The position numbers and the translations under genes are program-made. The notes beneath the pieces were generated by a model. That model made no database searches. It was given only the letters and a program-made list of their open reading frames with translations, and was not told the origin of the DNA. DNA of 57,976 nucleotides from Pseudomonadota bacterium (GTDB lineage Bacteria > Myxococcota_A > UBA9042 > GCA-2863065). Position 1 is the first letter of the stretch, and every line of letters starts with the position of its first letter. The stretch covers positions 1 to 57,976 of the forward strand of contig CANMLD010000005.1 of the NCBI GenBank assembly GCA_947498315.1. Reading direction: 5' to 3'. Positions 1 to 57,976 of this stretch are shown here, in pieces.

Positions 1-713
1 CGGCGGCTATCTGGGCGTCCGGGCACGCTGCTGCCTGATGAGTCGCGAGCAGTGCGGCCCAGGACTCGCCGACACACCCATCAACCGCATTGGCGACGGC
101 CAGCTCGGCCGAACTGGGCAGCGTCGACTCTTTCACCATCGCGGCTTGGAGCGGGGCACCCCGGTCGGTCGCGAGTCGGGCCGTCACGACGGCATGCCGC
201 ACCTCGTCCGCTGCCGCCCGCCGGCACTCGGCGACAAGCCCGTCAGGCGCCCCGAGCGCGGCGAGGTCGCGACCGAGCTCGAGGAACGCCAGCACTGACG
301 CTGCCTCGTCCCGAGCCGCGCTCGCGAGTACGGCGCCGACGTCTCGTCGCCCGTCCGCAATCCGCACTAGCATCCCCTTGGGCCGGCGTCCCGCGCAGCC
401 GGCCGGGACGACCTCGGTCCCCTTGTGTGGTCCCTTCGGTGATGTCTTCCAACACCTCGCCAGCCGCGTCCAAAGTGTAGTCCCCGACAGCTACGGCGTC
501 GAAACGGAATACGGTGTCGTTGTTGGCCGCAACCTCTGCGGAGGGGCCGCTGTCCGCACCGCCTTCGGACGTGGTGCCGCAGCCCACCGCCGCCGCGCCA
601 CCCACCGCCGCCGCGCCACCCACCGCCGCCGCGTCACCCACCGCGCTATGAACGAGGCGAGCGAAGACCCGCTGCAGCCTGCTCCGGTGCCAGTCGATCG
701 ACCTCAAATCCAC
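1..713 (-). pseudogene. Ferritin-like domain lipoprotein (myxobacterial type), apparently frameshifted near 419-422; 3' end runs off the window
   Basis: A GTG at 713 gives MDLRSIDWHRSRLQRVFARLVHSAVG...AAVGC (lipobox-like). A different frame gives CAGRRPKG...DEAASVLAFLELGRDLAALGAPD...AAADEVRHA...NAVDGCVGES, with ferritin-like E/ExxH motifs, and is open to base 1. That frame has a TAG near 491 and is joined to the upstream frame by removing one G from a GGGG run. Confidence 0.7.
583..647. repeat. 18-bp tandem repeat (cccaccgccgccgcg(c/t)ca, about 3 copies) encoding GGAAAV units in the signal region
   Basis: Seen directly in the sequence. Confidence 0.8.
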
Positions 714-748
714 CTCCGCTCTTAACCATACGGCGGGTGGCACCGACT

Positions 749-1102
749 TCAACCGGGGGTGCGGGACCTGCGTGCGACAACGAACGAGCGGACCATCATA
801 GCCAGCAGCGCGGCGCTCAGCGCCAACATACTGACGTTGACGCCGAGCGCGAGCGGGCTCATCTTCGACGCACGGATCACCAGAGCGGCGGTCGGCGCCA
901 GCGCCCCGAGCAGCGCGACCACCGCGGCGGCATGCATCAGATGACGGCGTGCGCCGGCGTAGGCCAGTGCGAGCCCGGCCAGCACGGCCAACACGCCGCC
1001 AAAGTAGGCGGGCAGCAGCGAGGTCGGGCTGCCGGAGAGTGCGAACGCACCCACTCCGAGCGCGATCAGGAGGGCGGCGAACACGAGGGTTGGCTTCGGC
1101 AT
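749..1102 (-). CDS. Small membrane protein with about 4 TM segments
   Basis: ATG at 1102: MPKPTLVFAALLIALGVGAFALSG...HLMHAAAVVALLG...RSFVVARRSR; hydrophobic helices. Confidence 0.75.
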   Translation of the reverse strand: MPKPTLVFAALLIALGVGAFALSGSPTSLLPAYFGGVLAVLAGLALAYAGARRHLMHAAAVVALLGALAPTAALVIRASKMSPLALGVNVSMLALSAALLAMMVRSFVVARRSRTPG

Positions 1103-1438
1103 AGCAATACTCCAGAGGTGGTGCCCGGAGGGCGCGGGTCCTGGGAACAAACAATACCCTACTCGGCTAGCGACGGGGCGCTCACGACACGCGTTCGGCA
1201 CACTTTTACGGGTCCCTCGAAAGCGGGTCTTTGCAGAAGGTCTCCAACTGCGCAAGCAACTCACCCCGCGCCAGTGGCTCGGTCGGAAAAACGTGGGAGA
1301 GTTGACCGCGCCCCGCCCAGCTTGGGCCAAGTCCTAAGGCATACCCCCCATATTTCGAGGCAGATACTCTCTAGTTGGAACGAGCCGGGCGGGGATGCGG
1401 CGCGAGGCAAATCGACCTACTCATTTCCGACCGAGCCC

Positions 1439-2182
1439 TTAGTAGACGATCACCACGCCACTCTGCCACAAGGCCGCGACATCCATAATGATCGCGACTC
1501 CCCAATGGACGAAGACCCCCAGCCAGAAGTTTCGGTGTCGTAGCGCCAAGTAGCCGAGGACCGAGCCGGCCACGAAGGCGCCGAGTGTCTCTAGGAACGG
1601 CTTTTCGTAGTGGCTCATGACGTAGGGGATGACCATGACCAGGATGGCGTAGTCGCCGAGCTCCTCTTCGAGCCCGAAGACGAGGTAGCCCCGCCAGAAG
1701 GACTCGCCAGAGACGAAGAGCAACCCGTAGACGAGCTCGAAGACTAGGAGGTGCCACCAGACTAGCTCGGCGCCGCCGGGACCGCGCTGGTAGAGCCCTC
1801 GGAACTGCGGATAGAAAGACAGAAAGGAGTCAGTCGTCGCCGCGAAGACGACCAGCGGCACCATGGCGAGGTATAGCCCCATGTAGAGCTTCCACCCGCG
1901 CCCGGCCTGCGAGACCGCGAAGCCAAAGTCGCCAAGCCTGCGCTTCAGCACGACGCGGATGCAGAGCATGGGCAGGAGCATCCGGAAGAGGACGCTCATC
2001 AAGCAGAAGTAGAAGAAGGGGTACTGCGACGTGAGCGCGGACGGCGGGAACACGTCCGCGAGGTGGGTCTGAAAGAAGGCCGCGCGCCCGAAGTACCAAA
2101 AGATGGTGAAGAAGAGCAGCCCGGACAGGATCACGAACGCGGGCTGAAACGCGAGCTTCAGCGGGCGGGCCGGCGCTGTCAT
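1439..2182 (-). CDS. CPBP (Abi/CAAX type II) family intramembrane glutamic endopeptidase
   Basis: Polytopic protein with GESFWRGY, YVMSHYEKP and GVFVHW motifs, matching the CPBP (E)ExxxR / FxxxH / HxxxN-like motif set. Confidence 0.85.
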   Translation of the reverse strand: MTAPARPLKLAFQPAFVILSGLLFFTIFWYFGRAAFFQTHLADVFPPSALTSQYPFFYFCLMSVLFRMLLPMLCIRVVLKRRLGDFGFAVSQAGRGWKLYMGLYLAMVPLVVFAATTDSFLSFYPQFRGLYQRGPGGAELVWWHLLVFELVYGLLFVSGESFWRGYLVFGLEEELGDYAILVMVIPYVMSHYEKPFLETLGAFVAGSVLGYLALRHRNFWLGVFVHWGVAIIMDVAALWQSGVVIVY

Positions 2183-2200
2183 GGGAGCGCCGTCATGGCG

Positions 2201-2860
2201 TCAGAGCGAGATGGTGCGGAGGTCAGCCGCGACCTCGAAGTCCGCGTCGGTGGCGCGCCGGACGTCGTCGAGCGTCACGCCAGGCGCGAGCTCGCGCAGG
2301 ACGAGCCCCTGCCCGCGCGTGACGTCGAACCAAGCGAGATCGGTCATGATCGCGTCCACACAGGCCCGCCCCGTCAGGGGGAGCGCGCAGGTCTTCTTGA
2401 TCTTGGAGTCGCCGTCTTTGCTCTGGTGAGTCGTGACGACGATGACGCGACGCGCGCCGGCGACGAGGTCCATCGCACCGCCCATGCCCTTCACGCGCTG
2501 GCCGGGGATCATCCAGTTGGCGAGGTCACCGTTCTGGCTGACTTCGAGCGCGCCGAGGACCGTGAGGTCGACGTGGCCCCCCCGTACCATGGCGAAGCTG
2601 TCGGCGCTCGAGAAGAAGGACGCGCCCGGGAGCACGGTGACGGTCTCCTTGCCGGCGTTGATGAGATCAGGGTCTTCGTCGCCCTCGAAGGGATAGGGGC
2701 CGACGCCGAGGATACCGTTCTCGGAGTGGAGGACGACTTCGACTCCCGGCGGCAAGAAGCTCGCCACGAGCGTCGGGATGCCGATGCCGAGGTTGACGTA
2801 GTCGCCGTCGCGCAGCTCTTGGGCGATGCGTTGGGCCATCTGCTCGCGGGTGAGGGGCAT
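2201..2860 (-). CDS. scoB: 3-oxoacid (succinyl-CoA:acetoacetate) CoA-transferase subunit B
   Basis: ATG at 2860: [29 protein letters not shown]; catalytic SENG motif; KGMGGAMDL. Confidence 0.93.
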
Positions 2861-2901
2861 GGTCAGCTCCAAGGCGCCGGGCGCCGGGTCGAGTCGGCCG
2901 A

Positions 2902-3603
2902 TCAGGCCGGGCGCTTGCGGACGGTGCGGCGTTCGATGGGCTTCACGTAGTTCGCCCCCTGAACGAGGCGCTTCACGTAGATACCGGGCACGTGGATCTG
3001 GTCGGGATCGAGCGCCCCCGCCGGGACGAGCTCTTCGACCTCGGCGATGGTGATGCGCGCCGCCGTGCAGATTATGGGGCTGAAGTTGCGGGCGGCCATC
3101 CGGAACACGAGGTTGCCGTGCGTGTCGCCGCGCCAAGCCCGCACGATGGCGAAGTCGGCGAGGATCGGCTTCTCGAGCACGTACCACTTGCCGTCGATCT
3201 CGCGCGTCTCCTTCCCATCGGCCACGACGGTGCCGTAGCCCGTAGGCGTGAAGAAGCCGCCGATGCCGGCGCCACCCGCTCGGATGCGCTCGGCGAGCGT
3301 GCCTTGCGGGACGAGCTCCACGTCGAGCTCGCCGGACAGCATCTGCCGTTCGAACTCTTTGTTCTCGCCGACGTAGCTCGACACCATCTTCCGGACCTGC
3401 CGGTTCTCGAGGAGCACGCCGAGGCCGTTGCCGTCGGTGCCGCAGTTGTTCGAGATGATGGTGAGGCCCTTCGTGCCGCGAGCCCGAAGCGCCGTGATGA
3501 GGTTCTCGGGGTTGCCACACAGCCCAAAGCCGCCGGCCATGAGGGTCGCGCCGTCATGGACGTCGTGGAGGGCCGCCGCCGCCGACTCGAAGATCTTGTT
3601 CAT
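2902..3603 (-). CDS. scoA: 3-oxoacid CoA-transferase subunit A
   Basis: [33 protein letters not shown]; adjacent to subunit B. Confidence 0.93.
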
Positions 3604-3616
3604 CAGGTGGGGTACT

Positions 3617-4051
3617 TCACGTGGGGTTCTTCACGTCGATGACGTCGACGACGCACTGAAGGGGCTGGCCCGCCAGTGGGTGGTTGAAGTCCGCGATGAC
3701 GGCATCGGGGAGGACCTCGACGATCCGGCACACGAGCTCGACACCCTCGGGCGAGCGCATGGGGAAGCGCATGTCTTTTCGGACCTCGACCTGAATCGGC
3801 AGCGCGCTCCGTGCGATACGCTTCACGAGGTCTTCGTTGCGCTCGCCGTAGGCGTCTTGCGCTTGTACCGTGAAGCTCTTGCGATCGCCTGCACGGAGGC
3901 CCATGAGCGCGCGCTCGAAGCCCGGCACGAGCTGTCCGGCGCCGCAGTACAGCTCGATCGGATCGTTCGCTGAGGTCTCGTCGACGAGCGTCCCGTGGGC
4001 GTCGTTCATGACGTACCCGATCCGGATGACGCTGTTCTTGGTGATGCGCAT
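3617..4051 (-). CDS. slyD: FKBP-type peptidyl-prolyl cis-trans isomerase, SlyD-like, with no His-rich tail
   Basis: GQLVPGFERALMG, DAYGER and DFNHPLAGQPL motifs. Confidence 0.88.
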   Translation of the reverse strand: MRITKNSVIRIGYVMNDAHGTLVDETSANDPIELYCGAGQLVPGFERALMGLRAGDRKSFTVQAQDAYGERNEDLVKRIARSALPIQVEVRKDMRFPMRSPEGVELVCRIVEVLPDAVIADFNHPLAGQPLQCVVDVIDVKNPT

Positions 4052-4251
4052 GTGTCTCCCCCGGCCGAGTGTGCCCGGCGCCCCGAGTCAGCACGAAGTC
4101 CAAAGGCGACCCGCGTAGGCCAACCACCGGAAACCACGAAGAAAACGGGAAAATACCACCTGCACGAAGGCGGGAAGTACGATAGCGAGCGCCACCAACA
4201 GGTGTCAAAGGAATTCCGGCCAATACGGGATATAGTGGGGCGATGGAAAGC

Positions 4252-5106
4252 ATGCCCGCTACGGCCCCTACCCTGCCTCCGAAGCCCCCTGCCGACGCCG
4301 CCACGGTCCTGCTCCTGAGGCTGGGAGCCCAAGGCTCCCTGGAGATCTTCCTCTGCCGCCGAAGCACCAAGTCCACCTTCATGGGCGGCGTCTACGTCTT
4401 CCCGGGTGGACGGGTCGATGCGGCTGACGCTGGACCCGCGCTGCGGGTCGCCACGAGAGGGCGCGACGCCGACGCCTGCGCCGCCATGCTCGGCCTCTCG
4501 GCAGACCGAGCCGTCGCGCACTGGATCGCGGCAATTCGAGAGACCCTCGAAGAAGCAGGCGTCTGGCTCGGGGACCCAGCAACGGTCGCGACAGCGGCGA
4601 TGTGCCTAGAGCTCACTGCAACCAAAGACGACGGGGCGGCCTTCGCCTCCATGGTCACTCGCTATGGCCTCCGCTTCGACCTCTCGCGGCTACGCTACTT
4701 CGCCCATTGGGTGACCCCTACCGTCGAGCCGAAGCGCTTCTCGGCGCGCTTCTTCATCGCGGAGCTCCCCGCCGACGAAGCCGCCGTCATCGACGGGCAG
4801 GAGATCATCGACGGCAAGTGGCTCACCCCGGCCGACGCCATCGCGCGATACCAAGCGAGGGAGTTCGACCTCGCCCCACCGACCTTCCACTCCCTGATGG
4901 TCCTCGCCGCCGCCACGGACATCCCAGCCGCGCTCGCCCTCGCGGCGGACGCGCCGGTCGTGTTGCACACCCCCGAAGCGGTGTTCGAAGGAGGCCGCCT
5001 GTCGCTCGTGCTCGCCGGAGACGTCGCGCACCCGTCGACGCCGGGCGGTGAGCTACGGCGCTTCACCCTCATCGACGGTTGTTGGAACTACGAAGGGGCG
5101 CTGTGA
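4252..5106 (+). CDS. NUDIX hydrolase (NUDT19-like)
   Basis: AATVLLLR, YVFPGGRVD, AAIRETLEEAG and HWVTP..EPKRF motifs; start chosen at ATG 4252. Confidence 0.88.
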   Translation: MPATAPTLPPKPPADAATVLLLRLGAQGSLEIFLCRRSTKSTFMGGVYVFPGGRVDAADAGPALRVATRGRDADACAAMLGLSADRAVAHWIAAIRETLEEAGVWLGDPATVATAAMCLELTATKDDGAAFASMVTRYGLRFDLSRLRYFAHWVTPTVEPKRFSARFFIAELPADEAAVIDGQEIIDGKWLTPADAIARYQAREFDLAPPTFHSLMVLAAATDIPAALALAADAPVVLHTPEAVFEGGRLSLVLAGDVAHPSTPGGELRRFTLIDGCWNYEGAL

Positions 5107-5217
5107 TCACGGACTGACGGGCAGGCAGCCAAGAGGCACCGGATCGCGCTCTATTGGTTGCGCCGCCGAGCCTGTGCGCGATCCGCCCTTCGGAGCCCAG
5201 AGAGGCGGAACGCCTAC

Positions 5218-5273
5218 GGGACCGCCGAACAGGGACCGCCGAACAGGGACCGCCGAACAGGGACCGCCGAACA
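5218..5273. repeat. Intergenic 14-bp tandem repeat, (gggaccgccgaaca)x4
   Basis: Four perfect copies seen directly. Confidence 0.9.
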
Positions 5274-5408
5274 GCAGGAGGTCGTGAGGCTCAAAGCCAG
5301 CGTGAAAAGGAGGGCGATTTTGTGGTACCTCCGGATGACGATTTAGGCCCACGTCAAGCCGTTGACGTCGCGGGAGGAAGAGGGTGACAATCAGTCAATG
5401 GAGGCTGC

Positions 5409-6470
5409 ATGCGCGAAACTGGAAATGAGCTGGGGTTTCGACTTCTCACCGCTATGATGGCGTTCGCCTGGGCTGCGTGCGGCAGTCCGGGCAGCGACGG
5501 CGGCCCGGCACGGATCGCATCGGATTCTACGGGCGAGCCAGAGGACGGTTCGGTCAGCGTCGAGACGCGCTCCACGGACGCGCCAACGCCGGACGTGGGC
5601 GGTGCCCCCGAGCTCGGCCCGGAGCCTTCGGATGCCATGGACGAGTTCGACGATCCCGCGCCCGACGCGTCAGGTCCGGAGGTTGCGCTCGGCGACGCCT
5701 CCCCGGAAGACGTCGGCCTGCCTGCAGGGGACGACGTCCACGCTGGGGACACATCGAGCGCGGACGCCGTTTCGGAGGACATCAGCCCGACCGAGCCGGA
5801 CGTGTGCGAGCCGGATTGTGGGGACCGTGAATGCGATGATGACGGCTGCGGCGGCACGTGCGGGACCTGCCCGACGAGCGCTCCCACATGTATTGACGGC
5901 TATTGCGTCGGGCAGTGCACCCCCGTCTGCGGTGGCGCGGAGTGTGGTGAGGACGGGTGCGACGGCGTCTGCGGGACGTGCGCGGCGGGCACCTTCTGCA
6001 ACGTGAGCGTGTGCGACCTCGGCACCGAATGCGCCGCGCTGATCAAGTGCTCGAACGAATGCGGCGCCGACCAGAGCTGCCTGGACGAGTGCTACGGAGC
6101 CGCTAGCCTCGACGGCTTGACGGCGCTCACCGATCTTCAGGTGTGCCTGCTCAGCGAGTGCTCCGGCGCGGGCAACAAACTCGCGTGCACCGCAGCCAAC
6201 TGCCTCGTGCCATACACGACGTGCTTCGCGGGCACGCTGGGGTCCGGCAACTGCAGCGCGCTGCGAGCCTGCAACGCCGACTGCGGCACGGACAGCGTCT
6301 GCATCAACGCGTGCACGAGCCAAGCCACGTTCGATGCCGTTGGGCTGTACCTCACCTACGTCGGCTGTCTCGCCACGGAGTGCCCGACCGGTTCGCCCCT
6401 CGCGTGCTACGCCGGCGCCCTCGCGGGTGCCTGCAAGCCCCTGCTCGACTCGTGCGAGGCACAGCCATGA
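5409..6470 (+). CDS. Cys-rich secreted protein/lipoprotein with an acidic linker
   Basis: Signal with AWAAC lipobox; D/E/P-rich spacer; CxPxCxxxECGxDGCxGxCG repeats; C-terminal helical Cys-rich repeats. Confidence 0.8.
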   Translation: MRETGNELGFRLLTAMMAFAWAACGSPGSDGGPARIASDSTGEPEDGSVSVETRSTDAPTPDVGGAPELGPEPSDAMDEFDDPAPDASGPEVALGDASPEDVGLPAGDDVHAGDTSSADAVSEDISPTEPDVCEPDCGDRECDDDGCGGTCGTCPTSAPTCIDGYCVGQCTPVCGGAECGEDGCDGVCGTCAAGTFCNVSVCDLGTECAALIKCSNECGADQSCLDECYGAASLDGLTALTDLQVCLLSECSGAGNKLACTAANCLVPYTTCFAGTLGSGNCSALRACNADCGTDSVCINACTSQATFDAVGLYLTYVGCLATECPTGSPLACYAGALAGACKPLLDSCEAQP

Positions 6471-6485
6471 GCCCTTGCCGGGGCC

Positions 6486-8300
6486 CTATTGGCAGCTACT
6501 TCCGGTCTTCACATCCGTGGCCTTGATGAGCCCGAGGAGCGTCGTCACGAGGCTGTCCAAGTCCGCGAAGTCCACCGCCGTCGTCGTTCCGCCGCCATAG
6601 GCCGCCAGCAACGAGGCGCCCGCCTTCGCACCCGACGCGTCGATGACGTGGAGGGTCACCGTGGTTGGCGAGCCGGCGAGGTTCGTGAGGCGGTTGGTAG
6701 GACCGAATTCCGTGACGGTTATCGCGCCCGCAACGCATTCGTCCGGACACGCACCGGCCAGCGTGCAGCCATAGTCCGGGCACGGCTGACCGGGGCCACA
6801 CGCGAGGTCCTGGATGGCGCACACGTTACTCGTCCACGGCACGGCGTTGGCCGGCGGCACGCAGACGCCCGACTCGCAGATGGCGTCAGGTCCGCAATCG
6901 GAGGGATTCACGCAACCCAGCCCGTAGCGCATGCGCTTCGCCTGAACCCGTGGGTGGAAGAAGGATGTTGCCGCCGTGTCCTCCGTCTCTCCCCCATCGG
7001 ACAGCACGATGAACACGTTCGGTCGGCACGCGCTCGCCGGATCATGACAGCTGCCGTCCACGCACTCGTAGTGCGCCGAGGCGCAGTCCGCTGTGACGGC
7101 GCATGGCTTGCCTTCGACGAGCACAAACTTCCGGAGGTACTCCCCGGCATAGAACACTGTCTTTCCGAGCGGAGTGGCACCGTCGCAGCGCAGCTCCGGT
7201 GCCTTGTGTGTGAGGCACTTTTCCGCAATGCAGATGTTCGACGCGCAATCCCAGTCGTTCACGCAGGTGGCGCCAGTAGACTGCAACGTCTCGACGCCAT
7301 CGACCCAGCTCAGCAGCTTGCTCTGATCCGCTCCAGCAACGGGCGGCACGGCCACGACCTCGGATAGATGAGCGTCGAACCACGCGCCTGCGATGTGTTG
7401 GTCGTCGTCCCCCGTGATCTTGTCCAGTCCCTCGTAATAGCCTTCATCGCAGTCTCCCCAGTTGCCCTGACGTTGGGGGAAGTGCACCAGCCCGATCTGC
7501 GCGGCCTTCGCGGCTTCATTGGTGAGGAGCGTGGACAGGGCCTTCTTGACGAGGCCGATCCGCGTCTTAGGAGAGACCGGGTCGTCGCAATTCGGGTACT
7601 CCCACGGTGGGCAGTCACCTTCGAAGCACAGGCTGGCGGGCTCCCCAGTCGCCACGATCTCGTTCATGGACCCGCTCGTGTCGACCACCAAGAGGACGTT
7701 TGCCTGCACGGGTTCGCACTGGCCGTCGTTGCAGGAGGTGCTGGCCGGGCACGGGAGCGGGACGTAGCCCGTGCCCAGGCTGTTACAGGCGACCCGCACG
7801 GCACCGTCGCACGTGGGCGGCGAGCCCGGCTCGCAGATTGGAGCCATGCACTCGCCCAAATCGCAGACCTCCCCGGTCGCGCATGGGACGTCGGTCGCGC
7901 TTGAACCATCCGCCGTACAGACGCGCTGAATCGTCCTCCCGCCGCATGTGGCGGTGCTCTTGGTGCAGACGTCGGGTACGCACTTTCCGGTGGAGTCGCA
8001 GTGCGACACGTCGTCGCAAGAGCAGGGGAGGGGCGCGGCGATTTCCTCGTCAGCTTGGATCGCGTCCTCCCCGGCGACTGGAACGTCCCCAGCGACGTCG
8101 GGCTCGCCTTCTGGCTCTGGCCCGGCGTCCGGCGTCAACGACACCGTATCGGCCGGCTCGTCCTTGACGTCTTCTAAAGCGGCGGTTTCGTCGTGGACGT
8201 CCCCCGGCGGGGACCCCACCATCTGCGATGCCGCACCGCAGCCGAGGATCCCGAGCGCGAGGCAGCTACTTAACCACGGCCACAGACGAAGTTGGTTCAT
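6486..8300 (-). CDS. VWA-domain Cys-rich lipoprotein
   Basis: ATG at 8300: MNQLRLWPWLSSCLALGILGC (lipobox); VLLVVDTSGSM (MIDAS), GATPLG, IVLSDGGET. Confidence 0.82.
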   Translation of the reverse strand: MNQLRLWPWLSSCLALGILGCGAASQMVGSPPGDVHDETAALEDVKDEPADTVSLTPDAGPEPEGEPDVAGDVPVAGEDAIQADEEIAAPLPCSCDDVSHCDSTGKCVPDVCTKSTATCGGRTIQRVCTADGSSATDVPCATGEVCDLGECMAPICEPGSPPTCDGAVRVACNSLGTGYVPLPCPASTSCNDGQCEPVQANVLLVVDTSGSMNEIVATGEPASLCFEGDCPPWEYPNCDDPVSPKTRIGLVKKALSTLLTNEAAKAAQIGLVHFPQRQGNWGDCDEGYYEGLDKITGDDDQHIAGAWFDAHLSEVVAVPPVAGADQSKLLSWVDGVETLQSTGATCVNDWDCASNICIAEKCLTHKAPELRCDGATPLGKTVFYAGEYLRKFVLVEGKPCAVTADCASAHYECVDGSCHDPASACRPNVFIVLSDGGETEDTAATSFFHPRVQAKRMRYGLGCVNPSDCGPDAICESGVCVPPANAVPWTSNVCAIQDLACGPGQPCPDYGCTLAGACPDECVAGAITVTEFGPTNRLTNLAGSPTTVTLHVIDASGAKAGASLLAAYGGGTTTAVDFADLDSLVTTLLGLIKATDVKTGSSCQ

Positions 8301-8682
8301 GCCGCGGAGTATCGGGAGTCGGCTCCCTGTCGTCAATCGGGGAGGGCCAGTTCCCGCTTGCGCTTGGGCATCGGGCCCGAAATGCCCACCCGTGCGCCCG
8401 TCGCGTCACCGAGCCCGCCACCGACAGCGACTCGTCAAAGGCCTGCTCGGAGTCCGGCGCGGAGCCAACCGCGAGTCCAAGTCCCTAGCTGCGCCTCGGC
8501 TCATCTTCGGCTCGACGCTGCCGGTGGGCTCCGGTACAGTCGCGGCCCATGAGTCACTCGCTTGCTGCAACGTTCCTGCTCACGAACCTGACCGCCTGCA
8601 AGGCAGGGGACGTGCGTGTGCTCGCTCGCTCGACGGGGCGAACGAGCGCCGCGGCGTTCTCCGTCCGGGACGCGGCCAGCGA

Positions 8683-10896
8683 GTGAGGCCCCGGAGGGCA
8701 GAGCCGATCGTTCGGGTCGGGGTAGCCTTCGGGCTGATGGCGGTGTTCGCTCTCGGGACGGGCGGGCCGGCCGCGGCCTTGACGCTCACGAAGGTCTCTG
8801 AGACATCCGTTGTCACCGGGATCACGCGACTCCACTACACGACCACCAGCCCGACGACCCACACATGGGTGGTCGTGGTCGACCTATGTAGCGATCGCGT
8901 GCACGTCGCCACGACGAAAGCGCCCAACGCGACCCAGACGCCGGCGACCTGGGGGGCCTCGCAGGGCGTGCGATTGGCGGTCAACGGCGACTTTTACAAG
9001 ACGGGTCCGGTGAGGGTCTACGGTGACGCAGTCGGCGACGGGAACCCATGGCCGGTGTCGCAGACGGGACTTGCTGCGGGCAACTCCACGGAGTGGTTCT
9101 ACAAAGATTATGGGTGGATCGCCTTCGGCCATGATTGGGTCGACTTCACGCACACCAAACAGGTGAAGAACACGTCGGCGACCGCGACCGGCTGGAAGCC
9201 CGATACGGTCGCGCCGGAGATCCGGCCCGGCACACTCTCACTCGTCAGCGGCTTCCCCGAGGTCGTCATCGACGGAGCGGCAGTGACCTGCGCCGACCCG
9301 ACCGCGACGACCTGTTTCCCCGACCGCAGCGACATGCGCGCGAGGCATCCGCGTACGGCGATCGGCCTCACGGCCGACAGGCAGACGCTCATCCTAGCTG
9401 TCGTCGACGGTCGCACGGCGACATCGAAGGGCATGTACGGTACCGAGCTGGCGTCACTCATGAAACAGCTCGGTTCGGATGTCGCGTTCAATCTCGACGG
9501 CGGCGGGTCCAGCCAGCTGTGGGTGAACGGAACGGGGACCGTCAACGACGCTGATGGCAACAACAACGGCAACGGCCTGCGGCCCGTCGCGAACCACCTC
9601 GGCATCCATGGAGGTACAACGACCGGCTGGCCGCTGCGGCCCGGGCACTGTGTCGCAGAGCCTCCTTGCGGCCTCATCGGCCCGGGCGGCGGCATCGTCG
9701 ACAACCTCGACGAGTGCTTCCAGACCTTTGGCCCCGCTCAGTATTGGCGGACGGAGAAAGCGGGGTATGGGGGACAGCTGCGCTGGACGAACGCGTCGTC
9801 CGGGACGGTTCCCTACAACTGGGCTTGGTGGCAGCTGACCTTCGAGGAGGCAGGTCAGTACCGCATTGAGTACTACGCCACCCCGTCCTGGTCGTTGTTT
9901 AAGAATGTGCACTACGGGATCCGGACGGCGGACGGGCTCACCGAGAAGACCATCAACCCGACGGAAGAGTTGGGCTGGACCGCACTCGAGGAGGTGAGCT
10001 TCGCGGCCGGCGGTGGCCAGTGGGTCGCGGTCTACGACGACGCGGGCGGAACGGTCGCGGCGGGCCAGCACCTGACGGCGGACGCCATCCGTCTCGTGCG
10101 CCTCGACCCCTGGTGCGGCGACACCATCTGTAACGGCACCGAGACATGCACCGGCTGCGAGGGCGACTGCGGACCCTGCGAGAGCTGCGGCAATGGCACC
10201 TGCGCGACGAGTGAAGGCTGCGAGGCGTGCCCGCAGGACTGCGGACCCTGCGAGACATGCGGCAATGGCATCTGCGCGGCCAACGAAGGGTGCGACGGGT
10301 GTCCAGAGGATTGCGGAGCCTGCGTTGGATGCGGGGACGCGAACTGCACGGGGAGCAGCGAGGGGTGCGCGGACTGCCCCGACGGCTGCGGGGCTTGTAG
10401 CCCGTGTGGGGACGGCGAGTGCGGCGGTGACGAGGGGTGCCTCACGTGCCCCGACGACTGCGGACTCTGCCCATCGCCTCCCGATCCGGGGAGCGACGCG
10501 GTAGCCGAAGCGGAGGGGGAGCCGGACGCCACGGCGGCCGACGATGAGCCCTTTGACGTTCTGGTCGCGTTCGACGCCCGCGGGGACGCGGACCACGCCG
10601 AACCCGGTCTCGACACCGGGAACCGACTCCAGGACGCCACTCATGCCTCGCAGGACGACGACGTCTCGGCGGTCGACGAGCTCGCCGACGTCCGCGCCCC
10701 CGCAGGGACGGTCGGTGACACCCCTTCGGGTCCCACCCCAGCCCGTGGCTATCCTGCGGCGGCGGACCCCGGGTGTGCTCAGACCATCGGTTCCGGCCCC
10801 GCAGGTTCCCGGACAACTCCCTCGTGCGGCCTCGTCCTGGCGCTCGGTTCCTTGTTCTGGGCCCTGCGCCGCCGCGCCCCGGCTCGACCGGCCTGA
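8683..10896 (+). CDS. Phosphodiester glycosidase (NAGPA-like) family protein with a golvesin-like beta domain, Cys-rich repeats and a C-terminal MYXO-CTERM-like anchor
   Basis: Signal peptide ending PAAA; AVNGDFY, RHPRTAIG, VVDGR, AFNLDGGGSS; ADAIRLV; CGNGxC...CPxDCG repeats; tail GCAQT...GLVLALGSLFWALRRR. The start (GTG 8683) is inferred. Confidence 0.85.
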   Translation: MRPRRAEPIVRVGVAFGLMAVFALGTGGPAAALTLTKVSETSVVTGITRLHYTTTSPTTHTWVVVVDLCSDRVHVATTKAPNATQTPATWGASQGVRLAVNGDFYKTGPVRVYGDAVGDGNPWPVSQTGLAAGNSTEWFYKDYGWIAFGHDWVDFTHTKQVKNTSATATGWKPDTVAPEIRPGTLSLVSGFPEVVIDGAAVTCADPTATTCFPDRSDMRARHPRTAIGLTADRQTLILAVVDGRTATSKGMYGTELASLMKQLGSDVAFNLDGGGSSQLWVNGTGTVNDADGNNNGNGLRPVANHLGIHGGTTTGWPLRPGHCVAEPPCGLIGPGGGIVDNLDECFQTFGPAQYWRTEKAGYGGQLRWTNASSGTVPYNWAWWQLTFEEAGQYRIEYYATPSWSLFKNVHYGIRTADGLTEKTINPTEELGWTALEEVSFAAGGGQWVAVYDDAGGTVAAGQHLTADAIRLVRLDPWCGDTICNGTETCTGCEGDCGPCESCGNGTCATSEGCEACPQDCGPCETCGNGICAANEGCDGCPEDCGACVGCGDANCTGSSEGCADCPDGCGACSPCGDGECGGDEGCLTCPDDCGLCPSPPDPGSDAVAEAEGEPDATAADDEPFDVLVAFDARGDADHAEPGLDTGNRLQDATHASQDDDVSAVDELADVRAPAGTVGDTPSGPTPARGYPAAADPGCAQTIGSGPAGSRTTPSCGLVLALGSLFWALRRRAPARPA

Positions 10897-11284
10897 CTTG
10901 CCGGGCGGCGCGCGCTGATTCGGCCTCGCAGGAGCCTCCGAGAGGGATGGAGCGCAGCCGGACTTCGGGCACTTGCGCGCCTGGGCAGCTACCCCCCGGC
11001 CGGTCCGCTCGTGCGGACTTACCGCCGTACCTCTAGCGGCATTGGCGGCAACGATCTGATCATGTTGTGGACTGGAACCAACGACGACACCATCGCCTCT
11101 CACTACGTGTTGCTGCACCCGGGCGACGCGGGCTCGCCCGACGACGACGACCCGGAGCTCCTGGACCGGGCAATGCCGGCGAACGCCACCTATCCTCGGC
11201 GACACGACTGTTGCGGTTCATGATCCGACGATGCTCCTCGTACTGCTCCCACGTGATGTGACCATCATTCGCCCGTCCACCGGG

Positions 11285-11575
11285 TGACGGCCGAGCCCGT
11301 GCTCGTGCCTGATCCGGCAGACGCCCTCCGTGCTGACCATGCAGGCGCACACCGGCGCCTCCGGACGGCACTCCCGGCCAAAGAGGCGGCAATCGGTCGG
11401 CTGGAGTTGGCCGGTCATGATAACGCTGCACCGGCAGTCGGCGGCGTTGGCGCGTTCGCTCACGGGGGGGCCGCCGCGAGCTCGGCAGCTCACCTCGCGG
11501 CGGGCGCGCTCCACCACCCGCTCGAGGCGCGCCTGCAGCGCACGCCCGCGCTCGAGGTCACGGAACGTCAGGAAC
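11285..11575 (-). pseudogene. hypD: hypD (hydrogenase maturation) remnant with N- and C-terminus fused by a large internal deletion
   Basis: LTFRDLERGRALQARLERV resembles the HypD N-terminus (FRDP..A..L). CRCSVIMTGQLQPTDCRLFGRECRPEAPVCACMVSTEGVC matches the HypD C-terminal [4Fe-4S] Cys motif. About 100 aa versus about 360 aa expected. Confidence 0.7.
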
Positions 11576-11791
11576 GGTCTAAGTCGATTTAGGTGCCATG
11601 GCCGATCTGGCACTCTACGGCGGATAGGGCCTTCGATTGACTTCGCCATCCAGACTCAGCGAGACGCGGGGGCCCGAAGGCCCGCGGTATCACCCATCGT
11701 GTGGACTTGAACGACTCCGCACGAGGATGGCCGGCGTGCGGGCAGGCGCGGTGAGCGCCGTTCGGGGCAAGTCCTGAACGACCACGATGGG

Positions 11792-12356
11792 GCATTGGCC
11801 CCGAACCGGTCTCACGCTCTTTGGGGCACCGGGCCCTCACACAGTGCTGGTTTCGAGTTGGCGGGGACGCTCTCGGCTCACGCCGGCTGGCGCGGACGGC
11901 GTAGAGGAAAGCACTACCGGACCTTCGAACAAGGGCCTTCGAACAAGGACCGCCGAACTCGACCTCGAACTCGACGCGTCGGTTCTGCTTCAGAGCCGCG
12001 GGTGCGTCCGAATCTACGAGTGGTTTGGCCTCACCGAAGCCACGCTGCTCGAGGAGCGACGCCGAGATCCCCTTGTTCACGAGGAACTCGTAGACCTGGA
12101 GCGCACGGCAGCGGCGTACGTCCAAAGATCTCGAACCCGAGATCGATGCGCCCGATGATGGCCGCGACGTCGAGCCCGAGGCCGTACGTGAGCTCGTGGC
12201 CGAAGTCTCGGCCGACGAAGCTGACCTCCTCCGTGCGGATTCGAGTGCCGACGTTCAGGGCGAGTGCGACGCGCTCACTGCGGTAGTCGGTGATGAGCCC
12301 AGCGAGGACGCCGAAGCCGGGGTCGCCCATGAACTTCTCTCCATCACCAGTCGGCG
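11792..12356 (-). pseudogene. Degenerate duplicate of the 3' end of the giant OmpA gene plus its downstream flank, with an internal deletion and a 14-bp duplication
   Basis: 11792-12109 aligns to 13588-13891, and 12110-12356 aligns to about 14695-14941. There is an extra ccttcgaacaaggg near 11922-11949. Confidence 0.9.
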
Positions 12357-12391
12357 GAAGCGCTCCCCCAAGTGACGTTTGGACGAGGCAC

Positions 12392-12778
12392 TCACTCCGA
12401 CAGTGCACGCAACGACGCTGCAATCTGGGCCTTGGTGCTTTCTCCCTTGGCAACGGCCATCGTGAGCTCATAGACGGCCTCGGTGCCGGTCTCGATGGGC
12501 GAGCCGTTCAACTCGAGGAACACGAGCGCCGCGGCGAGTCCGATCCGCTTGTTGCCATCGACGAAGGCGTGGTTCTGAACGAGATGGAAGTGGTACGCAG
12601 CAGCCATCTCGAACAGATCGTTGTGAACGAACTGCCCTGCGAAAGAGGCCTGTGCCTGTGCTACGGCAGATTCCACAAGCGCCGCGTCGCGCAAGCCCGG
12701 GCTGCCGCCAAAGCGCTCGATCTGGAAGGCATGAATCGCGATCACGTCCTCGACGGTGAGGAACACTGGCTCGTTCAC
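12392..12778 (-). CDS. doc: Death-on-curing (Doc/Fic) family toxin
   Basis: GLRDAALVESA and HAFVDGNKRIG (Doc-type HxFxDGNKR); 128 aa; 4-bp overlap with the antitoxin. Confidence 0.92.
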   Translation of the reverse strand: MNEPVFLTVEDVIAIHAFQIERFGGSPGLRDAALVESAVAQAQASFAGQFVHNDLFEMAAAYHFHLVQNHAFVDGNKRIGLAAALVFLELNGSPIETGTEAVYELTMAVAKGESTKAQIAASLRALSE

Positions 12779-12999
12779 TTCGCGAGCTTCTCGAAAGCGG
12801 AGGCGTGGCGTTCGGCGACTCGGAGAGAGGCGGCGCGGACGCGTTCACTGTGAGAGTCGCGCAGTGGGCGAATGATGAGTGCGTCGCCGTCAGTGCTGAT
12901 GTCGAGCGTTGTGTCCTTATCGATGCGCAGCAGCTCGAGCACCGGCCTGTCGATGATCAGTCCGAGGCTGTTGCCAACGACGCTAAGCTTCTTCTGCAC
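12775..12999 (-). CDS. AbrB/MazE-fold antitoxin
   Basis: KLSVVGNSLGLII...LIIRP, ending AFEKLAK; GGAGG RBS; immediately upstream of doc. Confidence 0.88.
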   Translation of the reverse strand: MQKKLSVVGNSLGLIIDRPVLELLRIDKDTTLDISTDGDALIIRPLRDSHSERVRAASLRVAERHASAFEKLAK

Positions 13000-13028
13000 T
13001 GTAACCTCCGGCGGCGACCTGTTGGAGT

Positions 13029-13070
13029 GTCGTCATAACTAGGTTATAACGACTCGGCGTGAGCATGCAA
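13029..13070 (-). promoter_or_regulatory. Sigma70-like promoter of the TA operon (TTGCAT-N16-TATAAC) overlapped by a 25-bp palindrome (likely antitoxin operator)
   Basis: Minus-strand TTGCAT at 13070-13065 and TATAAC at 13048-13043. gtcgtcataac-tag-gttataacgac (13029-13053) is an 11-bp-arm inverted repeat with one mismatch. Confidence 0.7.
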
Positions 13071-13419
13071 CACTGCCCGCCATTGTGCGCCCCTCCCGTC
13101 ACCCCGAATCCGTCGCTGTTGTGGGGCTACGTGGGGGGAGACGAGGCGACGATCTCGACCTTCACCTCCGATGCGTCGCCTCGGCACTCCGCGAGGTCGC
13201 TACTTCGGACCTCCCAGACGGGCACGGCCTCCTTCGGGGGGAGCTCGTCGTCTCGGTCCCGGAACTTCCGGACCCAATCGACGAACGCCGCCACGACGGC
13301 GGGCGGCCGCTTCTTTAGGGAGGATCGCCTTCGGGCTCGGCTTCGCGGCGTCACGCGTGAACAGCAAGTCATCATTTGGAACTTCAACGAGAATCAACCC
13401 GGCTCGCCTTGCCGGGACG

Positions 13420-13579
13420 ACGTCGCGGAGAACTCTGGACTGCCTCGGCGACGCCGCTCGGTACCGTTTCCCGAGTGGTCACGTTCCTCAAGGCGGAGGA
13501 CATGCTCACGCGGGACGCGCAGAAGCGAGTCGTCGCCGTGGACATGCAGGCGCTGCTCGGGCGGTGGTCGCAGGACTAA
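13420..13579 (+). pseudogene. Fragment resembling a winged-HTH AbiEi-like (type IV TA antitoxin) regulator
   Basis: SATPLGTVSRVVTFLKAEDMLTRD..KRVVAVDMQALLGRWSQD then a stop; no credible start. Confidence 0.4.
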
Positions 13580-13709
13580 GAACTCACGCATGGACCCCGA
13601 ACCGGTCTCACGCCCTTGCGGGCACCGGGCCCTCACGCAGTGCTGGCTTCGAGTTGGCGGGGTGGCTCTCGGCGAGCGCCGGCTGGCGTGAACTGCGTAG
13701 AGGGAAGCT

Positions 13710-16700
13710 CTACCGCACCTTCGAACAAGGACCGCCGAACTCGACCTCGAACTCGACGCGTCGGTTCTGCTTCAGAGCCGCGGGTGCGTCCGAGTCTACG
13801 AGTGGTTTGGCCTCACCGAAGCCACGCCGCTCGAGGAGCGACGCCGAGATCCCTTTGTTCACGAGGAACTCGTAGACCTGGAGCGCACGGCGGAGGCTGA
13901 GATCGTAGTTCTGCGCGTCGGTGCCTTCGACGCTCGCATGGCCCGAGACGAAGACGTGGAGGAGCGGCGTCTCGTTGTTGACCTGGTACGCGGCGATGGC
14001 GTCAGCGACGTCGTTCAGCGTCGACTGTGACTCGGCGGAGAGCAGGTCTCGGGCCCTCTCGAAGTAGGCTCGGCCGAGCTGGAGACGGCACTGGACGATC
14101 GTCTTGGCGACGGCCACGGTGACTTCGTCCGGGCAGCCGTCGCGGTCCTCGAAGCCGTTGACGGTCTCGGGCTTCTCGGTGCACGCGTCGGCAGAGTCAA
14201 GGATGCCGTCGTGATCGTTGTCGAGCTCGGGGCAGCCGTCCTGGTCCTCGTAGGCGTCGAGATCCTCACGGTCGTTCGGGCAGAGGTCGCGTGCGTCGGC
14301 GATACGGTCGCCGTCGATGTCGCCGTCCGGGCAGCCGTCGTCGTCGTCGATGCCGTTGTTGTCCTCCGGATCGAGTGGGCACTTGTCCGCGACGTCGAGG
14401 AGGTTGTCGCTATCGTTGTCGAGCTCGGGGCAGCCGTCATCGTCGCCGAAGCCGTCCTTGTCTTCGGCCGAGAGCCGGCAGTCGTCCTCGGTGTCGAGGA
14501 TGCCGTCGCCGTCGCTGTCATCATGGCTGGGGGCCCACATCAGGCCGGCGGTGAAGCGGAAGTCCGGCGCGCCGTAGCCTTCGATGAGGCCAGCGCCGAC
14601 GGCGACCTCGAGCCCGAGCCCATCGACGATCCACCACTTCGGCCCCGCGAGCAGCTCGAGGGTCGTATCCTCGACGCTGGAGAAGGGGTCGAGCAGCGGC
14701 GTACGCCCAAAGATCTCGAACCCGAGATCGATGCGCCCGACGATGGCCGCGACGTCGAGCCCAAGGCCGTAGGTGAGCTCGTGGCCGAAGTCCCGGCCGA
14801 GGAAGCTGACCTCCTCTGTTCGGATGCGAGTGCCGACGTTCAGGGCGAGTGCGACGCGCTCACTTCGGTAGTCGGTGATGAGCCCAGCGAGGACGCCGAA
14901 GCCCGGGTCGCCCATGAACTTCTCTCCATCGCCGGTCGGCGCGGTCATACCGAGGAGCAGACCGAGGCCGAAGCCGCCCACGCGGTTGTCGACGATGGTC
15001 CCCCGCAGTCGCACCGAGAGGTCGCCGAGTCCGGCACCGGTGAGCGGCGCAATCGCCGTCACGCCGTCGCCGCTGCCGGTGGTCAGGATGAGCGGGAGCC
15101 CGACGTCGAGCTGAAGCACGTCCCAGAGGCCAATACCGAGGTTGACGTCCGCGATGGACTGAAAGTCGACGATCGACTGCTCGTTACTGCCCACGACGAG
15201 CCGCAAGCTCTGCCTCTCGCCGTGGAAGCGGAGGTGCCCGTACGGCTGCCACTTCGGGGCGACCAGGCTCTGCTCGACCGAGAAGGACCGGAAGCGTCCA
15301 CCCGCGGGCCAGAAGTTCTCGATGTTTACGTTGCCGACGGCCTGCTGGGCCGACGCCGCGTCCGGCAGGCAGAACGCGACGACGAGCAGCGTGCCCGCGT
15401 GGCGAGCTGTGCTGAAACGACGACGACGCAAAAGGAGCGAGAGGGCGACCAGGGCGAGGAGCGCCACGCCGAGGCCGGTGCGCCCACGCGCCCCCGTCCC
15501 GCTTGCAAGATCGCAGCGGAACACGTTGTCACCCGACACGATGGCCTTCGAGAAGTCGTCGTCCGTCACCTTGGGGTCGGTATCGTTGTCGAGCTCGTCT
15601 CCGTCACCGACGCCGCCGCCGTCCGTGTCGAACTTCGTCGGATCCGTCCCGTGAACGTCGAGCTCGAGCTTGTCACTGATGCCATCGCCATCGGTGTCGG
15701 CGCGCGTCGGATCCGTGGGCGAGATCGATGTGCAATCGCGCTCATCAGCCGTGGCTCCCTTACACGGATCCGTCTCCACTATGTCGGGGAGCCCGTCACC
15801 ATCGGTGTCGAGTCGACCGTCCTGCGGGTCGAGCGGATCGGACTCCCCCGCGTCGACGCGGCCATTGCCGTCCTTGTCTTCACCGCCGTCGGTGAGCCCA
15901 TCGTCATCCGTGTCGGCGTTCTTCGGGTCCGTGGTGGCCTTTGGGTCGGCGTCCGGGATGAAGGCTCCCGCGTCGGTGTCAGAGGTGCCCACGGTCTCTC
16001 CGACCTCGGTCCCGTCACCCACGCCGTCGCCATCGGTATCGGCGACGGTCGGTGAGGTTCGCGTCGCAGAGACCTCGAGGCCGTCGGCCAGCCCGTCGTC
16101 GTCGGTGTCCGCGTCGAGAGGATCCGTCCCAAAGGTGTCTTCGGCGTCATCGCTGAGGCCATCACCATCGTCGTCAAGGTCAGCACAGTCGAGAAGCGAG
16201 TCGCCATCGGTGTCAACGACGCCCTGCGCCGGGGGCGTGTCGTCCTTCGAGAGCGGGTTCGTCCCGCAGACGGCTTCGGAGACATCGAGGACGCCATCGC
16301 TGTCATCGTCGTCGTCCGCACAGTCGAGCAGGTCGTCGCTGTCCGTGTCGACGAGCTCGTCGAGGCTCGGCGAGTCCGACGCGTCGAGCGGCGCCGTTCC
16401 ACACAGCGCTTCGACGCCATCGGCGATCCCGTCGCCGTCGCTGTCCACTTCGGCTCCGTCGCACTTCCCGCTCCCGTCCTTGTCTACCGGAGTGGAGGTC
16501 GCGTCGGTTGGGTCGGTGCCGCACTGGCGCTCGACACCATCGTCGGAATCGTCGCCGTCAGTGTCCTTTCGAAGCGGGTTCGTCTCGTCCGAGTCGGCTC
16601 GTCCGTCGCGATCGCGATCTTCGATGGCGTCGCTGAGACCGTCGCCATCGGTGTCAGACTTCGTCGGATCGGAGCCTTGGCACGCGGTCGCTACCCCGTC

Positions 16701-19700
16701 GCCGAGGTAGCAACTGTCGACTTCGGTCTTGTCCGAGAGCCCGTCGCCGTCGGTGTCGAACTTAGTGGGGTCCGTCTCCGTCCCCGTCAAGATGCCGTCC
16801 TGGCTTTTGTCCTCGTCGCCGTCGAGGAGCCCGTCGCCGTCGGTGTCTGCGACGACGGGATTGGACCCGAGCAGGAGCTCCGCCACGTCCGGCAGGCCGT
16901 CGCTATCGTCATCGGTGTCGACACAGCCCACATCGCCATCTCCGTCGATGTCTGTGAGCTCGGCGATGTCCGGCTTATCGCCTTTGATGAGCGGGTCTTT
17001 GCCACACAACGTCTCGCTCAGGTCGGGTACGCCATCGCCGTCATCGTCGGTGTCAACCGTGTTGCAGGTGCCGTCTTTGTCCGTGTCGACGGGTGCACTC
17101 GCTGCCGACGTCGGACTCGTACCGCAGAGGCTCTCTAGAACATCGGGCCACCCGTCGCCGTCATCATCGGTCTCGAGCGCATCGCACTGCCCATCGGCGT
17201 CGGCATCGTTGGGCTTCGAGGTCGGCTTGCCTGGATCGGTGCCGCACTCGCCTTCGAGCTGATTGGACCAGCCGTCGCCATCGAAGTCCGCGTCCGGATC
17301 GCGCGAGTCACACAGCCCATCGCCATCGGCGTCAGCCGGGGTGTCCGTCTCATCTTTCGCCAACGTGCCACAGAGCTCTTCGACGAGATCAAGCGCGCCG
17401 TCGCCGTCGTCATCGTCATCGATGACGTCGCAGGCGGTGTCGCTGTCCGTATCCACTGGCTTGGACGCGGCGGAGCCCGGCGCCGTTCCGCACTGAGCCT
17501 CGGCGCCGTCGGTCCAGCCGTCTCCGTCGTCGTCGCTGTCGACTTTGTCGCAGAGAAGATCGTCATCTCCGTCGAGCCCAAGGGCCGTCGGGTTGTCCGC
17601 GACGTCCACCGGCGACGTGCCGCATTGCACCTCGAGAACGTCAGGCCAGAGGTCGCCGTCGGTGTCGTCGTCGAGGAGGTCACAGAGCCCGTCGAGATCG
17701 GTGTCGATGGGCGAGTCGGTCTCGTCGCTCGAGTCGGTCTTGCACAGGAGCTCTTGTTCATCGAGCCAGCCGTCATCGTCGTCGTCAGGATCGACGGAGT
17801 CGCAGAGCGTATCGCCGTCGACATTGAGACCCGAGTCGTCCGGGTTGTCGGCCGCGTTGGCGACAGAGGTCCCGCACGCGATCTCGAGGGCGTTGCTCCA
17901 CCCATCGCCGTCTCGATCGGAGTCCCGCGTGTCGCAGGTGCCATCTTGGTCAGTATCGAATCCAGGCTGAATCGGGGTACTGCCGGCCGAGACTGGAGAC
18001 GCGCCACAGTCGTTCTCGAGGGCATCGTCGAAGCCATCCCCGTCATCGTCGGGGTCGACCGCGTCGCACTGATCGTCGCTATCGAGATCGGGAGGCGTCG
18101 CGCCGTCGTCATCGGGATCCGAGCCGCAGATGATCTCTTCGGTGTCGTTGCTCCCATCCCCGTCGTCGTCGACGTCGATGCAGTTCGCGAGCCCATCGTC
18201 ATCGAGATCGGCGGCCTGCTCCGGCGCCGGCTTGCTCGACGACACCGCGGGTTTGGAGTTGCACTGCAGCTCGAGCGCGTTCGGGACGCCGTCGTCATCG
18301 AAGTCAGCAGCCGCGCACAGGCTCGATGCGATGCAGTCGATGTCCAGGCAGTCCGCTTTGCCGTCGGCGTCGTTGTCGAGGGTGTCACTGCACTGCTGCT
18401 CGATGGTCCCACACTCGGCCGACACCGCGTCGAACACTCCGTCGCAGTCGCCATCGACCCCAGCGACGGCGCATTGAATCGGACCGCCCGGATAGATGTC
18501 GTCATTGTTCTTGGCCGTAAGGGGTTGAAGGACACAGGTGCTGAGCTCGATGGTGTCCAAGACCCCGTCTTGGTCATCATCGACGTCGACACAGTTCGGC
18601 TGCGGGTCGCCGTCGGTGTTGGCGATGGCGTCAGCGCCGGGCAAGCTGCCTGCGTTCGCTGGATCGGTCCCGCAGGTCAATTCGAGCTGCGTCGAGACGC
18701 CGTCCGAGTCGAAGTCGAGCACGGTACACGCGGCGTTCGCGATGCAGTCGACGTCTGCACAGTCAGTCTTCCCGTCGCCATCTTCATCGGCGCCGCCGGT
18801 ACACACCTCGGCGCAACGAAGCGTGAGCTTACCTTGAGCGCTACCAGCGCCGGCACAAGCAGCCACGTCGTCTACGGTCACGAAGAGCACTTCGCCGGCC
18901 CCGAGGGTCAACTGGCGATCCCCCGGCGCTGCACACGTGGTGGTCAAGTTCGCGGTGGTCGCGCCGGTGCAGTCGACGGGTGAGCACGTCACTCGAGAGA
19001 AGAAGGCGCCATACTGAACGCGCCCGAGGTTCTGAAGCTCGACGCGATAGTTGCCCGCCGTGGGCGCGACGAAGCGATAGACCGCGTCGGCGCCATCGCC
19101 ACACGCGATGTCGTCGACCCCCGGATCGACGGTGATGGTCTGGCCGCAGCCGAGCGTCGTCGGCGCTGCGCACGTCTCACCCGCACACACCGTCTGAAGA
19201 GCACATGCCGAATCGAGGCAGTCGGGAGTCCCGTCGCAGTCGTCGTCGAGGCCGTTGTCGCACGCGCCGCCCGAGGTCGTCTCTACGCCGCCGGGCTTCA
19301 CGAACGCGAGGGTGTCATCGCAGTCGGTAGCAGGCTGGCCTCCGAAGAGCGAGCAGGTGCTCACGAGGAGGCCGCCCTTCACGCCGAAGCCGTCGCCGTC
19401 CGCGTCGATGCAACCGTCTTGGCAATCCGCGACGTTGTCATCGTCGGTGTCGGTTGCACAGTCCGCAGCACAGGTCGGGACTAGCGGCGCACAGTCACGC
19501 GCATCACATCGACCATCGGAGTCGAGGTCAGAGAGGAGCTCGTCAGTGCTGCCGTCACAGTCGTCATCAATCGCGTCGCAGGTGCGTTCGGCACAGGTGC
19601 CGGCCTGAAACGGCGAGCCGTAGTGGCTGCCGGAGTTGGCGTAAGAGCTGGTCGTGGCTGCCAGGCACCAGTCGGTCGCGGCGTTGTTGCCGCTCCCTGA

Positions 19701-21914
19701 CGGTGCGGCTGCAGTGATGAGGAAGGAGCGGCCGACGCCGCCAGTCGTCGCGTTTTGCAGTTCGCAAGCAAAAGACCTGCTGTCAACGCCATCGACGAGC
19801 TGCCCCCCTTGTTCCAGAGCCATCAACTCACCACCTGCAGCGAACTGAAGGCCAGTGCAGGCGAGCGTCGGCGAGAGGCCGTCCGCAGTAGCGACGCTGC
19901 CGAGCGCGACGACGGCGCGGCCGCCAGGCGGGATCGTCACGAGGCCGGTTATGACGCAGTCATCGCCGAAGTCGAGCCGCCCTGATTGAAGCTGAAGCGA
20001 GATGCCGCCCTTCGACACGTCGATAGTGGTCTGGCTTCGATTCAAGAGCTCGAACCACTGCTCGCCACTGGCGGTCGGGCTGAAGCGCGAGATATGAAGC
20101 TCAGTCATGACGAGTGCGCCCGACTCGAGGTTGCACGAGCCGCTACAGCCGTCTCCGGGCACTTTTGCCCCATCGTCGCAGGCTTCGTCGCCAGTTCGTT
20201 GTCCGTCGCCACACACGGCGCAAGCGGGTTCGTCAGCGTCGTCGATCGCATCGCAATCTTGATCGCCCGCGAGGCCACACTGTTCGGCCGCGCCGGGATT
20301 GGCGACGCTGGAGTCGTCGTCACAGTCGGCATCGAGGAAACCACAACCGGATCGGAACGCGGACGAGAAGGCCACGTCACCGTAGCCGTCGGTGTCGCCA
20401 TCGATGCAGGTGTCGCAGGTTGCGGCTGAGTTCTCGGCGAGCCCATCCCCATCGACGTCACTGATCACGGCGAGCGAGAGGATCTCGACCCCTTGGTTGG
20501 CGTTGCTGAGCGCGTTGACCGTGTCGTAGAAGAGGCCGACCTGGTGCACACCGGTCGGCAAGGCCACGCTGAGCTGCATGATCGCGGCGGTCGGGACGTT
20601 CACCGACGCGATGACCCCCGGTTTGCCGACCCGACAGTTCGCAGGGGAGCTATCGAGACAAACGCCAAACACGTCCTGGCCTGGGACGCCGTCGCCGGAG
20701 AGGCGATAGGTCGCGACGAGGCGCGGTGCCGCCATAGTCGTCGGCACGGTAACGAGGCGCTCGACGACGAACCATCCACCATTGGGTGCAGCGGTGGCGA
20801 TGCTGGCGGCGTCCACGGCGAAGCCGCCGATGCCCGTGCTGACGGGTTCATGTGTGAAGCCAGCGGGGTTGCCCGGCCCGTGACTGAACGCCGTCGTCGT
20901 GAAGCCACTCGCGCCTTGGTCGAAGGAGAGTCCCGTCAAGCACGCACTACATTCGACCCGAGCGGTGCAAACCGGATCGGCGCAGTCGACCTTGCCGTCG
21001 CCGTTATCATCCTTTCCATTCGCACAGTCCTCGAGCCCACAGTCCCCTTCGTCGAAGCCGTCCACGAGGCCGTCGCAGTCCTCATCGCCGACGCTCCCAC
21101 AGACCTCTGCCGCGTCCGGGCTCACAGCGTCGTTCCCGTCGTCACAGTCGAGGAGGCATCCGGGGCCCGGGCTCACGCTCTGCGCATAGCCGTCGCCGTC
21201 CACGTCCCAGCAGACGTCGCACCCCACGACGTCGCCGTCTGGGATGGCGTCACCGTCGATGTCAGAGAAGAGGCGTAGGTGTTCGACGCCGACGCCGAAG
21301 CCACCACCGCCGCTGCCGTTCGTGCTGAAGTCGAGCGTAATGGTGAAGGTCGGGCCAGCCACGCCGGAGAGGTCGACGAAGATGTGATCGTTCGTGCCGT
21401 CGTAGAAACCGGGGGCGGTGTGGACGACACTGCCGGAGTTGGTGGTCGTGCTGTACTTGACCGACGCGGGACTGCAGGCCGGATCGTTGACGCAGACTCG
21501 GAATCGGTCCTCGCTGCCCAGCGTGGACGCCGCCCGACGGTAGACCACTTCGAGCGTCGGCTGCGGCATCGCCGTCGGCAGGGCGTACGCGCGCGTGATG
21601 GCTGCCGCCTGAGCGCTCATCGGCACGCCAGCGGGCCCGCCAGTTCGAAGTCTCGAGCCATCGAGGGCCCAGAGGCCGCCCGTTGGCGCGAAGCCATTGA
21701 ACCCCGAATCGAACGCGGTCGAGACGCCGCAGAGATCGGTACAAGCCGGGTCCGAGGCACAGGCGCCGTCGGCGCAGTCCGCTCCGCTCGATCCGTCATC
21801 GTCCAGGCCATTGGCGCAGTCTTCGGCAGCGCCTGCGGGCCCGGAGATGGCTAGGGTGGCGACGACGAGGCTAGCGAAGAGAGGGCCCTTGGTCAGGCTA
21901 TCTACCGACTTCAT
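13710..21914 (-). CDS. Giant (about 2734 aa) surface protein 2: signal peptide, Cys-rich/jelly-roll modules, lamin-tail domain, TSP3-like stalk, internal MYXO-CTERM-like signal, TraB-like barrel, TSP3 repeats, OmpA
   Basis: ATG 21914 overlaps the upstream stop (ATGA). EDCANGxDDD repeats; MTELH...EQWFELLN (LTD); many DxDxDGxxD repeats; FRCD...LLALVALSLLLRRRR; C-terminal GHAS...NYDLSLRRA...GFGE...NRRVEF. Confidence 0.9.
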   Translation of the reverse strand: MKSVDSLTKGPLFASLVVATLAISGPAGAAEDCANGLDDDGSSGADCADGACASDPACTDLCGVSTAFDSGFNGFAPTGGLWALDGSRLRTGGPAGVPMSAQAAAITRAYALPTAMPQPTLEVVYRRAASTLGSEDRFRVCVNDPACSPASVKYSTTTNSGSVVHTAPGFYDGTNDHIFVDLSGVAGPTFTITLDFSTNGSGGGGFGVGVEHLRLFSDIDGDAIPDGDVVGCDVCWDVDGDGYAQSVSPGPGCLLDCDDGNDAVSPDAAEVCGSVGDEDCDGLVDGFDEGDCGLEDCANGKDDNGDGKVDCADPVCTARVECSACLTGLSFDQGASGFTTTAFSHGPGNPAGFTHEPVSTGIGGFAVDAASIATAAPNGGWFVVERLVTVPTTMAAPRLVATYRLSGDGVPGQDVFGVCLDSSPANCRVGKPGVIASVNVPTAAIMQLSVALPTGVHQVGLFYDTVNALSNANQGVEILSLAVISDVDGDGLAENSAATCDTCIDGDTDGYGDVAFSSAFRSGCGFLDADCDDDSSVANPGAAEQCGLAGDQDCDAIDDADEPACAVCGDGQRTGDEACDDGAKVPGDGCSGSCNLESGALVMTELHISRFSPTASGEQWFELLNRSQTTIDVSKGGISLQLQSGRLDFGDDCVITGLVTIPPGGRAVVALGSVATADGLSPTLACTGLQFAAGGELMALEQGGQLVDGVDSRSFACELQNATTGGVGRSFLITAAAPSGSGNNAATDWCLAATTSSYANSGSHYGSPFQAGTCAERTCDAIDDDCDGSTDELLSDLDSDGRCDARDCAPLVPTCAADCATDTDDDNVADCQDGCIDADGDGFGVKGGLLVSTCSLFGGQPATDCDDTLAFVKPGGVETTSGGACDNGLDDDCDGTPDCLDSACALQTVCAGETCAAPTTLGCGQTITVDPGVDDIACGDGADAVYRFVAPTAGNYRVELQNLGRVQYGAFFSRVTCSPVDCTGATTANLTTTCAAPGDRQLTLGAGEVLFVTVDDVAACAGAGSAQGKLTLRCAEVCTGGADEDGDGKTDCADVDCIANAACTVLDFDSDGVSTQLELTCGTDPANAGSLPGADAIANTDGDPQPNCVDVDDDQDGVLDTIELSTCVLQPLTAKNNDDIYPGGPIQCAVAGVDGDCDGVFDAVSAECGTIEQQCSDTLDNDADGKADCLDIDCIASSLCAAADFDDDGVPNALELQCNSKPAVSSSKPAPEQAADLDDDGLANCIDVDDDGDGSNDTEEIICGSDPDDDGATPPDLDSDDQCDAVDPDDDGDGFDDALENDCGASPVSAGSTPIQPGFDTDQDGTCDTRDSDRDGDGWSNALEIACGTSVANAADNPDDSGLNVDGDTLCDSVDPDDDDDGWLDEQELLCKTDSSDETDSPIDTDLDGLCDLLDDDTDGDLWPDVLEVQCGTSPVDVADNPTALGLDGDDDLLCDKVDSDDDGDGWTDGAEAQCGTAPGSAASKPVDTDSDTACDVIDDDDDGDGALDLVEELCGTLAKDETDTPADADGDGLCDSRDPDADFDGDGWSNQLEGECGTDPGKPTSKPNDADADGQCDALETDDDGDGWPDVLESLCGTSPTSAASAPVDTDKDGTCNTVDTDDDGDGVPDLSETLCGKDPLIKGDKPDIAELTDIDGDGDVGCVDTDDDSDGLPDVAELLLGSNPVVADTDGDGLLDGDEDKSQDGILTGTETDPTKFDTDGDGLSDKTEVDSCYLGDGVATACQGSDPTKSDTDGDGLSDAIEDRDRDGRADSDETNPLRKDTDGDDSDDGVERQCGTDPTDATSTPVDKDGSGKCDGAEVDSDGDGIADGVEALCGTAPLDASDSPSLDELVDTDSDDLLDCADDDDDSDGVLDVSEAVCGTNPLSKDDTPPAQGVVDTDGDSLLDCADLDDDGDGLSDDAEDTFGTDPLDADTDDDGLADGLEVSATRTSPTVADTDGDGVGDGTEVGETVGTSDTDAGAFIPDADPKATTDPKNADTDDDGLTDGGEDKDGNGRVDAGESDPLDPQDGRLDTDGDGLPDIVETDPCKGATADERDCTSISPTDPTRADTDGDGISDKLELDVHGTDPTKFDTDGGGVGDGDELDNDTDPKVTDDDFSKAIVSGDNVFRCDLASGTGARGRTGLGVALLALVALSLLLRRRRFSTARHAGTLLVVAFCLPDAASAQQAVGNVNIENFWPAGGRFRSFSVEQSLVAPKWQPYGHLRFHGERQSLRLVVGSNEQSIVDFQSIADVNLGIGLWDVLQLDVGLPLILTTGSGDGVTAIAPLTGAGLGDLSVRLRGTIVDNRVGGFGLGLLLGMTAPTGDGEKFMGDPGFGVLAGLITDYRSERVALALNVGTRIRTEEVSFLGRDFGHELTYGLGLDVAAIVGRIDLGFEIFGRTPLLDPFSSVEDTTLELLAGPKWWIVDGLGLEVAVGAGLIEGYGAPDFRFTAGLMWAPSHDDSDGDGILDTEDDCRLSAEDKDGFGDDDGCPELDNDSDNLLDVADKCPLDPEDNNGIDDDDGCPDGDIDGDRIADARDLCPNDREDLDAYEDQDGCPELDNDHDGILDSADACTEKPETVNGFEDRDGCPDEVTVAVAKTIVQCRLQLGRAYFERARDLLSAESQSTLNDVADAIAAYQVNNETPLLHVFVSGHASVEGTDAQNYDLSLRRALQVYEFLVNKGISASLLERRGFGEAKPLVDSDAPAALKQNRRVEFEVEFGGPCSKVR

Positions 21915-24900
21915 CGGACACCCCCACCCTGGTCGCATCGTCCACCGAACGTCAACTTTACCTCCACGCGCCGCGAAGCGCCTTCATCGGACAGGATCTC
22001 CTGATCGCCGAAACCGCGGGCCGGCGAGATGACCCGCGGTAGACCACGCGAAACGAGCGCGTCTCGCACGGCGCGAGCTCGTCTCAGCGAGAGTGCCAGC
22101 GTGTCGACAGACTCACCCTCATTGACGGTGTGGCCGTTGACGCTGACCTCCACGACGGGAGGCGCATCGGCCACCGCCATACGCTCCTTGATCTTGCCTG
22201 CGACGACACCGATGACGTTTCGTGCCTCGGCGTCGATGCTCCAGGACAGGCGGTCGAACACGACCCTCTCAGCGATCGCGAAGCCACACGGATCGTCGGC
22301 CGCCTCGGGCGGCGGTGCGCCGCCGGACCCTGCGATCTCGTCGGGGCAACCGTCGCGAACAGCCGCGGTCTCCGGCTCTGCCACCACGGGACACTGGTCA
22401 GTGCCATCGAGGACGCCGTCTCCATCATTGTCAGCCTCTGGACAGCCGTCGTCGTCTTGGTAGCCATCGGGATCTTCGGGCGCATCTGGGCAGCGGTCGA
22501 CGACGTCGAGTTTGCCATCGCCATCGACGTCGCTGTCCGGGCAGCCGTCGTCGTCCTTCAGTCCGTTCATGTCCTCAGCTCGCTGTGGGCACTGATCGTC
22601 GGCATCGGCCACGCCGTCGCCATCATTGTCGGCTTCCGGGCAGCCATCGAGGTCGGCATAGCCGTCCTTGTCTTCCGCCTCGAGCGGGCACACATCGATG
22701 GCGTCATCGATGCCGTCGCCGTCACCGTCTGATTCGCGGGGCGCCCATGAGACACCCGTCAGAAAGCGAAAGGCTGGCGTCCCGACACCCTGCACGAGCC
22801 CCACTGCGGCGCCGGCTTCGATAGCCAGGTTCGGGACGACCCACCAGCGAACACCGAACATCCCCTCGAGCCCGCTGCTTTCCTGGCTAGAGAAGGGATC
22901 TTCGAGCGGGGTCTTTCCGAAGACCTCGAAGCCGAGATGCACATGAGAAGGCCACGCTCCAACGTCGACGCCGAGCCCATACGTGAGCTCGTGGCTGTAG
23001 GTGCCGTTTAGAAAGGTGGCTTCTGCCGATCGAATTCGCGTCCCAACGTTGAGCGCGAGCGTCGCGTACGTGGAACGGAGCTCATTGATGATGGCGAGAT
23101 GCACACCGACGCCGGGATCGCCACGAAAGCGGTCTTCGTCGCCGGTCGGAAAGCTCAGGCCGAGAGAGAACGCCAAGCCGTAACCGCCATCGGTGCTGTC
23201 CACAGCCGCCCCCTTGAGGCGCATCACGAGATCACCGAGCCCTGCCCCATCCGTGCGAGCGATCGGCGCGATGGCAGTGACGTCCGGGGCAGACGACATC
23301 TCGAGCGCTAGCGGCAGGCCAATGTCGAGCTGCATGAACCCGAAGAGTCCAATGCCGAGGTTGATGTCGGCGTACGTCGCCGTGTCGACAAGGACCTCGG
23401 TGCGGTTGCCCGTCGAGACCTGAAAGCTCTCGCGTTCACCGTGGAAGAGGACGTGCGCGTATGGCTGCCACTTTGGCCCTGAGGGCGCCTCCTCCACGGT
23501 AAAGATGCGGTAGCGCCCGCCGACCGGGCTGAAGTTCTCGACGTTCATCGCGCCGGTCGCCTGAGCCCGCGCGTTTGGTGCGAAGCCGCCCACGACCCCT
23601 ACCGTCAGCGCGAGTCCAGCTTTGCGGGACCGACGCCAGAACATCGCCGCCGCGAATAGGCCAAACGCCAGGAGCCCACCAATGGGGAGGTCGCCCGTAT
23701 CGGTCGTCGTGCACCCGAAGACGTTGTCGCCGATGACCTTGGACGGGGAGAAGTCGTCGGACGCCACGTTCGGATCGGTCCCGTTCTCAACCTCTGGCCC
23801 GTCGAGGATGCCGCCATCGTCGGTGTCGGTGTCGTTCGGGTCGCTACCATAGACATCGACTTCGAGCTTGTCGTTCAGGCCGTCGTCGTCGCTGTCCGTG
23901 TCATTTGGATCGGTCGGGTTGGGTTGACCGTTTCGGGTCCCTGCGAGCTCCTCCCTATCGATGAGCCCGTCGGCGTCGGTATCGAGCAGGCCGTCACCCG
24001 CATCGAGAGGGTTCCCTTCACCGGGGTCGACTCTGCCGTTGTGACGATTGGCGGGCTCACACGCGGCAGCGCCGGGCGCATCAGCGGAGCAGGCGTCCTC
24101 CACGCCGTCGGTGAGGCCATCACCATCGGTGTCGGGATTCTTCGGATCGGACACGCTCGTCGGATCCGCGTCGGCGATGAAACCCTCGCCCGTGAACGAC
24201 GTCCCTGCCGTCACCCCGAGCTCAGTCCCGTCTTGAACGCCGTCGCCGTCGGTGTCAGCGGTGTTTGGATCGGTCGTCGTCCGTTCGACTTCGTCACCGT
24301 CGGCGAGCCCGTCGTCATCGCTATCGGCGTCTTTGGGGTCGGTCTCCCACAGCGCCTCGGCGTCAGCGTCGAGCCCGTCACCATCTTGGTCCGGATCGGC
24401 GCAATCGAGCACGCCGTCGTCGTCCGTATCGAGTGTGTCATCGGGCGTGGGCGTCGATACCGGCAGGAGAGGGTCAGTCCCGCACTCGAGCTCGTCCTCG
24501 TCACTCACCAGGTCACCGTCGTCGTCCGCGTCGGCGCAGTCGATAGCGTCGTCGATGTCGGAGTCCTCGAGGCTTGCAAGAGAAGGAACCGACGTGAACT
24601 TCTTCGGATCGGTCCCGCAGAGCTGCTCCACGCCATCCGCCACGCCGTCTCCGTCGGTGTCGGCTTCGGCGCCATCGCAGATCCCGCTTTGGTCCTTGTC
24701 GACTGGGTTCGATGACGGGTCCGTCGGCGATGTGCCGCAGAGCGTCTCCTCTCCGTCGTCATCGCCATCGCCGTCGGTGTCCGAGACGGTCGGGTTGGTC
24801 TCGCCCTCGCTCGTCTCTCCGTCACCGTCAGCGTCCTCGAGCCCGTCCTGAAGGCCGTCGCCGTCGGTGTCCGCGGCGGTCCCGAGGGTCGCTTCGCATG

Positions 24901-27900
24901 GGTCGGCGTAGCAGCTGCTCGCTTCGAGCCCATCAGAGAGCCCGTCGCCGTCGCTGTCCTTGATGATGGCGCTCGTCTCGCTCAGATCTTTGACACCGTC
25001 ACGGTTGGCGTTCTCGACACCGTCAGCGAGCCCGTCGCCATCGGTGTCCGAGAGCTTCGTCGAGGATCCGTACGCGACCTCGGCGGTGTCGAGGACGTCG
25101 TCGTCGTCGTCGTCCTCATCGACACAGTCAAGGGCCAGGTCGCCGTCGGTGTCGACAAGGTCCGCTTCGAAGGGCCGATCCGTACTCAACTTGGGGTTGG
25201 TCCCGCACGCGAGCTCGTCGAGGTCCACGGCCCCGTCGCCGTCGTCATCGAGGTCGAGTGGGTCGCACGCATCGTCGCTGTCGACGTCGGCCGGCACGCT
25301 GCCCGATGCGAGCGGGAGCGTGCCACACGCGACCTCATCGAGATCGCTCCAACTGTCGCCATCGTCATCGAGATCGAGGGCGTCGCAGCTCAGGTCCGAG
25401 TCCGTGTCTACCGGAGTGGACGAGTCCTTCTTCGCGTCCGTCCCGCAAGCGAGCTCGTCTTGGTTACTCCAACCATCGCCGTCGACGTCCCCATCGGGGT
25501 CGAGCGGATCGCAGAGGCCGTCCACGTCCGCGTCCGCTGGGATCGAGGTGAGGTCGAGCGGGTCCGTGCCGCAGAGGAGCTCGGTCGTGTCGTAGGCGCC
25601 GTCGTCATCGTCGTCGTCGTCCCGTAGGTCGCAGAGGCGGTCGCCGTCAGTGTCCGTCGGGACCTCGCCCGGCTCGCGTGGGTCCGTGGCGCATTCGCCT
25701 TCGGCCACGTCAGACCAACCGTCCCCGTCGTCATCCGCATCGACCTTGTCACAGAGCTTGTCGCCATCGGTATCGGCGCCGCTCAGTGTGGGGTTCGAGC
25801 TCGCGAGCAGTGGGCTCGTGCTGCACTGAACCTCGAGCGCGTCCGGCCATCCGTCGTCGTCCGTGTCGATGTCGAAGAGGTCGCAGGTCCCGTCTTGATC
25901 GATGTCCGACGGGAACTTGTCTCCGTCGTTGCCCGGCGTGAGGCACAGGGCCTCCTCGTCGTCATTCCATCCGTCACCGTCGTCATCGCTATCGAGCGCG
26001 TCGCAAAGCCCGTCACTGTCGCCGTCGAGGCCATCCGCCGGTGGGCTGGACTCGTCATCCGCCGGATCGCTACCGCAGGTCTCTTCAACGTCGTTCTCCC
26101 AACCATCCTGGTCGATGTCGAGGTCACGAGCGTCACAGGTGCCGTCGCTATCGAGATCGAAGGCCGGCGACGTGGGGGTCTCGGTGGCTGAGAGCGTGTT
26201 CGTCGCGCAGTTCACCTCGAGCAGGTCCGGAGCGCCGTCGTCGTCGTCATCCGGGTCGACGGCATCACATTGGCCGTCGCCGTCCGTGTCGGTCGGCTTC
26301 TGTGACGCTACGATGGGGCTAGAACCGCAGGCGAGCTCGACGAGGTCGAAGGCGCCGTCGCCATCGTCATCCTGGTCGGCGCAGTTCGGCACCTCGTCGC
26401 CATCCGTGTCGGCTGCTTCCGCTGGGCTAGGCTCTTGGAGCGGGTTCTGAGGGCTGATGCCACAGGCGAGCTCGAAGCCGTTGGAGACGCCATCGCCATC
26501 GAAGTCGAGCGACTTGCAGGCGCCCGACCCGAGACAATCCGTATCGAGACAGTCGATGGTCCCGTCAGCGTCGTCATCCTTCTCGTTCGCGCACTGCGAC
26601 TCTTGAGAGCCACACGCCGCTTCGAGTGCGTCGATGGCGCCGTTGCAATCCGCGTCGACGCCCGCGGCGCCACACTGCCTCGGCGCCCCAGGATAGACCG
26701 TCGCGTCAGCTTGCGCACCGGGGGCACATCCGGCCTCTTGTGCGTCCGTCCTCGGATCGTTGTCGTCGTTCGGGTCGACGCAGCTCAGGAAGGCGTCGTT
26801 GTCCGGGTTGGCGACGTCCGCGGCCGATGGCGTGCTGAAGGGCGACGTCGGCGAGGTCCCACAGATGATCTCTGCCCCATTGGTGGCGAGGTCACCGTCG
26901 AGGTCCTGGTTTGCACACGCCGCGTTGGCGACGCAGTCCGAGTCGGCGCAATCCTTGAGACCGTCGACGTCTTCGTCGATCCCGCCCGTGCAGAGCTCGC
27001 CGCACTGGAGCCTAACGCGGACCGGGGCCGCACCACTGCCGGCACACGCCGCGACCTGATCGACGACGGCGAAATAGGTCGTCCCGACCGTCACTGGGAA
27101 GCTCGAAGCGCCCCCAACTTGGCAGGAGGTCTCGACCGTCGTGGTGGAAGCGCCGCACGCGAGGTCGGTGCACGTCGTCGATTGGACCGCCGCCCGATAT
27201 TGCTGTGCCCCGAGGTTGTCGATGCGCAGCGTGACGCTCCCCGTCGAGGGCGCCGTGAACGCGAAGAGCGCGTCCGCACCAGCGCCACAGGTGAAGTCAT
27301 TGCTCTCCGGCTCGAGAGTGACGTCGCCGCCACACGCGATGACGCGCGGGGATCCGCACGCTTCGCCAGCGCAGGCCGGCGTGGTTCGGCAGTCGGTGTC
27401 AGTGCATTCGGGCTTGGCGTCACAGTCGTCGTCGACCCCGTTCAGGCACACGGCGGCACCGGGGCCTTCGGTCTTGCCGGGGTTCACGAAGTTGAGCGTG
27501 TCCTCGCAGTCGGCGCCGAGGCAGGAGGAGACCGCGAGACCGCCCTTCACGCCATAACCATCGGCATCGGCGTCGAGGCAGCCGTCTTTGCAGTCGGGCG
27601 TGCCGTCGGTGTCGGTGTCGGTCACGCAATCCGTCGTGCAGGTCGCCGCGACGGGATCGCAATCCTGCTGATTGCAGCGCCCATCACCGTCGCCATCGGC
27701 GAGCAGCTCATCGGTGGTGCCATCACAGTCGTCGTCGAGTCCGTCGCACGCCCGCTCGGCACACGTCGCCGCCGAGCCCGGTGTGCCGAAGTGTTTGCCC
27801 GACGTCGCGTAGCTCGCGGTCGCTGCCGCCATGCACCAGGCAGTGGCGCCGGACAGGTCCACACCTGGGTTCGAACGCTGCAGTGAACGCCCGGTTCCAA

Positions 27901-30139
27901 GCACGACGGCCGATCCGATCTCACAGCCAAAGGACCGGAAGTCAGCGACGTCGACCGTCGTCCCGCCGAGCTTCAGGCGGACGAGGTCACCCGTGGGGTC
28001 GAGCTGAAGGCCGAGGTTGCAGGCAAAGTCGGCGAGGAGGCCGTCGGACGTGGCCGCACTACCGAGCGAGATGACGGCGTAATCGCCGCCCGCAACGAGC
28101 GGCGATGTCACGATGGCGCAATCGCCGAGTGCGATCGATTGCCCGGTCTCGCGCTCGATGGCGGCGCCAGCCGCGACGAGGTCGATAGCAGCACCCGTTC
28201 GATTGTAGACTTCGATCCATTGCTCGCCGAAGCCGCCTTCCGTGAGTCGAGTTACGTGCAGCTCGCTGATGGCCAGCACGCCTGCTTCGACCTGACAGAG
28301 GCTGTCACAACCATCACCGGCCCCCGTTCCATTGTCGTCGCACTCTTCGCCCGCCGTGACGGCGCCGTCGCCGCACTCCGAGCAGGCGATCTCATCGTCG
28401 TCGTCGAAGCCGTCGCAGTCCTGGTCGCCAAAGACATCGCAGGCTTCCGCAGCCGACGGGCTCGTTAGCGCGTCATCGTCGTCACAGTCGGTGAGCGCTT
28501 GAGGACAGGCCGAGACGAAGACGCTGCCGACCGCGCTCGACCCGAAGCCATCACTGTCGGCGTCGACGCAACGGTCACAGGTCGGTACCGCCGAGTTCTC
28601 AAAGTCGCCGTCCGTGTCGATGTCGCTGCCAACGGAGACGAACCCGACGAAGAGGCCACGACCGGTGCCGCCCGCCTCGGACGTCACGGTGTCGTAGAAG
28701 ATCGTGACCGACACGGTCTTGCCTGCCGACCCTGGCGGGAGCGGGATAGCGACGACCTTCGTCGCGAGGGCGGGGCCGTCTACGTCGGTCTTGAAGGCGA
28801 TGAGCCCCGGAGCGGCGCTGGCGAAGCACTGGGACGCCAGGGTGTTAAAGCACACGCCGAAGACGTCGCGACCGGGCGTCGCTTCGCCATCGAGGCGATA
28901 GTCGATGACCAGAGTTGGTGAGGGTAACCCCGCCGGGATGACGAAGGACCGCGTGAGGGTGGCGCGAACCGAGGTCGCACCTGGCGCGCTTTGCTTGTCT
29001 GCCACCTTGCCGGTGAGCGCCGTCCACCATCCACGCTCGCCCGGGTTCCCTTCGCCGTACTCGAAGACCCGCGTCGCGCCGCTGCCGTCGGGATCGTTGT
29101 CCGCGGCCACAAAGGCCGAGCCTCCGCGGTTGAGAGTGAGCACGGTCGCGCAAGGTTCAGCGCAAGCGGCCTCGGTGGTGCAGGTCGCGTCGGCGCAGTC
29201 CACGAGGCCATCTTGATTGTCGTCGACGCCATTGGCGCAGTCCTCGATGCCGCAGGAGCCGACGTCGAGGGCGTTGAAGAGGCCATCGCAGTCTTCGTCG
29301 CCCGCTTCGGCACAACGCTCTTGTGCGGCCGGGTTCGTGAGCGCGTCGGTGTCGTCGCAGTCAGGCCCCGATGCGCCACAACTGCCACCAAGCCCGGGGC
29401 TCGCTGGGTCGAGGAATCCGTCGAGGTCGGCGTCCCAGCAGGCATCGCAGACGCCGGCCGCCGCCTCCGACGCACCATCACGGTCAACGTCAGACGCGAC
29501 CGTGAGCCCGCGCACGAGGAGGCCTGGCCGAGCGCCGCCCGTGGTCCCATTGCTGTCGAGGCCAATTGAGAGCGTGACCGTCTGCCCGGCGAACGCGGCG
29601 AGATCGATGAACGCATGGTCGAAGGTGCCGTCGTTGTAGGCTGGACTCGGCAACGCCGGGTTCTGGCCAGGTACGGTGTTGCCGCTGGTCGAGAGGAGGA
29701 GGCTCGCCGAGGCGACCTTACAGTCGCCGGCATTATTGGCGCACACCACCAGATAGTCTCGGAAGGGATTCGGGTCGCCCTGCAACGAGTAGACGAGCTC
29801 GAGCGTCGGGGCCGGCCCCTGAGAGAGCGGTGGGACGGCGACAGACCACTCGAAAGACTCCACCACCGGCGGCGACGCCGGGAGCGGTCCCACCATTCGC
29901 ACCACGGGGGTCGGCGTCGACTCATGAACGAACGCGGGCGGCAGCGCCAAGGGTCCGGGACCACTCGAGAAATTCAGCGCTTGCGTACACGGCCCACACC
30001 ACACGTCGGCGATGCAGGCCGTGTCGATGCAGTCGACCTGGTCATCGCCGTCGTCGTCGGTGCCGTTGGCGCAGTCTTCCGGGGCGGCCATGGCCAACGC
30101 CGGAGCGACCAGGAGAGCGAGGAGGAAGCGGGTCATCAT
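21911..30139 (-). CDS. Giant (2742 aa) surface protein 1, collinear paralogue of 13710-21914
   Basis: MMTRFLLALLVAPALAMA signal; same domain order; internal GDNVFGC...GLLAFGLFAAAMFWRRSRK; C-terminal LSLRRA...RGFG...RRVEV OmpA-like domain. Confidence 0.9.
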   Translation of the reverse strand: MMTRFLLALLVAPALAMAAPEDCANGTDDDGDDQVDCIDTACIADVWCGPCTQALNFSSGPGPLALPPAFVHESTPTPVVRMVGPLPASPPVVESFEWSVAVPPLSQGPAPTLELVYSLQGDPNPFRDYLVVCANNAGDCKVASASLLLSTSGNTVPGQNPALPSPAYNDGTFDHAFIDLAAFAGQTVTLSIGLDSNGTTGGARPGLLVRGLTVASDVDRDGASEAAAGVCDACWDADLDGFLDPASPGLGGSCGASGPDCDDTDALTNPAAQERCAEAGDEDCDGLFNALDVGSCGIEDCANGVDDNQDGLVDCADATCTTEAACAEPCATVLTLNRGGSAFVAADNDPDGSGATRVFEYGEGNPGERGWWTALTGKVADKQSAPGATSVRATLTRSFVIPAGLPSPTLVIDYRLDGEATPGRDVFGVCFNTLASQCFASAAPGLIAFKTDVDGPALATKVVAIPLPPGSAGKTVSVTIFYDTVTSEAGGTGRGLFVGFVSVGSDIDTDGDFENSAVPTCDRCVDADSDGFGSSAVGSVFVSACPQALTDCDDDDALTSPSAAEACDVFGDQDCDGFDDDDEIACSECGDGAVTAGEECDDNGTGAGDGCDSLCQVEAGVLAISELHVTRLTEGGFGEQWIEVYNRTGAAIDLVAAGAAIERETGQSIALGDCAIVTSPLVAGGDYAVISLGSAATSDGLLADFACNLGLQLDPTGDLVRLKLGGTTVDVADFRSFGCEIGSAVVLGTGRSLQRSNPGVDLSGATAWCMAAATASYATSGKHFGTPGSAATCAERACDGLDDDCDGTTDELLADGDGDGRCNQQDCDPVAATCTTDCVTDTDTDGTPDCKDGCLDADADGYGVKGGLAVSSCLGADCEDTLNFVNPGKTEGPGAAVCLNGVDDDCDAKPECTDTDCRTTPACAGEACGSPRVIACGGDVTLEPESNDFTCGAGADALFAFTAPSTGSVTLRIDNLGAQQYRAAVQSTTCTDLACGASTTTVETSCQVGGASSFPVTVGTTYFAVVDQVAACAGSGAAPVRVRLQCGELCTGGIDEDVDGLKDCADSDCVANAACANQDLDGDLATNGAEIICGTSPTSPFSTPSAADVANPDNDAFLSCVDPNDDNDPRTDAQEAGCAPGAQADATVYPGAPRQCGAAGVDADCNGAIDALEAACGSQESQCANEKDDDADGTIDCLDTDCLGSGACKSLDFDGDGVSNGFELACGISPQNPLQEPSPAEAADTDGDEVPNCADQDDDGDGAFDLVELACGSSPIVASQKPTDTDGDGQCDAVDPDDDDDGAPDLLEVNCATNTLSATETPTSPAFDLDSDGTCDARDLDIDQDGWENDVEETCGSDPADDESSPPADGLDGDSDGLCDALDSDDDGDGWNDDEEALCLTPGNDGDKFPSDIDQDGTCDLFDIDTDDDGWPDALEVQCSTSPLLASSNPTLSGADTDGDKLCDKVDADDDGDGWSDVAEGECATDPREPGEVPTDTDGDRLCDLRDDDDDDDGAYDTTELLCGTDPLDLTSIPADADVDGLCDPLDPDGDVDGDGWSNQDELACGTDAKKDSSTPVDTDSDLSCDALDLDDDGDSWSDLDEVACGTLPLASGSVPADVDSDDACDPLDLDDDGDGAVDLDELACGTNPKLSTDRPFEADLVDTDGDLALDCVDEDDDDDDVLDTAEVAYGSSTKLSDTDGDGLADGVENANRDGVKDLSETSAIIKDSDGDGLSDGLEASSCYADPCEATLGTAADTDGDGLQDGLEDADGDGETSEGETNPTVSDTDGDGDDDGEETLCGTSPTDPSSNPVDKDQSGICDGAEADTDGDGVADGVEQLCGTDPKKFTSVPSLASLEDSDIDDAIDCADADDDGDLVSDEDELECGTDPLLPVSTPTPDDTLDTDDDGVLDCADPDQDGDGLDADAEALWETDPKDADSDDDGLADGDEVERTTTDPNTADTDGDGVQDGTELGVTAGTSFTGEGFIADADPTSVSDPKNPDTDGDGLTDGVEDACSADAPGAAACEPANRHNGRVDPGEGNPLDAGDGLLDTDADGLIDREELAGTRNGQPNPTDPNDTDSDDDGLNDKLEVDVYGSDPNDTDTDDGGILDGPEVENGTDPNVASDDFSPSKVIGDNVFGCTTTDTGDLPIGGLLAFGLFAAAMFWRRSRKAGLALTVGVVGGFAPNARAQATGAMNVENFSPVGGRYRIFTVEEAPSGPKWQPYAHVLFHGERESFQVSTGNRTEVLVDTATYADINLGIGLFGFMQLDIGLPLALEMSSAPDVTAIAPIARTDGAGLGDLVMRLKGAAVDSTDGGYGLAFSLGLSFPTGDEDRFRGDPGVGVHLAIINELRSTYATLALNVGTRIRSAEATFLNGTYSHELTYGLGVDVGAWPSHVHLGFEVFGKTPLEDPFSSQESSGLEGMFGVRWWVVPNLAIEAGAAVGLVQGVGTPAFRFLTGVSWAPRESDGDGDGIDDAIDVCPLEAEDKDGYADLDGCPEADNDGDGVADADDQCPQRAEDMNGLKDDDGCPDSDVDGDGKLDVVDRCPDAPEDPDGYQDDDGCPEADNDGDGVLDGTDQCPVVAEPETAAVRDGCPDEIAGSGGAPPPEAADDPCGFAIAERVVFDRLSWSIDAEARNVIGVVAGKIKERMAVADAPPVVEVSVNGHTVNEGESVDTLALSLRRARAVRDALVSRGLPRVISPARGFGDQEILSDEGASRRVEVKLTFGGRCDQGGGVR

Positions 30140-31062
30140 CGCGTCACCACCGGGATGGAGGGCGCCCAGGAGACACCCGTCACGAAGCGGAACTCAGGGG
30201 TGCCGTAGCCCTGGATGAGACCGGTCCCGAGGCCGAGCTCGAGGGCCAGGCCATCGACGACCCACCAGCGGGGTCCGAGCATGATCTCGAGCGAGGTCGA
30301 CTCCAGAGACCCCATAAAGTCGGAGAACGGTGTACGGCCCGAGAGCTCGATGGCCAGCCCGAGGCGGCGGTCGAAGACCTCCACGAGGGTGCCGAGACCG
30401 AAGGTGAGCTCGCTGCCGAACTCAGCGGTATAGAAGGACGCGGATTCGAAGCGGATTCGGGTACCGACGTTCGCGCTGAGGCGGACGGTGCTCCACTGAT
30501 GGTCGAGGACGACGTTGGCAAGGAGACCAGCGCCAGGGTCACCTCGAAATTGGTCGCCGTCGCCGGTGGGGACGGTCGCGCCGAGGCTCAGGCCGACGCC
30601 AAAGCCGCCGCCTTTGGAGGAGAGCGGGGTGCCCCGGAGCCGGACGACCATGTCGCCGAGCCCGCCGCCCGACAGCGGCGAGACCGACGTGGTGTCAGGG
30701 TCGGACTCCATTGTCATCGCGACCGGGAGCCCGACGTCGAGGCTCATAAACCCCCAAAGTCCGACGCCGACGTTGATGTCGGCAAAGGTGTGGGTGTGGA
30801 CGACCCACTCGGTGTGGTCGCCCGCCGTGATGGAGAGGCTATTGCGTTCACCGTGAAAGAGCACGTGGCCGTAGGGTTCCCACGCGGGCCCGACGTCGGC
30901 CGAGCCCACGGCGAAGAGTCGGTAGCGCCCGGAGGCCGGTGTGAAGTTGACTGCATTGACGTTCGGCGTGATCGCAGCCGCGACGTCGGGGAGCCACGAA
31001 AGCAACCCGATAGCCCAAAGGCAACGGGGAGCGGAGGCGAGAATCGATGAACGCACATGCAC
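30136..31062 (-). CDS. Stand-alone TraB-like outer-membrane beta-barrel protein (no TSP3 or OmpA), first gene of the giant-protein operon
   Basis: GTG 31062 with AGAGGG RBS; signal ending VAAA. NFTPASGRYR, WEPYGHVLFHGER, GLGDMVVRLRG and GYGTPEFRFVTGVSWAP are shared with the barrel regions of both giant proteins. Confidence 0.85.
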   Translation of the reverse strand: MHVRSSILASAPRCLWAIGLLSWLPDVAAAITPNVNAVNFTPASGRYRLFAVGSADVGPAWEPYGHVLFHGERNSLSITAGDHTEWVVHTHTFADINVGVGLWGFMSLDVGLPVAMTMESDPDTTSVSPLSGGGLGDMVVRLRGTPLSSKGGGFGVGLSLGATVPTGDGDQFRGDPGAGLLANVVLDHQWSTVRLSANVGTRIRFESASFYTAEFGSELTFGLGTLVEVFDRRLGLAIELSGRTPFSDFMGSLESTSLEIMLGPRWWVVDGLALELGLGTGLIQGYGTPEFRFVTGVSWAPSIPVVTR

Positions 31063-31201
31063 AGTACCCTCTAGGATCGCGGCTAGCGTGCTGAAGGTCA
31101 ACTGCTGTTCGGGCGGTAGTTCGGCCAAACGTCCCTAGTTGCGGCCTGGGGCGAGGCGCCGCGGCGTCTTTGGAGACTCGCCCGTGCGGGACATCGGTGC
31201 G

Positions 31202-33625
31202 TCAATCCGCTTCGGTGTCGCGGCGACGCGGGTCGGGCTGGGGTTCACCGTCGATCGGAAGGTCTACCGGCCGCACGTCCATCGAAGGGCCCAGCGCGCC
31301 GGTGTTCGGACGCGCCGCGCCCACGGTCCGCGATTCGTGGTCCGGGGTCTCCTGAACGGGAGACGCTGGCGGCGCCGACGAGGTACGGCGCGGCCCAAAG
31401 AGTTGGACGCGGTTACGGCCCGACTCCTTGGCCAAGTAGAGAGATGCATCGGCGCGACGGAGGACGTCTTCGATGGTCTTGCCGTGCTCCGGGGCGATGG
31501 CGACACCGATACTGCAGGTGACGTTGAACGTGTCACCGGTCCGGGACTGGAAGGTCAAGGAGGCAATGGCCTTACGGACCCGCTCCGCCACGAGGAGAGC
31601 CCCCTGATCACCCGTGTGCTCGAGGACGAGCACGAATTCTTCCCCGCCGACGCGTCCAGCGCTGTCCGTTAGGCGTTTGCTGTCGAGCAGAGTGGCACCG
31701 ACGCGCTTCAAGACCTCGTCCCCAACCGCATGCCCCCACGTGTCGTTGACCTTTTTGAAGTGATCGACGTCGAGCGCGAGCACGGCGAGAAATGTGTCCG
31801 TCCGTTGGCTGCGCTTCATGCTCTGTTCGAGACGCATCATGAGGGTGGCGCGGTTATCGATGCCAGTGAGTATGTCGGTCGTAGCGCGGGCTTCGAGGGC
31901 CACCATGGCCCCGACCTGGCGGACGGCGACGGCTGCTTGCCCGAGTACGGCGTCGAGCTGCCCGGCGACGTCGTCATCGACCTCGGCCTCGGCGACGATG
32001 AGCACGGCGCCGATAGTACCGAAGGGTCCTTTGAGCGGCATCGTGAAGGCGTGCGACCCGCTCGGGACACGCGGCCCGAGATGAGCACCGAGCAGCGGCC
32101 CATTGGCAGATGTCCATGTTCGGCCGGCGGGGATCGTGGTGCCATTCTTGATGCACAGCGCCACCGCCGACTCGGCGTTCGAGCCGTTCAGGACGATGCG
32201 GGCGCCGCTCAGAGCCGATAGATCGCTGCCACGAGTCGCTACGACCCTGGCACCATCGCCATCGTCGTCGACCACAACAAGCGCCGAGGCCGCGATGGGG
32301 TGCAGCTTGTCGAGCGCAGACAGGACGGCTTCATGCGTCGGCCTGAGCCCGGTCGCCGAGGCGAGGTCGCGAACCGCGGAGATTAAGGCTTCGGTCGACG
32401 CGAGGCGCATGGCCGCGTTCAGCGCGTCCCTCTCACGCTCGAGTGTTCGGGAGAGCGCTTCAGCGAAGTCCATCGCGAGGCTCGTGCTCGCCTCGTCGAA
32501 AGGGGCGCCGGCGGTGCGGTCGATGAAGAGGACCGCGTCGACGGCGCCGGTAGTGCGCCGAAGTGGGACGGCGACGGCGGATCGGACGCGCGCCGGCGTA
32601 CGCGTATAATACGGCAGCCCCGCCGCGCCAACGTCGTTCAGCCGTATCGCCTTGACGCTGTCGCCGTCGTCGGGGGTGCGCAGCGCCGCAGCTAAGATGC
32701 CGGTGTCAGACGGCACGGCGCCGTCAGTGAGGAAGTCCATGTCAGGTGACGCGGCCGCGAATACGCCGAAGGCGTCGTCTTGCTGCCGGACGAGTAGGAC
32801 CGCGCTGTGGGACGGCAGGGACTTTCGGGCGAGCCCGAGTGCGGCCGAACAGGCGTCGCGCGCAGCCTCGACACGCGCTTCAACGGTGTCGCTCTTGCTG
32901 CGAGTGGGCGTCTCAATGGCGCCGTTGCCGGTCTCCGGGTCGATGGACGACCCGAAGTAACGCCCCAATGAGCCAGGGGACGAGTGGGTTCGACTGGCGA
33001 CGCCAACACGTACCACTGCCCATCCGACCCAACCGAAGCCGCCGATGTAGATCCACTGAGCGACGAGATCTCGGAAGAAGCCGCGCCACGCTCCGAAGCC
33101 GAGCCACTGAGCCGTCGCGAGCGCCAACGCCGCCACGACGGCGATGGTTGCGGCTTGAGGCGAGATCCGTGCGGTGGCCGCGGAGACCACGAGGAGCCCA
33201 AGCGGGAAGACGAGGAGTGCGTCGGCACCGAAGGCCGAGGAAGCGAGCCAGATGCCAGCGAGGGGCAACGTCGCGAGCTCAGACGAGATGAACCACGATA
33301 GGGCTTTGGAAGAAGCGACACGACGAAGGCCAGACGCCGCGTCGGAAGAGGCAAGCCGCACGAGGCATGACAGTGCGATGAGGGCGTACATCAACGCGTG
33401 CAGCGCACCGAACGAGAAGGAGAGCTTCCCCGATGCGACGAGCAGCACTGACAAGGCGACGACAACGGTTCCCACTGGGAAGCCAACGACTCGCTTCACC
33501 CATGGAGTGCCCCCAAGGCGGACCATCATGGACTCGAAGGCAGTCGCAGCTGTCGGGGACGACGCGCGACCGCCAGACGACTTCGCGTGGGCGGCCCGGG
33601 GAGAATCAGGAGACGAAGAGGGCAT
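31202..33625 (-). CDS. Membrane-bound GAF-GAF-GGDEF diguanylate cyclase
   Basis: N-terminal TM helices; SAVAVPL...AVLFIDR (GAF); DILTGIDNR, DVDHFKKVNDTWGHAVGD, GRVGGEEF (intact active site). Start uncertain. Confidence 0.9.
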   Translation of the reverse strand: MPSSSPDSPRAAHAKSSGGRASSPTAATAFESMMVRLGGTPWVKRVVGFPVGTVVVALSVLLVASGKLSFSFGALHALMYALIALSCLVRLASSDAASGLRRVASSKALSWFISSELATLPLAGIWLASSAFGADALLVFPLGLLVVSAATARISPQAATIAVVAALALATAQWLGFGAWRGFFRDLVAQWIYIGGFGWVGWAVVRVGVASRTHSSPGSLGRYFGSSIDPETGNGAIETPTRSKSDTVEARVEAARDACSAALGLARKSLPSHSAVLLVRQQDDAFGVFAAASPDMDFLTDGAVPSDTGILAAALRTPDDGDSVKAIRLNDVGAAGLPYYTRTPARVRSAVAVPLRRTTGAVDAVLFIDRTAGAPFDEASTSLAMDFAEALSRTLERERDALNAAMRLASTEALISAVRDLASATGLRPTHEAVLSALDKLHPIAASALVVVDDDGDGARVVATRGSDLSALSGARIVLNGSNAESAVALCIKNGTTIPAGRTWTSANGPLLGAHLGPRVPSGSHAFTMPLKGPFGTIGAVLIVAEAEVDDDVAGQLDAVLGQAAVAVRQVGAMVALEARATTDILTGIDNRATLMMRLEQSMKRSQRTDTFLAVLALDVDHFKKVNDTWGHAVGDEVLKRVGATLLDSKRLTDSAGRVGGEEFVLVLEHTGDQGALLVAERVRKAIASLTFQSRTGDTFNVTCSIGVAIAPEHGKTIEDVLRRADASLYLAKESGRNRVQLFGPRRTSSAPPASPVQETPDHESRTVGAARPNTGALGPSMDVRPVDLPIDGEPQPDPRRRDTEAD

Positions 33626-33816
33626 GAAGTCCTCGATGGTCACAGCTACAACGAGTCACCCTAGGGTCGACGCTCGATCAGGGCTTCGTTGAGGGTCGGA
33701 CTGCCCGGCCACGCAGACGCAGGTGGGGGCACCTAACCCAATCGGCGTAGATACACAACATGCCTGGGGGGTTGAAGCTGGGCAAGGGCGCTCGCGACCC
33801 CTATCCTCCAGCCACG

Positions 33817-34506
33817 ATGCGCTGCCACCTCATCATCAGCCTGCTCTTTGGCTTGTTCGGCAATGCCGGATGCCAAGCCGACGCGGAGTGGGAGTCACCG
33901 TCGGTGGAGGCGGTGAACGAACGCATCGAGGCGGCCGCACGATTGCGCGTATCAACCGACGTGAGGCCACCCTTGGAAGCCCCTGTGGCCGTTCCTCGAG
34001 CAGAAGCACCACAAACGCCCCGCAAGGGTCGCCTCAAGGTCCCGCCTCCTCTCCCGCTGAGGCCCGCCAGCCCGAGCGTTCAGGTCGAAGCGACGGGGCC
34101 TTGCGTGGTGCTCGTCGATCGCGTGTGTGACCTCCTGAACCCATCTTCCGAAGAGTGTGGGGAAGCGCGTCGTCGGCTTCAGTCCACATACGCGCCATCG
34201 ATGGATCCGGCGTGCCAAGAGTCGCTCGACTTCGTTCGGGTGCAGATTGACGAGAACCTCCGCGTAAAGCCGTGCACCGTCCTTCAGGACCTCAGGTGCG
34301 CCAACTTCCGTTCGCGGTCGCCGCAATGCAGGACGGCCAGGAAAGCGGTAGTGCACTTGACCAAGAACCATCCAGAGAACTGCATCGCCGAGCTGCTCCT
34401 CAGTCGCGCCTTCGACCCACCTCTACCGCCTCCGGCGCAGCCGACTGGGAAGAAGTCGACTGGGAAAAAGCCGAGGAGCAGGGCGAAGGCGCCTTCATCA
34501 CTCTGA
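33817..34506 (+). CDS. Hypothetical lipoprotein with Cys-containing helical repeats
   Basis: MRCHLIISLLFGLFGNAGC signal; PCxxLxxxxC repeated twice. Confidence 0.65.
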   Translation: MRCHLIISLLFGLFGNAGCQADAEWESPSVEAVNERIEAAARLRVSTDVRPPLEAPVAVPRAEAPQTPRKGRLKVPPPLPLRPASPSVQVEATGPCVVLVDRVCDLLNPSSEECGEARRRLQSTYAPSMDPACQESLDFVRVQIDENLRVKPCTVLQDLRCANFRSRSPQCRTARKAVVHLTKNHPENCIAELLLSRAFDPPLPPPAQPTGKKSTGKKPRSRAKAPSSL

Positions 34507-34523
34507 GAGTTCAAGTCGCCGTA

Positions 34524-36104
34524 TCAGGCGAGGACGTCATACTCGTCCGCGGACTCATCACTCATGCGAGTCCGAAGTGACTTGATCTCCTCTTCGGAGA
34601 GGCGCATCGAGTCGGTGACCGCCAAGCTGCGTTTGAGACCCGTTCGCGGGTCGGCAGCCTCGACGACGAGGAGGCCGTTTTCATCGACGCGAAAGGTAAC
34701 GTCGACCCAAATTTGACCGGCTCGCGCGGGAGGCAGGTTCTCGAGGCGAAAGGTGCCGATGAGCCTGTTGTCGCGTACCTCAGGGTGATCACCCTGATAG
34801 ACCTTGATGAGGACCGAGTTCTGGAAATCGCGCACGGTGGAAAACCGTTCGGTTCGAGATGCTGGGATAGGCTGATTCCGACGCAGAATCGGAGAGAACT
34901 TGGGCCCCTCCGCGATTCCCAGGCTGAGCGGCAGCACATCGAGCAGGAGCACGTCGCTCGTGTGCCCTTCGAGCATCGCCGCCTGAATCGCAGCGCCGAC
35001 GGCGACGGCTTCGTCGGGGTTGACCCCCTTTCGGGCAGGCTTTTCGAAGAACTCCTCGATTCGCCTCTGGACAAAGGGGCTCTTGGTACTTCCACCGACG
35101 AGCAGAACGTCGTCGATGGCCGCAACGGTGATGCCCGCTTCTTCGACCGCCGTTCGGCAGCACGCGAGCGCCTGGTCGATGAGCGGCGCCATCAGTGACT
35201 CGAGCCGGGTCCGAGACAGGCTCGTCTTGAGGTGCTTGGGCCCCGACGCATCCACGGTGAGGAACGGGAGCATGATGTCCGTCTCCTGCATGGCGCTGAG
35301 CTCCACCTTGGCGCGCTCCGCCGCCTCCTTCAGGCGCTGCATCGCCACCGGTTCGTCGTTCAGCTCTACCCCCTCCACTCGGTAAAACGCCTCGCGAAGG
35401 TAGTCGACGATACATGCGTCGATGTCGTCACCTCCAAGGAACGTGTCGCCACAGGTCGCCATCACCCGGACCACGCCCGTCTGGCAGTCCAGGATTGAGC
35501 AGTCGAAGGTCCCGCCACCGAGGTCGAAGACAGCCACGACGCCGGTACGGCCGCGGCTCCAGGAGTACGCGAGCGCCGCCGACGTCGGCTCGCTGATGAC
35601 GCGAAGCACGTCGAGGCCGGCCACACGTCCGGCGTCATGCGTCGCCGCCCGCTGTGCGTCGTTGAAGTAGGCAGGGCATGTGATGACGGCGGCTGAACAA
35701 TCTTCGCCCAAGTACTCCTCGGCCGCTGCACGCACCTGGCGCAAGATCATGGCCGAGATCTCGACAGGCGACCGCGCCGATCCAGCGACGTCGATCTGCG
35801 CCTTGCCACCACTGTCGATACTGACGACGAAAGGCATCCGCTTCTGGGTCGCCTCAAAGAGCGGGGACGACTTTCCGAGCCCCATCAATCGCTTGACGGA
35901 GCGAATGGTGGCCGTGGGGTTGGTGACGGCCTGCCGCCTCGCCGTGTCGCCAACGAGGATGCGTCCGTCGGGCATGAACGCCACCACCGATGGTGTGGTT
36001 CGGCCGCCCTCCGCGTTCGGTACGACGACTGGCTTGCCCGCCTCAATGACGGCGACGCAGGTGTTGGAGGTCCCGAGGTCGATTCCCATTACACGCCGTG
36101 CCAT
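34524..36104 (-). CDS. Hsp70/DnaK paralogue lacking most of the C-terminal lid (about 526 aa)
   Basis: [50 protein letters not shown]; ends shortly after the SBD-beta. Confidence 0.92.
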   Translation of the reverse strand: MARRVMGIDLGTSNTCVAVIEAGKPVVVPNAEGGRTTPSVVAFMPDGRILVGDTARRQAVTNPTATIRSVKRLMGLGKSSPLFEATQKRMPFVVSIDSGGKAQIDVAGSARSPVEISAMILRQVRAAAEEYLGEDCSAAVITCPAYFNDAQRAATHDAGRVAGLDVLRVISEPTSAALAYSWSRGRTGVVAVFDLGGGTFDCSILDCQTGVVRVMATCGDTFLGGDDIDACIVDYLREAFYRVEGVELNDEPVAMQRLKEAAERAKVELSAMQETDIMLPFLTVDASGPKHLKTSLSRTRLESLMAPLIDQALACCRTAVEEAGITVAAIDDVLLVGGSTKSPFVQRRIEEFFEKPARKGVNPDEAVAVGAAIQAAMLEGHTSDVLLLDVLPLSLGIAEGPKFSPILRRNQPIPASRTERFSTVRDFQNSVLIKVYQGDHPEVRDNRLIGTFRLENLPPARAGQIWVDVTFRVDENGLLVVEAADPRTGLKRSLAVTDSMRLSEEEIKSLRTRMSDESADEYDVLA

Positions 36105-36272
36105 GCCTACAGAATCGTCGTTGGCACGAGCCACGTCAACTGATGAGCAACCCGCTCGTGCGAGGGGATAGCGCTCCCCCCTATCGACGGAGCCGACGAG
36201 CATGGCAAACTTCGGCAACGTCAGCGCGCGCAGCTTTGAGCGCCGCTGCTGCATGCACTCGCGGAGCTGTCG

Positions 36273-37478
36273 TTGTTCACCCTTCCTCCCTTCTGGACGC
36301 CGTGCCTATGGGCGCTCATGTCGGTTGCTTGCGCTGGTGGCTCTGACGGGGCGACGTCGCCCGACTCCGGGACATCGGACGACAGCACCACCAGCGACGC
36401 CGGGTCCATGCCATCCGACTCGACAGTCCAAGGCGATGCCGACGAGACCACTGAAGACAGCAGAGACACCGGCGCGGGTGAAGACCCCGAGGTCCTTGCC
36501 GACATCGCCACGCCTGAGGACGGTCGCGGCGAGAACGACTTCGTCGAGCTTTCGACGGCCATCGACACTGCCCCAAGCAGCCTCGACGCACCAGAGCCGA
36601 AGGACGTCCAAGACGCCATCTCCTTCGTGCTCGACTGCGACGTCTACTGCGCCCTGATGGCCGACGTCTGCGACGAAGACAACGCTCAGTACGCCAATGC
36701 CGCCGGCTGCAAAGCTGCCTGCGCTACCTTCTCGCTAGGACCACCGTCAGACGCGACGGGGAACTCTCTTACTTGCCGTTATGGCCGCGCCTTGATGGCT
36801 GAACAGACTCTTGGCGATCCGACCACCCTGTGCGTTGAAGCGGGTCCCACGGGCGGCGACGCGTGTGGCTCCGTGTGCGCTGGCTTCTGTACCATCGCGC
36901 AGGAGCTCTGCATCTCGACGTGGGTGGGGCTCGACTGCGAGGGCGTCTGCGACAACTTCCCGGAGGGCTCTACGTCGTGCCGAGTCGACGCGGCGATCGC
37001 AGGCGACTGCTCATCGACGACCCCATCGCAGGGCGGCGCTTGCGAAGCGCCGGTGCCGAGCGGCGACAACTGCGGCAACGCTTTTACTGTCAGCTCGCTC
37101 CCGTTCACTGGGAGTGGCGACACGACGGACGCCACGGACGACTACCACTACTCCCTTGGCCTCTGCGGCGGCGAGTTCGGCGGCAGTGGCGGCAAGGGGG
37201 CCAAAGACCAGGTCTGGAGCTACACCGCGTCGTCACCCGAGACCCTACGCATCGAGCTCAGGGCGAAGGGCGACTACGACTCCATCCTCTACGTCACCTC
37301 CGGCTGCGAGGACGTCTCCGCGGAGTGCCTCGACAAGAAGGATTCCGTCGGCTTCCAACCCGCCGAGATCATCGAGTTGGGCGTGAGCGCGGGTCAGACC
37401 CTCTACTTCGTCGTCGACGCGTCGGGCCCCTCGGCGGCGGATGCAGGGAGTTACGAAGTGAAGGTGTCATCGCTGTGA
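36273..37478 (+). CDS. Cys-rich lipoprotein with a C-terminal PPC-like beta-sandwich
   Basis: MSVAC lipobox; acidic linker; CxxYC...GNSLTCR; SGDNC...GDTT...DQVWSY...DSILYV...YFVVD. Start uncertain. Confidence 0.75.
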   Translation: MFTLPPFWTPCLWALMSVACAGGSDGATSPDSGTSDDSTTSDAGSMPSDSTVQGDADETTEDSRDTGAGEDPEVLADIATPEDGRGENDFVELSTAIDTAPSSLDAPEPKDVQDAISFVLDCDVYCALMADVCDEDNAQYANAAGCKAACATFSLGPPSDATGNSLTCRYGRALMAEQTLGDPTTLCVEAGPTGGDACGSVCAGFCTIAQELCISTWVGLDCEGVCDNFPEGSTSCRVDAAIAGDCSSTTPSQGGACEAPVPSGDNCGNAFTVSSLPFTGSGDTTDATDDYHYSLGLCGGEFGGSGGKGAKDQVWSYTASSPETLRIELRAKGDYDSILYVTSGCEDVSAECLDKKDSVGFQPAEIIELGVSAGQTLYFVVDASGPSAADAGSYEVKVSSL

Positions 37479-37630
37479 ACGACGCAGGGGGCTCGGCCAA
37501 AGTGGAACGGGAGAGGTAGGCGCGCCGCGCGCCACTCACCGCGGGCCACGGTCGAAGGCATGGACTCGGCAGTTCGAGGACTTGGGCTCATGCGATCAAC
37601 GTTCAGTGGGGAAACCCACGAAGCGAAGCG

Positions 37631-39949
37631 CTAGTAGTCTGGCTGCGTGCGAATTCGGCCCCGCCATGGCGTGCGAAAGAGCTGCTCGCGTAGCGCCTTC
37701 GCCTCAGCCGGTGGCGCCCAGATGGCCGCGTACCGAATCATGTGTTCGATGACTTTCCGAAGGTAGTTACGGCTTTCGTGGGTCGGGATGTCTTCGACGA
37801 AGACGTCGAACGGCACCGATGGATCCCGAGTGCGCTCGAGCAGCGCGTTCATGAGCCGTGGGCCCCCGTTGTACGCGCCAACGGCGAGCGGCAAGTGGCC
37901 ATCATATTTCCGAGAGAGCGCGCCCAGATAACGCGTCGCCCAACGTAGATTCCACTTGGGTTCGAGCAGCATCCACCGCTGGTAGTCGTCCTTCATCTCG
38001 CCCGCGAGCCGTCGACCCGTTCGGTCGAGGAGCTCGACGAGTCCGAAGGCGGGAGCGCCTGAGATCATCCAAGGCTTGAAGCGAGACTCCTGCAGCATGT
38101 GGGCGTAGACCATCCACTCCGGGACCTGATTGAGGCGTGCGGCTGGGGCCACATGGGTCCCGTAGGCTCGCGGGTAGACCGCACGCCAGGCGGAGAGGGT
38201 CTCGGCCGTCGGGGCTGACCGAAGCACCTTGCCGTGTTTACGCCTCGCGTCGGAGCGCCGGGCCGCCCAGCTCTCGAGCGGTTCGGCCAGCGCCGAGTCG
38301 AGCTGGGCGAAGGTCGCTGTCCCGAGCTGCCGAGTGAGAGGCCCTTTGAGCTTGCCGAGCACGGCTCGTCCGACATCGGGTTCACCGAGATGAGACGCGA
38401 CGCGAATCGCGACGAGCTCGGGCGACGACGGAAGGTCCTTCCATGCGAGGGGCAGAGGAGCAGGTCCGAACGTAACGGGACGTGGTGACGGCTCGCCGAG
38501 CTGCTCGATGCGCCACTCCGCGAGGGCCGAATAGTAGGTGAGCGGGAACTTCACGATGAGCTCCCGCCACGTCTGAATGGCAGCGGCGCGGCTCCCTTGC
38601 AGCTCCTGCGCCCGGGCGATCCAGTATCTGGCCTTGCCGCCGACGAGCGGGTTGGGGCTCCCGAGGAGGCGCCTCATCGAGCGAATCGCGCCAGCGTGAT
38701 CGCCCGCCTGAAGTCGCCAGAACCCGACGAACCACGCATACTTGCCGTGATCGAAGCCGCCTTTGTGCGAGCCAAGGAACGCCTCGAGGTCGCGTGCGGC
38801 CTGGGCGCTCTTGCCGACCTGGTGGAGCAGACGGACCCGGTCGTAGTGCGCCTCGATCAGCTCCGTGATCGGCGCGGTCACCTGGACGATGGTCTCGCGA
38901 AAGCGCTTCTCGGCGCCCTCGGCGAGCGGCAAGTCGCCGTAGCGTGCGAGCCAGAGTTCGAAGGTCTTCAGCGCCGAGTCCGTCTGCCCGGTCTTACCTA
39001 GGGCGAGCGCGAGCGAGAGGAGGGACTTACGGGCCTCCGGCGCCTCGGGGGCCGATGCGGGACCGAAGTAGAGCGCCGCGCCCCTCGGGTCGTCACGGAG
39101 GCGCTCAGAGCCGATCTTGCCGAGGAAGTAGCCAACCCGATCGGCGTAGAGGCCGCGCTGCCAGAGCCAGAGGGCTTCTTCGCGGCACGCCTCATAGGCA
39201 CGGTGCTCGAACAGCCTCTGGACCCGGTCGAGACGGTCCCGGTTCGACAAGCGGGCGAGGCCCCCCATTCGCACGAGCGCCGCGTCGGCGAGCTCTGACT
39301 CGGGGTACGAGAGCGCGAGTCGCCGGTCGATCCGAGCGGCAGCATCGGCATCGAAGGTCGCGGTCAGGCGGGCGGCGCGATCGAGGAGCTCGTCGACCGG
39401 CAGTCGAATCCGCGACAGCTCGATGGTCGCGAGCGCCGCAGCGGCCGCCGCCTTCGGCGATAGCACCTTCTCGTCGAGCCGAGATTTCCGGAGCGCTGCC
39501 TCATGGGTCCGAAACTCGGAGGAGCGCTGCCGCAGCGTCGTGAGCAGACGGTGCGCATCGACCAAGCGCCCTTCGGCGACCATCACGTCGATCTCCGCGT
39601 AGGTTCGTGCATCCGAGGAGATGGTCCCGATGAAGCCGGACGCCTCGAAGGCCCTGCGAGCCAAGACAGCATCGCCGCGGCGTGACCAGATCCGGGCGAG
39701 CATGTGGCTCGCGGCCGCCTTGACCGCCTCGGTGGGCGATGCCTCTATTCGAACGAGTATCGGCAGGGCCGCGTCTTCATCAAGACGCTGAAGGGCCTCG
39801 GCCGCCTGATCGAGCAGAGACCAGTCGTCGCCGGGAAGGTCGCGGGCGCGCGACGGCACCGCCGCAACCATGGCCATTGACCACAGAGCCAAGAGTCGAC
39901 GACGTGCGGAGATCGTCGCGAATGCGGCAGTGAAGGCGGTTCGTCGCAC
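37631..39949 (-). CDS. Slt70-like lytic transglycosylase with TPR-like repeats
   Basis: ARYWIARA and FPLTYYS; catalytic QESRF; AFGLVEL (GLMQ-like); AYNGGP; ESRNYLRKV. Confidence 0.88.
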   Translation of the reverse strand: MRRTAFTAAFATISARRRLLALWSMAMVAAVPSRARDLPGDDWSLLDQAAEALQRLDEDAALPILVRIEASPTEAVKAAASHMLARIWSRRGDAVLARRAFEASGFIGTISSDARTYAEIDVMVAEGRLVDAHRLLTTLRQRSSEFRTHEAALRKSRLDEKVLSPKAAAAAALATIELSRIRLPVDELLDRAARLTATFDADAAARIDRRLALSYPESELADAALVRMGGLARLSNRDRLDRVQRLFEHRAYEACREEALWLWQRGLYADRVGYFLGKIGSERLRDDPRGAALYFGPASAPEAPEARKSLLSLALALGKTGQTDSALKTFELWLARYGDLPLAEGAEKRFRETIVQVTAPITELIEAHYDRVRLLHQVGKSAQAARDLEAFLGSHKGGFDHGKYAWFVGFWRLQAGDHAGAIRSMRRLLGSPNPLVGGKARYWIARAQELQGSRAAAIQTWRELIVKFPLTYYSALAEWRIEQLGEPSPRPVTFGPAPLPLAWKDLPSSPELVAIRVASHLGEPDVGRAVLGKLKGPLTRQLGTATFAQLDSALAEPLESWAARRSDARRKHGKVLRSAPTAETLSAWRAVYPRAYGTHVAPAARLNQVPEWMVYAHMLQESRFKPWMISGAPAFGLVELLDRTGRRLAGEMKDDYQRWMLLEPKWNLRWATRYLGALSRKYDGHLPLAVGAYNGGPRLMNALLERTRDPSVPFDVFVEDIPTHESRNYLRKVIEHMIRYAAIWAPPAEAKALREQLFRTPWRGRIRTQPDY

Positions 39950-40053
39950 GCGGCAGCTCCTAAGGGCCTGTCACGAAAGTACACGAGATGCGGTGCCGCG
40001 ATCAGTTTACTGCTACCTACGGCTACCGCCCCGGATTGAACAGCGAGCCCGAC

Positions 40054-43000
40054 TCAGAAGCTCAGGACGCCGCCTTGGGCCCCAGCAGCCCCATCGGCGC
40101 CAGGCGCAACGGGGCTGGCCCCGCCAAGTCCAGCGTTGCCACTGGTCCCCATGACGACAAACGAGGAGGCGGCGCCGTACCCCACGGGGGCGCTGATGCC
40201 GACCAGGAGGATGCCAACGCTCGCGCCCCCACAACCGCCGCCGCCACCGCCGCCGTCGCCGCCAGCGCCACCCGCGCCACCGCTCCCGCCACCGGCACTA
40301 CAGAACGCGTTTGACACCTGGGAACCACTGGCGCCACCCGCGCCGCCCGCACCGCCGAGCCCACCCGTGCCAGCCGGGCCACCTCCACCGCCTGCCCCGC
40401 CAGCGCCGCGTACCCAGATGTTGCCACTCTCCGTCGGGGCCGTCCCTCCGGAGACGAACAGGGCGACGCTGGCACCGCCGCCACTCCCGCCGCCGCCACC
40501 ACCACCACCGCAGCCGCTGCTGCCCCCGCCACCACCGCTGCCGCCGACATCGTCGAAGCCGCCCTTGAGCAGGTCGCAGTTGACCGTCTCGACGCCTCCC
40601 GCGGCGCCGCCACCGCCGCCACCCGCGCCAGCGAGCCCCGAGGTCCCGGGAGCCCCGTCTCCGGAGACGATCAAGTGGTCAAGGGCTTGCAGACCGCTAA
40701 CGCAGGCGCTACCTGCTTTGCCTGAGGGGCCCGAGTCGCCGCTCTCGCCGGCCTTCCCGGCTTTGTCGCTCGAAGGCAGCAAGGTGCAGCTCTCGCAGTT
40801 CTGGAGAGCGGCCGTCTTGCAGTCGAAGCCTGACGCGGCGGCCCAGAGGTGGTGGATGGTCGCGTCCCGCCCGGCGGTGCCGCCGATGCCGGCGCCGACG
40901 CCGACGCCCGCTTGACCCGACTCGGCTGGTTTTGGGAGTTGGAGATAAGGGCTTCCAGGGCAGGCGTTGCCGGCAGCGTCTTCGTCGAAGTCCGGGCAAA
41001 CCGCCTTGCCGCCAACCCCGCCGGAGACGTCAACTGCGCCACACGACTTGACGCCTCCTGCGCCACCGTCGTGCTCGTGGACGGCCGCACACTCGCTCTG
41101 GCCGATGTCACCGCCGCTGATGCCCGCTTCACCGCTATCGCCCGGCTCGCCGGTAGTCCCGGGCGATCCAGGCCGTCCGGGGAAGCCGACGCCGGCCACG
41201 ACCCGAAGATCGGCCAGGACGAGCGCAGAGCCGCACTCGCGGACGTAGACGCCGATGGAGTTTGGGGCGACATCGGTCCCGGGGGCGGCGTAGACCGTGA
41301 AGCCGGAGAAGCGCGTGGGCCCAACTACACCGACGCCGATGGCGTTCACGGCGCCGGGCAACACGCCACCGCTGCCGCCAGCGCCACCGCTGCCGCCAGC
41401 GCCACCGCTGCCTTCAGCTTCCGCCAAGATCGCGGTTGGTGACGGCGCCGCGCCGGCCTCGAAGCCGAAGCCGACCGGGAAGCCGCCCCAGACGGAGATC
41501 CCATCGACGAGCTCGACGCGCTCCTCGTAGACGCCCGTGGCGACGTAGACGTGGCCGCGGCCTAGCGAGACGGCTTTGTCGAGGCCAAGCACGATGGTTG
41601 GGAGCGGGTCGAACCGTGACCCCGCCGCCCCCACCTTGCCCGACGTGGCGACGAAGACCGCGGTCCCCTCGTCGCCGTCGACACCGTCGCAGTTCTGATC
41701 AACGCCGTCAGGCTGATCGATCGCGACCGACAGCGTGCATTCGCAGCCGTTGCCAGGGTTGCCATCGACGTCGAAGCGTCCGTCCTGACACAGGAAAGAA
41801 CAGTCAGGGACGGCGCCCGACGGGTCGCAGAATCCGGTGGACGCGGGCGGCGGTGACGCGAGGCAGTTGTTGCCACACACTCCACAATGTTGTCCCGCGA
41901 CGTAGCGCCCATCGACGTCGACGAAGGGCCCATCCACGGTCCCGTCGCAGTCGTTGTCGACGCCGTCGCATGCGTCAGCGGGCGTCTCGCAGGCGCTCCA
42001 TCCAGCGTCCGTGCAGACTTCTCGGCCGGGGCAGGTGATGACGGGGCCACTCTCAGGAGGGTCAGTCGGCTCACCCTCTCCTGGGTAATAGGTGACTTCG
42101 CACGGACGCTCGAGTCCGAGGCTCTGCCCAGAACACCCGCACGAGCCGCTGTTCGGCGTGCAGACCTGCGCGGCCTCTCCCGACCCTTCGGCCGCAGCGC
42201 TCTTGCAGCCGTAACCCAGCGGGCAATCTCCACCGGGGCCACATGGGAGAGCGCAGGCCTTCCCTTCGCCCGTCGCACCGACGTTCGGAGCCAGGCAGAC
42301 GCTCCCAGAGACGCCGCAGTCGGCGGCGACGACGCACGGCGCGCACAAGGTGGGCGGGAGGGGGCTGCACTGGACCGGGCTGGTCTGGACGTAGCCCGAT
42401 AGGCAGGCTTTCACAGCACAGTAAGGCGCAGCCGCCGCGTCGCCGAGGCCGTCGCTTCGGCACTCCGAGAGCGCGTTTGGGATCGCCTCCGCGCAAGTGC
42501 TTCCACACGCGCCGCAGTGTGCGTCGTCGGCGTACACGGGGACCGAGCCGGACGCATCCTGGAAGTCCTCATCGGTGAGTCCGTCGCAGTCGTCGTCGAC
42601 GTAGTTACACAGCTCGAGCGCCGGCTCGCGCGCCGTACAGAACTGACCCGCCGCGCCGTAGCAAAGCGACTCTCCTTCACACGTGCCGAGTTCGCTTTTC
42701 CGAGTGCAGACGGCAGTCTCACCACCGCCAACGGCTTCATCGAGCTCACCGTCACAGTCGTTGTCCTTGCCATCGCACAGCTCTTCGGTTGGCGTCTTCG
42801 CGGTGCAACCGGCGAAGGCCGTGCCGTTGCACGTCTCGAATCCAGGACAGGCGCCGAACGCGTTCGTGGTGGTGCAGGAGCGCACGGCTCCGATGCTCAA
42901 TGGCGAGCAGTCGCAAGTCCCGCTGGTGGGACGGCAATAGGAGGCCGTGTCAGCGGCGTTGGGCTCGCACGCGAAGCCTTCCGGACAGTCGCCGGGCTCG

Positions 43001-43494
43001 TCGCACGTCGTGGCGCAAAAGGACGCCCCACCGATCTCGAGACACGATCCGCCGCGACAGGAGATGTCCGACTCGCAAGGCACGCAGAGCAGGCTGGCGT
43101 TGGGAATACAGACGAAGGTCACGTCTTGACCGGCCGTCGCGACGCCCTTGCAACCCCAACCGGCGGGACAGTCCGTGACGCAGGCCTCGGAGCACTGATA
43201 GCCCGAGGGGCCGGCCACACAGAAACCGGACACGCAGTCGAGATTATCACCGCAGGGAGCGGCAAAAGCGCCGGTCCCGGAGACGGTCTCCGGGTCGCCC
43301 GTCATGGTGTCCTCTTCACTGCCGGCATCACCACGTGGGGCGTCGAACCCGACGACGTCTCGCGGCGTCGTGTCGCCTATCGGCGGCGTCGACTGCTCTT
43401 CGTCGCCGCACGCGCTCAGGACGAGGGCCACGAGTAGGGAGAAGCCGCGTGCGAAGCGGCGCGTCGAGGTTACGTCGTGAAGTTGGAGTCGCAT
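40054..43494 (-). CDS. Large Cys-rich lipoprotein with ExCDGxDNDCDG repeats, a beta-helix-like domain and a Gly-rich (PGRS-like) C-terminus
   Basis: ATG 43494, ...LVALVLSAC lipobox; ELCDGKDNDCDG repeats; VFVATSG...VYVATGVYEE; polyglycine tracts. Confidence 0.85.
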   Translation of the reverse strand: MRLQLHDVTSTRRFARGFSLLVALVLSACGDEEQSTPPIGDTTPRDVVGFDAPRGDAGSEEDTMTGDPETVSGTGAFAAPCGDNLDCVSGFCVAGPSGYQCSEACVTDCPAGWGCKGVATAGQDVTFVCIPNASLLCVPCESDISCRGGSCLEIGGASFCATTCDEPGDCPEGFACEPNAADTASYCRPTSGTCDCSPLSIGAVRSCTTTNAFGACPGFETCNGTAFAGCTAKTPTEELCDGKDNDCDGELDEAVGGGETAVCTRKSELGTCEGESLCYGAAGQFCTAREPALELCNYVDDDCDGLTDEDFQDASGSVPVYADDAHCGACGSTCAEAIPNALSECRSDGLGDAAAAPYCAVKACLSGYVQTSPVQCSPLPPTLCAPCVVAADCGVSGSVCLAPNVGATGEGKACALPCGPGGDCPLGYGCKSAAAEGSGEAAQVCTPNSGSCGCSGQSLGLERPCEVTYYPGEGEPTDPPESGPVITCPGREVCTDAGWSACETPADACDGVDNDCDGTVDGPFVDVDGRYVAGQHCGVCGNNCLASPPPASTGFCDPSGAVPDCSFLCQDGRFDVDGNPGNGCECTLSVAIDQPDGVDQNCDGVDGDEGTAVFVATSGKVGAAGSRFDPLPTIVLGLDKAVSLGRGHVYVATGVYEERVELVDGISVWGGFPVGFGFEAGAAPSPTAILAEAEGSGGAGGSGGAGGSGGVLPGAVNAIGVGVVGPTRFSGFTVYAAPGTDVAPNSIGVYVRECGSALVLADLRVVAGVGFPGRPGSPGTTGEPGDSGEAGISGGDIGQSECAAVHEHDGGAGGVKSCGAVDVSGGVGGKAVCPDFDEDAAGNACPGSPYLQLPKPAESGQAGVGVGAGIGGTAGRDATIHHLWAAASGFDCKTAALQNCESCTLLPSSDKAGKAGESGDSGPSGKAGSACVSGLQALDHLIVSGDGAPGTSGLAGAGGGGGGAAGGVETVNCDLLKGGFDDVGGSGGGGGSSGCGGGGGGGGSGGGASVALFVSGGTAPTESGNIWVRGAGGAGGGGGPAGTGGLGGAGGAGGASGSQVSNAFCSAGGGSGGAGGAGGDGGGGGGGCGGASVGILLVGISAPVGYGAASSFVVMGTSGNAGLGGASPVAPGADGAAGAQGGVLSF

Positions 43495-43662
43495 CGTCGG
43501 CGCATCGGCTCGATGGCACGCTACCTTGAGGTGCCGGTTCGTTGGGAATTCAGCCCGCGAGCCCGCGAGCTTCTCGACCGTGAGGAGCGGACGGGTTACT
43601 TCCCTTCGCCGTCGCCACTCTGGCTGCACGCATCCCGCGATCCATGGAACAAGCCACTCTTC

Positions 43663-44973
43663 GTGACGACCTTCGACCTGCTCCGGCTCTCCCTCGTCCG
43701 CTTCGCGGCGTCCTTCCTGGTCCTTCTCACGACGGGGATCCTGAACCGGCTCGTCATTACCGAGCTCGGGGTGTCGGCGATCCTGGCGACACTCCTCTTC
43801 TCGCTGCAGCACTTCGCGAGCCCACTGGCGCTTTGGACCGGCCGGATATCGGATCGGGCGACCGTCATGGGCCGGCGTCGCACGCCCTTCATCATGGCCT
43901 TCACCATCGTCGCTGCGGTTCCAGTCCCCTTCCTGCCCGATCTGCTGACGAGCCTCGACCGTGCATCGAGCGTGGTGCTGGCCGGAGTCTCGCTCGCGGT
44001 CATCGGGTTCGGCCTGAAGGCGGCCAACTTGCTCGTGAGCGCTCTCATCGTCGATCAGGTGGGAGATGCGGAGGTGCGTGGACGACAGCTCAACATGGTC
44101 TGGGTGATGGCGATCGCTGGCTTCATCGCGGGCGGTGTCGTCTTCGGGTGGGCGCTCCCCGAGTTCGATCCGGCGAAGGCGCTCGACGTCGATCGGCTAC
44201 GGCTCGTCGCGACGCTCACGGCGGTCGCGGTCGTTCTCGTTACGCTGGTTGGCGTCACAGGCGCGGAGACGCGCGCAGCCGAGGACCTACGTCCCTTCCC
44301 GGAGTCGGTCCCCGTGGGCATGAAGACCGGAGAGGTCCTCAGGAGGCCTGAGCTGAGGCGTGCGTTAGTCTTCCTCGCGCTCTCCGACCTCGCCTTCTTC
44401 CTTCAGGAGTTCATCCTCGAACCCTTCGGTGGCGACGTGTTCGACTTGCCACCATCCGTCACCACCTCGTTCAATATCACTTGTGGTGCCGGCATGTTGC
44501 TCTCGATGGTCGCGGCAAGTGGCCTCGGGATATTGCAAGGGAGCTTCCCGACGAGGGCCGTGCTGCGGACGGCGAATGTCGCCGGCGCCGTGGCTTTCAT
44601 CGCGCTCGCAGCGGCTAGCCTCACGTCGGAGACGCGGCCTCTTGGCGCGTCGCTGCCCGTCGTCGCCATCTTCGTGCTTGGCGCCGCGAAAGGGCTCTAC
44701 AACACCGGCCTCTCACACCGGTTCATGGCGCTCGCTAGCCCCGCAGACGCAGGCGTCGTAATGGGCGCGTGGGGCGCCATCGGCGGCTTTTCGATGGCCG
44801 TCGGCGGCCTCCTTGGCGGTGTTCTAATAAGCCTGGGCGAGACCCTGGGCATCGAGCTGCGGGCGAGCTATGGGCTCGCCTTCGCCTTCGAAGGCTTTTT
44901 ACTACTGGCGGCACTGGCCTTCATCCGAGAGCCGAAGCTCTCGACGCCAGCGAGGCCGGACTTGGGACTATAG
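43663..44973 (+). CDS. BCD-family (PucC/LhaA-like) MFS transporter
   Basis: RLSLVRF, LNRLVITELG, GRISD...GRRRTPFI and ILEPFGGDVF are PucC-family hallmarks; about 12 TM segments. The start (GTG) is inferred. Confidence 0.8.
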   Translation: MTTFDLLRLSLVRFAASFLVLLTTGILNRLVITELGVSAILATLLFSLQHFASPLALWTGRISDRATVMGRRRTPFIMAFTIVAAVPVPFLPDLLTSLDRASSVVLAGVSLAVIGFGLKAANLLVSALIVDQVGDAEVRGRQLNMVWVMAIAGFIAGGVVFGWALPEFDPAKALDVDRLRLVATLTAVAVVLVTLVGVTGAETRAAEDLRPFPESVPVGMKTGEVLRRPELRRALVFLALSDLAFFLQEFILEPFGGDVFDLPPSVTTSFNITCGAGMLLSMVAASGLGILQGSFPTRAVLRTANVAGAVAFIALAAASLTSETRPLGASLPVVAIFVLGAAKGLYNTGLSHRFMALASPADAGVVMGAWGAIGGFSMAVGGLLGGVLISLGETLGIELRASYGLAFAFEGFLLLAALAFIREPKLSTPARPDLGL

Positions 44974-45833
44974 GTGGCGATGAGCTCTGGCGCCGTCCCC
45001 CGGGTGGCGCCAGCGCGGCTGATGCTGCGCCAGATGTCGAATTGGTGGAGCTCGGCCCTGGCGTAGAGCTCGCGACTGAGCTCGGTGTCGTGATTCGAAA
45101 TGACGACGGTGGCGCCGCGATCGGCAGCCCGTACGGCGGCCTGCGCCAGCCGCAGCTGATCGGCGAAGTCGAAGCCGTCGGCCCCGTAGCTCGCGAAGTT
45201 CGCCGTATCGGAGAGGGGGACGTAGGCCGGATCGCAATAGACGATGTCGCCCGCTTTCGCGTCATCGAGCAGCACCTCGAAGTCGCCTGCCGGCGCGAGC
45301 GTGACGGACTTCAGCCGTTCGGCAAGATGGAGGAGCTCGTCCCGTGCAAACGAGACGAACGAGAAGCGCCCAAACGGCACGTTGAAGATCCCTTTGCTGT
45401 TCTCGCGGTAGAGCCCGTTGAAGGCGTGCTTGTTCAGATAGAAGAAGAGCTGCGCTCGTCGTTCGGGATCGGTCGACGCGTTGAACTCGGCTCGAAGGTG
45501 GTCGAAGACCTCACGTGTGTTCCCCGACGGCGCGAAGAGCGGTTCGAGGCTGTCCACGAAGGCCCGGCCGCGCGACCTGAGCGCCGAGTAGAAGTTCATG
45601 AGCACCGCGTTCTTGTCGCAGACGACGCTCGGGACCAGAGGCACATTGAGGAGCACGGTGAGCGACCCTGCAAACGGCTCTATGAAGCGACCGCGCCGAC
45701 CGAGCGGAAGCGCCTCGAGGATCGGGATCAGCATGGGGAGCACCCGCGCCTTACCGCCTGCCCACTTCAAAGGAGAGCGTACGAACGGCAAACGCGTTGG
45801 CGTGGAGAGTCGAGACTGGCCGATTGCGATCAC
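44868..45833 (-). CDS. dam: Dam-family DNA adenine methyltransferase (orphan)
   Basis: PLKWAGGK, IEPFAGS, FNGLYRENSKGIFNVPFG, YCDPAY, ISNHDT. Confidence 0.88.
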   Translation of the reverse strand: MIAIGQSRLSTPTRLPFVRSPLKWAGGKARVLPMLIPILEALPLGRRGRFIEPFAGSLTVLLNVPLVPSVVCDKNAVLMNFYSALRSRGRAFVDSLEPLFAPSGNTREVFDHLRAEFNASTDPERRAQLFFYLNKHAFNGLYRENSKGIFNVPFGRFSFVSFARDELLHLAERLKSVTLAPAGDFEVLLDDAKAGDIVYCDPAYVPLSDTANFASYGADGFDFADQLRLAQAAVRAADRGATVVISNHDTELSRELYARAELHQFDIWRSISRAGATRGTAPELIATYSPKSGLAGVESFGSRMKASAASSKKPSKAKASP

Positions 45834-46010
45834 AGCCGCACCCTAGCCGCGTGAGCCCGCTGTGTCATCTGGGGCTTCCCAACCGGATTTATTTTGCAGT
45901 GTAGTCCCGTTTTGCAACGGGGCTGTCTCGAAATCGGACCGCATTTGAGACAGAGGCGACGGCGACGACTGCGCCCTAGAGGCGGCACGGTTCTGGCTCA
46001 GGGGGGCTTC

Positions 46011-46736
46011 ATGAACCTCACCACCACCGCGCTCTCCGTCTTCGACCATCTCCATCGGTGTCCGTCCGTGACGGTCTTCGAAGCCCACGTCGCCCCGCCG
46101 CGCGACGAGAGCGCCCATCTTCGCGCGCTCGGGCGTCTGCGTTTCGGAGACGAGGCAGCGTCTCGGCTCATCGCCTCTTTGCCGGAGGTAAGACTCTCAT
46201 GGGGGCTGCGTGGCGAACGCGCTGTGCTCGGATCCATCAGGCTCCCTGGTGCGGACGTGGTCGTGGCGACACTCCTCGATCGCTCACGGCCAGCCTCGTC
46301 GCACGCTCAGCGAGGCCCAGCGGGCGAGTTCGCGCTCGATGGGCTGGTCCTCGACGCCCGCTCCATCCCAGCGTGTGCAGTCGCAATCGATGTCTTCGAC
46401 TCGGGATTGCCCAGCGCCAAAGGCACGGCGAATCTCGTCGCGGTCGGCCGGCGAGTCGCGTCGCCGATCGTCATGATGCGGGGCTTTCACCCCCTGCCCT
46501 CACCAGGCTTCACCCTCGGCTCCTACTTGCGGCTCACCTTTGGGACCGCTGGACTGCTGATGCTGAGAGACGTCGAAGGAGGTGACGCCGCAGCGCTCGG
46601 GGCCCTCATGGACGACTCGCCGGCAGGCACGCTCCTACTGCCGATTCGCGACCTCGCTCAGCTCGCGGCAGGCCCCACGCGATTGCACCGCGGGCAAGCG
46701 TCCGACCGGGGAGAGCGCGATGGCGCGGGGTTCTAA
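46011..46736 (+). CDS. Hypothetical protein
   Basis: ATG 46011 after a GGGGG RBS-like run; fills the gap between dam and maiA; no recognisable motif. Confidence 0.55.
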   Translation: MNLTTTALSVFDHLHRCPSVTVFEAHVAPPRDESAHLRALGRLRFGDEAASRLIASLPEVRLSWGLRGERAVLGSIRLPGADVVVATLLDRSRPASSHAQRGPAGEFALDGLVLDARSIPACAVAIDVFDSGLPSAKGTANLVAVGRRVASPIVMMRGFHPLPSPGFTLGSYLRLTFGTAGLLMLRDVEGGDAAALGALMDDSPAGTLLLPIRDLAQLAAGPTRLHRGQASDRGERDGAGF

Positions 46737-46773
46737 CGTGGTTGGTACAGCAAACGGGGTGAGCCGCCCTCTT

Positions 46774-47430
46774 CTACTCAGCGTCCGGTTGCCGATCGGG
46801 GTGGGCGGCGATCAGCGCCTCGAGCCGGGACGCCTCCGCGTCCACGCGAGCGATGATGGGGAACGCGCCCAAGGCGACGCCGAAGCGTCGAGCGTTCTGG
46901 ACCTGCGGCACGAGGCACAAGTCCGCGGCGGAAGGGCTTTCGCCGACGGCGTAACGGCCCGCTGTCGTCTCGAGCACCGTCTCGAGCGCCCTGAAGCCAC
47001 GCTCGATCACCTGAGCGGCAAAGGCTCGGGCACCCGCGGCGCCCTGGCTCAGGTCATGCTCGATGGCACGCAGGACCCACAGATTCTGAAGCGGCTGTAT
47101 CCCGCTGTTCACGATCTCCACGACCTGCCTGATCTGGGCCCGATTGAAGGCGGAACCGGGATAGAGGCTCGGGCTGGGGTGGCACTCCTCGAGGTACTCG
47201 ATGATGGCCACGCTCTGCGCCACGAGCCCGTCTTCGGCCTCGAGCAACGGTACCTGCCCCATTGGGTTCTTGGCGAGGTAGGCCGGCGCCAACTGCTCCC
47301 CACCACCCCGTACCAAATGGACGGGGACGGTGACATAGGGCAGGCCCTTGAACGTCAGGGCAGCACGCACGCGCCACGCGGAAGAGGAGCGAAAGTAGCT
47401 GTGCAGGCGGTACACGTGGGTCTCGCTCAC
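46774..47430 (-). CDS. maiA: Maleylacetoacetate isomerase (GST zeta class)
   Basis: LHSYFRSSSAWRVR, NPMGQVP, GIQPLQNL, AHPDRQPDA; GTG overlaps the upstream stop. Confidence 0.93.
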   Translation of the reverse strand: MSETHVYRLHSYFRSSSAWRVRAALTFKGLPYVTVPVHLVRGGGEQLAPAYLAKNPMGQVPLLEAEDGLVAQSVAIIEYLEECHPSPSLYPGSAFNRAQIRQVVEIVNSGIQPLQNLWVLRAIEHDLSQGAAGARAFAAQVIERGFRALETVLETTAGRYAVGESPSAADLCLVPQVQNARRFGVALGAFPIIARVDAEASRLEALIAAHPDRQPDAE

Positions 47431-48431
47431 TGGCCTTGACGCCCGCACGGCACGACGACCTGCTCGATGGCGCCAAAGATGCCATCTCCGCGCGGGTCCT
47501 GGTCGGGCAGCGCCATCGCGATCCGAACGCGGTCGCCGTACTTCAAGAAGGGGGTGGAGGCAGCGCCAGTGTCGATGACCTCGATCATACGACGCTCAGC
47601 GAGGCAAGACGATCCGCGAGCGCGGTCTCGGTTCGAGACGGTCCCACTGCCGATGATCGTACCTGCGGACAGGGCTCGAGACTGGGCGCAGTGCGCGATG
47701 AGTTGCGGAAAGGAGAAGTGCATCTCCGCCCCGGCGTCAGGATCACCAAAGAGCTCGCCGTTGAGCCAAGTGCGAAGAGGCAGGTGCACGCGCCCGTCAC
47801 GCCAGTGGTTGCCGAGCTCATCGGGAGTTACCGCGAAGGGCGCGAAGGCAGAGCTGGGCTTGCTCACGAAGAAGCCGAAGCCCTTGGCGAGCTCATTTGG
47901 AATGAGGTTTCGGAGTGAGACGTCGTTCACGATGAGGAGCAAGCGGATGTGGCCGCCGGCGTCCAAGGGCGCCACACCGAGAGGGACATTTCCTGTTATT
48001 ACAGCAATTTCCGACTCGAAGTCGCAACCCCACGCTGGGTTGGGGAGGGGGATCTCGTCCTTGGGTCCGAGGAAGGTGTCGCTCCCTCCTTGATAGACGA
48101 GTGGGTCGGTCTCGAGCGTCTCGGGAGGCTCGGCGCCGCGCGCCTTACGCACGAGCACGATGTGGTTGATGTAGGCGCTGCCGTCGATCCAGCCGTACGC
48201 GCGCGGGAGCGGGCTCCGAAATCGAACGTCACTCGCGAGCAGGGCCGACGTACCGCCGTCATCGAAGGACTCGGACAGCGCGAGCAACTGTGGCTGGCAG
48301 CGGTCCCAGTCGTCGAGGGCGGCCTGCAGTGTCCTCGCGATCGCCGCCGCAGGTAGGAGGCGAGCGCCGTCGCGGCTGGCGACGCAGAGACGCCCGTCGC
48401 GGGTGCCGTCGTCGATGGTGCAGAGCTTCAT
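47427..48431 (-). CDS. fahA: Fumarylacetoacetate hydrolase family protein
   Basis: PLPRAYGWIDGSAY, DFESEIAV, NDVSLRNLIPNELAKGFGF, GSGTVSN; operon context. Confidence 0.9.
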   Translation of the reverse strand: MKLCTIDDGTRDGRLCVASRDGARLLPAAAIARTLQAALDDWDRCQPQLLALSESFDDGGTSALLASDVRFRSPLPRAYGWIDGSAYINHIVLVRKARGAEPPETLETDPLVYQGGSDTFLGPKDEIPLPNPAWGCDFESEIAVITGNVPLGVAPLDAGGHIRLLLIVNDVSLRNLIPNELAKGFGFFVSKPSSAFAPFAVTPDELGNHWRDGRVHLPLRTWLNGELFGDPDAGAEMHFSFPQLIAHCAQSRALSAGTIIGSGTVSNRDRARGSSCLAERRMIEVIDTGAASTPFLKYGDRVRIAMALPDQDPRGDGIFGAIEQVVVPCGRQGQ

Positions 48432-48492
48432 GGAGTACTCCTTGGCGAGGGGACCGGCTAGGGGGCGGCTCGGCGGGCGTGCGGGGAGAGGA

Positions 48493-49677
48493 TCAGCCCC
48501 AGCTATCGTCGTAGCCAGCCATGTCGAGCGCGAGCGCTTCAGCGGTGAGTTTAAGAGGGTCGAAGGTGTCGATCATCACGGCGGTCTCGCCAGTCTCGGT
48601 CGTACCGATGCTTCGCTCGTAAGCGCCCGGATGGGGGCCGTGTGGTATTCCCGCCGGATGCAGGCTGAAGGAGCCAGCGTGAACGCCGCGACGGCTCGTG
48701 AAGTCGCCGTCGCAGTAGAAGATGACCTCATCGACGTCCACGTTGCTGTGAGGATAAGGGCACGGGATGGCGTCCTTATGAAAGTCCACCTTACGCGGCA
48801 CGAAGCTGCAGACGAGCGTGCTGTTCGTGGCGAACGTGCCGTGTACCGTCGGGGGCAAGTGGACCTGCCCGATCTTCGGGCTGAAGCGGGAGATCGGGAA
48901 CGTGAAGGGGTAGACGTAGCCGTCCCAGCCCACGACGTCGAAGATGGGCGAGCGCTGTTCATGACGGGTGAAGCGGTCCGCCCGCTTGGTCACCACCGTC
49001 CGTAGATTGGTCACAGCCGGCGGGAGCGGTCCGAGCGCCGACGCCGCGAAGTCGCGAGCGGTGTACGGCGCGTCCATGCGCAACTGACCGACCGAGTTAC
49101 GGTATTGCGCGGGCAGCTTCATCGATGACCGCAGCTCGCACCACAGCCAGTGCTGGTCAACCAGCCCGGGTCCTCGAGCATCGAGGCTGATGTGGTAAGG
49201 CACGCCTCGTGGGATGAAGAGGTAGTCGCCCGCTTTGAATGAGAGCACCCCAAAGGTCGTGGCGAGCACGCCGCCGCCGGACTGGATGAAGAAGACCTCG
49301 TCACCATCGCCCTGCATGAAGGACAGGTCGTCGTCCGAAATAGGCCTCACGATCCCGATGGTTAGGTCTGCGTTCCACATCAGGGGTACCCGCCCCGTGA
49401 TGGGACCGCCGTGCGGCTTGATCTTCAAGGAGTCGAGGTGACGCCGCCGAACCGGGGAGTCTGTGGGAGCTGCGCCGTCCGTGCGGGCTGGAAAGAGCGG
49501 CGCGATGACCTCGCCGTCGCCGACGAACTGGGGCGGCCTCTCGTGATAGAGGATGGAGAAGGGACCATCAAAGCCGCCGCGCGTGTGGCAGTGCTCGTAG
49601 AACAGTGCGCCGCTTTGATCACGATGGACGGTATGAGGCTTCGGGGGGATCCGGCCCGAATGGCGGTACCCGATCAC
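48493..49677 (-). CDS. hmgA: Homogentisate 1,2-dioxygenase
   Basis: PKPHT, DVVGWDG, HLPPTVH, PYPHSNVDVDE, HPAGIPHGPHPG. Confidence 0.93.
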   Translation of the reverse strand: MIGYRHSGRIPPKPHTVHRDQSGALFYEHCHTRGGFDGPFSILYHERPPQFVGDGEVIAPLFPARTDGAAPTDSPVRRRHLDSLKIKPHGGPITGRVPLMWNADLTIGIVRPISDDDLSFMQGDGDEVFFIQSGGGVLATTFGVLSFKAGDYLFIPRGVPYHISLDARGPGLVDQHWLWCELRSSMKLPAQYRNSVGQLRMDAPYTARDFAASALGPLPPAVTNLRTVVTKRADRFTRHEQRSPIFDVVGWDGYVYPFTFPISRFSPKIGQVHLPPTVHGTFATNSTLVCSFVPRKVDFHKDAIPCPYPHSNVDVDEVIFYCDGDFTSRRGVHAGSFSLHPAGIPHGPHPGAYERSIGTTETGETAVMIDTFDPLKLTAEALALDMAGYDDSWG

Positions 49678-50828
49678 GGGACCTGCTCACGTTCGATGGC
49701 TTCGAAGAGGGCCCGGAAGTTACCTTCGCCGAACCCGTTATCGCCGCATCGCTCGATGAGCTCGTAGAAGAAGGGGCCGGCCTCCGGCTCGGCATAGAGG
49801 GTCGATGCGTCTTCGAGGAAGATCTGGATGAGGTAGTTGTCGACCGGTGAGCCGTCGATGAGGATCCCGAGTGGTTCGAGCACAGAGAGCTTATGCCTGA
49901 GATGGTCGACGTTCACCTGCTTGCGCGACAGTCTTTCGGGGGCCTGTGCGTAGTAGCTCGACGGCGTCTTCAAAAACGCCACTTGGCGCTCCCTGAGCGT
50001 CCGTACCGCCGCGACGACGTCGCCCACTTCGAGTGCGATGTGCTGGATGCCCGCGCCGCTGTTCTGTTCGACGAAGCGGTTGATCTGGCCGTCTTTGAAG
50101 AAGGGCTGGAGGGGCTCGTTGATCGGAAACTTGAGGCCTGACCGGGGATCCCACATGACCACCGACTTCAGCCCGGTCCCCTTCTCGCCACCTTGCCGGA
50201 CATCCTCAGTGTGAAAGGCGATCTGCCAGCACTGCTCCATACCCATGACGTGTTCGAGCCAGAGCCGCGTCGCAGCCATCGTCGGCGCGTTGCTCGTGAC
50301 GTGGTCGATTCGCGCCACTCCGACGCTTGGAACCGTGGGGCTGGACCCGGGCTCGACAGTCGCCGCCTCGAAACCCGGCGCGAACCCATGCCAACCATCC
50401 TTCTGCACGAAGCGAAAGGTGACGTCACCGAGTGCAGTCGTGATGCTGAAGTGGCGAAAGCGCCCTCCGTCCTGCCGCGTCTCACGGATGGTGTGAATTG
50501 GCGTCGCATCGCGGGACGTGAGGAAGCGCCAAGCGCGATCGAGGTCAGACACTTCGAACGTGAGCGAGCCGACGCCGGCCGGGTGATGACGGAGGTAACG
50601 AGCGGCACGGCACGTGGGGCGTACCGGCGTTGAGACCACAACGCGCACGTCGCCACCCTGGTAGACGATGCTGGCCTGCCCCGTCTCTTCAGTCATGTCG
50701 GCACCCGATTGGGCGACCCGCTTGAAGCCCAAGCACTGCTCGTAGAAACCGGCCGATCGCTCTGGCTTGTGGACGAAGTAGTGAATGGCGTCGACGCCGA
50801 TGATGCCGAGTTCTTCCGATGCGGCCAT
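49674..50828 (-). CDS. hppD: 4-hydroxyphenylpyruvate dioxygenase
   Basis: ATG 50828; IDHVT, PINEP, GIQHIAL, FYELIER, GFGEGNFRALFEAIEREQ. Confidence 0.93.
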   Translation of the reverse strand: MAASEELGIIGVDAIHYFVHKPERSAGFYEQCLGFKRVAQSGADMTEETGQASIVYQGGDVRVVVSTPVRPTCRAARYLRHHPAGVGSLTFEVSDLDRAWRFLTSRDATPIHTIRETRQDGGRFRHFSITTALGDVTFRFVQKDGWHGFAPGFEAATVEPGSSPTVPSVGVARIDHVTSNAPTMAATRLWLEHVMGMEQCWQIAFHTEDVRQGGEKGTGLKSVVMWDPRSGLKFPINEPLQPFFKDGQINRFVEQNSGAGIQHIALEVGDVVAAVRTLRERQVAFLKTPSSYYAQAPERLSRKQVNVDHLRHKLSVLEPLGILIDGSPVDNYLIQIFLEDASTLYAEPEAGPFFYELIERCGDNGFGEGNFRALFEAIEREQVP

Positions 50829-50985
50829 GGGGACTCCTTCGCGCTGATGGCGCTGCGACCGGCCCGAAACGCAGACGCGACCGGCGTCAAAGCGCCCTCT
50901 GACGGTAACTGAGGGCTCTTCGAGAGGGAGTGTATACCCAGAGGAGAACGTCAGCCACCGCTTCACTGAGGGGGGTCGTACGTGC

Positions 50986-51138
50986 TCAGCCCCAGTGCCG
51001 GCATCGCCGGCTTCAGCCGGAACTGACGCCGGGCTATCAGCCCCAGTGCCGGCGTCGCCGGCTTCAGCCGGAGCTGACGCCGGGCTATCAGCCCCAGTGC
51101 CACCGTCGCCGGCTTCAGCCGGGGCTGGCGCAGGGCTA
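50986..51138. repeat. 51-bp tandem repeat, three diverged copies (intergenic)
   Basis: Units start at 50986, 51037 and 51088: tcagccccagtgccggcrtcgccggcttcagccggarctgacgccgggcta; the third copy is the most diverged. Confidence 0.9.
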
Positions 51139-51426
51139 TCAGCGGTCAGCGGTCAGCGGTCAGCCAAGCCAGGACGCGCTCGCCGCGCGAACGGGAAGAG
51201 CCACCCGGCCGGCCGACCCGCAGAAGCTGACCGCTGAAAGCTGAAAGCCCCGTGAGCAGCTCTGAGCGACCCGCCGTTACCGCCGGCAGGAGCCGTGGTC
51301 GTCGAGTCAGTCACGAGCGCTCAGCGGTCAGCCCGTCAAGGCCAGGGAAGCGCCGCGCCGTGCGAGACACGTCGGACGGCCCGCTGGCCGGAGCTGACCG
51401 CCGACCGCTGACCGCTCACCGCTCAG
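51139..51426. repeat. Two inverted-repeat elements built from heptamer arrays (tcagcgg)n ... (gctgacc)n
   Basis: tcagcggtcagcggtcagcggtcagc (51139-51164) pairs with gctgaccgctgaaagctga (about 51226-51244). tcagcggtcagc (about 51321-51332) pairs with gctgaccgccgaccgctgaccgctca (about 51393-51418). Confidence 0.75.
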
Positions 51427-51543
51427 GAACAGCACTGAGCGCCGCGCCGGCATCGCCGGCAGGAGCCCTCGAAATCGAGTCAGTCACGAGCGTCATCAAA
51501 ATCCACAGACGGTGGCGACGCGGGAGGGTCTGGCGGTAGAGTA

Positions 51544-52161
51544 GTGCCCATGCCCGACGTCGAGCCCATCACCGGCCCATTCCCCTGCGCCGCTCCTGCA
51601 CCCAAGCTCGCCACTCACGAGCGCGGATGGCGGTCCTCCATCCTGCTTTGCCTCGTGACCGCCCTGACTGTCTGCGCTGCGGCTCCTGCGAGCGCGGTCC
51701 AGATCTCACGCGGCAAGTGGAGCTTCGGCCTGTCTGGCTCCGGCGGCTCGCGGTCTGCCGGCGTCGGCTTGGGCGTTGGCTATGTCGTGGTCGACGGGCT
51801 CGTGCCGTCCATCAGCGTCAGCTACGGCTGGAACGGCTTCGATAGCGGCGACAGCCACCGGCTCGAGACCGCTCTAGAGCTGCGCTACTACCTCTTCCAG
51901 AACCACATCGTCGCGCCCTTCATCTACGCCGACACCAGCCACGTCTATCTGGCCTTTCGAGGCGGTGTAAACGAGGACCACAACTTCTTCAGCACGGGCG
52001 GAGGCCTTGGGATCGCGTTCTTCGTCGGTCAAAATGCGGCTTTCTCCTTCCGAGGCGGGGTTGGAACCTGGCTCGGGGCCGAACAGTCGCTCTTCGACCG
52101 CGGCATCCTAGAAGAAGCACCCATCTTCGAGTACGGCTTCGGCTTCTCGTTCTTCTTGTAG
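51544..52161 (+). CDS. Small outer-membrane beta-barrel protein
   Basis: Signal ending APASA; amphipathic beta-strands; C-terminal YGFGFSFFL (BAM-type signal). Confidence 0.8.
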   Translation: MPMPDVEPITGPFPCAAPAPKLATHERGWRSSILLCLVTALTVCAAAPASAVQISRGKWSFGLSGSGGSRSAGVGLGVGYVVVDGLVPSISVSYGWNGFDSGDSHRLETALELRYYLFQNHIVAPFIYADTSHVYLAFRGGVNEDHNFFSTGGGLGIAFFVGQNAAFSFRGGVGTWLGAEQSLFDRGILEEAPIFEYGFGFSFFL

Positions 52162-52177
52162 AGACGCCTTGGGCGCG

Positions 52178-52459
52178 TCAGGACTCGATGCGGATGATCG
52201 TCCGCTCGTGCTCATATAGGTGCTTCTTACGTCGTCGCGAGCGGAGCGACGGCACCGCCTCTTCGAGCGCCGTCGCGTGGGGATCGACGACCGGATCGGT
52301 GAACACCCCATGGCGTTCGCCGGGTTCGAAGGGAGGCAGCTCTGGCTCGGGCTCGGTCGTCTCCCACGACGCGAGCGGGTCTTGGGCGCGCCTCGGCGCA
52401 CCGTAACCGGGTAGCAGCACCAAGTTGGTCTCGAGCTCGCCGGGCATCTTCTTGCGCAT
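52178..52459 (-). CDS. Small hypothetical protein
   Basis: ATG 52459: MRKKMPGELETNLVLLPGYG...HERTIIRIES; fills the intergenic gap. Confidence 0.45.
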   Translation of the reverse strand: MRKKMPGELETNLVLLPGYGAPRRAQDPLASWETTEPEPELPPFEPGERHGVFTDPVVDPHATALEEAVPSLRSRRRKKHLYEHERTIIRIES

Positions 52460-52587
52460 GGCGGGATCCAACCACGTCGTTGCGCTGTGAGCAAGGAGAG
52501 CACCGCACACCTGACGAGGATTCCGGCTTGAAGTGGCGCAAAATGAGGTTCGGTGCACTCGAACCCGAGCGCGGTTATAGTCGCGTC

Positions 52588-54510
52588 GTGTCATCGCGCG
52601 TCCGAGCGGTCGTGTGGGCCCTCGGCTGGGCTCTCTTCGCATGGGGCTTACTCGGGTCCTTGACCCCTGAGCTCGAAGCCAACGCCGACACGGAGCGCGA
52701 CGTCCTGAGGGCGCTCTTACTCATCGACCACGGCATCCTCCCCGCTACCGGGCCCGCCATTGACTACCTCCCCGTGGCGTTGCCGCCGACGTGGTACTTC
52801 CTCGTGGCGCCGATGACTCTCGTCTGGCGTAGCCTAGAGGCCATCCACACCTTCCACGTCCTCGTACTGATGGTCGGCCTCGTCGCCATTGCCGCGTGGC
52901 GCGGCCCGGAGCGCCCACCCACCAGCAACCCACCCACCGGTGCCCCACCCACCGGTGCCCAAACGGGTCACAGCGGCCCTCGTGGCGCGCTCACTATCGG
53001 CGTGTTGCTCGGTACCGCCTACGTCCCCGAGGTGCTCGCCTCCGTTTGGCACAACGGCCTCGTCCCCGGGATCTCCGCGCTCTGGGTCGCCGCCTTGCTC
53101 AGAACGGACAGCTCGCCACCCATCCGGGCCGCGTGGGCGCTCGCCGCTGCGTTCTCGTGCTCTGCACTGCTCGTTCAACTCCATGTCGTCTCCGCGCTGA
53201 CCTTCCTAGCCCCGGCCCTCATCCTCGCGGTACGACTGAGGCGAGACGGCGCAGCAATCGCCTGGCCCGCGCACCTCGTGACTCTCCTGGTACTAGGCGC
53301 TTTGGCCGCGACCACGCTCTCTCTCCTCTGGGGCCTCGACCTCGAGCGCGCGTCGGCGATCATGGAAGCTCGCACTTCGAGCGAAGCCTCCTGGCTGAGC
53401 TCCCTCGGCGCCGCCACCCTGCGCCTGTCCGAGCTACTGACCCCCAACATCATGAAAGATATCGCCCCCGTCGGCGCGGTCTGGCTCGCTCTGGCAGCCG
53501 TCGGAGCCTTCTCCGCCCGGGCTGGGGCATCTCGTGCCTTGCGCCTCGCCTTGAGTGTGTCTGTCTTCACTGGCCTCGCTGGCGCTGCCATGCTCTCGAG
53601 ACTCGACCCCGCTCCCCGCTACTTTGGCCCCTCACTATGGGCCGTCGTCGGTCTCGCGGCGCTCGGCGCACGCGCCATCGCCGCTCGATTCACTCCGCGA
53701 GAGCACGCTCTGAAGGCGAACACCCGCGCGGGCGTCTGGCTCGCCCTGGCCGCACTGGCGCTTTGGCCGCTCGGGCGCCCCGCCGCCGGTGAAGCGTTGC
53801 GAGAGACCGCCATCCCGAGCTTGCGGGAACAGGCGACCCTCGCTGCCATCTTGCGGGACGACTATGGAGCAGGCCTCAACGACCTCGACCGACTCCACGG
53901 CCCGGTGATGAACGGCCTGTCCGCGATGCGCCTGCAAGCAGTGCTCGCCCTTTGGCCCGTTGCCGGCGAGGACCGGGGCGAGGCAGACGCCTTCCTCTAT
54001 GCTGGCCCCGCTGACTTCCCAGCCCCCGCGTCCCTGACGGACGAGCGTCAGGTTACCGGTGGCAGCGATCGCGACTGGCTCATAGGCCGCATGGTCGCTA
54101 GCTCGCGGCTGCTCTCCGCCCACGTCGCTGGACGTCGCTGCACCATCGGATGGCCGCAGCGGTGGTCCGCCCTCGAGGCCGACGAGCTTCGTCCTTTTGG
54201 ACTTCGCGCCGGCGCGAGCGTCGAGTCGTGTCGCTCCCGTCGGCCAGGAGCCGAAGCGGCCCCATTGGTCCTCGAACTCGAGGTCCTCGCGACGCGGTCG
54301 ACGCTGGTGCTCGGATGGTTCGACGTCGTTCGACATCGGCCGGAGCATGCACGCGTCACACTCGCCCCTGGACCTGGGACGCTGACCCGCCTCGACGGGC
54401 CCCTTTGGAGGGACCTCGCGGGCTGGACCTTAGAAGTGCAAACCGCGCCGGCTCGTGTCAGGCTGGCGATCACGCCGGTAGAGACCCTCTCGACCGTGGA
54501 GCTGTACTAG
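52588..54510 (+). CDS. Polytopic membrane protein, probable GT-C fold glycosyltransferase, with a periplasmic C-terminal domain
   Basis: ADTERD in the first loop; GP...LPPTWYFLVAP, WHNG, VQLH and PRYF patterns; many TM segments. Confidence 0.6.
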   Translation: MSSRVRAVVWALGWALFAWGLLGSLTPELEANADTERDVLRALLLIDHGILPATGPAIDYLPVALPPTWYFLVAPMTLVWRSLEAIHTFHVLVLMVGLVAIAAWRGPERPPTSNPPTGAPPTGAQTGHSGPRGALTIGVLLGTAYVPEVLASVWHNGLVPGISALWVAALLRTDSSPPIRAAWALAAAFSCSALLVQLHVVSALTFLAPALILAVRLRRDGAAIAWPAHLVTLLVLGALAATTLSLLWGLDLERASAIMEARTSSEASWLSSLGAATLRLSELLTPNIMKDIAPVGAVWLALAAVGAFSARAGASRALRLALSVSVFTGLAGAAMLSRLDPAPRYFGPSLWAVVGLAALGARAIAARFTPREHALKANTRAGVWLALAALALWPLGRPAAGEALRETAIPSLREQATLAAILRDDYGAGLNDLDRLHGPVMNGLSAMRLQAVLALWPVAGEDRGEADAFLYAGPADFPAPASLTDERQVTGGSDRDWLIGRMVASSRLLSAHVAGRRCTIGWPQRWSALEADELRPFGLRAGASVESCRSRRPGAEAAPLVLELEVLATRSTLVLGWFDVVRHRPEHARVTLAPGPGTLTRLDGPLWRDLAGWTLEVQTAPARVRLAITPVETLSTVELY

Positions 54511-54587
54511 AGAGTGCGGCGTCGATACTCAAGGGCTTCGGCTGCACTCGTCATCGCGACTCCGAATGTAGACAGGGACGGAAGCTG

Positions 54588-56831
54588 ATGGCCAAACGAC
54601 GCGAGCCCCTCGACCTCGACTCTCCGAGCGCCACCACGCCGGGCTCTTCTCAGGGCCCGGGCGACGCCGACTCCTACGACGCCGTACCGTCCGCACACCT
54701 GACCGATCGCCTGGTGGAGCTCGAGCTGCGGCTCAGAGCGCTCATCCTGGAACGTCGAAGCGAGTCCGAGCGTCTCGGCACGGCCTTCCCCCTGCCGCCG
54801 GCCGCACCGGCCCTCGACGATCCGGACGCCCTACGCGCCGAAGCCGGTGAGCTCGGTGCTCGGATCACGTCGCGTGTCTCAACAACCCAAGCCATGCCGC
54901 CCCTTCTCGCCCTCGCAGAACGCTTCTCGCTCGACGCACACCAGCGAGATGCCCTCTTGATCGCGGCCGCGCCATCCATCGACAGTCGATTCGCGCGATA
55001 TTACGCAGCGTTACACCCGACGCACGCGCCTGAACCCACGGTCGACCTCTGCCTCTCGCTCTGGACTGACACCGTCAGCGAGCGCCTCTCTCTTCGGCGA
55101 GTCTTCCGAGAAGGCGGGAGGCTTTCGGAGAGCCATCTACTGCTGATCGACCGCGACCGCGCCCTTCATGGTGACAGCTTCCTGAACCTCGCTCTGCGGC
55201 CGAGCGAGAGAGCGCTCGAATGGCTCCTCGGCGAGACGGGCCTCGACGCTCAGCTTCGGAGCCATACCCAGCTCATCGACCCGACCATCGGACTCGACGC
55301 CGCCGTGTTACCCGAGGGGCTGAGGGCGTCGATCGACGCGCTCATCGCCCACCATGCCGAATACCGCGACCTCCTCACCTCCTCCGGCCTGAGCGCCCGC
55401 ATCACGCATGGCAGGGGCATCGTCATGGCGTTCATCGGTCCGCCGGGTACCGGCAAGACCTTCACTGCAGAAGCGGTGGCGAAGGAGCTGGGTAAGCGGC
55501 TCCTCGTGGTCGACCCGGCCCAGGTGCTCAGCCCTAAGCAGCCGGTGGAGGTGAACCTCGCTGGCCTCTTCCGTGAAGCGCATCTGCAGAACGCCGTCGT
55601 GTTCTTCGATGAGTGTGAGTCCCTGCTCGGCCATCGGCTCGCGAGCGGCTCTTCGGGCCTAGCGCCAACCGTCCTTGCGGCGATGGAGCGCTTCGATGGC
55701 GTAATCATCCTCGCCACCAACCTCCCCCAACTCCTCGACGAAGCGGTCGACCGCCGTCTCCTTCTTCGAGCGGTCTTCGAGATCCCGAGCGTCTCCTTGC
55801 GACGCCGGCTCTGGGAGTCGCACTTGCCGTCTGGCCTTCTCCGTGCGCCTGACGTCTCGACGGATCGCCTCGCTGCCGACTTCGAGCTCACGGGCGGCCA
55901 CATCAAGAACGCCGTGCTCGTCGCGGTGAACCGCGCTCTCGGTCGAACGGAGCGCCCCATTGCGCTGACACACGCCGACCTAGAGACCGCTGCACGCTCC
56001 CAGATCCGCGCCCGTATCAGTGAATATGCCGAACGAACGGCCACGCCACTGCGCCTGTCTGACATGGTCCTCCCCACCGAAGCCGCCGATCAGATCGCGG
56101 AGATCCTCGCCGCCGCTCGATGCCGCAGTGTGGTGTTCCAGGAATGGGGCTTCGCCAAGAAGCTGACGAAGGGGCGTGGGCTGTCAGCCCTGTTCGACGG
56201 TGAACCCGGCACTGGGAAGACGCTGTGCGCCGAGATCTTGGCGGCCGAGCTCGGCCTCGTGCTGTACCGGATAAACGTCGCCAACGTGGTGAGTAAGTAC
56301 ATCGGAGAGACCGAGAAGAACCTGACGCGGGTCTTTCAGGAGGCTGAAAACGCCCGCTGCTTGCTCCTCTTCGATGAGGCCGACGCCCTTTTCGGGCAGC
56401 GGACCGAGATGAAGACGGCCAACGACAAGTACGCGAACATGGAGATCAACGTGCTCCTCCAGCTCGTCGAGCGCCATGAAGGGATCGTGGTCCTCACGAC
56501 CAACCTGAAGAAGGGCATCGACAAGGCCTTCGAGCGCCGAATCTCCTATAAGGTCTACTTTCCTTTTCCAGAACCGGAATATCGAGAGCGTATCTGGCGG
56601 GACCTCCTCCCGAAAGAAGCGCCTCTCTCGACAGATGTCGATTTCTGGGTGCTCGGGCAGTCTTTCGAGCTGTCTGGAGGCAGCATCAAGAACGCGCTTT
56701 TACGCGCTGCCTACCGTGCTGCAGCGGCCTCCCGGCCCATCGCCATGGAGGATCTTCTGTCGGCTGCGAAGTACGAATGTGCCGCCGCAGGGAAGTTGTA
56801 CCGCGTTGTGAGCGTAGACGAGTTCGGCTAG
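54588..56831 (+). CDS. Double-AAA ATPase with an N-terminal helical/winged-helix region
   Basis: GPPGTGKT with VVFFDECE, and GEPGTGKT with LLLFDEAD; SKYIGETEKNL; second-region-of-homology motifs present twice. Confidence 0.9.
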   Translation: MAKRREPLDLDSPSATTPGSSQGPGDADSYDAVPSAHLTDRLVELELRLRALILERRSESERLGTAFPLPPAAPALDDPDALRAEAGELGARITSRVSTTQAMPPLLALAERFSLDAHQRDALLIAAAPSIDSRFARYYAALHPTHAPEPTVDLCLSLWTDTVSERLSLRRVFREGGRLSESHLLLIDRDRALHGDSFLNLALRPSERALEWLLGETGLDAQLRSHTQLIDPTIGLDAAVLPEGLRASIDALIAHHAEYRDLLTSSGLSARITHGRGIVMAFIGPPGTGKTFTAEAVAKELGKRLLVVDPAQVLSPKQPVEVNLAGLFREAHLQNAVVFFDECESLLGHRLASGSSGLAPTVLAAMERFDGVIILATNLPQLLDEAVDRRLLLRAVFEIPSVSLRRRLWESHLPSGLLRAPDVSTDRLAADFELTGGHIKNAVLVAVNRALGRTERPIALTHADLETAARSQIRARISEYAERTATPLRLSDMVLPTEAADQIAEILAAARCRSVVFQEWGFAKKLTKGRGLSALFDGEPGTGKTLCAEILAAELGLVLYRINVANVVSKYIGETEKNLTRVFQEAENARCLLLFDEADALFGQRTEMKTANDKYANMEINVLLQLVERHEGIVVLTTNLKKGIDKAFERRISYKVYFPFPEPEYRERIWRDLLPKEAPLSTDVDFWVLGQSFELSGGSIKNALLRAAYRAAAASRPIAMEDLLSAAKYECAAAGKLYRVVSVDEFG

Positions 56832-56869
56832 CGTCTCGGCCCGACGCCTCTAAATGAGGAGGGCGACGC

Positions 56870-57787
56870 TTGGATCCCATCACTTTCGACCAGCTTCACG
56901 TGTTCTTGACCATCGTCGAGACTGGCAGCTTCTCCGCGGCTGCGCGGCGCCTTAGGCGCGCTCAGTCGGCGGTCAGTTACGCCATCGCAAACCTCGAGCG
57001 TCTCCTGAGCGTCGAACTCTTCGACCGGTCCACCAGAACGCCGACCGTCACTGCCGTCGGACGGGCGCTGATTCCGGATTCGCGTTCTATCATCGCCCGC
57101 GTCCGCGAGCTCGAGTCTCACGCCCGGGCCCTGTCGGGTGGTCTCGAACCGAGAGTCGCGCTGGCGGTCGATGGGCTCTTTCCCGTCGAGCCCATCCTCA
57201 AGTCACTCTCGGCATTTCGCGATCAGTTCCCCCTCGTGCAGGTTGGTTTCTACAGCGAGATGCTCGGCGGCGTTGTCCACCATTTGGCGGAGGACCGCTG
57301 CGACTTCGGCATATCGACGCCGCTTCTAACGGAAGTCGAGGGCTACTCGTGGACCTATCTTACAGACGTGGAGCTCATCGCGGTCGTCTCGCGAGATCAT
57401 GTCCTTGCGAAGCTCGGCAGACCCTCCACACACGCCGATCTCCACAGCCACACCCAGCTCGTCATCACGGACCGTTCGCCCCTAACCGAAGGCCGTGACT
57501 TTGGCGTCATCTCCGGTTCGACGTGGCGGCTCGCCGACTTGCAGAGCAAGCTCTCTTGCCTCCTGCAGGGGCTCGGTTGGGGCAGTATGCCTCGGCACAC
57601 GGTGGCGAGCGATCTCGAGAGCGGCCGCCTCGTCCAGCTCGCGATCGAGGGCCAGGAGCCTGCAGTGTTAGCCCCCATGGCGCTCGTCCATCGCCGTGGC
57701 TACCAACCGGGCCCAGCGGCCGAGTGGCTTCTCGACCACCTGAAGCGAACGATCGCCGAGCACTGCCCGCCAAGTCGTCCGCTCTGA
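56870..57787 (+). CDS. LysR-family transcriptional regulator
   Basis: GSFSAAARRLRRAQSAVSYAIANLE HTH; GLGWGSMP; TTG start with a GAGGAG RBS. Confidence 0.93.
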   Translation: MDPITFDQLHVFLTIVETGSFSAAARRLRRAQSAVSYAIANLERLLSVELFDRSTRTPTVTAVGRALIPDSRSIIARVRELESHARALSGGLEPRVALAVDGLFPVEPILKSLSAFRDQFPLVQVGFYSEMLGGVVHHLAEDRCDFGISTPLLTEVEGYSWTYLTDVELIAVVSRDHVLAKLGRPSTHADLHSHTQLVITDRSPLTEGRDFGVISGSTWRLADLQSKLSCLLQGLGWGSMPRHTVASDLESGRLVQLAIEGQEPAVLAPMALVHRRGYQPGPAAEWLLDHLKRTIAEHCPPSRPL

Positions 57788-57859
57788 CCATCTCCGGCGC
57801 TACGTCTGCGCTCGGTGAGAGAAGCGGACGTTCTTGGGTTAGCGTGGCGCGACGAGAGC

Positions 57860-57976
57860 ATGGAAAGAGAAGCGCCTGACCACATCTTCACCGTCCTCTC
57901 GGCCGACGAGGACCAACACGGGCGCAACGCCGTTGGTGTAGATGGCCTCGACATCCGATGCATCTCGCAAGCCGAG
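57860..57976 (+). CDS. Possible start of a gene truncated by the window end
   Basis: ATG 57860 after GAGAG; open to the end of the window (MEREAPDHIFTVLSADED...). Confidence 0.3.
   Translation, partial: MEREAPDHIFTVLSADEDQHGRNAVGVDGLDIRCISQAE

Follow-up and report, generated by a model that had tools for sequence, protein, structure and literature searches.

The locus analysed here raises the question of why one very long open frame should carry, 600 residues before its end (Cys2142 to the C-terminus), what resembles a MYXO-CTERM sorting tag, and directly behind it what resembles a second signal peptide. The frame, referred to hereafter as Giant 2, lies on a contig of a lake myxobacterium of which a stretch of 57,976 nucleotides (hereafter the window) was analysed, and a sequence-only reading had proposed that its junction divides two products, a processed surface passenger and a separate barrel-OmpA protein. 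Both signals escape annotation tools that expect a sorting tag solely at the C-terminus and a signal peptide solely at the N-terminus.

A sorting tag and a putative second signal inside one frame

Translation of the window gives Giant 2 as an open frame of 2742 codons (Table 1); its likely true start is Met9, since the ATG at 21914 and the stop codon of the tandem paralogue Giant 1 overlap as ATGA and the database gene call (P0004, 100% identical) is of the corresponding length, 2734 aa. The translated junction (residues 2135-2200, 15340-15535 on the minus strand) reproduces the order of elements that had been reported for it: GDNVFRC (residues 2136-2142), a linker DLASGTGARGRTG, a first helix LGVALLALVALSLLL, four arginines, and a second hydrophobic stretch within FSTARHAGTLLVVAFCLPDAASA that leads to ASA↓QQ (the arrow marks a presumed cleavage site), QQAVGNVNIENFWPAGGRFRSF beginning at residue 2198 directly after ASA. 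Only three strongly hydrophobic sites of note emerge from a 15-residue Kyte-Doolittle scan of Giant 2, namely the N-terminal signal, residues 2159-2165 (2.87) and residues 2188-2190 (1.74).

Table 1. Positions of the Giant 2 elements and of related genes in the window.
Feature	Position	Strand	Remarks
Giant 2 open frame	13710..21938	-	2742 codons; probable start Met9 at 21914
Giant 2 N-terminal Sec signal peptide MKSVDSLTKGPLFASLVVATLAISGPAGA↓AEDC	21828..21914	-	read by eye; hydrophobic peak at residues 24-31; putative cleavage site
Giant 2 passenger, ~2100 aa	15513..21827	-	Cys-rich acidic adhesin; many TSP3 repeats, MopE-like motifs, lamin-tail-like domain
GDNVFRC signature	15513..15533	-	presumed myxosortase lipidation and cleavage site; MYXO-CTERM HMM 13.3 bits, cut-off 20
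First membrane helix LGVALLALVALSLLL (2156-2170)	15429..15473	-	putative stop-transfer part of the tag; 15 residues; last codon TTG (15429-15431)
RRRR (2171-2174)	15417..15428	-	putative cytoplasmic loop, doubling as the tag's basic tail and as n-region for the second signal
Second signal-peptide-like segment FSTARHAGTLLVVAFCLPDAASA (2175-2197)	15348..15416	-	h-region, Pro at -6, A-S-A before Q2198
Outer-membrane beta-barrel (about residues 2204-2469)	14532..15329	-	PF13557-like, 23.3 bits; fold resembles FapF and COG4313 channels
Thrombospondin type-3 (Asp/Cys) calcium-binding repeat linker	14124..14531	-	between barrel and OmpA
OmpA-like peptidoglycan-binding domain	13722..14093	-	PF00691: 56.9 bits (whole protein), 60.1 bits (C-terminal part); gathering cut-off 27.2
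Degenerate partial copy of the Giant 2 3' end	11937..12366	-	barrel piece joined to OmpA end; internal deletion and frame change; 95-98% nucleotide identity
Giant 1, tandem paralogue, 2742 aa	21911..30139	-	versus Giant 2: 47.5% identical passenger, 47.8% identical mature C-terminal part
Giant 1 junction: GDNVFGC, helix, WRRSRK, AGLALTVGVVGGFAPNARA↓QA	23564..23731	-	in-frame ATG at 23642-23644
Free barrel gene	30136..31062	-	GTG start; signal peptide and barrel only, no TSP3 or OmpA; stop overlaps Giant 1 start as ATGA

The tripartite anatomy of a MYXO-CTERM tag is present in Giant 2 (C2142, helix 2156-2170, RRRR 2171-2174), in an atypical internal configuration in which a further 568 residues follow the Arg cluster instead of the chain ending there. 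Its assignment to the MYXO-CTERM family stands on this Cys-helix-Arg anatomy and falls short on the profile score, the junction reaching 13.3 bits (E 0.081) against model TIGR03901 in an HMM search, under the cut-off of 20; Arg replaces the usual Gly before Cys2142 (R-C, not G-C). The Giant 1 junction passes this cut-off (21.3 and 23.2 bits in two HMM searches) and is among the eight matches above it in the genome, from which the Giant 2 junction is absent.

Behind the tag, the second signal proceeds from RRRR to R2179, then through GTLLVVAFCL and a Pro at -6 to A-S-A↓Q, so that a basic n-region, an h-region that is short (~11 residues; signal peptidase I substrates have ~7-15) and small residues at -3 and -1 would suit signal peptidase I. 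We rejected a lipobox (lipoprotein) reading of VAFC2190, as Phe at -1 does not fit a lipobox and the Cys lacks conservation among 24 close relatives (Val in 6 and Ala in 5 at position 2190).

The free barrel gene, Giant 1 and Giant 2 form a three-gene operon coupled by ATGA overlaps, with genes for a GGDEF protein, an Hsp70 and an SLT transglycosylase as neighbours. The free barrel had been invoked in support of the internal signal; its N-terminal signal ends ...WLPDVAA↓AITPNVNAVNFTPASGRYRLF, and its barrel is 51% identical to that of Giant 2. Between the two giants the 55-aa junctions have no BLAST-detectable similarity and the flanks remain 47-48% identical; a divergent junction between conserved flanks is how sorting signals evolve.

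That two genes were joined here by a sequencing or assembly error, or by a recent pseudogene-type fusion, is exceedingly improbable. The window does come from a metagenome-assembled genome of 328 contigs, and a degenerate partial copy lies just downstream of Giant 2, but the same in-frame junction recurs in Giant 1, in a 91%-identical orthologue (P0005, L004), in the genomes of nine relatives and in 96 homologues, and contigs assembled from independent metagenome runs cover it without an indel (X2, 14936-15900; X5, 14966-15514; 0 differences each); an artefact is already refuted as far as sequence data allow.

A contig from an RNA library (X7) spans 15181-15439, and a break with a loose end is present at 15429 in that sample's DNA run as well; contigs cannot show transcription or RNA ends, and an end near the TTG at 15431 carries no inference.

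Conservation of the junction and its split counterpart

At least 370 proteins (1508-4799 aa) match Giant 2 residues 2120-2742 at E<=1e-5, and database names for the genes of this family go no further than "OmpA family protein" or "Ig-like domain-containing protein". A survey of the junction took 122 proteins from this search, of which 98 had a barrel hit (the 24 without one at E 1e-5 were left out); subtracting the window's own copy and the free barrel leaves 96 fused homologues. Cys, helix, basic loop and second helix are found in 96/96 of these longer homologues, and the loop between the helices holds a median of 4 basic and 0 acidic residues (94 homologues). Across 24 close relatives the sole conserved junction positions are Gly2136 (24/24), Cys2142 (24/24), Arg2173 (23/24) and the three residues around the candidate signal peptidase site: Ala at -3 (23/24), Ala, Ser or Gly at -1 (21/2/1) and Gln at +1 (22/24). 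The stalk motif DDF...G.N.F.C is likewise invariant in close relatives, and is longer than a sorting signature needs.

Stand-alone homologues carry their signals at the same position as the internal segment of the giants. Among the matches listed, 120 are stand-alone and 107 have a barrel hit (13 without one at E 1e-5 were left out); in 101/107 the barrel starts within 70 aa of the N-terminus, after a classical signal peptide, and A-x-A follows the last basic residue at a median distance of 19, compared with 21 in the fused proteins. One candidate for this class (P0124, 580 aa, on G003:C777) was set aside as uninformative, since it starts at a contig end. By a crude rule of our own rather than SignalP (a hydrophobic 8-mer with a basic residue before it and A-x-A after it), a signal was scored in 67/96 internal segments, 65/95 stand-alone N-terminal signals and 35/1920 random passenger windows, the fused count being lowered because the script sometimes took the first helix as the core; the junction pattern is more than chance. 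The conserved A-x-A↓Q of the 24 close relatives and the placement of the stand-alone signals both uphold the earlier suggestion that the Arg cluster leads into a signal-peptide-like segment with an AxA site.

These data bear on whether the second hydrophobic stretch is cleaved at all. Were it an uncleaved helix, a permanent inner-membrane hairpin would tether the protein or its C-terminal fragment, and the OmpA domain would bind the wall from there; a helical hairpin, too, is marked by two helices with a positive loop between them, and both cleavages are ones that we infer. We consider this arrangement unlikely: the residues at -3, -1 and +1, which an uncleaved anchor does not require, are the best conserved of the junction, the equivalent place in stand-alone homologues is taken by an ordinary cleavable signal, the h-region (~11 residues in Giant 2) is short and then runs into the Pro at -6, and the confidently predicted outer-membrane-type beta-barrel downstream could not reach BAM while tethered.

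Conservation likewise informs on the state of the tag. Given its HMM score below the cut-off, the Arg in place of Gly before its Cys (found in 4/24 close relatives) and a myxosortase homologue that is itself under the family cut-off (an MrtX-like CPBP frame of 371 aa on contig C14, with 113.2 and 27.4 bits against the NF040593 cut-off of 180, in a genome that is 91% complete), the Giant 2 tag might no longer be a sortase substrate; signal peptidase alone would then cut, and the last helix would keep the adhesin in the inner membrane, unless another protease freed it. The invariance of Cys2142 and Gly2136 (24/24 each) argues instead for continued selection on the tag, the Giant 1 tag passes the cut-off, and the accessible text of PMC11980579 states that sorting tags work mid-protein, all of which makes loss of sorting very unlikely.

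The same genome also holds a split state (G000:C154). There the adhesin ends ...DDFLGGRLTGAGTPSC, followed by a helix and RRRANKGSEL-stop; an 84-nt spacer separates it from a barrel-OmpA gene that encodes a signal peptide of its own and has GGAGG located 9 nt ahead of the ATG. In order and kind of its parts, the fused junction is equivalent to the tag plus signal peptide of such split gene pairs. Two loci in relatives (G004:C86 and G007:C18) had seemed candidate split forms, with stops inside; their stops proved to be natural gene ends and their junctions are in frame.

Another reading is that barrel-OmpA is made mainly by internal initiation (TTG 15431 in Giant 2, ATG 23644 in Giant 1), a relic of an overlapping two-gene state, the full-length product being minor or a source of adhesin only. 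An in-frame start codon does stand directly before the basic cluster in both giants, the genes of the operon are otherwise ATGA-coupled, and one homologue (P0096) keeps a complete inner signal with Met (...KKMSNARRVALPL...); traA and traB, too, overlap by four bases (PMC3325183, as far as its accessible part goes). Set against this, no Shine-Dalgarno-like sequence precedes TTG 15431 (ctctcgctcctt), there is merely gcggcggcg before ATG 23644 where the split paralogue has its GGAGG, and just 25/96 fused homologues have a Met in the loop zone. We regard internal initiation as the main source as quite unlikely, and with no stop codon in their way, ribosomes on the adhesin run through, so that the polyprotein is made regardless.

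The downstream unit and the proposed two-product precursor

The last 545 residues of Giant 2 fold confidently as a barrel, TSP3 repeats and an OmpA domain, recovering as a complete unit in the AF2 model the separate barrel-OmpA protein that had been surmised downstream of the junction. In this model (residues 2170-2742, mean pLDDT 87.8) the first 30 residues are disordered, and the second signal-like segment (2175-2197) has a pLDDT of 47-52, placing it outside the fold. Foldseek matches the OmpA part to OmpA-like domains with TMt up to 0.90. The signal peptide, beta-barrel and C-terminal OmpA domain of the TraB architecture are all found in this C-terminal part (AF2 model and Pfam), which scores 175.5 bits (E 1e-51) against the TraB model NF033763, whose cut-off is 700; it is on this evidence a TraB homologue, TraB-like but not a TraB equivalog.

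We think it probable that each giant gene encodes an envelope polyprotein, a single Sec precursor from which signal peptidase I and a myxosortase would generate two products, a lipid-anchored adhesin and a barrel-OmpA anchor. The N-terminal signal peptide would start Sec export of the ~2100-aa calcium-binding adhesin, until the Cys-helix-Arg tag (2142-2174) halts transfer and leaves RRRR in the cytoplasm; the hydrophobic stretch 2181-2191 would then re-insert N-in/C-out in the manner of a signal peptide, and the barrel-TSP3-OmpA part would follow it into the periplasm. Cleavage by signal peptidase I after A-S-A2197 would free a 545-aa TraB-like protein, its barrel to be inserted in the outer membrane by BAM and its OmpA domain to bind peptidoglycan. 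A myxosortase-type CPBP protease, for which the MrtX-like frame on C14 is a candidate, would process the tag at Cys2142, sending the lipid-anchored adhesin to the cell surface, and a ~55-aa hairpin peptide would remain in the inner membrane. In the accessible part of the literature, we found protein-level evidence for either cut for no family member.

If both cuts occur, such a bacterial envelope polyprotein would deliver a surface adhesin and its outer-membrane/peptidoglycan anchor at a fixed 1:1 ratio and at the same membrane spot, and the two products may work jointly as TraA and TraB do; this fixed, co-located output would explain why the same end cassette is found on hundreds of giant Myxococcota proteins.

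A wider reading, which we hold to be doubtful, is that tag, signal peptide, 12-strand-type barrel, TSP3 repeats and OmpA domain make up a self-contained mobile anchoring cassette used on many passengers and cut by two inner-membrane proteases, the FapF/COG4313-like barrel being, besides a wall anchor, a dedicated outer-membrane dock or conduit for its own adhesin (an "autotransporter in trans") that would supplement or replace the type II system. Direct indication of the barrel as a dock is limited to a weak one, a predicted complex of the stalk (2040-2142) with the barrel (2198-2475), which scored 0.47 against 0.02 for the best control (runs agreeing in >=92% of contacts, partner pLDDT >=65); that mark was reached by 58/80 solved complexes and 2/110 mismatches, but at scores of 0.60 or under by just 7/80 solved complexes, together with both of the passing mismatches. 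The invariant DDF...G.N.F.C stalk motif is suggestive too, being longer than sorting would require.

Relation to known systems

The fused layout is already in print. In Myxococcus xanthus, MXAN_5598 has an internal MYXO-CTERM followed by a barrel and OmpA (mBio 2025, PMC11980579); in the accessible part of that paper, its authors see in it a fused gene akin to TraA plus TraB, propose that its N-terminal part is processed and surface-anchored, call internal-MYXO-CTERM cases rare, and state that surface display of MYXO-CTERM proteins depends on the type II system. The same source provides a myxosortase mutant and tagging methods in M. xanthus, and the OMV and membrane proteins catalogued in what we could access of PMC4158809 include MXAN_5598. 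The giants share with it a large adhesin, internal MYXO-CTERM, outer-membrane beta-barrel and OmpA domain in one ORF. They differ in adjoining GGDEF, Hsp70 and SLT transglycosylase genes where MXAN_5598 lies beside ftsA/ftsZ, in their passenger domains, in showing a putative second signal peptide and an A-x-A site that the accessible account in PMC11980579 does not mention, and in a layout that is present here as a tandem pair and in the database in hundreds of proteins. An adhesin joined in frame to an outer-membrane/cell-wall anchor through a tag and a second export signal is a real and widespread design, for which, going by the accessible published account, the window is confirmatory rather than new; what it adds is the conserved A-x-A↓Q site, the operon of three ATGA-coupled genes and, elsewhere in this genome, a split version.

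TraA and TraB, which mediate outer-membrane exchange in M. xanthus, are the two-gene counterpart, encoded by overlapping ORFs (PMC3325183, accessible part). They resemble the giants in pairing a surface receptor that ends in MYXO-CTERM with a barrel/OmpA partner, to whose model NF033763 the Giant 2 C-terminal part is matched. The giants differ in being one gene, in a TraB score far under 700 bits and in lacking a PA14-type recognition domain, which is absent among the Pfam hits of the Giant 2 passenger; there is no basis for assigning them a role in membrane exchange.

Another counterpart in layout is AgmC (P0075), an M. xanthus protein of adventurous gliding motility whose junction runs GRGC, helix, RFRR, second helix, AVA↓Q and whose C-terminal part is TraB-like; a search for AgmC literature found no paper. 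P0075 scores 379.5 bits against the AgmC N-terminal model NF047640 (cut-off 275), whereas this model has no match on the contig that holds the window and its matches elsewhere in the same genome stay below the cut-off (best 67.7 bits, on contig C161).

Type V secretion (autotransporters and two-partner systems) also combines a passenger with an outer-membrane barrel, in one chain or in two genes, one chain fixing the ratio at 1:1. Unlike these systems, the giants separate the two parts by a sorting tag, a putative cytoplasmic loop and a second signal, and their FapF/COG4313-like barrel is followed by OmpA; with two helices and a basic loop between passenger and barrel, TSP3 and OmpA after the barrel, and no autotransporter Pfam hit in Giant 2, they are not classical (type Va) autotransporters.

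One five-term search of the literature found no example of a bacterial internal-signal polyprotein. A parallel is offered by viral and eukaryotic membrane polyproteins, in which a stop-transfer helix, an internal signal and a signal-peptidase cut yield several membrane proteins from one chain; the giants differ from these in residing in a bacterial envelope and in the second cut, which we propose is made by a sortase-type intramembrane protease.

Anatomy of the junction and its gene context

Giant 1 and Giant 2, the tandem paralogous genes that each join a passenger (adhesin) to a barrel–TSP3–OmpA part, share a junction whose sequence, as the sequence-only reading had quoted it for Giant 2, is found exactly in the translated frame (residue numbers follow the 2742-codon frame of Giant 2). 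Giant 1 displays the same anatomy in quite different letters: GDNVFGC, IGGLLAFGLFAAAMFW, RRSRK and AGLALTVGVVGGFAPNARA, with QA beyond the predicted cut. The giants are 47.5% identical over the passenger and 47.8% over the C-terminal part, and BLAST aligns no part of their junctions; as read from these comparisons, the junctions keep a physico-chemical pattern without sequence, as sorting signals do. The stretch preceding the Cys is conserved well past the sorting signature (DDF-x-x-A-x-(V/L)-x-G-D-N-V-F-G-C; D2127, D2128, G2136 and C2142 invariant, N2138 in 22/24 close relatives), and may serve in recognition or docking.

Coordinates of the cluster, its junction and related loci
Feature	Position	Strand	Remark
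Upstream same-strand neighbours	31202-43812	-	
Free barrel gene	30136..31062	-	first of three genes
Giant 1	21911..30139	-	2742 aa
Giant 2 open frame	13710..21938	-	
Conserved pre-Cys stretch	15513-15560 (residues 2127-2142)		
GDNVFRC	Giant 2 residues 2136-2142		then Gly-rich linker
Tag helix LGVALLALVALSLLL	Giant 2 residues 2156-2170		
RRRR	Giant 2 residues 2171-2174		
Second hydrophobic stretch FSTARHAGTLLVVAFCLPDAASA	Giant 2 residues 2175-2197		
QQAVGNVNIENFWPAGGRFRSF	Giant 2, from residue 2198		
Giant 2 barrel	14532-15329		
Degenerate copy of Giant 2 3′ end	11937-12366	-	about 1.3 kb downstream of Giant 2
Split cassette (L017, contig C154 of the same genome)	534-2333 and 2376-5198	-	adhesin gene + barrel-OmpA gene

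The stop of the free barrel gene overlaps the Giant 1 start as ATGA (30136-30139, minus strand). Since the Giant 1 stop likewise overlaps the ATG at 21914 (21911-21914, minus strand), Giant 2 most likely starts at this codon, Met9, in agreement with its 2734-aa database gene call (P0004). These overlaps suggest translational coupling in a predicted three-gene operon, and two genomes of the same genus (G001:C279 and G002:C630) also have the barrel, giant, giant order. The upstream neighbours include a GGDEF diguanylate cyclase (813 aa), an Hsp70-family protein (576 aa), a TPR/SLT lytic transglycosylase (772 aa) and a 1252-aa protein with MopE-like Cys motifs. In the degenerate copy (95-98% nucleotide identity), residues 2330-2415 of the barrel run into the OmpA end (residues 2665-2740) with a change of frame; the copy is either a duplication-and-deletion remnant or an assembly quirk.

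Contigs from independent lake metagenome runs have no indel relative to the window at the junction: X2 (14936-15900) and X5 (14966-15514) show 0 differences, and X3 spans the region as two gap-free pieces. A 91%-identical orthologue (L004) and the genomes of eight further relatives likewise have the junction in frame, and family members occur in 21/21 genomes searched. A metatranscriptome library contig, X7, matches 15181-15439 exactly, second signal segment included, RNA-library contigs being no proof of transcription.

The second hydrophobic stretch compared with signal peptides

The case for a signal peptide is comparative and sequence-based. Among the matches listed are 120 stand-alone homologues (315-1003 aa), 107 with a barrel match; in 101 of these 107 a classical signal (Met, basic, hydrophobic, A-x-A before Q) comes first and the barrel follows no more than 70 residues into the chain. 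The internal stretch therefore sits where a real signal peptide sits. Across 24 close relatives, conservation within the junction is confined to G2136 and C2142 (24/24), R2173 (23/24) and positions −3, −1 and +1 around the predicted cut between A2197 and Q2198 (−3 Ala in 23/24; −1 Ala/Ser/Gly in 21/2/1; +1 Gln in 22/24). Selection on these three positions is expected of a signal-peptidase site and would be superfluous in an uncleaved anchor. A crude signal rule picked out 67/96 internal segments and 65/95 N-terminal signals, against 35/1920 random passenger windows.

A split version of the same layout exists in the same genome. The adhesin of contig C154 ends ...EDDFLGGRLTGAGTPSC...AILCALLLAAWGAFVLLRRRANKGSEL-stop, with a Cys-helix-RRR tag 7 residues ahead of the stop; an 84-nt spacer follows, with GGAGG 9 nt before the ATG of a barrel-OmpA gene that has its own signal peptide and is 48.6% identical to the Giant 2 barrel. 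The terminal tag of this adhesin scores 9.8 bits against the MYXO-CTERM model (TIGR03901, cut-off 20 bits), below cut-off as is the Giant 2 tag, and lies nearest to the NCBIfam GVDTG-CTERM model (GVDTG_CTERM; 20.3 bits, cut-off 29). The same split pair is found in a same-genus genome (L016). The fused junction is therefore equivalent to tag plus signal peptide, minus the stop, spacer, ribosome-binding site and Met.

Fused proteins are numerous: in the 1508-4799 aa size range, residues 2120-2742 have at least 370 matches (E≤1e-5), among them proteins annotated as AgmC in Myxococcus xanthus (P0075) and as "GC_trans_RRR domain protein" in Haliangium. We used 122 of these listed matches, of which 98 have a barrel match (the 24 without were left out); setting aside the free barrel and the copy from the window itself gave n=96. 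In all 96 the barrel is preceded by a Cys, a hydrophobic helix, a basic loop with medians of 4 basic and 0 acidic residues, and another hydrophobic stretch. Because their passengers are very diverse (tandem-95 repeats, Ig-like, LTD and EGF-like domains among them), the junction plus barrel-OmpA behaves as a module. Three more loci of the same genome (L018, L019 and L020, on contigs C14, C32 and C1) have the fused junction (G-x-C, helix, RRR, second helix, A-x-A) with more distant barrels (27-33% identity), hence at least five fused members there.

Proposed processing and the nature of the two halves

The best reading remains that one frame yields a processed, surface-anchored passenger and a separate barrel-OmpA protein. 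The N-terminal signal would start export, the tag helix would stop transfer and keep the Arg loop cytoplasmic, the second stretch would re-insert into the membrane, signal peptidase I would cut after A-x-A, and processing of the tag at its Cys would fall to a myxosortase. The genome holds a CPBP gene resembling the myxosortase MrtX (NF040593; 113 bits, cut-off 180 bits) and eight MYXO-CTERM matches over cut-off, the Giant 1 junction among them; the Giant 2 tag is sub-threshold at 13.3 bits. Internal translation initiation, at TTG 15431 in Giant 2 or ATG 23644 in Giant 1, is improbable: both codons lack a ribosome-binding site, and just 25/96 fused homologues have a Met in the loop zone.

For Giant 2, complex prediction pairing the barrel (2198-2475) with the conserved stalk that precedes the Cys (2040-2142) scored 0.47 (best control 0.02), a mark reached by 58/80 solved complexes and 2/110 mismatches, with scores of 0.60 or less comprising just 7 of those 80 and both passing mismatches. 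At least 92% of contacts are shared between runs (partner pLDDT ≥65). The prediction is a weak hint from modeling that the adhesin and barrel-OmpA products may stay together.

The Giant 2 passenger contains bacterial TSP3 calcium-binding repeats, MopE-like Cys motifs and a weak lamin-tail domain, and also matches the CglD repeat region. Residues 2170-2742 match OmpA (PF00691, 60.1 bits) and a barrel family (PF13557, 23.3 bits). An AlphaFold2 model of this C-terminal part, built on an alignment with 51 homologues (mean pLDDT 87.8), places a β-barrel (model residues ~35-300) before a TSP3 linker and an OmpA domain; its N-terminal 30 residues, comprising the Arg cluster and second hydrophobic stretch, lie outside the fold (pLDDT 47-52). 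Foldseek places the predicted barrel nearest to the amyloid-secretion channel FapF (TMt 0.59-0.70) and the COG4313 channel 4rl8 (TMt 0.72) rather than to the 8-strand OmpA barrel, and gives the last domain many OmpA-like peptidoglycan binders as neighbors. The free barrel is 50-51% identical to the barrels of both giants, and translation bears out the earlier observation that it begins with the homologous segment NFTPASGRYRLF directly behind its own signal peptide.

Comparison with known systems

Two assignments are ruled out: AgmC orthology, with no NF047640 match on the window's contig, and TraB equivalogy, residues 2170-2742 scoring 175.5 bits (E 1e-51) against the NCBIfam TraB model, whose 700-bit cut-off lies far above. 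The internal tag and second hydrophobic stretch observed in Giant 2 are confirmed, and their interpretation is supported at the sequence level. No "signal peptide" passage of PMC11980579 (mBio 2025) mentions a second signal peptide; the fused adhesin/barrel-OmpA layout is of a kind already in print, passages of that paper describing the atypical protein MXAN_5598, in which an internal MYXO-CTERM precedes an outer-membrane barrel and OmpA domain (cases termed rare), and proposing that its N-terminal part is processed and surface-anchored. MXAN_5598, which appears in a list of vesicle and membrane proteins (PMC4158809), has a reported ftsA/ftsZ neighborhood, unlike that upstream of the giants. 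It has been likened to TraA plus TraB (PMC11980579), whose reading frames overlap, by four bases according to PMC3325183.
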